A DNA stretch of 37,386 bases, from contig JAVKIP010000025.1 of NCBI GenBank assembly GCA_031459385.1, forward strand, positions 1 to 37,386, read 5' to 3'. Positions 1 through 37,386 of the stretch are shown piece by piece (the first letter of the stretch is position 1; each line of letters begins with the position of its first letter). The position numbers and the translations under genes were made by a program. Source of the stretch: Candidatus Fervidifonticultor secundus (GTDB lineage: Bacteria; Sysuimicrobiota; Sysuimicrobiia; Sysuimicrobiales; Humicultoraceae). The notes under the pieces were generated by a model that worked only from the letters and a program-made list of their open reading frames with translations, did not search any database and was not told the DNA's origin.

Positions 1-82
1 GTTTAGGTCCTGGATTCCAAATTTTTTTAACTTCAGCGCGCTGAACCGCACCCCTCAATGTTGCGTGTCGCGTCTCCACGGG

Positions 83-250
83 TCACTCGGCTCGGGCCTC
101 AACCTGCTCCGCCCGTTCCCAGGCCCGTAAAAGTGACCTGCCTACGGGGCACAAGTCGGCCGGATCAGCCCACTCCCCGCCAACCGTCTTGCACTCCACA
201 CAGAAAGCCAGATGTCGAAGAAACACACGATACGCCCTTTCCGCCAACAT
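83..250 (-). CDS. small putative Zn-binding protein (55 aa, H-x3-C-x2-C...C)
   Basis: Hand-translated, below the ORF-track cutoff: MLAERAYRVFLRHLAFCVECKTVGGEWADPADLCPVGRSLLRAWERAEQVEARAE. GAGGAG lies directly upstream. Confidence 0.55.
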   Translation of the reverse strand: MLAERAYRVFLRHLAFCVECKTVGGEWADPADLCPVGRSLLRAWERAEQVEARAE

Positions 251-254
251 CTCC

Positions 255-641
255 TCACCTCCCCGCCGCCGCGATCACCCGCCGCCACACGAGATCGCTT
301 CTGTACCCGCGGATGGTCAGCGGGCGCGACGTATCCGGGCGTATCATCCGGATCAAATAGCCCCGCCGAACAGGCCGGACCCACAAGACGGCCACGGTAT
401 CGGCATCGGCGTCAACACCTGAGCGCACAACCCATACCTCCTGCGCCAGTCCCTCAGCGGGAAATGCCTTCAGCCCGTTGAGGCGGAGTGTCATTCCTTG
501 CCGCCGCGCCATTGCCGCCAGTCGACGAACCTGGCGCCCAATCTGGGTAACCTCTCGTCGGACCTGGCGTTCAATGCGATCGGCCTCTTGTCGGGCCCGA
601 CGCCCGCTCGCGCTGGTCACCATCTGTGCCGCGGAGGCCAT
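255..641 (-). CDS. hypothetical protein
   Basis: 128-aa ORF co-directional with its neighbours; start uncertain. Confidence 0.5.
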   Translation of the reverse strand: MASAAQMVTSASGRRARQEADRIERQVRREVTQIGRQVRRLAAMARRQGMTLRLNGLKAFPAEGLAQEVWVVRSGVDADADTVAVLWVRPVRRGYLIRMIRPDTSRPLTIRGYRSDLVWRRVIAAAGR

Positions 642-753
642 GCGTCTAGTCCCCGCTATTGACTCGCCCCATCAGCAATATCTTGGTATTGACGCAGCTG
701 GCGAAGCATGCCACGGAGGCACACCGCCACCCGCGGGTCAGACACCGCCAGCT

Positions 754-1101
754 TCACCCCACAGTCTTCAGCTGGGTCGTGATATACTCGTACACCCTAG
801 CCAGTCGCATTTGTGCCTCGTCACTCACGGCACAAATGCACACCCCTCCTGGCAAGATCAGGGCTCGCCAGCCCAATATGTACCAAGCCACAGACCGCAT
901 GGCAGAACAGAGAATGGACTCATTTCCTTCCCAGCCGCCGGTGACGAAGAGCCACAGGCCGTCGTGAACCTCGTCAGCCCTGCCGCGCCCGCGGTACCAT
1001 CCGGCGGCCATGGCCGCTGGCAGATCCCGCCATGCGGCAAACGGCCAAGACTGGAGAGCCCTGAGGTATTCCTCCGAAGGCAAAATGGGCTCAGACATCA
1101 A
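754..1101 (-). CDS. hypothetical protein
   Basis: 115-aa ORF with plausible composition (LWLFVTGGWEGNESIL); start overlaps the end of the upstream gene. Confidence 0.65.
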   Translation of the reverse strand: MMSEPILPSEEYLRALQSWPFAAWRDLPAAMAAGWYRGRGRADEVHDGLWLFVTGGWEGNESILCSAMRSVAWYILGWRALILPGGVCICAVSDEAQMRLARVYEYITTQLKTVG

Positions 1102-1414
1102 CTTGGCCTCCTACCCAGACTCTGCTCAGCAGAGCCAGCATATCCCCCCACCACCCTTCCCGGCGGGCCCGGGATTTGATGTGGCGATAGGCCCACCAGG
1201 CGGTCGAGTGGGTACGTCCCAGTAGCCGCGCAATTTCAGGGAAGCTGAGCCCGCACACCGCGCGCAACAACCACACCGCCGTCCAGCGTGCGCGCAATGC
1301 GTGGGGGCTCCTGCCTCGGTTACGAGGGTCTACTCCCCAGTAGGCAGAGACCGCCTCTAATATGAGGGCCGGTCTCTGACCCGGACCCGGGGAGACCTTA
1401 CGCTTGTCCCCCAT
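1091..1414 (-). CDS. stand-alone DnaA C-terminal (domain IV)-like HTH protein
   Basis: ILEAVSAYWGV...ARWTAVWLLRAVCGLSFPEIARLLGRTHSTAWWAYRHI matches the Bac_DnaA_C pattern (R-x2-AMYL-R...SL-x-EIG-x2-FGGRDHSTV). Confidence 0.75.
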   Translation of the reverse strand: MGDKRKVSPGPGQRPALILEAVSAYWGVDPRNRGRSPHALRARWTAVWLLRAVCGLSFPEIARLLGRTHSTAWWAYRHIKSRARREGWWGDMLALLSRVWVGGQVDV

Positions 1415-1619
1415 GGCGGCTACCTGCCCGTGGCCGCCGCGAGATCGTCGGGGATCTCGCGGATGTTTCGCGCCCTGACTTTCTCGATAAGAACCTCACG
1501 AGCCGCGACCACCGCCCAGGGGTCCATCGGCCCTGGGTAACCTCTCGTCGGACCTCCGACGGATACCGGCCGTCACGGGCGTCGCGCAACTCGTGAGGCA
1601 AAATGGGCTCAGACATCAA
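1398..1619 (-). CDS. hypothetical, probably chimeric or degenerate ORF
   Basis: Begins MMSEPILP like ORF 754-1101 and contains VRREVTQ like ORF 255-641; both matches are exact DNA repeats. Confidence 0.35.
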   Translation of the reverse strand: MMSEPILPHELRDARDGRYPSEVRREVTQGRWTPGRWSRLVRFLSRKSGRETSARSPTISRRPRAGSRHGGQA

Positions 1620-2095
1620 CTTGGCCCCCGGCAGAGCCATTCCATAGCCTCTGGCGGGTAGGTATGATAAACCTCTACACCATACCTACCCAGACTCTGG
1701 ACTATTTTGGGGATAGGAATTACCTCACCGGCGATTTTGCAATCGCCGGGAACCCACAGAGCCCGGGGATACGCGAATTCCGCGCGATACCCCAAGGCGT
1801 GCTCTACAACCTTTCCCCACAGGGATACCTGCCCAATGATATCCCCAGGGGTAAGGCCATAGAGCAGAAGATCCCCAATAGTCCGCATGGCGTAAATCCC
1901 ACAAGTGCAAGTGGGATTAGGTGCAGGTGCCTCGTGTGCGTGATAGCATTTCGCACGTAGCGGCTTAAGAGGTGGCCAGAATACCACCTCCAGCCCTATC
2001 AAAATAAGGGAGCGGAGCATAATCCTGCCTTCGCTCCACCCCAGCTTCCAAAAGCGCCACCCCACCAAAGGGGTGGCCCAAAGGGTTTCTTCCAT
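1616..2095 (-). CDS. conserved hypothetical Cys/His-containing protein (GWRxW...H...CTCGIYA...G-x-V-x-LWGKVVEH-x2-GYRA)
   Basis: True start is probably MEETLW at 2095. I recall this motif set from an uncharacterised family in high-GC bacteria and their phages. Confidence 0.75.
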   Translation of the reverse strand: MEETLWATPLVGWRFWKLGWSEGRIMLRSLILIGLEVVFWPPLKPLRAKCYHAHEAPAPNPTCTCGIYAMRTIGDLLLYGLTPGDIIGQVSLWGKVVEHALGYRAEFAYPRALWVPGDCKIAGEVIPIPKIVQSLGRYGVEVYHTYPPEAMEWLCRGPS

Positions 2096-2099
2096 GACT

Positions 2100-4952
2100 T
2101 CATCCCCCGAAGAGCGCGCCGGTATCGGGTAAGCGCTCCCGGGCCAATCGGGCGAGTTCCGACCAGCCGAGAACCAGGGCGTTATAAGCCAGCGCCTCCC
2201 GGGCCCATTTCCGCTTCTCGCAGACGCTGAAGAGGTGGTACGCGAGCTCCCGGGCCAAGTCTCCCCGGGAGCCCAGCTTGCGCAGCAGGTCGGCCGTGGC
2301 CTGGTCCCCGGCTTTTTCGTGCCAGTAAACCCGCAGCAGGTGGTGGGTGGCCTCCCAGACCGTGAACCGCCGGTCCTGCTCGGGGTCCCAGTCCTTCTTG
2401 AGCTCCTCCGGGCGCAGGAGCCGCACCTTGCCCCCTTTTGTCGCCACAATCCCTGCCTCCACCAGGCCGCTCACCGCGGTCATCTTCGCCTGGGACAGAA
2501 GCTCCGCCTGGCCGAACTCGCCTTCTCCGAAGCCGTGCTGTTCGAACCAGGCGGTGGCCCAGCGGGTGTCGTTGTCGAACTCGTCCTCCTGCTCGGAGAG
2601 CACCTCGGTGAGGACCTGGTTGATGAGACCGAGCGCGGTGCGCACGCTCATGGGCCGGCCGCTCGCCTCCAGCACGCGGCTGTACTTCGAGTAAATGACC
2701 ATCCCCGGACCGATGGCCGCCTGGGCGAAGTCTACGGGGGCAATGTTGCCCTGCTGGAGCCGCCGCAGCGTCCCCGGTAGTTCTCGCTTGAGTTCAGCCA
2801 CGAAGGAGCGCCGCTCCGTCTGCGGGGCGTCCTCCGGCCGGGGACGGCAGGCGATGACGATAGAGGAGGTGAGGGCGTTGGCTTCCATTGCGTTCATGCG
2901 CCACTTCTGGGCCGATCGCACCGGCCAGGTCGCGGTGATCTGGAAGCCCGTGCCGATCAGCGCCTCCAGCATGGTCTCCCAGCCGGTGGTCCGGTCGATC
3001 CGGGTGTCATTCCCGCCCTCGGCTTCTTCCTCGTCCGCCTCGCTCTCCACGTCGTCCTGCTTGAACGCGTAGTAGACGGTGAGGGGAAAGCGTGGGTCCA
3101 TCTTCTCCCGGAGGATAGCGAAGACCCGGCGGAACCCCTGCTCGAAGTGTTCTTTCGCCTTGCGCTTGTCGCCATTGAAGCGCCCGGGTTCCGCCACCAG
3201 CTCCGGCTCCTTGGGAACGAGGATGGTGGCAAACAGGTCGGGGTACAGGTCCCCGATGGTGCGCCTCAGCCACACATAGAAGAAATCCGACAGCGCCGCG
3301 TATCCGATGTTGTCGTAGTACGGAGGGTCGGTGGAAACAACGACGTTCCCTAGCCCGTCCCAGGGCCGGGCGGCGTCGATGAGGCGAGCGCGGCCGCCTC
3401 GCAAGTCGGCTGCCGACCAAACGATGGCGTCCAGGCATTCTGCTGTACGATCCACGCACCGCATCCAGGACCCCACCGGGGTGCCTAGTGGGTTAGCCTC
3501 AGCAAAGTCCCATACCATCGGAATAGCCTGGCGCCCAAACAGCCCTTTAGCCTTCTCCGCGACAGAAGCCCAGCGGCAAAGGGAGTTGTTGTCCTCGAGG
3601 CACCGGTCCAGGGCTAGGGCCAGGAAGGTGACCACGGCGGCGGTGTAGACGTCGGCGTCGGCCTCCGACACCCCGGCGGCCAGCGCGTCCCGCCGCACGT
3701 CCTCCCGCACCTCCCGGAGCAAGTCGGACAGCGTCACCATCGCCGTGAGCTGGCGGGGGGTGAAGAGATGGCCCATTGTCGTAAGCCCGTAGAGCGCGCA
3801 TGTTCCGCCTGTAAGTTTGGACGGGATGTCTCCTGTAGGCCTCCACCCCGGCTCCGCCCGTCTGGCAATCGCCTCCTGCTGCTCACTAGCCGGCAGGTAG
3901 AGCCGGCCGCGGCCGGCGTCGGCCACGATCGCCACCAGCCGCTGGCCCAGCCGCCCGGCCTGACCCTCCTTCTTGATGTGGTCGTCCGCGATCGGATCGC
4001 CGGTGAGCAGGCAGCGAAACTGGGCGCGACCGGTCTTGGTTCCGGCTTTGACCGCCTCCCGGTCCTTCGGCGCCCCGGTGCGCACGAGGAACCGCCAAGT
4101 TCCCTGCGTCCGGTCCACCACCGGCTCCAGCCACGCCTCGCCCCCTTTCTTGCTCGACAGCCAGAAGGTGCTCATGAGGGGCACATGGGCCTCTGGGGCC
4201 GCGAGGTTTGGGCTCGGTACCGTGCGCGCCCAGATCCAGGCAATGACCGGAAGCTCCTTCCCCACATAGGGCTTCAGGTGCGGGTGCTCAGCGGCCATCT
4301 CTGCCGTCACCTTCACCGGTGGGTAAAGATGGCCGATCTTCTTGCGCGCCCGCTCCAGGATCAGCCGCCCGTAGTAGCGCACGTCCGCCGCCAGCCCGGA
4401 AGCCCCCCTCCAGCCTTCGCGTCCGCCGATCTTCCGCCGGTCCTCCGGGTTCACCGGCTGCTGGCCGAGCCAACGCGGCACGATTTCCAGCATGCATTTA
4501 TTGAGGAGGACTGCGACGGGGTTGATCTCGCCCGCGTACGCCTCGAACCCCAATCTCGCCGCTTCTAGCGGGATGGAGCCCCCGCCTGCAAACGGGTCCA
4601 GCACCGGCGGCAACTTCCCGTCGCAGTACTTCAGCATCTCCGCCCTTGCCTCGGCGTAGACCTCCGGGTGCCTGTGTAGTTACTTCTGCATCATCCGCCG
4701 GATGATCCCGAACAGCCGCTCCCGCTCCGCGGCCTGGGCTTCTTCGGTGGGGAACTTCTCTGGGTGGCTACTCGGGTCGTCCACCACTGAGGCAAACAAT
4801 ACCGCTCGCGCTACGGGCAGCGGCAGCCGCGCCCACCAGCGGTGAATCCCCTTCGGATGCGCCCCGACCCCCGGCATCTTGTCGTACGCCGAGGCGTCGT
4901 TGATCTCGGGCAAAGGGAGAGCGAGAGCGACCTCGATGAGCTTACGTCTCAT
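2100..4952 (-). pseudogene. DUF1156-family adenine DNA methyltransferase interrupted by one in-frame TAA at 4680-4682
   Basis: N-terminal KLIEVALALPL...HPKGIHRWWARLPL, SAM motif DPFAGGGSIP, catalytic TDPPYYDNIGY. The two ORFs are in the same frame: MMQK*LHRHPEVYAEARAEMLKYC. Confidence 0.85.
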
Positions 4953-5123
4953 CCTCGGTCGACCACCCGCCGAGATGTTCTGGGGCGTCGCCGGGGCCGG
5001 AACCTTGACGGGCGGCTCCGGCTCCGGCGCCCTGGGCGGCTCCGGCTTCGGCGCCTTAGGAATCGGAATTTCGACGGGAACCGAAGTTCCCGTCCGAACA
5101 ACTTTCCCAATCCCAATGTTCAT
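4953..5123 (-). CDS. Pro-rich small peptide (MNIGIGKVVR...VEIPIPKAPKPEPP...), fused in frame to the DUF1156 N-terminus
   Basis: GGGGTGA Shine-Dalgarno-like sequence upstream of ATG 5123; no stop codon before MRRKLIEV. Confidence 0.55.
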
Positions 5124-5144
5124 TCATTTCACCCCCCCAGCCCA

Positions 5145-5405
5145 ACATACCCGCCGGCGAGCAGCCCACCTCGCGGCCGAGCAGCCGGGCGACCTGGTCT
5201 GCCTGGATACGTTCTACATCGGGAAACTCAAAGGGGTGGGCAAGGTCTGTACATGGCCCACGACGCCGCCTGTTCGTACGCCAGTGCCGAAGTCGGTACA
5301 GAGTTTTCGGCCGAGGCGGCGGCCCGCTTCCTCACTCCGGTGGTGCCGGCCTACCGGGCGGCAGGCTGGCCGATCCGCCGGGTGCTGACCGACCAGGGCC
5401 GGAAC
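5145..5405 (+). pseudogene. IS481-like DDE transposase (rve) internal fragment, frameshifted
   Basis: QPGDLVCLDTFYIGKLKGVGKV in one frame continues as DAACSYASA...AARFL...AGWPIRRVLTDQG in another. No termini seen. Confidence 0.75.
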
Positions 5406-5415
5406 CGGACGGGGC

Positions 5416-5553
5416 TCACGTCCGCCACCAGGTCCGGCCGCACTGCACACACCGGACCAGGGGCGTCACCCCGCCCTCCTCCTCATCGGGTTCGACAGTG
5501 GCGAACCCGATGACCTCCACTTCCTCATTGCAATCGCAGGGTCCTGACTTCAT
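5416..5553 (-). CDS. 45-aa acidic Cys-rich peptide (putative Zn ribbon)
   Basis: Hand-translated: MKSGPCDCNEEVEVIGFATVEPDEEEGGVTPLVRCVQCGRTWWRT. GGGGTGAGGGAG precedes the ATG; it is the first ORF after the promoter. Confidence 0.65.
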   Translation of the reverse strand: MKSGPCDCNEEVEVIGFATVEPDEEEGGVTPLVRCVQCGRTWWRT

Positions 5554-5577
5554 CTCCCTCACCCCCGTTCGAAGGAC

Positions 5578-5606
5578 ATGCTAACAGGATATTTACAGGA
5601 TGTCAA
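5578..5606 (-). promoter_or_regulatory. sigma70-type promoter TTGACA-N17-TAGCAT
   Basis: -35 at 5606-5601 and -10 at 5583-5578, in an AT-rich intergenic gap. Confidence 0.75.
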
Positions 5607-5609
5607 TAC

Positions 5610-5623
5610 CGAACATGTGTTCG
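5610..5623. promoter_or_regulatory. LexA (Cheo/SOS) box CGAAC-ATGT-GTTCG
   Basis: Perfect match to the Gram-positive-type CGAAC-N4-GTTCG box, 3 bp upstream of the -35 element. Confidence 0.75.
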
Positions 5624-5651
5624 AGGCAAAAGGGCACCCCCGGGATGCGCT

Positions 5652-6191
5652 TCAGCGCGCTGCGCGGACTCCTTTGGGTAGCCCCAAAATCCCTCGGATG
5701 GCGGCCCGCCAGACGTCTACCGCACCCCCTGTAAGGTCTGGTGGGGAGTCTGGTGGGGAGTCTGGTGGAGGGTTTGGCGGTTGAGGGCTGGTTTGGGGGT
5801 TTGTAGACGGGTTTTTTCCTTTAGCACTTTTGGGTTCTCTGTGCCAACTTGACATATCGAACATATGTGCGATAGTCCTCACCCTCCAAGCCATAAACTC
5901 TTGTATATGCTTGAGCAAACGAGGCATAACCCGGTAGCAATTGGACAGCCTGATCCCATTGCGGGCGCGGCCGAACCGCTGCACGAGCCCCGCGGCTTCC
6001 AGGGCCCGTAGGTGGCGCCACACTGTCGACAAGCTGCACCCGGCCCGCTCGGCCAGCCTGGCGGCCGACACCGTGCACAAACCCGTGCGGCTGTTGGCGT
6101 ATGTCGCCAGCGCCCACAGCACCGCCGCGTGCGTGTGTCGGGGCAGCGCCCCCAGCGCATAGTCAGGTAGCACCGTCACCGCGTATGCCAT
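5652..6191 (-). CDS. HTH (HTH_36-like) replication initiator protein
   Basis: AVLWALATYANSRTGLCTVSAARLAERAGCSLSTVWRHLRALEAAGLV...SNCY is a winged-HTH of phage replication proteins, followed by a low-complexity linker. Confidence 0.7.
   Translation of the reverse strand: MAYAVTVLPDYALGALPRHTHAAVLWALATYANSRTGLCTVSAARLAERAGCSLSTVWRHLRALEAAGLVQRFGRARNGIRLSNCYRVMPRLLKHIQEFMAWRVRTIAHMFDMSSWHREPKSAKGKNPSTNPQTSPQPPNPPPDSPPDSPPDLTGGAVDVWRAAIRGILGLPKGVRAAR
5736..5769. repeat. three tandem 12-bp repeats GTCTGGTGGGGA (candidate iterons)
   Basis: Copies start at 5736, 5748 and 5760 (third partial); a T-rich tract follows at 5812-5831. Confidence 0.7.
5858..5871. promoter_or_regulatory. second LexA-like box CGAAC-ATAT-GTGCG (1 mismatch)
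   Basis: Lies just downstream of a plus-strand TTGACA (5849-5854) inside the replication gene. Confidence 0.45.
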
Positions 6192-6613
6192 CTGTTATCT
6201 CCTCCGTGCCCGTTTCGCCGCGCCCGAGCCGCGCGCAGCTCTTCCCACAACGCGTCCCACCTGGCCTCGATGTCGCGGTGCCACGCGTGCGCGCGTAACT
6301 GTCGTGCGCATGCATGGATATCGTCCAGAATAGCCTTCTCCGTGCGCATCGTGTCGGTGACCACGGGCCCCACGCGCCACCGCAGGCGTGGAGCATCTTG
6401 CTGGGCGGCCTGCTGCGCGCGTGCCCACGGTACCAGCATGAGCGTCCGCAGGTAGACCGTGCCCGTCGTCGACAGACGCATCGGGACCGGCTCAACGCGC
6501 ACGGGCCATCGGTACCTGCGAGCCGCGGTGTACACCCATTTGGTCGGTCGGCCCAGCCGGCGCGCGGCCTCGGCGACCGGAATCCAGACGTCGTCAGCCC
6601 GCATGATCGCCAT
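6176..6613 (-). CDS. putative DNA-binding protein (N-terminal HTH)
   Basis: WIPVAEAARRLGRPTKWVY is an excisionase/MerR-like HTH pattern. Confidence 0.55.
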   Translation of the reverse strand: MAIMRADDVWIPVAEAARRLGRPTKWVYTAARRYRWPVRVEPVPMRLSTTGTVYLRTLMLVPWARAQQAAQQDAPRLRWRVGPVVTDTMRTEKAILDDIHACARQLRAHAWHRDIEARWDALWEELRAARARRNGHGGDNRWHTR

Positions 6614-7559
6614 GCTCGTCCTGGGGGCTGGTGGACGCGCGGTCCGCCGCCATCTGTTCCAACGCGCGCCGCAGCCGCGCCCAATTCCGCGCGGCGTCCC
6701 CGGGCCGCCCTACTTGCCGCTTGAGCTGCGCGACCTCGTCGTCGTGCAGGCCCAGCCGCTCGACCAGCTCTCTGACGCGCTGTTTGTCGTCCGGAGCAGG
6801 CGCGACGAGCTCGAATTCGTCGGGTGGCGACGGCGCAGGCTCCGGCGCCGTCGCGGCCGCCAGCGCACGCGTCATCACCTCTGCGGCTGCTGCGGCCTCT
6901 TGTGGGGTGCGGACGTCCGACAGCGACTTGCCCGTGGCCTGCACGACGGACTCGCGCAGCGTCCTGCCGTCCACGCCCCGAGCGCGCGCCCGGGCGAAGA
7001 AGGCCCCCCACTCTCCGCCGCCCCGCTCGCCGACCACGGCGAATGCGTCTGGGTCATAGCCCAGTTCCCGTAGCTTGGTCCGGATGAACCGGGCCACAAG
7101 TTTGCGGTCGTAGCTGGGGTGGCCCTCGAAGGCCTTGCGGATGGCCTTGGTGTAGCAGGCGCCCACGGGGTCGGTCCCCACACGGGGCATCTCCTTGATG
7201 CCAAATCTGACCTCGCCCGTCACGCGGTCCACCGCCCCGACAACGACCCGCACCCACGGTCGCGGGTGCCCGCGTTCGTCGGGCACCGTGAAGTCGGTAA
7301 TGACAGGAGGGTCTGGCAGCAGGTGCAGGTCGATGCGCCCGCGGCTGGCGTGATTGAGGCGTCGCACCAGCTGTTGAACGTAGTCCGACGTCGGCCCCAC
7401 CACGGGCTTGGACAACCTGTTGGTTGCAGACGGTAGCAGCACATACAGATAGGCCGATACCGCCTCCTCGCCCGCCAGATGGCGGTTGAGCAGTTCGGTT
7501 TCAATGCGTTCGACCTCGTCGAGGTCCGACGCCTCGATGATCCCGGTTGGTCCGCTCAT
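6594..7559 (-). CDS. putative single-strand annealing/recombination protein
   Basis: 321 aa with a good SD (GGAGTGAGG). V-x-A-x-D-x2-TG...G-x2-E...A-x-TKA-x-RKA resembles a Rad52/Erf-like core; lies near the Cas4-like nuclease. Confidence 0.5.
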   Translation of the reverse strand: MSGPTGIIEASDLDEVERIETELLNRHLAGEEAVSAYLYVLLPSATNRLSKPVVGPTSDYVQQLVRRLNHASRGRIDLHLLPDPPVITDFTVPDERGHPRPWVRVVVGAVDRVTGEVRFGIKEMPRVGTDPVGACYTKAIRKAFEGHPSYDRKLVARFIRTKLRELGYDPDAFAVVGERGGGEWGAFFARARARGVDGRTLRESVVQATGKSLSDVRTPQEAAAAAEVMTRALAAATAPEPAPSPPDEFELVAPAPDDKQRVRELVERLGLHDDEVAQLKRQVGRPGDAARNWARLRRALEQMAADRASTSPQDEHGDHAG

Positions 7560-7592
7560 GTCGCCTCACTCCACCGGACTGTGTCTGCTGAC

Positions 7593-7820
7593 TTACCGGT
7601 ACGTTGTCCATTCAACCGTCACGGGCCCGCACCACACCGACCGCGTGTTCAGCGCGCGGTCTGTCCCCACGCCGCGCCAGGACAGCGGGTGGACCAAGAC
7701 GTCCAAGCTGCACAGCGGCGCCAGCGTCACGCCCACCGTCAGCACGGGCTGCAGGGCCCGCCACCACCGCCACAACCTGATGCGCCATGCCAGCTGACAG
7801 GCCGCCCGCAGCCGCTTCAC
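7593..7820 (-). CDS. hypothetical protein
   Basis: GTGA overlap with the upstream stop. Confidence 0.5.
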   Translation of the reverse strand: MKRLRAACQLAWRIRLWRWWRALQPVLTVGVTLAPLCSLDVLVHPLSWRGVGTDRALNTRSVWCGPVTVEWTTYR

Positions 7821-8710
7821 CAGTCATCGCCTCCCGCCGATTCGTCGTCGCCCACATGACCCGCCGACCCTGCGGTGTCCACGTACCATGCCGGCCGTCC
7901 TCGTTCGACGATCCGGCGTGCCGTCGGCCAGCACCGCCGGGTATACGAACAATACGCGCACTGCACGGGCAGCCGCTGGCGGCCGTCGGGGCATGTCGTC
8001 GGACGGTGCGCACGGTCGGGTAACAGGTCGGGCGTGCTGTCGCGCACCTGCGCGGCGCGCGCAAAGGCCTGCTCGACCAGGGCGTCGTCATACGGCAAGA
8101 CCCATTCCCCGAGCTCGCCCGTCAGGCCGCGCAGCGCCACTAGCACCGTGGCGCGTACGTCGATGCCCGCCTCGCGCCACGCCGCCACCTCCAGGCTGGC
8201 CTGCGTGCGGTATCCCCAGGTGTCGTCGGGGCCGCCATCGCGCTTGGCCTGGTCGTAAGACGCTTCGGCCATCTTCTTGACCTCGACGTTGTACCAGGCG
8301 CCGCCAACGTGCAGCACGGCGTCGGGCCAGCAGCCGAACGACAACCCGTTGCGGCTGACCCGCATGCGCTCGGTGTCCAGCAGCAGTTCGTCGGGGGCGG
8401 CCAGGTCGCAGCCAGCCGCCTTCGCCAGGGCGAGCACGGCAAGTTCGGCGATGTCCCCTACGTAATAGTTCAGCACTGCCCGCGCCGGCAGCGGCGCGTC
8501 CGGGGCGACCCCGTGGTATTTGTACGCAGCTCGCCGCGCGCACCGCTGGGTCACCAACGTCGCATACAGGCGGCCCGTCATGTCTCGGTCCGGCCCCATG
8601 CGGCGACGTAGACCGTCAGTAAATCGGCGGGTCGCCCATTGCAGCACGGTCTCGTCGGGCTGGGCGCGCCTGCTGTTGTCCAGATAGTCCCGGATTCTGT
8701 CGGCGATCAT
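7817..8710 (-). CDS. Cas4-like PD-(D/E)xK exonuclease
   Basis: CARRAAY...WPDAV...NVEVKK...YRTQ...CAYCSYTRRCW (Fe-S cysteines); start MIADRIR is coupled to the HNH stop. Confidence 0.8.
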   Translation of the reverse strand: MIADRIRDYLDNSRRAQPDETVLQWATRRFTDGLRRRMGPDRDMTGRLYATLVTQRCARRAAYKYHGVAPDAPLPARAVLNYYVGDIAELAVLALAKAAGCDLAAPDELLLDTERMRVSRNGLSFGCWPDAVLHVGGAWYNVEVKKMAEASYDQAKRDGGPDDTWGYRTQASLEVAAWREAGIDVRATVLVALRGLTGELGEWVLPYDDALVEQAFARAAQVRDSTPDLLPDRAHRPTTCPDGRQRLPVQCAYCSYTRRCWPTARRIVERGRPAWYVDTAGSAGHVGDDESAGGDDW

Positions 8711-9057
8711 GGCTGCTGGCGCCTGCGGCGCTGTGCCGTCAGCTGTGCGTGACACCACGCACAGACCGCCTGCAGGTTGTGTGAGTCGTGGGTGCCTCCG
8801 TCTGCCAGGGCGACAATGTGGTGGACCTGGGTGGCTGGCCTGCGCCTGCACCGGACGCATATGGGCGACCGACGCAACGTCTCTGCCCGAATGCGCGGCC
8901 AGGTGGCGTCGTACCCGCGCTCGGGCGCGGGCGGCCGCCGCGCCTCCGCTTCCTGGCGGACCCTGCGCGCATGCAGCGGGCAGTACCGGCCGTCCCGGAC
9001 GATGACCGGGCATCCCGGCCACCCGCACGGACGAGACCACACCCTACGACGCCCCAC
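8707..9057 (-). CDS. HNH endonuclease (HK97 gp74-like)
   Basis: RPCGWPGC...YCPLH...RGYDATW...CVRC...VHHIVALADGGTHDSHNLQAVCAWCH. Confidence 0.85.
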   Translation of the reverse strand: MGRRRVWSRPCGWPGCPVIVRDGRYCPLHARRVRQEAEARRPPAPERGYDATWPRIRAETLRRSPICVRCRRRPATQVHHIVALADGGTHDSHNLQAVCAWCHAQLTAQRRRRQQP

Positions 9058-9334
9058 GGTCAGCGCCCTGCTGTTCAGCAATTCGCTCGCCCTGCTGTTC
9101 AGCAATTCGCTCGCCCAGCCAGTCCAATACGGTCAGACCCAGCATCTGGGCCAGCGTCAGCCCGCACAGGCTAGCCAGGCTGTCAATCAGTGCCCACGCC
9201 CCACCAGGCAAGGTCACGACGACGCGTCTGCTTTGACGGTCGCCTCTTGCGCCCGCCAGAACGCGAGGCGCGCGGCGGCGGCGGTAGCCAGTCCGGCGGA
9301 ATCGCGCCGGGCGGCCACCGCGAGGGTCTCCCAT
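9044..9334 (-). CDS. possible ribbon-helix-helix protein (start uncertain)
   Basis: RRVVVTLPGGAWALIDSLASLCGLTLAQML resembles CopG/RHH; overlaps the upstream ORF. Confidence 0.35.
   Translation of the reverse strand: MGDPRGGRPARFRRTGYRRRRAPRVLAGARGDRQSRRVVVTLPGGAWALIDSLASLCGLTLAQMLGLTVLDWLGERIAEQQGERIAEQQGADRGAS
9064..9116. repeat. 24-bp tandem duplication CGCCCTGCTGTTCAGCAATTCGCT
   Basis: Exact copies at 9064-9087 and 9088-9111 (encodes GERIAEQQ twice). Confidence 0.9.
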
Positions 9335-9494
9335 CCAGCACCCCCAGCTTGTCTATGCGGTGATACCACGCGCGAATGGTGGCCCACGACCAGCCTTCTG
9401 CCCGCAAGGCCATGGCCTGTTCGACACGCGTCATCCGACGGGCCCGGTCCCACACGGCCGCGAATGCCTCGCGCGGGGTCGGCGGGCGGCTCAT
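9183..9494 (-). CDS. hypothetical protein
   Basis: MSRPPTPREAF... with an ATGA overlap to the NinG-like gene. Confidence 0.5.
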   Translation of the reverse strand: MSRPPTPREAFAAVWDRARRMTRVEQAMALRAEGWSWATIRAWYHRIDKLGVLDGRPSRWPPGAIPPDWLPPPPRASRSGGRKRRPSKQTRRRDLAWWGVGTD

Positions 9495-9796
9495 CGTACA
9501 CCCCGCGCCATCGCCATCAGCCGGGCCCACCTGTCCGGCCCCAGCCGCGCGCGCATCAGGTTTGTGAACTCGGTCTGCTTGCGGGCGTCCAAATATTGGT
9601 GGCACCCGTAGCACAGCGAAATACAGTTGTCAGGATCCTGCCGGAGCGCGCGGACCGACCGACCCACAAAGTGCGCACAGTGCAAGCCGCGGCTGCCGGG
9701 GGCAAACTGGCGGCCGCAGCGCTGACACGTCCATCGGTCGCGTTCGCGCACCAGTCGCGACAGCTCTCGGTCAGCAGCGGTGCGCCGGATTTTCAT
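9491..9796 (-). CDS. NinG/Rap-like recombination endonuclease
   Basis: ADRELSRLVRERD..CQRC...HCAHFVGRS..ALR.DPDNCISLCYGCH. Confidence 0.8.
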   Translation of the reverse strand: MKIRRTAADRELSRLVRERDRWTCQRCGRQFAPGSRGLHCAHFVGRSVRALRQDPDNCISLCYGCHQYLDARKQTEFTNLMRARLGPDRWARLMAMARGVR

Positions 9797-9935
9797 CGAG
9801 CCGTTCACACGCGCCGCCGCAGCGGCGGCACCGCACGCCGATAATCGTGTGGATGACCGCCACCTCCGATGCGACGGCACCGCAGGCGCGGCAGACATAG
9901 TCGGGCCACACGCGCGGCGCGGGTGGTGCAGTCAT
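9771..9935 (-). CDS. small zinc-ribbon protein
   Basis: YVCRACG...VRCRRCGG; coupled start. Confidence 0.55.
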   Translation of the reverse strand: MTAPPAPRVWPDYVCRACGAVASEVAVIHTIIGVRCRRCGGACERLDENPAHRC

Positions 9936-10174
9936 GGATGGGCGCCCGGAGCGTACCGGGCGCGCAGGGCGGCTGCCCATATCGGAGCGAACACCTCCGG
10001 ATGCTGGAGCTGGTAGCTGACGCCGATGGCGCGCAGGTGCTCGCACGTCACCCGCCACCGCCACCGCCGTAACTCCGTCCACCAGTCGGGGACGACGCGG
10101 CGGGCCGGCGTCCACCAATCATCGGGCCATTCCTGTGCGAAAATGTACCACCATGCCCAGGTCTGACTGTTCAC
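9932..10174 (-). CDS. hypothetical Trp-rich protein
   Basis: 80-aa ORF with coupled start and stop. Confidence 0.55.
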   Translation of the reverse strand: MNSQTWAWWYIFAQEWPDDWWTPARRVVPDWWTELRRWRWRVTCEHLRAIGVSYQLQHPEVFAPIWAAALRARYAPGAHP

Positions 10175-10401
10175 GGTCTCTCACCCCCGGACAGCACGCG
10201 GCGCAACACGTCGCGCAGCCGCGTGCGCCGCGGCCGCGACATATGCACTGCCAGAGCCTGCTCCCACAAGTAATAGCCCGCGCCCTCGTCGACGAAAACT
10301 GGCCGCAGCAGGCGCCGGCGATGGGCCCAGTACCTCCAGGTGCACAGCGGCCGGCCCGTCAGGCGCGCGATCTCGGCTAGCGTGAAGACGACCTGTTCCA
10401 T
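10171..10401 (-). CDS. HTH DNA-binding protein (excisionase/MerR-like)
   Basis: VFTLAEIARLTGRPLCTWRYWAHRRRL. Confidence 0.6.
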   Translation of the reverse strand: MEQVVFTLAEIARLTGRPLCTWRYWAHRRRLLRPVFVDEGAGYYLWEQALAVHMSRPRRTRLRDVLRRVLSGGERP

Positions 10402-10907
10402 TTGCGCACCAGCTGCTGGGCAGCGGGCATGTACGGCCGGTGGCGGCCCCGGCGGTAGGCGGTCCACGGCGACCACCCTCTGGAGGCGTACAGCGTGCGC
10501 GCAAACCGCGAAGAGCAGTGATACTGCTGGGCGCACGCGACCGAAATGGGGTGGACCGCGATGTTGATCTGCAGGGGGCCGACTGACACTTCGCCGGCGC
10601 CGCGGTGGACGGCGTCGCGCCGGCAGCCGGACTCGGCGGCCGCGATGGCAACGAGGGTAGGCCAGGTATGGTCAGGCCATCCCGTGTGGACCGCCGATTC
10701 CACGACGAGCTCACACCCCGGCCGACCCGTAATGGGGTCAACCCACGCGGGCAGGCGCGCGGGCAGACGCGCAGCGGCATGCCCCGGGACAGGCCAGCAG
10801 GCCACGACGGCGGCCAGCACACAGCCTGCCACGCGGTAGCCCACCGCGCCTCCCACGTTGGCACGTTCGTAACACGTCGGGGCCGACATGTCAATACCGA
10901 ACATCAA
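10377..10907 (-). CDS. secreted lytic transglycosylase (SLT/lysozyme-like)
   Basis: Signal-like N-terminus; AIAAAESG...GPLQIN...GWSPWTAY. Confidence 0.8.
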   Translation of the reverse strand: MMFGIDMSAPTCYERANVGGAVGYRVAGCVLAAVVACWPVPGHAAARLPARLPAWVDPITGRPGCELVVESAVHTGWPDHTWPTLVAIAAAESGCRRDAVHRGAGEVSVGPLQINIAVHPISVACAQQYHCSSRFARTLYASRGWSPWTAYRRGRHRPYMPAAQQLVRKWNRSSSR

Positions 10908-11254
10908 GGGTCTTCCGCGCCAAACAGCCAGGCATCCAGCAGCCTGGCCGCCACCTCTGCGCGCAGGGCCCGCGACTCATACAGCGCCAGCTCCCACCGA
11001 TACACGCGATCGTGACGGTCGCGGTGGTCCTGGCAGCGCAGGTGCAGGTAAGCGTGGATGAGTTCGTGGATGGCCGTCTGGATGACCTCCCGCGCGCCCC
11101 CGGTGTGCCCGGCGCGCCCGACGACGACCACCTCGCCGTCGTAGTACCCCAGCACGTCCATGCCGTCCACGCGCGCCCGGTCCACCACCCGCACGCGCGT
11201 ATGGCGCAGCAGCTCACGCAGTTGGGCGACTGTCGGGGGCGTCGGGCGCGGCAT
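10904..11254 (-). CDS. small HExxH zincin-like metallopeptidase
   Basis: VLGYYDG...QTAIHELIHAYLH; start MPRPTP. Confidence 0.7.
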   Translation of the reverse strand: MPRPTPPTVAQLRELLRHTRVRVVDRARVDGMDVLGYYDGEVVVVGRAGHTGGAREVIQTAIHELIHAYLHLRCQDHRDRHDRVYRWELALYESRALRAEVAARLLDAWLFGAEDP

Positions 11255-11660
11255 CGCTACTGGACGGGATGGCAACAAGCTCGGGCTGGCGCGCCCATTC
11301 CTCGCGCGCCCGCGTGAGGTCGTACCCGATATCCACGTGGACCGGGTCGCGCTGCATGAAGCGGCCGCCCCAGCGCAGGCCCATCTGCTCGGCCAGCAGG
11401 CCCGCCTCGTCGCGCTCAGCGCCGCTGGCAGCGGCGTAGTCGACCGCGAGCCCGTAGTTATGCAGCGACCGGCCCGGGGGCGCCGCGGGCAGGCCCGTCC
11501 GCCCGCGGCGCAACCACCGCAGGTACAACGCGCGCTGGGTTTCCATGTCGCGATACGATGACACGATCCAGACGCGCAGCCCCTCGTCGCGGCACCGGCG
11601 CAGCCAGGCAATGACGCGCGGGGCGAATGCGGGATGACACCGATGGATGTCGCCAGGCAC
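11214..11660 (-). CDS. endolysin, peptidase M15 family
   Basis: SSYRDMETQRALY...AAPPGRSLHNYGLAVD...WGGRF..RDPVHVD. Confidence 0.85.
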   Translation of the reverse strand: MPGDIHRCHPAFAPRVIAWLRRCRDEGLRVWIVSSYRDMETQRALYLRWLRRGRTGLPAAPPGRSLHNYGLAVDYAAASGAERDEAGLLAEQMGLRWGGRFMQRDPVHVDIGYDLTRAREEWARQPELVAIPSSSDAAPDAPDSRPTA

Positions 11661-11683
11661 GGTGCGCCCCCGGGGTCGGGATC

Positions 11684-11860
11684 CTACCCCTGCCGTGCGC
11701 CTGCGTACCGGTTCCACAGGGCCACTGCCACCAGCGCCACAATGGTCCGGTACGGCTCGTCCAGAGGCACGTGTGCGTACGCCGCCACGACGTACGCGAC
11801 GGCTGCGGTCAGCGCGGCTTTCAGCGCGCCGGCAGCCGTCGTGCGCAGCCAGTCTCCCAT
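11684..11860 (-). CDS. putative holin
   Basis: 58 aa with two hydrophobic segments, directly upstream of the endolysin. Confidence 0.55.
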   Translation of the reverse strand: MGDWLRTTAAGALKAALTAAVAYVVAAYAHVPLDEPYRTIVALVAVALWNRYAGARQG

Positions 11861-11879
11861 GTCAGGCCACCCCCTTTCG

Positions 11880-12191
11880 TTACAGAATGGGCCGACCCAG
11901 TAGTCGAGACACAAAGTGCAGCCACAGCCACGTCACCCACCCCGCGACGACCCACCGTGGGACCTCGGCTACCAGCGCCGCCGTCAGCGTCGGTGTGCGC
12001 GGGTCAGCGTCCAGCGCCGCGGCGACGTCTAGGCCCAGCGTGACGACGACCAGAGCATAAAAGATGCTGACGACCACGCGGTTCCACACAGAGTAGTCCA
12101 CGGGAGGCGCCGGCGCCCCCCGCAGCTGTGCTATGACGGCAACCGCCGCGACCAGCGCGCACCCGCCCACCTGCCACCATGCGTCCTTCAT
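11880..12191 (-). CDS. membrane protein (about 3 TM)
   Basis: MKDAWWQVGG... with three hydrophobic stretches. Confidence 0.6.
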   Translation of the reverse strand: MKDAWWQVGGCALVAAVAVIAQLRGAPAPPVDYSVWNRVVVSIFYALVVVTLGLDVAAALDADPRTPTLTAALVAEVPRWVVAGWVTWLWLHFVSRLLGRPIL

Positions 12192-12198
12192 GGGCCGA

Positions 12199-12630
12199 TC
12201 ACCCACGCTGTGCCAACTGTTTTCGGAATTCCTGACGCTCCCAATACCGCAGCACAGCGACCGCCGCCCGGTCAAACGACGCCCGGCCCACCGGGATCAC
12301 CGCGCGCAGCAGGGCGCGGGCTGACGCCCCCTGCACGCAGACGTGGACGCGCGGCCGCCACGACTGCCGCAGCCGGTACCGCCTGCCGCGCGAGTACGAC
12401 CATCGCCGGCGCGCCCGGGTCCGCACGACGCAGTACCGCAGCCCCGCCGCGTCCAGCAGCTCGCACAGCGGCTGTGGCCGCACCTCCACCAGCGTGAAGG
12501 CCACGTATGCCACCAGCCCGCCACGCACGACCTGGCGGCGGATCGCCCCGTATCGGTAGGCCCACCGGGCTAGCTGCCCGGCCAGACCTCCACACGCACC
12601 TGCGGGATCCGGGTATGCAGCCACGCGCAC
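12199..12630 (-). CDS. hypothetical basic protein (start uncertain)
   Basis: Fills the gap between the flanking genes on the coding strand. Confidence 0.45.
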   Translation of the reverse strand: MRVAAYPDPAGACGGLAGQLARWAYRYGAIRRQVVRGGLVAYVAFTLVEVRPQPLCELLDAAGLRYCVVRTRARRRWSYSRGRRYRLRQSWRPRVHVCVQGASARALLRAVIPVGRASFDRAAVAVLRYWERQEFRKQLAQRG

Positions 12631-13349
12631 ACAGACCCGACCTGGCCCTCAGGGCCCAGTTTGCGCCGGACGGCATAGTCCGGGCCCCGCAGGTAATGGC
12701 CACAGCGCAGCCACCACACCGGGCGCGACCCGTCGGGGGTCTGCACGTTCACCAACAACGCCGCTAGCTGGTGGGAGTGCCCCAGCGCGTATATGTCCAC
12801 GCCGTGCCGGTCCATGGCCAGCCGCCCGTGGGCCGTGAACGGGTTGACGATCGGGCCCTCGCCGTGGTAGACATACACCACATATCGCAGCCGGTCGGAT
12901 ATCCGGTACACCACGTACCCAGGCCGAAATAGCGGCACGACGGGCCGGTGGGGCAGGCCCGCCTGCTGGCGGACTGCCAGGATCCGGTCCACGACCGACT
13001 CCGTGTAGTCCAGCCCCGCCCGTGCGTAGACGCGCAGCTCGTGGTTCCCGGGATGCAGAACATCCACCGCCAGGCCCGCCATCAGCTCGGCGAACATCTG
13101 GCGCTGGGGCTCGGGCGGGATCTGCTGGCTCCACAGCGCGCCGGATCGCGTCACCCTATCCGTGGCCCCCACCTGCTCGGGGCCGTCCCCCAGATGGATG
13201 ACGCGCGCACCCAGCTGGCGCGCCCGCTCGACATGGGCCAACAGCGACTCCAGATCGCATCTGTCGTGGCCCAGGTGCCAATCCCCCGTCAGCCAGACGG
13301 GGACCTCGTCGGTGCCCGTGTCAACGTCAAACGTGACGACGGGATCCAT
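12570..13349 (-). CDS. calcineurin-like metallophosphoesterase
   Basis: GDWHLG, HLGD, GNHE, HG and GHSH motifs. Confidence 0.85.
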   Translation of the reverse strand: MDPVVTFDVDTGTDEVPVWLTGDWHLGHDRCDLESLLAHVERARQLGARVIHLGDGPEQVGATDRVTRSGALWSQQIPPEPQRQMFAELMAGLAVDVLHPGNHELRVYARAGLDYTESVVDRILAVRQQAGLPHRPVVPLFRPGYVVYRISDRLRYVVYVYHGEGPIVNPFTAHGRLAMDRHGVDIYALGHSHQLAALLVNVQTPDGSRPVWWLRCGHYLRGPDYAVRRKLGPEGQVGSVCAWLHTRIPQVRVEVWPGS

Positions 13350-13352
13350 GCT

Positions 13353-13955
13353 TTATGGGCGCGGACGGAAGACGATCATCCCCACGACCCGGCCCGATTC
13401 CACCACCAGGACCACGCCCCGGGACATGTAGGCCAGCAGGGAGTGAGTCACCCACCCGTCGTCGTCCCAGAAGACGATGGCCTGCGGCGCTCCGACCATG
13501 CGGACAGCATCGGCGACCGCAGTGCCCAGGCGGACGACGCCACCCGTGTCCAGATCCCACCGTGACGGACGCAGGCATTGCACGGCCTCCACGGTCCCCG
13601 CGGCGGGGTCGCTGAACAGGATGCTCAGCATCCCGCGCGGGTCAATTTCCCGGCGCATCCCCCCGTATGGCGTACGGACCTGCCTGGTGCGCCCGTACAC
13701 CCACCATCGACCGTACCCGCCCAGTAGTTGCGGCGGGCCCAGGCGCGCGTACACGGCCGCGGGCGTTTCACCTACCGCCACGCCGCACGCGCGCTGGCCG
13801 GGGATGACGACGTATTCGTCCTGCCCGACAGGCGGGTCCATAGCGGCGCCGCGCTGCCACGGTCGCACCCCGTAGGCCCGGGCGCCGTATGCGACCGCAA
13901 CGCCCAGCCCCACTACGGTCACGGCGGCCAACAGCCGTCTCACCCAGACGCTCAT
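13353..13955 (-). CDS. secreted or membrane-anchored protein with two similar domains
   Basis: N-terminal TM/signal; GVAVGETPAAVYARLGPP and GVVRLGTAVADAVRMVGAP are internal repeats; strong SD GGAGGGGGAGG. Confidence 0.7.
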   Translation of the reverse strand: MSVWVRRLLAAVTVVGLGVAVAYGARAYGVRPWQRGAAMDPPVGQDEYVVIPGQRACGVAVGETPAAVYARLGPPQLLGGYGRWWVYGRTRQVRTPYGGMRREIDPRGMLSILFSDPAAGTVEAVQCLRPSRWDLDTGGVVRLGTAVADAVRMVGAPQAIVFWDDDGWVTHSLLAYMSRGVVLVVESGRVVGMIVFRPRP

Positions 13956-15640
13956 GTGTTGTCCTCCCCCTCCTCCTCGTGGTGCGTGGGACCGTCCACG
14001 CGCTTGGGGCGCTGCGGGTTGGGCAGCGCCTCGCGCGGGCGGTCACCCCACAGCTGCACCAGCTCGTCATGCGTAACCTCGTCGTCAACCACCAGGCGCT
14101 GCACCAGGGCCCAGTGCAGCGCCTTGTACCGCTGCAGTAGCCGTCCGGCCTGGGACAGCGCCTCGTCGAACAGATAGCGGGTCAGCTGCGCACGCTGCGC
14201 AGCGGTCCAGGCGGGGCTGCCCCACAGCCCCCAGTCCAGTAGTTCCCGGCACCGGTCCATCATGGCGGGGTAGTCACCGCCGACGCTGCGCAGCGGCTCA
14301 CCATAGACCATGATTTCCGCAGCCCTGCCCCCCGCCGAGATCACTGTGTCCACCCACAATTCATTGAGCGAGCGCACGACCCGCTGCCTGGTCTCCTTGG
14401 ACAGCGTGTGCCCCAGGGCGTCGCCATACCGCACCACGGTCACCGACGAAATGCGATGGTCGGTCAACACCCATTGCAAGACGGCATGTCCGGCCTCGTG
14501 GACGGCGATGCGTTCTCGCTCGAGGGGGTCGACTTCGGAAATCGGATTGCGCAGGCCCACCTGCACCTCGTGCAGCGCCTGCAGCAGGTGGCGCATGTGC
14601 ACGCAGTCCGCCCCCTCGAACACGGCCACCCGCGGGGCCTCTTCGGTGACCAGGACTTTGATGTCGGCGGGGCTGACGTCAGACAGCTCGTCCACCAGTG
14701 TGTCGACGTCCACGTCGGGGGCCGCGCGGATCCGTCGCAGGTATCCCGCGACGATTTCGCGCCGCCCCGCACGGTCGGGCAGATCCACCTTGATCTGTCG
14801 GCTCAGGCGCCCGGCCCGCAGTAGCGCCGGGTCCAGCACGCCCGGAATGTTGGTGCTCCCGAACACGACCACGTGCCAGTCGGGCGGGGGTAGCGGAATG
14901 CCTAACCACCCGCATACACGCCGGCACCAGCGCTCGACGAAAAACGTATCGGCAGAGCCGTCGAGCTCGTGCAGCAGCGTGCTGAGCAGCATGGACCCGC
15001 CGCCCCCCATACCACCGACCAGCATGGCCCGCATGGACGTGCGCCGTCCGTCGGACGGGACTGCGCGCGCGGCACCGATGGCGTCGATCTCGTCCAGATA
15101 CAGCGCGCACGAGCCGTAAGCCATGGCCAGCTTTTTCGCCAGGCGGAACGTCAGAATGACGTTGAGGTTGCCGATACCGAACCACGCGCTGGACAGGCTG
15201 GACGCGTCCAGGTAAATGAACGGGATCTGCGCGCTGCCGGCGATGCACCGCGCCAGCCATGTTTTACCGGACCCCGGCGGGCCATACAGCAGCCACCCGC
15301 GCGGGGGTATGCCGCCCATCGCCCTAAACTCCCGATGGCCGCGGATGACCGTGACCCACTGCCGTGCTAGTTCCACCAGGCGCGGCTGCCCCCAGTAGTC
15401 GCGCTCCAGCGTGGGCAGGCCCGCCTGCCCCGGCAAAAAAACCTCGCGCCGCGGACGAGCCATAAAGTACACGAAGCCGAAAATTTGTCCGCCGGTCCAG
15501 AAGACGATGAACGCCGCGTAAAACGCGTACATCAGGACCGTCTGGCGGGCAAATTCGTTCGTGGCCCACAGGTGCCACAGCACAGCCAGGGCGATCCCGC
15601 CCCACAACCAGCGTCCCGCACGCCTGTACCAGCGCCTCAT
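13952..15640 (-). CDS. ftsH: FtsH-like membrane AAA+ zinc metalloprotease (M41)
   Basis: Two N-terminal TMs, Walker A GPPGSGKT, Walker B LYLDEID, SRH STN...LDPALLRAGR, HEAGH, GGRAAE, GGD; start MRRWYRR at 15640. Confidence 0.9.
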   Translation of the reverse strand: MRRWYRRAGRWLWGGIALAVLWHLWATNEFARQTVLMYAFYAAFIVFWTGGQIFGFVYFMARPRREVFLPGQAGLPTLERDYWGQPRLVELARQWVTVIRGHREFRAMGGIPPRGWLLYGPPGSGKTWLARCIAGSAQIPFIYLDASSLSSAWFGIGNLNVILTFRLAKKLAMAYGSCALYLDEIDAIGAARAVPSDGRRTSMRAMLVGGMGGGGSMLLSTLLHELDGSADTFFVERWCRRVCGWLGIPLPPPDWHVVVFGSTNIPGVLDPALLRAGRLSRQIKVDLPDRAGRREIVAGYLRRIRAAPDVDVDTLVDELSDVSPADIKVLVTEEAPRVAVFEGADCVHMRHLLQALHEVQVGLRNPISEVDPLERERIAVHEAGHAVLQWVLTDHRISSVTVVRYGDALGHTLSKETRQRVVRSLNELWVDTVISAGGRAAEIMVYGEPLRSVGGDYPAMMDRCRELLDWGLWGSPAWTAAQRAQLTRYLFDEALSQAGRLLQRYKALHWALVQRLVVDDEVTHDELVQLWGDRPREALPNPQRPKRVDGPTHHEEEGEDNT

Positions 15641-16089
15641 GGCTGTCTTTTCCCCAGCTGGCGGTGTTCGTCTACAGGATCGGGGGCGGGCCGCGGCGGC
15701 ACAGGCGCCGGACGCGCTGGCCCGGCGGCAGCCTGCCATGCGGTACGCTCGACCGCCGCGGCCACGACCCGCGCCAGCGGCTGCACCACGTCGGGCCCGA
15801 CGAACAGCCACAGCACGACGGCAATCTCCACCAGCCCCGCGGTGGGACGAGCGATCCCGAACGTGTCGGCCACCTCAGCCCAGGCGCGGCCCCGCCACGC
15901 GAACAGATCCACGAGCGCCCCCGCGATGACGGCGACGCGCGCCAGCGCATACGGCAGCGAGCTCGTGGACGCCAGGTAGCTCGCATACGCGGAGCGCCAC
16001 TCGGCCAGCGCGCGCTCGCGCTGGTTGGCATCCGGGACGTATCGGGTTAAAATCGCCAGCAGTGTGTCCAGTAGCGGCTGCGGGATCAT
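15637..16089 (-). CDS. membrane protein, possibly 3TM-holin-like
   Basis: LLDTLLAILTRYVPDANQRERALAE followed by two hydrophobic segments. Confidence 0.55.
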   Translation of the reverse strand: MIPQPLLDTLLAILTRYVPDANQRERALAEWRSAYASYLASTSSLPYALARVAVIAGALVDLFAWRGRAWAEVADTFGIARPTAGLVEIAVVLWLFVGPDVVQPLARVVAAAVERTAWQAAAGPARPAPVPPRPAPDPVDEHRQLGKRQP

Positions 16090-16352
16090 CGGCGCATCAG
16101 GGCGCTGAGGTCATGGGCTCCCATGGCGGCCAGGGCCAGTAGCGTCGCGTTCGCCGCCACCTGCACCCCCCCCCAGGGCGCGGCCAGGCCCGCTGAGCCC
16201 AGAAAATCCAGCCGGTACCACCACACCAGCGCCGCCGACAGCAGCCACGCCAGCGCCTTGGCCGCACGGGGCGGGGCCGCAGGCCACAGCACGGCTTTGC
16301 ACATTTCCACCATCGCAAACACCAGCGGGGCCGCGACGGCCAGCGCGCTCAT
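16086..16352 (-). CDS. putative holin
   Basis: 88 aa, about 3 TMs, MVEMCKA...ALAAMGAHD pattern. Confidence 0.6.
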   Translation of the reverse strand: MSALAVAAPLVFAMVEMCKAVLWPAAPPRAAKALAWLLSAALVWWYRLDFLGSAGLAAPWGGVQVAANATLLALAAMGAHDLSALMRR

Positions 16353-16693
16353 TGGACGCCTCCAGATCCGGTCGGCAGCCGCGGGGCGGGCAGGCCCTCG
16401 ATGGCGGCGGCGGTGTCCGGGTCAACGCGGCGCAGGATGCCCAGCAGCGCCGCCGCCACCTGACCCTGGCGGTGGGCTTCTTCCGCGCGGGCGGCGTCCA
16501 GCGTCGCGATGGTCCGGATCTGTTCGGACACGCCCTGTGCCTGGATGTACACGTTCAACACAAACGCGCAGGACTCCACCGCGTCCTGCTGACGGTCGTA
16601 GTGCACCCAGAACATGCACTCGTGGCGAATGCACGGCCGCCGCAGCAGCGGACAGGTGCGCCGCTCGGGCGGCAGTAGCGTCACAGGGTGCAC
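16349..16693 (-). CDS. Cys-rich tail-region protein
   Basis: TCPLLRRPCIRHECMFW...CAF followed by a coiled coil; follows the tail fibre genes. Confidence 0.6.
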   Translation of the reverse strand: MHPVTLLPPERRTCPLLRRPCIRHECMFWVHYDRQQDAVESCAFVLNVYIQAQGVSEQIRTIATLDAARAEEAHRQGQVAAALLGILRRVDPDTAAAIEGLPAPRLPTGSGGVQ

Positions 16694-16695
16694 GT

Positions 16696-16950
16696 TCAGG
16701 CCCCCCACCCGATCGCCGTCGCGCCGAACTTGCTGGCCAGATCGTCCAGGCGTTGACGCACCGGCCCGGAGCCCAAAAATGTCTGGACTGTCTGCCACGC
16801 CGCGTCCGACAGGGCCACCGAAAAGTGCACCGTCCCCTGAACACTACCAGCCGCGTCGCGCAGTATGGCGGTCAGCAGCACCGCCTTGTCGTTGGCCGAA
16901 AATGTCACCGACAACACGCGCAGCTCCACCCGTATCCCCTCCCCTGTCAT
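16696..16950 (-). CDS. hypothetical tail-region protein
   Basis: 84-aa ORF coupled to the fibre gene stop. Confidence 0.6.
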   Translation of the reverse strand: MTGEGIRVELRVLSVTFSANDKAVLLTAILRDAAGSVQGTVHFSVALSDAAWQTVQTFLGSGPVRQRLDDLASKFGATAIGWGA

Positions 16951-18020
16951 GCCCTGGCCGCGACAATGGCGTCAATGACGGGCGGCCGCCAGGTGCCATC
17001 ACCGGTCACCGTTGCCGTAGCCGCGGAAATGGACTGCCCGCGCGGGTTGGCGGGCGCATCAGACATCCTGTTGCCCGTCGTCACCCCGTGCGCGTGGGAG
17101 GCGACGGACAGGCCGCTGATGGTCCAGCTGCCGCCTTGGGGGCCGCGCGAGCCCGCCACCAGCCGCACCATGCGGTCGGCGACGCTGGTGTCCTGCACCC
17201 ACCCCGCAGGGGCGGCTGCCTGCACGAACACGGTCCGCGAGCCCGCGGGGGCGATCGTGTTCAGGTGGCGCGCCCGCAAAATGGCCCCCGCGGCATCGGG
17301 TTCCGTGCGCGCGCACACAATGGCGTCGCGATACGCAGGCCGCCATGTCCCGTTACTGGACACGGCGGGCGAGGCACTCGCTGTCGGGCTGGACACGATG
17401 ACGACCTGGTAGGGCAGGGCGGTCTGGTCGGTGGTGTTCGCCGGCCCCGTGATGCCGTGGCTGTGGGCGTACGACAGCCCCGTGATCGTCCAGCTGCCCG
17501 CGTCGGCCCCGCGGGCACCGGAGACAATGCGTACCAAGATGTCGTCCCGGGCCGTGTCGCGCGTCCAGCCCGCGGGGGCGACGTCCTGGTCCCAGATCAT
17601 GCGTGACGTGGACGGGATGACCCGGTTCAGCGCAGCTGTCGTGAGCACGTCAGACGACGTCCAGTCGGGGTCGGTGCGCTGGCACAGGATGACGTCGTGG
17701 TATCGCGGCCGCCAGGTGCCGTCCGACGTGACGCCCTGGCTTGGTGCGGCCGTGGCCGTGAATGCGGTCTGGGCGCCGGTGTTGACAGTGACAGTCGGCA
17801 CCCCGTGCGTGTGGGAAGCCGACAGCCCCGTGATCGTCCAGCTGCCCCCTGTGCCTCCTCCGGCGCCCGAGACAATGCGCACCAGCCTGTCGGCGACCGT
17901 CGTGTTGCGTGTCCAGCCCGCGGGGGCGGCATCCTGGTCGAACACCGTCGTGCTCCCCGACGGCATGATCGTGTTCAGGTCCGCGGCCAGAACCGGCTGG
18001 CGGACCGTCCAGTCCGGCAT
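16947..18020 (-). CDS. tail fibre/collar-like protein with three ~120-aa repeats
   Basis: Three copies of LN.I.P.....F.Q..APAGW....DR.VRIVSG...GSWTI.GLS..H.HG...GTWRP...D.I. Confidence 0.75.
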   Translation of the reverse strand: MPDWTVRQPVLAADLNTIMPSGSTTVFDQDAAPAGWTRNTTVADRLVRIVSGAGGGTGGSWTITGLSASHTHGVPTVTVNTGAQTAFTATAAPSQGVTSDGTWRPRYHDVILCQRTDPDWTSSDVLTTAALNRVIPSTSRMIWDQDVAPAGWTRDTARDDILVRIVSGARGADAGSWTITGLSYAHSHGITGPANTTDQTALPYQVVIVSSPTASASPAVSSNGTWRPAYRDAIVCARTEPDAAGAILRARHLNTIAPAGSRTVFVQAAAPAGWVQDTSVADRMVRLVAGSRGPQGGSWTISGLSVASHAHGVTTGNRMSDAPANPRGQSISAATATVTGDGTWRPPVIDAIVAARA

Positions 18021-18027
18021 GGCCCCA

Positions 18028-20067
18028 CTACCACGCGGCCCGGCGCGTGCCGTTCAGCACGCCGCGGGTCGCATCGCCGTAGACCAGCCACGGATTGCCC
18101 GTTGACAGCACGGCGCGGATCTCCACGGTATGCTCCCAGCCGCGCTCGGCGTTGATGTCGTGGTCGATGGCGACGACCTCGAACACGCTGTTCACGCGCG
18201 ACAGCGAGTGCACCACCGACACCAGGTGGCGGTCGAAGCTGATGTCCAGGATCTCGGGCAGCGCATTCTTGACCGACGCCTCCAGGATCGGAGTGGGGTG
18301 GGCGCGGGCCGACAGCATGTATTGGGCGTAGTCCTGCGCATACAGCGCGTCGCCGATGAAGTCGTTGGCGAGCGTCTGCTCGTACCGCCCGTACAGGCTG
18401 CGGCTGTAGTCGTCCACGGCGTCTACGGAGATTTCCGACCGCCGGTGCAGTGGGTACCCGCGGGCCTGCAGTTTCACGAGCGCCACCTGGTCTCCGGACC
18501 CGTTGAACAGCGTCACCACCACCGACACCCCGCCCGCGGTCACCCGCGCGCTTGCTGTCCCCGTCCGGTCCAGCCCCGTGCCGTCCGGCGACGTGTTCAG
18601 TAGCCAGTCTGCCGAGCGCACCACACTGACGCTGGTGGCCGGCGTCAGCCGTTCACCCGTTATCGGGTCAACGTATGCCAGCTCGACCCCCAGGTAGCCG
18701 CTGGCGGGAATGGTCGGCGGCGAGCCCACATACGTTGCCACCACCTGCGCCGACCCGGCCACCTGACGGGGGCGCGCCTCAATGCGCATGCGGTTGAGCA
18801 GCATCCGGGTGTCGTAGGAAATGGACCACGTCCAGTATCGGGACAGCGTGAACACGGCGGCGCTGAGAACCGACCAGTACCTGTCACGGACAACAATCTG
18901 GCTGGGCTGCAAATCCACATGTGATTGAGGCCGCGAGTACAGCACGGCCCCTCCATAGCGCATCAGCTCCTGAATGGCCGCCAGCGCCGGCTCGTCCCGA
19001 AACCACGCGTACGGGACGACCTCTGCCATGCTGTCGACGGCAACTGTAGCGCCGGACAGACTGGCCGCGCTGAGCACGCCCAGAAATGCGGAGCGGATAT
19101 TGGTGGACACCATCATCGGCGGTGAGACCCTGCGGACCTGCAGGTCGCGCAGCCCGTCGGCAGCGACGATGTGCGCTGTCTGGCGCGACCACGCCGGGCT
19201 GAGCGCCCACTGCTCAATGACGCTCCGGGCAATCCTGCGTGTGCTACCGGCGTAGGTGGCCTGCACCAGTATCTCGTCGCCCAGGGCAGCGCGGCTGTAT
19301 CGGCCGTCGCGGTTGTCCAAGACCACGTCGACGCGACCCGGCCGCGGGCTGTCCAGTGGGCCGAACAGCTCGGAGGAAATGGCCACCCGCAGGGTATCGC
19401 TCGTCAGGCCACGGAAACTCGTCCAAGCATGTACAATGCCCGTCCCCACCACGACCCCGTGTTTGCCCGACGGACTGCGGTCATATACCGTAGTCCCCTC
19501 GGCCTCGTTTATCGGCCAATACGCCACCAGGTCAGCCTCGTCGCCGCGCAGGCGACCGTACCGGTCCCTGGCAATGCGGTCGGCGGACAGCGCGACACGC
19601 CATATGCGCGCCTCGCCTATCACTGCGATATTTGGGTAATTGACGATGCCACTGGTCGGGGTCGCCGCCGCCAGATACACCGGCCCGGACGCCGTGGACA
19701 GCGGGCCGCCAACCGTCCGGGTGCCCACAAGCGCCCCGTCCAGATAGCCCGCCAGCGTCGTGCCGTCATAGGTCATAGCCATGTGATACATGGTGCTACT
19801 GCTTAGTGCGGGCCCTGTAATGTCATACCATACGCCGCCAACGTTGACGGCCGGCCGAAACACCTGCACGCTGTTCGTACACACGGTGAGCATCCAGGCA
19901 TCTGGGCGCGCGGCGGGAACCACGGACTCGAGTGGGCCGCCGGGCATGGAGTACCACACTTCGACCGTAATTGCTGACGTCAGCCCGTCCCCCGAGTCGA
20001 CCCGCACGTAGCCGCCATAGACCCGCAACATCAGCCTGCGCTGCACGACGCCGTAGGTCACAGACAT
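18028..20067 (-). CDS. minor tail/hub protein with N-terminal LamG (ConA-like) domain
   Basis: YHMAMTYDGTTLAGYLDG...EARIWRVALS...LVAYWPINEAEGTTVYD; LDNRDGRYS tail-hub motif; follows the tape measure gene. Confidence 0.75.
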   Translation of the reverse strand: MSVTYGVVQRRLMLRVYGGYVRVDSGDGLTSAITVEVWYSMPGGPLESVVPAARPDAWMLTVCTNSVQVFRPAVNVGGVWYDITGPALSSSTMYHMAMTYDGTTLAGYLDGALVGTRTVGGPLSTASGPVYLAAATPTSGIVNYPNIAVIGEARIWRVALSADRIARDRYGRLRGDEADLVAYWPINEAEGTTVYDRSPSGKHGVVVGTGIVHAWTSFRGLTSDTLRVAISSELFGPLDSPRPGRVDVVLDNRDGRYSRAALGDEILVQATYAGSTRRIARSVIEQWALSPAWSRQTAHIVAADGLRDLQVRRVSPPMMVSTNIRSAFLGVLSAASLSGATVAVDSMAEVVPYAWFRDEPALAAIQELMRYGGAVLYSRPQSHVDLQPSQIVVRDRYWSVLSAAVFTLSRYWTWSISYDTRMLLNRMRIEARPRQVAGSAQVVATYVGSPPTIPASGYLGVELAYVDPITGERLTPATSVSVVRSADWLLNTSPDGTGLDRTGTASARVTAGGVSVVVTLFNGSGDQVALVKLQARGYPLHRRSEISVDAVDDYSRSLYGRYEQTLANDFIGDALYAQDYAQYMLSARAHPTPILEASVKNALPEILDISFDRHLVSVVHSLSRVNSVFEVVAIDHDINAERGWEHTVEIRAVLSTGNPWLVYGDATRGVLNGTRRAAW

Positions 20068-20082
20068 ACTGTCACCGCCGCG

Positions 20083-22092
20083 TCACCGCCGGATCAGGCC
20101 GTAGCGCCTTTCGAAGCGCGCCCACGTGATTTCGTCCGCCAATAGCGGCCCGAACACATTGATCACGGGGCCGCCAGCCGGGCGGCGGTCACCCGCTGCA
20201 GCCAGCGGCTGGACAGTCACCCGCTCCGGACCGCGCTCGCCGACGACCAACCCCGTCGGGCGGGTGGCCAGGATTTCTCCGCCCGACTGGAACGCCACCA
20301 CGCGCCCCCCACCCCCACCGCCACCGCCACCGGCATCGGCGGGCTGCGTCAGCGCACTGATCAGGTCGGCCCACCACCGCTCGCGCTCAACAGTGGGCAA
20401 AGCCGCGACCGGAGCCGCCACCGCAATCGGCTGCGGAGCGGCCGCCGTCGCGACCACGCGCGCTCCGGGCAGTGTCGGACCGCCCAGCGGGGCAGCCACC
20501 CATGTATCCATGCGCGCGGCGGCCAGCACCGGCAGGGCCACGCGCTGCAGCTGCGTGGCGGCTCCGGCGGTCAGCGGCCCGGGCTCGCTGACCACAGCCA
20601 CGAGCGGGCGCGCGGCGGTGGCCAGCACGGGCTGCACGATGACCCGCTCGGGTCGGGCCTGCCCCACGACCAGCGGTGTCGGACGGGTCGCCACGATGAT
20701 CCGCGCGGGACCGCCAGCCAGCGGCTGGACAGTCACCCGCTCCGGACCGCGCTCGCCGACCATGATGCGCGTCGGGCGGGTCGCGATGAGCTGGCCGCCG
20801 GTCTGCAGGTGTATGCCCAGCAGCCCGAAGATGAACGAGACGGCCTGCATGGCCAGGCGCACCAACCCGATCTGCTCGATGATCTGCTCGACGGCCTTGC
20901 GCCAGATCGCCGCCCACAGGTCGGCAAACGTCGCCGTCCCGGTCAGGATGCCTACCAGCGTGTCGGAGACGGTGCGCCGGACGGAATCGGCAAATTCCCG
21001 CTGCTTGCGCTCCATCTCGTCCATCTGCGCGACGAGGTCATCGAGTTCGCGCGCGATACTCTGAATCATGTCGTTCCACAGCTGGGTCTTCATGGAAACG
21101 TCGTCGGTGCTCTGGGCCGCCGACCGAATGGTCAGGCCGTACGCGCGCGTCGCCTCAGACGCCTGCCGGTTGCCCTCGGTGATGCGCGCCAATAGTTGCT
21201 GGTACTCCACCCACGCCGGCGAGCGCAAGAAGGCCCGCTCGGCTTCGGACGCCACGCCCTCATAGGCCTTGCCGGCGGCGACCAGACTGGCAATGTGCGC
21301 CGCGAACGCCCGCTCGCGTTCGGCGGCCGCCCGCTGCAGGGCCTCCCGCTCGCGCTGCAGTGCCTCCTGACGCCGCTGGGCCGCCCGGGCCTCCTCATCG
21401 GCCAGCCGCTGCAGGGCCTGGGCGGCGAGCAGCTGGCCGCGGGCGAAGTCAGCTGCGGACAGCTGGCCCTCGCGCTGCGCATGGCGGAGCTGTTCAGAGG
21501 CCGCCGCCGAGCGGGACGCCATGGCCGCATATGCGGCCTGCGCCTCGGCGGCCCGGTGCGCCGCCTCCGCCTTCTGGCGCATCACCGCCACGACGGCACC
21601 CCCGACGGCCACAAGCGCACCCAGCGCGGCGACCGCAATGCCCACCGGCCCCGACAACAGCCGTACGGCGTTGGTCAGCAACACCGTCGTACCGGCGGCC
21701 AGCTGGGCCGCATTGCGGTACAGTGACAGCCCCGCACTGACCAGCGTGAGGTTGACCGTCAGCTTTTCGAGCTTGTCTTGCAGGTCCTGATTGCCGCGTG
21801 CGAAAATGCTTAAAATCGCCGCCGTGCCCTGCAGCGTCTGCGACAGGTCTCGCACGCTGGCCAAAAACGCGCGCTGTTCGGTGGTGAGGTTGCGCACCGA
21901 GCGCCCCGCGCGGTCGGCGGCGTGCTGGGCGCGCTCGTATGCCTGCCGGGACTGCTCGGACGCCCGCTGGACATGCTCGGACGCCTGTTGAACGTCACTG
22001 CCGAATTTGCGTGCGGCGGCGGCTGCTTGCTCAAAGCCGGCGGCGGCTTCGGGGGCGCCGCTGAGGACAATGCGAATGCCGACCTCAGCCAT
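20083..22092 (-). CDS. tape measure protein
   Basis: Ala-rich helical protein, C-terminal GG...RPT...VGERGPERV motif, downstream of the tail chaperones. Confidence 0.8.
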   Translation of the reverse strand: MAEVGIRIVLSGAPEAAAGFEQAAAAARKFGSDVQQASEHVQRASEQSRQAYERAQHAADRAGRSVRNLTTEQRAFLASVRDLSQTLQGTAAILSIFARGNQDLQDKLEKLTVNLTLVSAGLSLYRNAAQLAAGTTVLLTNAVRLLSGPVGIAVAALGALVAVGGAVVAVMRQKAEAAHRAAEAQAAYAAMASRSAAASEQLRHAQREGQLSAADFARGQLLAAQALQRLADEEARAAQRRQEALQREREALQRAAAERERAFAAHIASLVAAGKAYEGVASEAERAFLRSPAWVEYQQLLARITEGNRQASEATRAYGLTIRSAAQSTDDVSMKTQLWNDMIQSIARELDDLVAQMDEMERKQREFADSVRRTVSDTLVGILTGTATFADLWAAIWRKAVEQIIEQIGLVRLAMQAVSFIFGLLGIHLQTGGQLIATRPTRIMVGERGPERVTVQPLAGGPARIIVATRPTPLVVGQARPERVIVQPVLATAARPLVAVVSEPGPLTAGAATQLQRVALPVLAAARMDTWVAAPLGGPTLPGARVVATAAAPQPIAVAAPVAALPTVERERWWADLISALTQPADAGGGGGGGGGRVVAFQSGGEILATRPTGLVVGERGPERVTVQPLAAAGDRRPAGGPVINVFGPLLADEITWARFERRYGLIRR

Positions 22093-22216
22093 GGCGGGCG
22101 GCGCGCATGCGGATCTTGGCGGCCAGGTACGCGGCCTCGTCCAGGCTCAACTGTCCGACCTCGTCAGGTCCCCATCCGTAGGCGGCGGCGAAGGCGTCGA
22201 GCCACTCGCAAAAGGG
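22085..22216 (-). other. -1 programmed frameshift site CCCTTTT (22216-22210) and gpGT-like extension
   Basis: The -1 frame reads CEWLDAFAAAYGWGPDEVGQLSLDEAAYLAAKIRMRAARHG* and ends inside the tape measure start. Confidence 0.8.
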
Positions 22217-22497
22217 TCCGCCCCGCCTATGGCGTCTGCGGTGGCCCGGGCCAGCTGTTCAGCGACCGCGCGGAACTGCTCAGGGGTCAGCGACCACACC
22301 AGCTCTGCGTCAATGCGCGGCTCGATCTTGCGCAGCAGGTAGGTGACGTAGCCGACCTGGTCGTCCAGGTTGTCGGGGTCGGCCAGCTTGCTGACAGTGA
22401 TCCCGGCGCGGCGCATCTCGCGCAGGTCGCGCATGGTCAGCGGCGGCATGCCGGACAGGTCGACGTCGTACGGCCCCACGCGCACGCGCATGGTCAT
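22147..22497 (-). CDS. tail assembly chaperone (gpG-like)
   Basis: Between tail tube and tape measure; contains slippery site C CCT TTT. Confidence 0.75.
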   Translation of the reverse strand: MTMRVRVGPYDVDLSGMPPLTMRDLREMRRAGITVSKLADPDNLDDQVGYVTYLLRKIEPRIDAELVWSLTPEQFRAVAEQLARATADAIGGADPFASGSTPSPPPTDGDLTRSDS

Positions 22498-23456
22498 CAC
22501 CACGCACTTTGGATCGTCGTCAGCGCTGCGACCCAAGCGCTCGTAGGGTTGTTGAGCACCTTGCCTTCGGCCTGGACCACCAGCCGCTCGCGGCCGGGGA
22601 TCGACAGCGGGTAGGCCGTCCAGACTACCCGCGGAAAGCGCAGCGCCAGCTGGAACGAAGCGGGTTGCGTCCACGTCACGAGCAGGGCACGTTCGACCTG
22701 ATTCTGGAACACCAGCCATTCGCTGCGCGCCAGCGTCGCAGTCAGCGCCACCCGGGCCTGTACCGGGCCGCGGCGGACAAACGACACGGGGAGCTGCGAG
22801 CCCAGCGCGTACACGGGCTCAATGGGTGTCTCCAGCGTCACCGTCAGCGCGTCCGCGTCGACCGCTGCCCCGCCCAGCGAGACGCTGCATACGGAAAAGT
22901 CGGCTGGCGCCCCGGGGGAGGCCGGATATGTCGGGTTCACGGCGGCCGTCGTATCGGCGCTGCGGCCGACGAGGGCAACGGTGGCCTGCGCCGCCTGGTT
23001 GGCGGCCACGCCAATGGTCACACGCGACACCTGGGAGTCCCTGACCCGGTGCACCTGGTTGGCGACGGAGTCGTACAATGCGTGCCACGTATATGCTGGT
23101 AGCGGCGCCTGAGTCAGCGCGTCCGCGGGTGCCGCCGCCCACGTAGTGGTCCACAGGACGCCCGATGCGACGACCGTCACGGATCGGCTGCTTTCGCCCA
23201 ACGCAGCATTGAGCACGTGCCCGATCGTCAGCAGGTTGATGGGCAGCACGGCCTCCATCTCCACCCGCTGCGCGCCCGCCATATCGTCAGGCTCCAGCAC
23301 CCCGCCGACAACATTGGCCGTCTCGAACCGATCGATGACCAGCGCGTTCCCGCCCACAGACAGTGCGGGCAGGAATGCTGAGGCCGCCACGGGTGTGCCC
23401 CATGCGCTTTGCTTGCCCAGCCCCACGTATCCCCGCATGCCGTATGGACCCGCCAT
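22497..23456 (-). CDS. major tail tube protein
   Basis: YVGLGKQSAWGTPVAAS N-terminus, 319 aa, AGGAGG SD, expected position. Confidence 0.75.
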   Translation of the reverse strand: MAGPYGMRGYVGLGKQSAWGTPVAASAFLPALSVGGNALVIDRFETANVVGGVLEPDDMAGAQRVEMEAVLPINLLTIGHVLNAALGESSRSVTVVASGVLWTTTWAAAPADALTQAPLPAYTWHALYDSVANQVHRVRDSQVSRVTIGVAANQAAQATVALVGRSADTTAAVNPTYPASPGAPADFSVCSVSLGGAAVDADALTVTLETPIEPVYALGSQLPVSFVRRGPVQARVALTATLARSEWLVFQNQVERALLVTWTQPASFQLALRFPRVVWTAYPLSIPGRERLVVQAEGKVLNNPTSAWVAALTTIQSAW

Positions 23457-23468
23457 GACGCATTCCTC

Positions 23469-23903
23469 CTAGGTGGTGGCCTCGACTTCGACGGCGACAA
23501 CCACCTCGCCACCGATGAACAGGTGGTCGCCTTCCTGGCCCGTGAAAAACTCGCCGCCTTCCAAAAACAGAAAGTCCACCTTGCCGCCCAGCGTCCGGTC
23601 GCCCATCAGGGCGACTTCCACCTGACCCAACAGGTCGTCACGGCGGCGGGCGACGTCCGCAGCCGAGCCCAGACCCGATTCCCAGCACTCACACACATAG
23701 TGCACCCGAAACCGTGTCCGCGTGCCGGCGGCAATGGGCTGCGGCGCGGTCGTCTCGCGCCGGACCGCGCGCACGTTGACCCATGGCGTACGCTCGAAGC
23801 CCATCAGCACGTCGCGCTCGACGGTGACCACGGCCTGCGGGATCTGTGCGGCTACGCGCGCCCGGATGGCGTCGGCGATGCCCGCATAGTCGACCCGGGC
23901 CAC
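23469..23903 (-). CDS. tail terminator/completion protein
   Basis: VEVALMGDRTLGGKV motif; upstream of the tail tube gene. Confidence 0.65.
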   Translation of the reverse strand: MARVDYAGIADAIRARVAAQIPQAVVTVERDVLMGFERTPWVNVRAVRRETTAPQPIAAGTRTRFRVHYVCECWESGLGSAADVARRRDDLLGQVEVALMGDRTLGGKVDFLFLEGGEFFTGQEGDHLFIGGEVVVAVEVEATT

Positions 23904-23904
23904 C

Positions 23905-24354
23905 TTAGCCTTCCTCCAGCAGCCGCCGGATCTGTTCTTCCAGCACGGGCGTCGCCACCGCCTCCACCTCCGCCGCAGACGGCAGAAACGGCCGCGGGGG
24001 CTGGCCCGGATGCTGCGCGCGCGCGGCAAAACGACGGCCGATGCGCAGCGCCTTCGCCCGTACGGGCGCCAGCGCGTGCGGGGAGGTTCCGCCTTCGTAC
24101 CAGTGCGCTTTCGGGTTGCGCGTGCGCACCGTGACCTCGTCGTCGGTCGTGCGGACGCGCCACGACCGGCGCAGCTTGAACCACCGCGGCCGCCGTTCCG
24201 GCTGGCGGCGGGACGGCGACCGCTGCACCACCAGTCGCTTGATGGCGACGCCCACGCGCCGCAGCAATGTCCGCCGTCGGCTCAGGAGCCGCTGGGCTAC
24301 GCCTCGTAGCGCGCCGTCGGCGTCAATGCTCACGGTCATGCGTACGGCGATCAT
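23905..24354 (-). CDS. neck/virion morphogenesis protein (HK97 gp10/Mu gpG-like)
   Basis: LRRSW...AHWYEGGTSPH...KALR...HPGQPPRPFL. Confidence 0.7.
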   Translation of the reverse strand: MIAVRMTVSIDADGALRGVAQRLLSRRRTLLRRVGVAIKRLVVQRSPSRRQPERRPRWFKLRRSWRVRTTDDEVTVRTRNPKAHWYEGGTSPHALAPVRAKALRIGRRFAARAQHPGQPPRPFLPSAAEVEAVATPVLEEQIRRLLEEG

Positions 24355-24848
24355 AGGCCTCGGCGGCTGCGTTCAGTGTCCACCTTGTCGACGTCCACCA
24401 GGTGCTCCTCCCACGGCCCCTCCCAGTGGGTCGGGTGGAACCCCTGGGTCGTGCTGACCACCGGAGCCGCGTCGGCGGATGCCCCCAGCACCACCCCGGA
24501 GCTGCTGACCAGCGCCAGCGCCCCGGACGCCAGCTGGTCCAGCGTGTCGACGGCCTCTTTGTAGCGGTCCGGCCACGGCGACGCGTTCAACCGCTCGGCC
24601 GTGAACAGCCGCTGGACCAGCAACAGGTAGATGGCAATGTCGGTCGTCACGGCCTGCAGCACCGGGTAGTCTTCTCGTAGCGGCATGGTGTACCGGCGAG
24701 CCAGCTTGGCTTCGCCGATGGCCTGTGCCTTGCCCAGAAACAGCGCGATGTCCGCCGACGTCACCTCAGACACCGAGCCGATATCAGGTAGTGTCTGCAG
24801 GACGTACGACACGGTGGACCAGCTGACGGGCAAGCTCGGTAGTGGCAT
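24351..24848 (-). CDS. head-tail adaptor (DUF1320/Mu gp36-like)
   Basis: LARRYTMPL....PVL...TDIAIY.L...RYKEAVDTL.QLASG. Confidence 0.75.
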   Translation of the reverse strand: MPLPSLPVSWSTVSYVLQTLPDIGSVSEVTSADIALFLGKAQAIGEAKLARRYTMPLREDYPVLQAVTTDIAIYLLLVQRLFTAERLNASPWPDRYKEAVDTLDQLASGALALVSSSGVVLGASADAAPVVSTTQGFHPTHWEGPWEEHLVDVDKVDTERSRRGL

Positions 24849-24851
24849 GGG

Positions 24852-25046
24852 TTATCTGCGCACCCACACGGCCAACATCGTCGACACCAGTAGCCCCAGC
24901 ACCCACCACAGGCGCGCGTCCAGCCCGCGCATGCGTCCGGTCAACGCCTGTAGCGACTGGGAGATGTGGGCGACGTGGTTGTCCAGCCTCTCTTCGATGC
25001 GCACCAGACGCACCTCGAGCTGTTCCAACCTGTCGGCCGTCTTCAT
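24852..25046 (-). CDS. small coiled-coil plus C-terminal TM protein (XhlA-like)
   Basis: MKTADRLEQLEVRLVRIEERLDNH...LWWVLGLLVSTMLAVWVRR. Confidence 0.65.
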   Translation of the reverse strand: MKTADRLEQLEVRLVRIEERLDNHVAHISQSLQALTGRMRGLDARLWWVLGLLVSTMLAVWVRR

Positions 25047-25054
25047 TGTCGTCC

Positions 25055-27973
25055 TCACCAGTACGGAGACGCCAGCGGCGTCGTGACCTGGCGCACCCGC
25101 CACGACAGCTCGGCCTCGACGTCGTCGGCCGTCGCAAACCGGCCGCTGTGCTGGACCGGCGGCGACTGGTGACCGTCTTTGGACGCTACCACGGTCCAGC
25201 TGACCTCGACGCCCTCGCCCAGCACCCGCAAGGCCGCCGTCACGTACTCCAGCGCCTGATCGGACAGATAATGCGCCCTGCCGCGAAAGTGCGTCCGCCA
25301 CAACTCCAGGACCCGCCGGCAGCGCTCGCGGACGGCCGGGGTGACCCGGCCTCCAGTGTGCTCCAGTTCGTACGTCACCAGGTGCATCTCGTCCCGCATC
25401 AAGAACAACTTGGTGATCTGCCGGTCCGGGTAGTCCTGGGCGTCCCGCACAACTAGTGGCAAGTTGCGCCAGAATTTGGCGCGACGGCCCCATTCGGACA
25501 GATACCCCACGTGGGCGATGTGGACATCGGGCAGCACCACCGTCAACCCCGGTCCTTCGCCGATGGCATATTCGGGGTGCTCGTGGGCGCGCCCCCAAAA
25601 TCGCATGCACACGCCATCGGCGCGCGGGCGGCGCCGGAACAGGCGCACGGGGCGGTCGGGCGGAAACGTGGTGTCCACCGCAAAGTGGTGCTGGGAAATC
25701 TGGTATCCGTCATACACGTTGGCGCGCAAATACTTGTGCACGGCGGCAGGATTGACGAGTCGCTCGTCTGTGTCGATCCACAACACCCAGTCCATGCGGC
25801 ACGCGTCCAGCGCGGCGTTGCGCGCAGCGTCAAAACCGGCCTGCAGCGGATCCGGGGCGGAAACGATACGGGCGCCGAACTGCTGCGCCAAGCGCCTGTC
25901 ATCGTCGCGCATGCCGCAGTCACCGATCACGATCTCGTCGGCCACGTCCACCAGACTGCGCAAACACCACCCCAGTGTGTCCGCGCACCCTGGCCCCGCG
26001 ATCAGCATGGCGGACACGGTCTGGCGGGGGTTGACCTGCCACCGCTTGCGCTCCAGGTCAATGGGCCGTGCGGGCCTGGGTGGATCCGACCGGCGCCAGC
26101 TGACCAGGTAGTGGCCCAGCACCTCTCCTGTGCGGTCGCGGTCGCGCATGCCGGGCACAGCGACGATCTCCACGCCCTCTTTGTCCGCCAGCATGTCGTG
26201 CAGGTCGGACCGCGAAAACTCCCACAGGTGCGCGCGAAACGGGTACGGGTCAGGGTCGGGACGGCCCGCATAGCCCGGCGTCAGGTATTCCCACGGACCA
26301 TACGGCACGGTCAGCAACACCCATCCGCCCGGAGCGACGCAGCGCTCCCAACTGTCCAGCCATTCCCACGGACACGGGACGTGCTCCAGCGTCTCGCCGA
26401 CAAACAGCAGGTCAAACGGCCCACCATCCGGACCCAGATCGTCCGGGCCGTCGGCGCGCAGGACCGACATGGCATCGGGCCGTAGGGCGTGGGCGTCACG
26501 CACGGCCTGCGCGCACTGCACCGACGCCTGTGCGATGTCCACAGCAACCCACCGCTGCACCTGAGGCAGCTCATTGAGCAGGCCCACCGACATCGTCCCC
26601 TCGGCGCAGCCGACGTCCAGCACGCGGCGGATCTGCGGGCGCGCAGCAATCCAGTCGCGCACCAAGCCAAACCGTGTCATGCTTCTGGCGGCGTCCAGAT
26701 TGGGCACGTGCGTCTGGCCGATGGCCTCGTACTGCATCCTGTAGTCCGCGGACCTGTCGGCCCAGCCCCAGTGCCGGTCGATGCGGCCCCGGACCTCGGC
26801 AGCCAGCTCGCCGTCCGCATCGCGCAGGGTGTGCCGCGCGACCACGATATCGCTGCGACGGACAAAATGCAGCGCGGTCCGCACCGGATCAGCAGCGCGC
26901 TCGCGCAGCGCGCGCTCCCACGCCTGCGACCAGTCCCGTGCGACGCCCGACCAGTCCAGCGCCTGTGCGCGCGACCGGCCGGCGCGCCCCGCCCGCTCGC
27001 GCGCATCGGGGTCGCACAGGTAACGCAGCGCGGCCTCGGCATACGCGTCGGCCTGGTCGACGGGGTCCCCGTCCACCAGCGTGCCCGCCCCTGGCGCCAC
27101 CGTTTCCGGCAGCGCCCCGGCTCGCGCCGTGACAACAGGCAGCCCGCACGCCTGGGCCTCCATGGCCGAGATGCACGAGACCTCCCGGAACAACGGCATC
27201 ACGGGCGACGGCGTCGGGTACAGATACACCGACGCGCGCGCGTAATGGGCGTACAGCGCGCTTTTCGTCAGGTGCCCCAGCCAATGCACATTAGGCGTGC
27301 GCGCCATCAGCTCGCGGATGCGCGCGTAAAACTCTACCAGCTCGCGCGTCGGATTCTCGTACCCGCACACCCACAACACGGCGCGCGGCTCGCGCCGCAC
27401 GACGCGCGGCCAGATATGCTCCAGCAACACGTCCAGGCCGCGCTCGGGGCGCGCAGCGTAAACTGCCACCGGATCGCGCTGGCGGGGAGCTGCGGCCAGC
27501 GCCTCGTCGACTGCGCGCAGGTCCACGCCGTTGCGGGTCACGTAGACCGCGTCGCGGGGCAGGCCCCAGGCATCGACGAGCTGGTCAGCATGATACCGCG
27601 ACAGCGCCAGCACGGCATCCACGGCCCACAGCACGCCGCGCGCGACGGGAGCCTGGCGCACCAGACCCATGTCGTGACACCACAGCCATCGCAGGTGGCT
27701 AGTCAACTGCACGGCGCACCATTCGGGCATGCGCTGGATGACCGTCACGTCATGCGGCACCTGGGTCGCGTACTCCTGCCACGCCGACAGGGGCAGATAT
27801 TCGACGCCGTCATAGTCGCCTGGCGTGCCGTTGCTGAACACGGTCACCTGGTGCCCGACGCGGCGCAGGGCATCCGCCATGCACACGCCAGCCGTCTCTG
27901 CCCCGCCCAGCGACCGGCTCCGCAGGATCTGCGGGTCGGCGGGCAGACCCGGGATGACCAGTACTATGCGCAT
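25055..27973 (-). CDS. multidomain glycosyltransferase: GT4 + class I SAM methyltransferase + GT2
   Basis: GT4: LGGAETA, RPERGLD, EVSCISAMEAQACGLPVV. MTase: VLDVGCAEG, ETLEHV. GT2: DEIVIGD, FDAARN, WIDTDE, HE, HVGY. 972 aa from ATG 27973. Confidence 0.9.
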   Translation of the reverse strand: MRIVLVIPGLPADPQILRSRSLGGAETAGVCMADALRRVGHQVTVFSNGTPGDYDGVEYLPLSAWQEYATQVPHDVTVIQRMPEWCAVQLTSHLRWLWCHDMGLVRQAPVARGVLWAVDAVLALSRYHADQLVDAWGLPRDAVYVTRNGVDLRAVDEALAAAPRQRDPVAVYAARPERGLDVLLEHIWPRVVRREPRAVLWVCGYENPTRELVEFYARIRELMARTPNVHWLGHLTKSALYAHYARASVYLYPTPSPVMPLFREVSCISAMEAQACGLPVVTARAGALPETVAPGAGTLVDGDPVDQADAYAEAALRYLCDPDARERAGRAGRSRAQALDWSGVARDWSQAWERALRERAADPVRTALHFVRRSDIVVARHTLRDADGELAAEVRGRIDRHWGWADRSADYRMQYEAIGQTHVPNLDAARSMTRFGLVRDWIAARPQIRRVLDVGCAEGTMSVGLLNELPQVQRWVAVDIAQASVQCAQAVRDAHALRPDAMSVLRADGPDDLGPDGGPFDLLFVGETLEHVPCPWEWLDSWERCVAPGGWVLLTVPYGPWEYLTPGYAGRPDPDPYPFRAHLWEFSRSDLHDMLADKEGVEIVAVPGMRDRDRTGEVLGHYLVSWRRSDPPRPARPIDLERKRWQVNPRQTVSAMLIAGPGCADTLGWCLRSLVDVADEIVIGDCGMRDDDRRLAQQFGARIVSAPDPLQAGFDAARNAALDACRMDWVLWIDTDERLVNPAAVHKYLRANVYDGYQISQHHFAVDTTFPPDRPVRLFRRRPRADGVCMRFWGRAHEHPEYAIGEGPGLTVVLPDVHIAHVGYLSEWGRRAKFWRNLPLVVRDAQDYPDRQITKLFLMRDEMHLVTYELEHTGGRVTPAVRERCRRVLELWRTHFRGRAHYLSDQALEYVTAALRVLGEGVEVSWTVVASKDGHQSPPVQHSGRFATADDVEAELSWRVRQVTTPLASPYW

Positions 27974-29268
27974 TACCGGCGCCCCCTCCGAAGCCGCCGC
28001 ATCAGCACGGGCATGGACTGCCGGCGGCGCGAGCCATTGGTCGCGCCGCCGCCGGGGCCCGTGACCGTCCCGTGGGCCACTATCTGGGCGCCCCCGACAG
28101 CCGCAAGTGCACCCGCGATGGTCAGCCGAGCTCCCGCAGACAGTGTGGTTGCGCCGACCATCTGTGACTGCGCGCCAAACGCCACCCGGCCGGCCGGAAC
28201 CGCCTCCGCGGCTCCCACCATGGAGGCCTGACCCTTGATGAGCATCCCCCCAAGCGCTGACATGTCGGCCGCGCCAGCAAGCGCCGCGCGCCCAGTAGCG
28301 GTCAGTCGGCCCGCGGCCGACACCCCCGCCGCCCCCACCATCGAGGCGCGCCCCACAGCCGTCACGCGGGCAGCAGGCGACATGCTGGCCTGTCCCGCCC
28401 ACGACGCCCGGCCCCCCATCACCACCCGGCCGGCCGGAACCGCCTCCGCGGCTCCCACCATGGAGGCCTGACCGCGGATCAATAGCCCGCCCAGGGCGGA
28501 CAGCTGAGCCTGCCCGAGCATTGACGCCTGCCCCGGTATGGTCAGGCCGCCCGCGGCCGACATCCCCGCCGCCCCCACCATCGCAGCAGACCCCGCAGCC
28601 ACCAGGCGACCGGACGCCGACACGCTGGCCGCACCGACCATCTGGGCGGCCCCGGTGATGACTGCGCCCGCAAACGACAGGTTCTGCGGACACTCCAGGT
28701 ATGAACCACGCAGGGTCCCGTCCGCGCCATTCAGGCCGACAGTCAGCGTATATGACGCAGCCATACCCTGGACTGCGTGTGCCCATACCTCCAGCACCAA
28801 CACGTCCTGGGCTGATACGTTCAGGGCGGCGCCGTTAAATGTCACCGAGACGGCCGTTTCGGTCGTCGGCCACTCAGAGCCGATCGTTGTGTCCGAATCC
28901 CAGATGTACCCGACCACCTCACCGGTGGACGGCCTGTAGGCATACAGCGACAGGATTAAATATGCGTTGGCCGCGGCATTGGACTCCGCCACCGATAGCC
29001 GTAGTGTCCATGTCTGGGCCTGAATCGTCTGGGCGGCCAGGGGGGAGCTCGTGAACCTGGCAATGTACAGATCCTGGTGGGCTGTCTGCGCCAGCGTGGT
29101 AATCGTCTTCGTCACGCCGCTGGCGCCCGCCGTCGTGTTGAGAGATCGATCCTCGTAGCCCGCCCCGGAGTTGCCTTTGAACGTCCCCACGGGCAGTGCG
29201 GCAGACTTCTCGCCATTCGAAGGCGCGTTGGGCGAGGCCAGATCCCGCAAGAACAGCCTGGTCGCCAT
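27973..29268 (-). CDS. head/neck fibre-like protein with 16-aa Gly/Ala/Ser repeats
   Basis: N-terminal beta-rich domain, then about 12 repeats of G.A.MVGAA..SA.G.L. Confidence 0.7.
   Translation of the reverse strand: MATRLFLRDLASPNAPSNGEKSAALPVGTFKGNSGAGYEDRSLNTTAGASGVTKTITTLAQTAHQDLYIARFTSSPLAAQTIQAQTWTLRLSVAESNAAANAYLILSLYAYRPSTGEVVGYIWDSDTTIGSEWPTTETAVSVTFNGAALNVSAQDVLVLEVWAHAVQGMAASYTLTVGLNGADGTLRGSYLECPQNLSFAGAVITGAAQMVGAASVSASGRLVAAGSAAMVGAAGMSAAGGLTIPGQASMLGQAQLSALGGLLIRGQASMVGAAEAVPAGRVVMGGRASWAGQASMSPAARVTAVGRASMVGAAGVSAAGRLTATGRAALAGAADMSALGGMLIKGQASMVGAAEAVPAGRVAFGAQSQMVGATTLSAGARLTIAGALAAVGGAQIVAHGTVTGPGGGATNGSRRRQSMPVLMRRLRRGRR
28182..28583. repeat. 240-bp-period internal duplication
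   Basis: 52 bp identical at 28182-28233 and 28422-28473; near-identical blocks around 28310-28343 and 28550-28583. Confidence 0.85.
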
Positions 29269-29269
29269 G

Positions 29270-29551
29270 TCAGGCCAACACGCGGTATGTCAGCGGGCAG
29301 CACCCGCGGAAGTCAGGTGTCACGGGAACGTCCAACGACGCATCGGGATGCGAGGACAGCCTGCCGTACCGCCTGGACAGCTGTTGGAGATGGCCGTAGT
29401 CCGCAACACGAACGGGGCCGTCCGGGGTGTGCACAGTCGCCCCCACCAGGCAGAACCCGCGCATGTCACAGACCCCGAACACCTCCCAGCGTTCACCCGT
29501 GGACAGCCTGCGATACCGCCAGTACCCGGCTCGCGCGGCCTCCAGCACCAC
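29270..29551 (-). CDS. small Cys-containing hypothetical protein
   Basis: GVCDMRGFCLVG...LDVPVTPDFRGCCPL; GTG start is inferred. Confidence 0.5.
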   Translation of the reverse strand: MVLEAARAGYWRYRRLSTGERWEVFGVCDMRGFCLVGATVHTPDGPVRVADYGHLQQLSRRYGRLSSHPDASLDVPVTPDFRGCCPLTYRVLA

Positions 29552-29582
29552 GTCGGGGTCGCAGGTCGGACGGGGACGGGTG

Positions 29583-30008
29583 CTATCGTTCGATGATGTC
29601 CAGGTCCCCTGCGGCAAACTTGAACGTGTCGCCCTGGCCGACCGTCTTGTTGGCGGCCAGCGACCCGTAGTATAGCATATTGCCAGCGGTGGCCGCGTCC
29701 AGAATGGCCGCTGCCACAATGGTCCCCCAGTCCGCCGTTGCGGTGGGGAACACGATGTCCTGGGCGTTGTCCACGACGTAGCCGCCGCCTGCCTCGGCCG
29801 CCGCCAGATTCCACCTCGGCGTGCTGGCGTTGGCGTTCTCATACACGATCTGGCGGGCGTACCCTCCGCCGGACACCTCGGTGCCCCCGCCGGTCTCGCC
29901 CGGGGCAGCCGTGTACAACGCCACGTATGTCGTCGGAGACGTCAAGGTGACTTTATTCAGAACGTGGTCGAGAATTTTTTGTTCGAGGTAGTCCGTCTTG
30001 GCACTCAT
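29583..30008 (-). CDS. conserved virion structural protein (short fibre/head-associated)
   Basis: MSAKTDYLEQKILDH...YVALYTAAPGETGGGTEVSGGGYARQ...FPTATADWGTI...DAATAGNML...GDTFKFAAGDL. Confidence 0.8.
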   Translation of the reverse strand: MSAKTDYLEQKILDHVLNKVTLTSPTTYVALYTAAPGETGGGTEVSGGGYARQIVYENANASTPRWNLAAAEAGGGYVVDNAQDIVFPTATADWGTIVAAAILDAATAGNMLYYGSLAANKTVGQGDTFKFAAGDLDIIER

Positions 30009-30418
30009 GTGTGCACCCCGACCGGCACCTCACCGGACTCCCAGCGCAGCGCCCGGGCCACGTCATCGTCGCTCCAGGTCGCCGGCCATGCGTGTTCGCT
30101 TTCCCCGTACCGGACCACCAGCAGTGCCTGCGGCCATGGCCACGGACCGCGCCCCCAGACCAGCACCGCCGGACGCCCCGTCCGCGCGGTCATGCGCTGC
30201 GCCCACGCGGCGATCGCGGGGTGCGTGCCCATGCGGCGCACGTGCTCTGCGTAGCGCATCCGCCGGTCCTCCACAACGGCCCGCAGCGGGTCGCGGCCGT
30301 CGTGCAGGGCGCGCATGGCCAGGCCGACTTCGCGCTCGCGTATCTCGTCGGCAGTCACCCAACCGGCTGGTACATACGTGCGTGGTGGCGGGGCTGCCCG
30401 CCGGCGGAAGAGTCTCAT
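30005..30418 (-). CDS. hypothetical protein
   Basis: MRLFRRR... coupled at both ends. Confidence 0.6.
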   Translation of the reverse strand: MRLFRRRAAPPPRTYVPAGWVTADEIREREVGLAMRALHDGRDPLRAVVEDRRMRYAEHVRRMGTHPAIAAWAQRMTARTGRPAVLVWGRGPWPWPQALLVVRYGESEHAWPATWSDDDVARALRWESGEVPVGVHT

Positions 30419-30744
30419 CGCCGCAACTTGACGATGACCACGAAGGTCCGCGTGTCCGTCTGTGCCACCGACGACTCCAGACGCAGAAACGGGAATGGAA
30501 ACGCCACGTCCTGCAGCGTGACCGCCCGCTGACCGGGCCCCAAAGCCCACGCCCAGTCGCCGGAGCCAGCCGGATTCGTCAGCCGCACGAAGTTGGTGAC
30601 CGGATCCCAGCTACCCTGCAGGTACACCTGGCCGCTGGTGACCGCTGGCGCCCACAGCCCGAACAGGTCCGCGCCGATGACGGGCACCACGTCGGACAGG
30701 GTGGCGCCGGACGCAATCGTCGTGAACAGCGCCTGGTGCGGCAT
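30415..30744 (-). CDS. putative virion structural protein
   Basis: Beta-rich; TTIASGATLSD...YLQGS.D...FLRL.SSVAQT..RTF. Confidence 0.65.
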   Translation of the reverse strand: MPHQALFTTIASGATLSDVVPVIGADLFGLWAPAVTSGQVYLQGSWDPVTNFVRLTNPAGSGDWAWALGPGQRAVTLQDVAFPFPFLRLESSVAQTDTRTFVVIVKLRR

Positions 30745-30751
30745 GGGGCCT

Positions 30752-31060
30752 TTAGCTCGCCCGCCACACGAGCCACATCACCGTGGTGTCGCGCGCCACC
30801 GCCACCCCGTCGCTGGTGCCGACGACGAAACCAACACCCGGATTGATGGACCGGACCTCGAATGTCCGCGTGAACCCGCTGGCCTGGTTGGTCGCGGCCT
30901 GCGCCGCCAGCAAGATAATGCTGGCGGACTCCACGACGGGCGTGGAGACCACCCGTGTGACGGCCCCGCTGGGGACCGTCGTCGTTCCTGCCCACAGACC
31001 CGTGCCCCTCGGCGGCGCCGCGAACACGCCGCGCAGGCGGGCGCTGGGAATCCACGGCAT
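30752..31060 (-). CDS. putative virion structural protein
   Basis: Beta-rich 102 aa; AAGGAGG SD. Confidence 0.65.
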   Translation of the reverse strand: MPWIPSARLRGVFAAPPRGTGLWAGTTTVPSGAVTRVVSTPVVESASIILLAAQAATNQASGFTRTFEVRSINPGVGFVVGTSDGVAVARDTTVMWLVWRAS

Positions 31061-31063
31061 CGT

Positions 31064-31240
31064 CTATTCCTCCTTGCGGCGCCGGTCCAGCATGCGGCGG
31101 GCGGCCTCGTCAACGTCAACGGAGAACGACTCCAGCGGCCTGCCCGCCGACCGGGCGATGGCCGCCCACACACCGCGCGGGAAATCGTACACCTCTCCGC
31201 GCTGCAGCCTGCCGACCGTCACCGTGACCAGCCGCCGCAT
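31064..31240 (-). CDS. small protein downstream of the capsid gene (58 aa)
   Basis: Hand-translated: MRRLVTVTVGRLQRGEVYDFPRGVWAAIARSAGRPLESFSVDVDEAARRMLDRRRKEE; TGATG coupling. Confidence 0.6.
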   Translation of the reverse strand: MRRLVTVTVGRLQRGEVYDFPRGVWAAIARSAGRPLESFSVDVDEAARRMLDRRRKEE

Positions 31241-32244
31241 CACAGCGTCCCCAGAATGCCGTACGACAGGTCTTTGCCGACGATCTTCTCGTCGGCCCAG
31301 TACTGGACCTGGATGACCTCGGTCGCCCGGCCGGGGTCAGGGTCACGGTACGTCAGCACCTGCATCGGCTCCGGGAACCCTTCCGGCTTCCACGTGAAGC
31401 TGACGCCGAACGCCACGGCATCGAGCCCCGCCACCGCATCGGGCACGTACGCCAGGATGGCGTTGTAGCCCCAAATGTTCACCAGCGATGCGGGGGCCGT
31501 CTCGGCCGCGACGTTTTTGACGCCGGCCGCCACCAGAATGCGGTCGACCTCGAACACCTCCGCCAGCCTGTCGGCGGCAGGCAGACCCTGCGCGCGCCCC
31601 GGGCCGAAGGCGGCCTCCAGGACCGCCGGGTGGCGCCGGACGACACGGTAGGTGTCCTTGTCCAGCACGAGTGTGTTGGCGTGCAAGCCGGTACGGCTTT
31701 CGATGAACGCGTGGCCGCTATTGACGTCGGAGACCGGGTCGGAGTTCGTGTAGTCCGACCACTTGGCCGTGCCCGTCAGCGACACGTAGCTGCCCAGGTT
31801 CGTTCCGGAGGTCACCATGCTCGCCACACGGTTTTCGCGATCCCTGGCCAGCATGTTGACGACCAATGCGGTCGTCTGCTCGCGCAGGCGAATAGCGCGA
31901 TCCTGGTTGGCCAGGTCTTCCAGGGCAATTTCGCCAGCCAGCGCATAGCCACGGACCGCGTACGCGTCGGAGCTGACCCGGAACTCGACCCGCGCCGGCG
32001 ACGCACGCCGTGCCCGCAGGGCCGGCGCGATCCGCAGCCAGCTGTCGGGGTCGATCAGGTAGTAGCGGTCCGTCTCGTGGTCCACGGCAACGGGCGGGAA
32101 CAGCTGCCCCGCCACGTAGCCCGCGTCCGTCCCCTGGAACTGCTTGAATGCCAGCGTCGACAGTGGCGCATCGTGGTGGACGTCCCGCCCCGTGGCGGGC
32201 TCGCCCGCGTAGATCTTGCGCAACGCCTTGACCGCGTAGATCAT
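31240..32244 (-). CDS. major capsid protein
   Basis: DVHHDAPLSTLA...LFPPVAV...RENRVA...KWSDYTNSDPVSD...NTLVL...RHP; 334 aa; expected position. Confidence 0.85.
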   Translation of the reverse strand: MIYAVKALRKIYAGEPATGRDVHHDAPLSTLAFKQFQGTDAGYVAGQLFPPVAVDHETDRYYLIDPDSWLRIAPALRARRASPARVEFRVSSDAYAVRGYALAGEIALEDLANQDRAIRLREQTTALVVNMLARDRENRVASMVTSGTNLGSYVSLTGTAKWSDYTNSDPVSDVNSGHAFIESRTGLHANTLVLDKDTYRVVRRHPAVLEAAFGPGRAQGLPAADRLAEVFEVDRILVAAGVKNVAAETAPASLVNIWGYNAILAYVPDAVAGLDAVAFGVSFTWKPEGFPEPMQVLTYRDPDPGRATEVIQVQYWADEKIVGKDLSYGILGTL

Positions 32245-32257
32245 CGTCGCAACCCCC

Positions 32258-32644
32258 CTACAGAGTCAGCCGCCACGGGCGGACGATCTCGGCCGTGATG
32301 ACGTCACCGGCCGCTGCCGCCGCTTCCAGGGCGCGCCCGATGACGTAGTCACCAGACGTCGCTGCCACGGCACGACCGCTGCCGTTGGTCGTGATCAGGG
32401 CATTGGCAGTCAGCGCAGCGCCCGCGGTGACCTTGCCCAGCCCCAGCAACAGCACGGATGCGGCTTCGCCTGCCCGCGGCTTGTTCAGCAGCACCCCCCA
32501 CAGGCCCGAATCGGTGTCCAGCGACGCCACGTTGACCGTGCGGTCGGCCGCCGCAAGCCGCACGAGGTGATACTGCTGGTTGGTCAGGTCGGCCGCGGCG
32601 CGGCCGGTCTCCACCCACAGATGCCGGAATTCAGCCATGGTCAT
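32258..32644 (-). CDS. head decoration/capsid cement protein (DUF2190-like)
   Basis: AAADLT..QY..V...GVLLNKPRAGEAASV...GKVTAGAAL...GRALEAAAAAGDVI. Confidence 0.8.
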   Translation of the reverse strand: MTMAEFRHLWVETGRAAADLTNQQYHLVRLAAADRTVNVASLDTDSGLWGVLLNKPRAGEAASVLLLGLGKVTAGAALTANALITTNGSGRAVAATSGDYVIGRALEAAAAAGDVITAEIVRPWRLTL

Positions 32645-33993
32645 GCACCTCCAAGATACTCGGAGGCCAGCGCCGGATCGTCAGCAAGCACGTGGCGCAC
32701 GGCCTCCGTGTACTCCCACCGGCGCTCCGCTGCGAGCTTGCGCGCGCGCCGGTCCACCTCCACCGCCGCCTCGGTGCGCGTGCGGGGCCGCGATGGCAGG
32801 TCGCCGCGCGACACCTCGCCCCATCCGGCGGCCATCGCCGCCCGCAGGGCGTCGACGTGCGCCCGCAAGGCATCCTGCGGCACCCCGCCCGCAGCCAGCT
32901 GCTGTAGCGTTTGCGCCACGCTGCGCGGCAAGCCGTCAAACGACAGCGCGGCGGACGCTGCCGGCCGCTGCGGCTGCTGCAACGCCGCCACCGCCTCCTG
33001 AAGGGCCGCCAGCATGGCCGCCAGCTCGTCCACGCGGCGGCGCAGGTCGTCCAGGGCCTGGTCCAGATCGGGCCCGCCGATATGCTCAGTGTGTGGGCGG
33101 GCGGCCTCAGACAGCAACCCCGCCCGCAGGCACGCCTGCTTCAGCGCATTGCAGAACGCCGCGGGATCATCGGCAAACCGACCCGCGTCGTCCATACACC
33201 GCGTGCGGAACCCTTCGTCCGGCGCCCACTTCTCGCACAAAGCGCGGAAGGCTGCCGAAGGCATGTCGCCCGGCAGCTCGTACGTACCATCCGGGTTGCG
33301 CCGCACATGAATGGCCGTAATGTTCTGCTCGGCCATCTTCTGTGCGCACGGCGCGCAGAACTTCTCCATCATCTCGCGCGTGATCGTCAACCTGTCCTGT
33401 GTGGGCATAGGTGCCTCCCCGACATGGTAAACGCGTACGGATCCCACGGTCATGGCGGGCCGCGCGTGCGGCAGGCCCGACACCGCGGGGATGTTCGCGC
33501 CCAGCAGTGCCACGGCGCCCAGCACCCGCGGGTAGACCACGCCGTCCCGCTCCAGGTCCCAGTACACCTCGGCCGACGCTGGCCCGTATTTGTGCTCGCG
33601 CAGCGCCTGGCACACCTGCGGGTCCACGTCCGCCACGTCCGCCAGCAGGCGGTCGCCGTCCACCCGCAGACCCACGACCCATCCGACCGCGGGCGCGCCG
33701 GGGTCGTCCACATGACCCAGCTTCAGCGGCGGGGTGAAGCCCACGCGGGTGAACGCATCTGCCATGGCGCGCAGGTCGTCCACGGTGTATGTGTCACCGT
33801 TCCAGGTGCCCGCGCGGAAGACCACCCAATCCCGGATCTCACAGTGGCCGCGGGCCGCCTTGCTGGCCTCAATGGCGCGCAACTGGTCCAGGGCCTCCTC
33901 GCGCGTATCATGACACCCCAGCACGCGCTGGCCCGCCTCGTCCAGCACGCACCATTGGTCTCCGCGCTGTTCGATGATGTATGTCTTGTACAT
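32641..33993 (-). CDS. prohead protease/scaffold (Mu gpI-like)
   Basis: VFRAGTWNG..YT..DL...PLKLGH...PAVGWV...Y...SAE...L.AVALLGANIPAVSGL, then a C-terminal coiled coil; start MYKT. Confidence 0.8.
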   Translation of the reverse strand: MYKTYIIEQRGDQWCVLDEAGQRVLGCHDTREEALDQLRAIEASKAARGHCEIRDWVVFRAGTWNGDTYTVDDLRAMADAFTRVGFTPPLKLGHVDDPGAPAVGWVVGLRVDGDRLLADVADVDPQVCQALREHKYGPASAEVYWDLERDGVVYPRVLGAVALLGANIPAVSGLPHARPAMTVGSVRVYHVGEAPMPTQDRLTITREMMEKFCAPCAQKMAEQNITAIHVRRNPDGTYELPGDMPSAAFRALCEKWAPDEGFRTRCMDDAGRFADDPAAFCNALKQACLRAGLLSEAARPHTEHIGGPDLDQALDDLRRRVDELAAMLAALQEAVAALQQPQRPAASAALSFDGLPRSVAQTLQQLAAGGVPQDALRAHVDALRAAMAAGWGEVSRGDLPSRPRTRTEAAVEVDRRARKLAAERRWEYTEAVRHVLADDPALASEYLGGA

Positions 33994-33997
33994 CCCG

Positions 33998-34043
33998 TTC
34001 CCACAAAAGCGCCGCGGGCGGCTGCTTGCACCGCCCGCGGCTA
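33998..34043 (-). terminator. intrinsic terminator-like hairpin, copy 2
   Basis: 11-bp GC stem GCCGCGGGCGG/CCGCCCGCGGC followed by GCTTTTGT on the minus strand. Confidence 0.6.
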
Positions 34044-34056
34044 TGGACTTTACTAC

Positions 34057-34102
34057 TTCCCACAAAAGCGCCGCGGGCGGCTGCTTGCACCGCCCGCGGC
34101 TA
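34057..34102 (-). terminator. intrinsic terminator-like hairpin, copy 1 (identical 46-bp repeat)
   Basis: Exact duplicate of 33998-34043. Confidence 0.6.
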
Positions 34103-34168
34103 GGAGGTGAGGGCGACTCGCACACCCCGGGGGGACACCGGAGGGCTTCGGGCGTGTACGAGCGCCAG
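34060..34168 (-). ncRNA. candidate structured small RNA
   Basis: Between a promoter and a terminator; long hairpin 34112-34166 followed by CUCACCUCCU. Confidence 0.35.
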
Positions 34169-34173
34169 TATAG

Positions 34174-34203
34174 ACTTTACTACTGCCACCGCATGCGTGT
34201 CAA
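34174..34203 (-). promoter_or_regulatory. sigma70-like promoter TTGACA-N18-TAAAGT
   Basis: -35 at 34203-34198 overlaps the portal stop codon; -10 at 34179-34174. Confidence 0.5.
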
Positions 34204-35450
34204 GCCCCCGGACTGGCTGGACCGGCGGCCTCCGGGCTAGCAGGCGGGAACCGCAGCATGCGCCGGATGAACTCCTCGTCGGCGGCGCCCGAGCGCACCA
34301 CACCAGCGCCCACGGCGGCCATCCACCTGTCCAGGATGTCCAGGCGGACCTCGTCGGTCAGTGGCAGCAGCCGCCAGATCGGATACGGGCCGGACGGCCA
34401 GTTGACATCCACGAGGCGCCTCACCACCTGCTCATTGACTGCCTCAGTCAGGTCGCCTCGGAGCTTTTCGATGATCAGCAAAAACACGTCAAACGAAATC
34501 CGGGCGCGCGCATACGAGCCGACGGCCCCTTCGGTGGTCAGGCCCAGCAGCCCCGGCATCAGCACCGCGCGGGCGATTGCTCGGTCGTAGTACTCCAGGG
34601 CCGGCAGAAACACCCGCGTGGCCTGTCCCGCCAGCTCGGGCGTCCAGAACTCCAGCGACTGCGCGTCAGGGCGTGGAATCAGTCCGCCAGAGCCGGCCTG
34701 CAGACTTTCGATGAGCTTGTGCAGTTCTTTGGTCTGGTCAGGCGTGTAGCGGGTCGGGTCGTACAGGGCGTAGATCATCGGGATGCCCAACCGCTCCAGC
34801 AGCATCGCCAGCCACTTCAGCGCGTTGTCTTTCACCCACCAGTGCCGGAATGCCGCCTCTAGGTCCGACCGGCCGTACGGATTGCCGAACTCGGCGTCGT
34901 GGGTGAAGATCAAAAATTTGCCGGGCGGCAGGCGCTGCCCCATCTGCACCAGCCCCGTGATATTCCCGTGCGCGTCGAGCTCGAACGCGAAGTCGTGTGG
35001 GCGGCGCGTCTTCAATGCGCGCAGCCGCACAAAGTCCTTATACGGCCCGTCCGCGACACGCTCCCACACAAGCTCGGTGACGCTGTATCCGTACACCAAG
35101 GCGGACAACACCTGCCACAGGTCGTCGTGGAACGACCCCTCGACACTTTCCAGACACCATCGCACGAACGCTGCCCGCTCGGCGGCTTCCGGGGTGCTGT
35201 CTGGCGCCACCACCTCCCACCCCGTGGCCAGGACTGCGGCGCGTTTAAAGGATATGGCCGCCTTCACCTGGTCGTCGGCCATCATCCGGTCAAAAATCCC
35301 CAGACCCCGCGTGCCGACCAGCTGGCTGGGGTTCGGCCACCAGCCGCCCGCCCACAACCGCGGATCCGCAACGGCCAGCTCGCCCAGCGGCGGGGCCTGA
35401 CGACTAGACAGCGCACGCCACGCCGCCCGAATCTGCGCTATGACCCCCAT
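34200..35450 (-). CDS. portal protein (DUF935/Mu gp29-like)
   Basis: DDQVKAAISFKRAAVLATGW...ALVYGYSVTELVW...GNPYGRSDL...ERLGIP...GSYA. Confidence 0.85.
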   Translation of the reverse strand: MGVIAQIRAAWRALSSRQAPPLGELAVADPRLWAGGWWPNPSQLVGTRGLGIFDRMMADDQVKAAISFKRAAVLATGWEVVAPDSTPEAAERAAFVRWCLESVEGSFHDDLWQVLSALVYGYSVTELVWERVADGPYKDFVRLRALKTRRPHDFAFELDAHGNITGLVQMGQRLPPGKFLIFTHDAEFGNPYGRSDLEAAFRHWWVKDNALKWLAMLLERLGIPMIYALYDPTRYTPDQTKELHKLIESLQAGSGGLIPRPDAQSLEFWTPELAGQATRVFLPALEYYDRAIARAVLMPGLLGLTTEGAVGSYARARISFDVFLLIIEKLRGDLTEAVNEQVVRRLVDVNWPSGPYPIWRLLPLTDEVRLDILDRWMAAVGAGVVRSGAADEEFIRRMLRFPPASPEAAGPASPGA

Positions 35451-36976
35451 GGAGACCCCTCCCATGCCGCACTCCGCGGCGCCACGACGGCCGACGATAT
35501 GTCCACGCTATCACTCGCAGGTACCCGCATTAACCGATCGATGGCCATGATGGCCGCCACAACGCCGTCAATGCGGGCGGCGCTGTGGGCTTTGTCGGGC
35601 CGGATATTCCCCGCGGGATCGGTCCGCACGGCCAAACCCTCGACCATCCACCGGAGCACGGGGTGGCCGCCGTGCATCAGCTGGCGCGCGATCACCAGCC
35701 GCTCAAATTCCCGCGACGGCGCCGACATGCCAAGCATTCCCTGGCTGATGGCCGCGATGGTCACGCCCGCAGACTCCAGCTGCTGGGCGAGCATGTAGCC
35801 CGGTGCGTATCGGTCCATGCCAACCTCGCGGATGCGCCACCGGGCGCAATCGGCCAACACGCGCTCTCTGACCATGTCATAGTTTATGGTGGCACCCGGG
35901 CAGACTGTAATCAACCCTTGCTGCGCCCACGACGCGTACAGATCGTGGTAGCGCGCCGACGGCTCCAGCTGCGCGGACGGAACCCAGAACGCGGGCAGGA
36001 TAACGACGCGCCCGTCACGCGCCCGCACGGCCACCACCCATGCCGTCAGGTCCACAGACGTGGACAGGTCCAGACCGCCCGTGGCTGGGCAACCCACAAG
36101 CGCCTGTTCATCCACTGGGTCTCCGCAGGCATCCCAGGTGGCCATGTCCAGCCACCGGACGGATTGACTCACCCATTGGTTGAGGTGAAACCTGCGGAAC
36201 GCGTTCTGGGCGGCGGGCGACCGCGCCGCGCGGGCGGCTTCTGTCCGCAGGTACTCCACAGACACCAGCGTGCCCAGGGCGGGATTCGCGGCCGCCCAGA
36301 CAGTTTCGTCGGTCCAGTCTGCCCCTTCGGGGGCTTCGGCGATGTACGCACCGAAGGCCGGATCGGACACCGATCCCGCCAGCACCTGGCGCGCGTAGTC
36401 GTAGACCTCCCAGCAGATACTGGTGCGGTCGTAGCCCGCCGTCGTCGTCGCCAGCAGCAGGCCCGGCATGGACGTCGTAAGCACGTCCCACAGGTCACGA
36501 CGCGCCTGGGTGTGCAGCTCGTCGAACACGACGCACGTCGGATGATATCCGTGGGCGCCGGCGGCGTCAGACGGCAGCACATGCAGGCGCGCGTTCAGGC
36601 TGGGGGCGCGAATTTCGCGTCGGTGAATCTGGCACAGCTGCGCCAGTGGGCTCCGGCGGACCATGCGGGCGCAGTTTTCGAAGACGATATCGGTGGCCTG
36701 CGCCTCGTCAGAGGCCACGATGAGCACCCGTGCATCAGGCGCGCAGAACCGGTGCAAAGCGACCACGGCGCCCAGCGTCGACTTGCCGTTGCCCCGCGCC
36801 ACGGATACATAGGCGCGCTTGACGCCCGGACGCAGCGTGCGCGTCAGCACCTCCTCCTGCCACGCAAGCAACCGCACGCCCAGATACCGCGCGAACGTCA
36901 GCGGGTCGTCGACGGGTATGCGCACGCGTAACAAGCGTGGGCGTACCGCGATACGGGGCGGGCGGCCTCCGGCCAT
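35438..36976 (-). CDS. terL: terminase large subunit
   Basis: VARGNGKS, VVFDELH, TTTAG, ANPALG, GGLDLS, RIDGVVAAIMA. Confidence 0.95.
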   Translation of the reverse strand: MAGGRPPRIAVRPRLLRVRIPVDDPLTFARYLGVRLLAWQEEVLTRTLRPGVKRAYVSVARGNGKSTLGAVVALHRFCAPDARVLIVASDEAQATDIVFENCARMVRRSPLAQLCQIHRREIRAPSLNARLHVLPSDAAGAHGYHPTCVVFDELHTQARRDLWDVLTTSMPGLLLATTTAGYDRTSICWEVYDYARQVLAGSVSDPAFGAYIAEAPEGADWTDETVWAAANPALGTLVSVEYLRTEAARAARSPAAQNAFRRFHLNQWVSQSVRWLDMATWDACGDPVDEQALVGCPATGGLDLSTSVDLTAWVVAVRARDGRVVILPAFWVPSAQLEPSARYHDLYASWAQQGLITVCPGATINYDMVRERVLADCARWRIREVGMDRYAPGYMLAQQLESAGVTIAAISQGMLGMSAPSREFERLVIARQLMHGGHPVLRWMVEGLAVRTDPAGNIRPDKAHSAARIDGVVAAIMAIDRLMRVPASDSVDISSAVVAPRSAAWEGSPWGS

Positions 36977-36984
36977 GGGAGCGT

Positions 36985-37320
36985 TTACTGCTTGTCGTCG
37001 CCTTCGAGGACGACGTCAGGCGCCTGCGGGGTAGTGTCCAGGTGCAGCAGCGCCAGGCATCGCACCAGCGCAGCTCGCAGCCGCGTTTCGGTGGCCGTCA
37101 GTGGATGCGCCCTGGCGCCCACGATGCGGCCATCGCGCCTGATCCGCGCGCGAACCTCGGCATAGTTCTCCCAAATGTCGCGCAACAGCGCGACCAGGAC
37201 CTGACCGCGCGGATCCAGGTCATACGCGCTGTCCAATGCGTGCAGCGCGCGCTCCACGCGCGACTCCAGGTCGTCAGACGGCACGCGCTGACGTTGCCGC
37301 GTGTTTCGCTTCTTCTTCAT
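36985..37320 (-). CDS. terS: terminase small subunit (P27-like)
   Basis: Upstream of terL; IRRDG....RAHPL...E.......L..L.L pattern. Confidence 0.75.
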   Translation of the reverse strand: MKKKRNTRQRQRVPSDDLESRVERALHALDSAYDLDPRGQVLVALLRDIWENYAEVRARIRRDGRIVGARAHPLTATETRLRAALVRCLALLHLDTTPQAPDVVLEGDDKQ

Positions 37321-37386
37321 CTTGTGACCACCCCGGGGCCCCGCGAGAAACTCGCGCGCGACTTTCTGGGTGGGGGGCCGGTGTAG

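Follow-up and report, generated by a model that had tools for sequence, protein, structure and literature searches.

We found that a small tailed phage from a hot-spring bacterium carries a gene, at 13952..15640 on the minus strand of the 37,386-nucleotide stretch of DNA analysed here (the window), whose 562-aa product falls by its sequence in a divergent FtsH-like clade. Members of this clade are anchored by a two-helix hairpin, lack a periplasmic domain, and carry two inserts in the ATPase module. We tentatively read the product as a stand-alone AAA+ zinc protease that is active, sits anchored in the membrane, and would provide general membrane-protein turnover in the infected cell, a reading to which we give nearly an even chance. 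To our knowledge, bacteria have no membrane-bound AAA+ protease other than FtsH, which phage biology has classically regarded as belonging to the host (lambda CII/CIII; TP712 release), while HflK/C-type regulators are thought to act through the periplasmic domain of FtsH. In the present case, a small phage carries an FtsH-like protease of its own, which is therefore not a matter of jumbo phages alone, and the phage version belongs to a separate, apparently undescribed clade without the domain thought to receive HflK/C-type regulators. If active, it would be a compact, probably thermostable, regulator-free membrane protease and a handle on what a phage gains from controlling membrane-protein turnover; should it prove to be linked with lysis, the timing of lysis would gain a proteolytic layer.

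The first-pass annotation of this DNA had described a 562-aa protein with two transmembrane helices, Walker A and B motifs, an SRH arginine, HEAGH, and a downstream Asp ligand, and all of these were found again by alignment and in an AlphaFold2 model. The ATG start was taken because all 16 aligned homologues begin there, and an alternative GTG start at 15811 (619 aa) was rejected for the same reason. Motif positions were set by alignment to canonical FtsH and by the invariant columns of a 16-sequence alignment (A1): Walker A GPPGSGKT at 120-127 (K126), the pore loop W152-F-G, Walker B DEID at 183-186 (D183/E184), sensor-1 N264, the SRH arginines R275 and R278, HEAGH at 381-385 (H381, E382, H385), E442, and the third zinc ligand D456. 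The catalytic residues are all kept and are invariant in 16/16 aligned homologues. Pfam AAA (PF00004) matched with an E value of 2.2e-23 and Peptidase_M41 (PF01434) with 3.5e-13 (50.3 bits, cut-off 29.9), the latter match covering only profile positions 3-82 of 191; the AlphaFold2 model (pLDDT 83.7) carries the protease fold across residues 372-531. The model also places helices at 2-25 and 29-61 with a 3-residue loop between them, of which only the second passed the threshold of a crude hydropathy scan. The top Foldseek matches were all FtsH or m-AAA/i-AAA proteases (FtsH, AFG3L2, YME1), with 3kds_E at an E value of 4.2e-28 and a TM score by target of 0.76, followed by 6nyy_F (0.78), 7tdo_A (0.74), and 6az0 (0.72). 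The AAA motifs, the HEXXH motif with its third ligand, and a fold like that of FtsH, AFG3L2, and YME1 place the protein in the AAA+/M41 superfamily, and by its motifs the gene looks active, encoding an intact AAA+ zinc metalloprotease.

The label "intact FtsH" applies to the motifs but not to the family, as the protein scored 214.7 bits against the 600-bit cut-off of the FtsH equivalog TIGR01241 and 149.9 against the cut-off of 1008 for NF008004; judged by these profiles, it is not an FtsH orthologue. Near-identity to a chromosomal ftsH paralogue with no conserved phage context, which had been named beforehand as one result that would refute the proposed phage module, was not what we observed, because the protease is far from the host paralogue: the host's own FtsH is canonical and shares only 31% identity with it. 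In the tree, a branch of 1.29 (SH-aLRT 100) stands between canonical FtsH and a clade of 47 rows, and within this clade the window protease and its nearest relatives (41-51% identity), including a copy from the phage contig G061, form a sub-clade. The window protease itself sits on a long branch (0.8) and has an odd composition, and therefore a shifted function is possible. No description of this short-anchor clade was found in the literature searched, and it is apparently a separate, widespread, and undescribed group.

The contig is that of a tailed phage. Along its 37.4 kb there is no cellular flank, and a single strand carries the genes for TerL, portal, protease, major head protein, tail tube, and endolysin, which confirms that the FtsH-like gene is phage-borne. 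This gene takes up 1.7 kb, or 4.5% of the phage genome, has a GC3 of 0.82 similar to that of neighbouring genes, and stands in a tight co-directional run with tail genes on one side and lysis genes on the other. No tRNA and no terminal repeat were found on the contig, and Pfam scans gave no integrase. Between 10000 and 18500, a promoter and terminator scan returned no useful minus-strand promoter and few terminator-like sites, all of them within genes. As for a host link, no CRISPR array of at least four repeats was found in G000, and the sole exact 24-nt match to another contig was set aside, its surroundings reading as ordinary coding DNA and not as a repeat array. A 348-nt contig from an RNA-library run, identical to 13811-14158, is a weak hint of expression. 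However, the RNA-library contigs, which extend over all of the phage, have a depth of about 4 compared with 140 in the DNA run X1, and may stem from DNA carry-over; where the RNA-library run X4 lists no contig, nothing follows about expression.

Judged by its sequences, the short-anchor clade is mostly cellular and has been captured by unrelated phages more than once. Its distribution is sporadic, with only 1/60 of the relatives' genomes carrying the gene at E<=1e-40. A bacterium of the same order (G055) has a 44%-identical copy beside the his operon, and other cellular copies adjoin genes for spermidine synthase, D-Ala-D-Ala ligase, or a tRNA synthetase. At least four other viral contigs carry a short-anchor protease, in differing gene contexts. 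In T4-like contigs the gene is part of a replication cluster (L005, L206), where the gp45 clamp and the gp44 clamp loader flank it; elsewhere it follows an epimerase (L006; a sugar epimerase in the phage G064) or, in G061, tail-fibre genes. Matches in GenBank "phage" records of Salmonella, Listeria, Staphylococcus, and Microcystis MaAM05 were discarded, as they resemble cellular DNA or canonical FtsH. Among the 19 loci compared, a set that left out relatives P0002, P0005, and P0008-P0010, which are among the closest (41-50% identity; longest contigs of 2.7-58 kb), no family of neighbours recurs, and the largest neighbour cluster spans 3 loci. In the phage copies that are not T4-like (the window, G061, and G064), the product of the next gene has an N-terminal hydrophobic signal or anchor in 3/3 cases, and these three products are mutually unrelated. 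When the window genes were compared by tblastn with all fetched loci, the FtsH-like gene alone was shared, besides chance-level lysin and glycosyltransferase matches; with G061, the window had in common, apart from that gene, only a Gp80-like head/fibre gene. The metallophosphoesterases of these two phages were rejected as a shared gene: both have 259 aa and both match phrog_7339, yet their BLAST E value is 0.026.

A chain of ATGA-overlapping genes around the protease gene had been reported, and this was correct, as we read four such overlaps directly in the sequence (16352/16349, 16089/16086, 15640/15637, and 13955/13952). The run, all on the minus strand, begins with a gene at 16349..16798, an ORF of uncertain start codon whose TGA overlaps the next ATG; it encodes a 149-aa soluble protein with no hydrophobic segment and no Pfam, PHROG, PADLOC, or NCBIfam match. 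The next gene (16086..16352), with ATGA overlaps at both ends, encodes an 88-aa protein in which segment 4-22 passes the hydropathy threshold and two weaker segments are visible by eye. The product had been called holin-like; it is indeed hydrophobic, but it matches no family in Pfam or PHROG and has no counterpart at E<=1 in 50,697 GenBank phage records. Directly upstream of the protease gene, 15637..16089 encodes a 150-aa two-helix membrane protein (hydrophobic segments 45-63 and 79-97) with a proline-rich C-terminal tail, which matched nothing in Pfam, PHROG, or GenBank phage records; an exhaustive search found 11 distant relatives of 132-157 aa (alignment A3), and none was found in IMG/VR. 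Downstream, the gene at 13353..13955 has a 200-aa product whose N terminus forms a signal or anchor helix (3-27; hydrophobic 3-21). This product had been described as secreted and two-domain: the N-terminal hydrophobic helix is there, but its Atlas model aligns as one part, residues 44-200, and resembles DUF7738-like folds (TM 0.55-0.60 by query). A single-sequence structure model of the same protein reached a pLDDT of 49.4 and was therefore too poor for a fold search. In word-indexed searches of 5.8 billion proteins, the 200-aa and 150-aa proteins each matched only themselves. Beginning 3 nt past the TAA of the 200-aa gene, the following gene (12570..13349, minus strand) encodes a 259-aa calcineurin-like metallophosphoesterase (Pfam Metallophos, E 3.8e-05; phrog_7339 "DNA repair exonuclease", E 6.1e-14). 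Pfam scans of the neighbouring genes gave no SPFH/Band 7 domain, and the protease itself carries no intein.

The proposal that these genes form an undescribed phage module did not hold. Matches to the 88-aa, 150-aa, and 200-aa neighbours occurred in 0/201 and 0/280 fetched loci and nowhere in the 65.8 kb of G061, and the other viral copies of the clade stand in other contexts, such as gp45/gp44 in the T4-like contigs and the epimerase in G064. Because no partner gene travels with the protease, we do not favour a dedicated lysis clock, and prefer general membrane-protein turnover. Six copies of the protease would form a ring at the cytoplasmic face of the membrane, as in FtsH, and the ring may grip the exposed tails of membrane proteins or membrane-near proteins with its W-F-G pore loop. 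ATP hydrolysis would then pull the substrate through the ring, with cutting at the HEAGH/Asp zinc site. By such turnover, the phage could clear host membrane proteins, or surplus ones of its own, as it loads the membrane. Against this general role, the ATGA overlaps that tightly couple the protease gene to two genes for small membrane proteins on its upstream side, and to one for an exported protein on its downstream side, could mean that the protease has a specific job in this phage.

One such job would be the timing of lysis, which is possible but unsupported. The protease would degrade a small membrane protein of the phage itself, namely the 150-aa protein, the 88-aa protein, or an endolysin-adjacent holin or antiholin, and would in this way set holin triggering; we consider this rather unlikely. 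The gene does have tail genes on one side and the lysis cassette on the other, ATGA overlaps couple it to two genes for small membrane proteins, and the long proline-rich tail of the 150-aa protein, as we read its sequence, might be gripped by a processive protease. An Atlas feature score of 0.92 to clusters with PF11351 (GTA_holin_3TM) is a weak lead that the 150-aa protein is related to 3-TM holins, but 0/12 members of its family match PF11351 or a holin PHROG, and neither this protein nor the 88-aa protein has a match in GenBank phage records. A complex prediction for the protease and the 150-aa protein (score 0.00, mark 0.32) counts neither for nor against binding. The endolysin, of the VanY/M15 D-Ala-D-Ala peptidase type, is encoded at 11214..11717 (minus strand; Pfam VanY E 1.1e-08, Peptidase_M15_4 E 1e-06, phrog_2649 E 5.2e-15), and the 88-aa and 150-aa genes lie 3.9-4.6 kb upstream of it with five genes between. 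Two of these five encode small membrane proteins abutting the endolysin. One (11684..11914, minus strand), with a hydrophobic segment at 27-45 and a second visible by eye, lies directly upstream, and its stop falls within the first codons of the endolysin ORF; the other (11880..12275, minus strand) encodes a small multi-helix protein with hydrophobic segments at 33-51 and 67-85, a Trp-rich C-terminal stretch, and no match in Pfam, PHROG, PADLOC, or NCBIfam. Both are more conventional holin candidates than the 88-aa and 150-aa proteins. A second muralytic candidate, with an SLT_3 lysozyme-like domain (Pfam E 2.9e-08) after an N-terminal helix (hydrophobic 18-36), is encoded at 10377..10907 on the minus strand.

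Other phages also bear on lysis timing. The gene order of G061 (tail fibre, protease, endolysin) would match that of the window if its genome were circularly permuted. However, the endolysin of G061 is at the opposite end of the contig from the protease gene, and the adjacency of the two ends is a guess because this linear contig is about 80% complete. The T4-like and G064 copies have no lysis genes nearby. In the lactococcal phage TP712, release was blocked when host FtsH was lost, but the authors of that study concluded that the lysis proteins are not acted on directly by FtsH. A narrower version, in which the co-translated protease degrades the 88-aa or the 150-aa protein and so times the endolysin-adjacent holins, with the clade as a source of borrowed regulators of small membrane proteins, is in our judgement improbable.

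It is similarly improbable, in our view, that the protease is directed against the host and removes specific host membrane proteins such as membrane-bound defence effectors, the phage's receptor (superinfection exclusion), or envelope regulators. A membrane protease with intact motifs that, in the model, faces the cytoplasm would suit this task, as would its repeated capture by unrelated phages, and the absence of the gene from 59/60 of the relatives' genomes fits an accessory gene under phage-host conflict. However, PADLOC matched only generic AAA entries (IetA, TRIP13) with no defence-system signal, no anti-defence neighbour was found, and the cellular members of the clade stand in housekeeping contexts. 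Least probable of all is a recent capture from a cell, the gene then being a paralogue that plays no part in infection, or a protease that disturbs host FtsH rings by mixing with them. In favour of this, the clade has mainly cellular members, a bacterium of the same order carries a 44%-identical copy next to a his operon, and the window protease is on a long branch. Against it, all catalytic residues are kept, the capture is old because the codon-position GC matches the phage and identity to any relative is at most about 50%, and mixed rings are unlikely given 31% identity to host FtsH and the lack of the periplasmic domain and the linker.

A phage-encoded FtsH is in itself not new, contrary to the premise of the first-pass annotation. 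Such genes have been published for the jumbo phages MIJ3 and PA5oct and for the CbK-like Erythrobacter siphophage vB_EliS-L02. In these reports, the function is given as unknown and the authors speculate on host maintenance or lysis; the PA5oct gene is reported to be transcribed throughout infection. These proteins are likewise phage-encoded AAA+/M41 proteases, vB_EliS-L02 being compared here by its published description only. In contrast to the window protease, the MIJ3 protein has a periplasmic domain and groups with canonical FtsH in the tree, and the genomes of these phages are large (about 288 kb for MIJ3) compared with the 37 kb of the phage described here.

Canonical FtsH (TIGR01241; MEROPS M41; 3kds, 2ce7, 7tdo, 7vhp) shares with the window protease an N-in two-helix membrane anchor, a single AAA+ module with Walker A/B, an aromatic pore loop, and SRH arginines, and an M41 domain with HEAGH, the Asp ligand, and the same fold. 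The differences begin at the membrane, where canonical FtsH has a periplasmic domain of about 75 residues and the window protease has a 3-residue loop; these residues are absent in the alignment with the host FtsH and an enterobacterial FtsH, and a Pfam search of the window protease for FtsH_ext gave no match. The linker after helix 2 is short, DYWGQP stands where canonical FtsH has DVAGxDEAK, two inserts follow Walker B around residues 195-246, and about 25 residues are missing from the C-terminal protease half. The two inserts are present in every member of the short-anchor clade that was aligned. This architecture has parallels in cells: the "AAA family ATPase" or FtsH-like paralogues of Chloroflexota (Thermoflexus, Anaerolineae) and some Bacillota (Paenibacillus, Sporolactobacillus) belong to the same clade at 33-39% identity and share the hairpin anchor, the inserts, and the DYWGQP motif, but they are chromosomal and stand in housekeeping neighbourhoods, unlike the phage-borne copy of the window.

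On the reverse strand of the window, at 13952-15640, lies a gene for a 562-aa FtsH-like protease with Pfam matches to AAA (E 2.2e-23) and to Peptidase_M41 (E 3.5e-13, covering just the N-terminal half of that profile). We take its ATG as the true start because 16 of 16 aligned homologues begin at that position; a longer version from a GTG would run 170 nt into the gene upstream. Alignment to the host FtsH, one enterobacterial FtsH and one Rhodobacter FtsH shows conservation of Walker A (GPPGSGKT, 120-127), Walker B (DEID, 183-186), the aromatic pore loop (W152-F-G), sensor-1 N264, both SRH arginines (R275 and R278), HEAGH (381-385), E442 and the third zinc ligand D456, and all these columns are invariant across the 16-sequence alignment. 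From that alignment, AlphaFold2 (pLDDT 83.7, pTM 0.70) models a hairpin of two helices (2-25 and 29-61), an AAA domain in which a disordered loop (195-212) is followed by two extra helices (214-246), and a complete helical protease domain (372-531); the best Foldseek matches in the PDB were exclusively FtsH, AFG3L2, YME1 and FtsHi chains. Together, alignment and model show a motif-complete protein with a predicted FtsH fold and a predicted hairpin anchor. Direct reading found four ATGA overlaps joining the genes at 16349-16798, 16086-16352, 15637-16089, the protease gene and 13353-13955, and a metallophosphoesterase gene begins 3 nt past the stop of the last. The 562-aa reading frame with AAA and HEAGH/Asp motifs in an ATGA-linked run, as described in the first-pass annotation, was thus borne out by alignment, model and direct reading, while its labels "holin-like" for the 88-aa product of 16086-16352 and "two-domain" for the 200-aa product of 13353-13955 were not confirmed.

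The window protease is FtsH-like, but it is not FtsH. It scores 214.7 bits against the FtsH equivalog model TIGR01241, whose cut-off is 600. Compared with canonical FtsH, alignment and model give it a 3-residue loop instead of the periplasmic domain; the linker past helix 2 is short, DYWGQP stands in place of the DVAGxDEAK motif, Walker B is followed by two inserts, and the C-terminal protease half is about 25 residues shorter. A tree of 72 sequences (quick search in IQ-TREE with an arbitrary root, LG+G4, 565 columns, one 264-aa fragment excluded) gathers the 47 sequences with these features in one clade, which a branch of 1.29 (SH-aLRT 100) separates from canonical FtsH. The host FtsH on contig C27, the jumbo-phage MIJ3 protein and a copy from a giant-virus bin (GVMAG) fall in the canonical part. 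Within the clade, the window protease, which has a long end branch (0.8) and an unusual composition, pairs with the homologue P0002 (support 96); beyond this pair comes a group of P0005, P0008-P0010 and the phage contig G061 protein (support 98), and the sister group of all these contains P0004, P0006 and the cellular copy of G055, a genome of the host's order (support 100 for the ten rows together). The host FtsH itself is only 31% identical to the window protease, over residues 253-468. The host gene (C27, about 400-3690, loci L002/L003) reads as a single 1097-aa open frame, with a 445-aa insert directly after the pore-loop motif GVGA that starts SVTGDTPV and ends HN before a Ser, a pattern that suggests an intein with a homing-endonuclease-like middle part.

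The window is the complete 37,386-bp contig C18 of a 3.3 Mb assembly in 59 contigs, and its reverse strand carries almost every plausible gene. In transcription order these begin with a small-terminase-like ORF 66 nt from the contig end and the large terminase (35438-36976), followed by the portal, head protease, major head protein, cement-like and Gp80-like proteins, a 1243-aa fusion protein (25055-28786), a Mu Gp36-like protein, the tail tube, and tape-measure-like and tail-fibre-like proteins; the protease region comes next, then the lysis cassette, and finally an HNH protein, a Cas4-type exonuclease, a replication-initiator-like HTH protein and a large DNA methyltransferase. Pfam scans of the window found no integrase, and neither a tRNA nor a terminal repeat was found on it. 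Its G+C content is 68.4% vs 71.9% for the genome, its tetranucleotide correlation with the remaining genome (0.972) is the lowest among contigs above 20 kb (others at least 0.984), and no terminase of a GenBank phage is more than 41% identical to its own. We read the contig as a new tailed phage whose genome is nearly complete and was binned together with that of its probable host. The 1243-aa protein, within the structural block, fuses GT4/GT1 glycosyltransferase, SAM-methyltransferase and GT2 domains, and two other phage contigs with an FtsH-like gene, G061 and G064, have sugar epimerase, glycosyltransferase or methyltransferase genes close to it; these genes may serve virion or envelope glycan modification. 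At 5150-5400, depth in one hot-spring DNA run is 4-7 times that of other phage regions, DNA contigs break, and 44 nt match host contig C1 at 89%; in our reading the translation resembles a transposase/integrase-core fragment, and ORF 4842-5513 has no Pfam match. Within 2100-5123 (reverse strand), the large DNA methyltransferase-like protein (845 aa) matches phrog_10183 (E 4.3e-66) and is preceded by a 147-aa DUF1156 protein.

Pfam, PHROG, PADLOC and NCBIfam gave no match for the protease's neighbours except the metallophosphoesterase. In the 200-aa protein an A-R-A motif follows the N-terminal hydrophobic helix, and the protein is probably exported or anchored; homology search found no relatives, and its Atlas model bears only a loose likeness to DUF7738-like folds. 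The 150-aa protein (15637-16089) has two hydrophobic helices and a proline-rich tail, a layout shared by the 11 distant relatives that an exhaustive search found. In the Atlas it lies near clusters with the 3-TM holin family PF11351 (score 0.92, 198 shared features); 0 of the 12 family members match PF11351 or a holin PHROG, GenBank phages have no match, and we take the holin likeness as a lead only. The conventional holin candidates are instead the small membrane proteins at 11880-12275 and 11684-11914, directly before an M15 peptidase endolysin (11214-11717); a second muralytic candidate, an SLT_3 lysozyme-like protein (10377-10907), follows and has, like signal-anchor-release endolysins, an N-terminal hydrophobic helix (18-36), all on the reverse strand. 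The stretch is present in three DNA runs of one hot-spring study, possibly its source, and 32% of its sampled words occur in one metatranscriptome run of that study. Within the compared 5000-24999, RNA-library contigs match without mismatch at 13811-14158 (inside the protease gene), 12721-13097, 11035-11582, 10505-10863 and elsewhere; they are assembled contigs free of strand information, and phage depth is about 4 in this run vs 140, 18 and 31 in the DNA runs, a picture compatible with transcription or with DNA carry-over.

The clade signature (a single open frame with DYWGQ, Walker A and HEAGH in that order) is present in 4 of 157 IMG/VR loci over two scans (L005, L006, L205 and L206); tree placement adds a fifth viral locus, L043, and a T4-like metagenome contig outside IMG/VR, L168, also has a copy. 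G061, which holds L205, is a true phage (65.8 kb, linear, CheckV about 80% complete) with small and large terminase, portal, major head protein, adaptor, DNA polymerase, UvsX-like recombinase and primase. Between its 564-aa copy and the window protease tblastn gives 46% identity, and it found only one other gene common to the two phages. There a tail-fibre gene and three unknown genes precede the protease, a 141-aa lipoprotein-like gene follows, and the opposite contig end opens with a 259-aa metallophosphoesterase and an endolysin. A circularly permuted G061 genome, which is a guess, would give the order protease, exported protein, phosphoesterase, endolysin, as in the window; the two metallophosphoesterases have no BLAST similarity. 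On the low-G+C T4-like contigs L005 (4505-6259), L206 (9807-11561) and L168 (591-2348), the 584-585-aa copy is placed after a gp45-like clamp gene, and a gp44-like clamp-loader gene comes next in L005 and L168, the L206 contig stopping at the protease gene. G064 (96.7 kb, CheckV 100% complete) has a 646-aa copy after a nucleotide-sugar epimerase, and the end of the gene is overlapped by that of a 181-aa membrane-anchored protein (L006, 9695-10240) with a CKGC (CXXC) motif, which we read as putatively thioredoxin-like. Since viral copies occupy at least three separate places in the tree, several independent phage captures would fit. The first-pass annotation had suggested that the protease and its neighbours may be an undescribed phage module; the viral copies sit in differing modules. 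A record named "Microcystis phage MaAM05" (L286, MW495066.1 198596-205609) has ftsH adjoining proS, lepA and glgX, and looks like cellular DNA inside a phage record.

Among 8000 candidates scored in a word-indexed search, 4015 proteins reached E<=0.001; the closest relatives were 41-50% identical (552-565 aa), followed at 33-39% by proteins named "AAA family ATPase" or "FtsH" from Thermoflexus, Anaerolineae and other Chloroflexota, some on megabase-size contigs. Clade members occur, among other named genomes, in Chloroflexota MAGs, Paenibacillus qinlingensis and Sporolactobacillus shoreae. They are flanked by housekeeping genes that differ between loci, and an all-against-all ORF comparison of 19 loci found no neighbour family recurring in more than three. 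Only 1 of 60 host-related genomes has a copy at E<=1e-40 (G055, same order, 44% identity); there the gene sits at the end of a contig, directly after a HAD phosphatase gene and an operon for histidine biosynthesis. An Anaerolineaceae MAG (L089) has tandem clade genes (5889-7742 and 7779-9635; 617 and 618 aa; 37-nt gap), which may form a hetero-oligomer. In Paenibacillus (L090, 4409-4699) and Sporolactobacillus (L092, 7029-7496), a same-strand gene for a small three-helix membrane protein closely precedes the clade member, at distances of 92 and 364 nt; these small proteins are barely alike (E 0.028) and unlike the window's small proteins.

FtsH acts as a hexamer on the cytoplasmic face of the membrane, pulling out and degrading proteins with a free tail. 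By analogy, the phage protease would form an FtsH-type hexamer on that face and extract and degrade free-tailed proteins, acting as a stand-alone enzyme of general membrane-protein turnover in the infected cell. We tentatively favour this general role because neither cellular nor viral members of the clade have a conserved partner and the modules around the viral copies differ. One point, from gene order, speaks for a more specialised role: for 3 of 3 copies in non-T4-like phages, the protease gene is directly followed by one for a protein with a predicted N-terminal signal or anchor, and these three proteins are mutually unrelated. The protease could time lysis by turning over one small phage membrane protein, and its site in a tightly coupled run between tail and lysis genes would suit this; given the partnerless clade, we consider it unlikely. 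Another candidate role, targeted removal of host membrane proteins, we hold to be quite unlikely. The codon-position G+C of the gene is like that of its neighbours and it is at most about 50% identical to any relative, which indicates long residence in the phage; a passenger or interfering subunit seems improbable beside a complete set of motifs.

FtsH genes of phages have already been published for MIJ3, PA5oct and vB_EliS-L02. The function of the MIJ3 protein (2019) is given as unknown, the PA5oct gene is reported to be transcribed throughout infection, and ORF166 of Erythrobacter phage vB_EliS-L02 is listed as an auxiliary gene with a hint at lysis; release of lactococcal phage TP712 needs host FtsH, an effect which that study judged indirect, via the cell envelope. 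Pfam scans found no SPFH domain among the window genes, and our literature searches gave no description of an ectodomain-less, insert-bearing FtsH-like clade. Compared with these systems, what is new is this clade of FtsH-like proteases with inserts and without the ectodomain, and also the presence of one of its members in a 37 kb phage, adjoining the lysis region.
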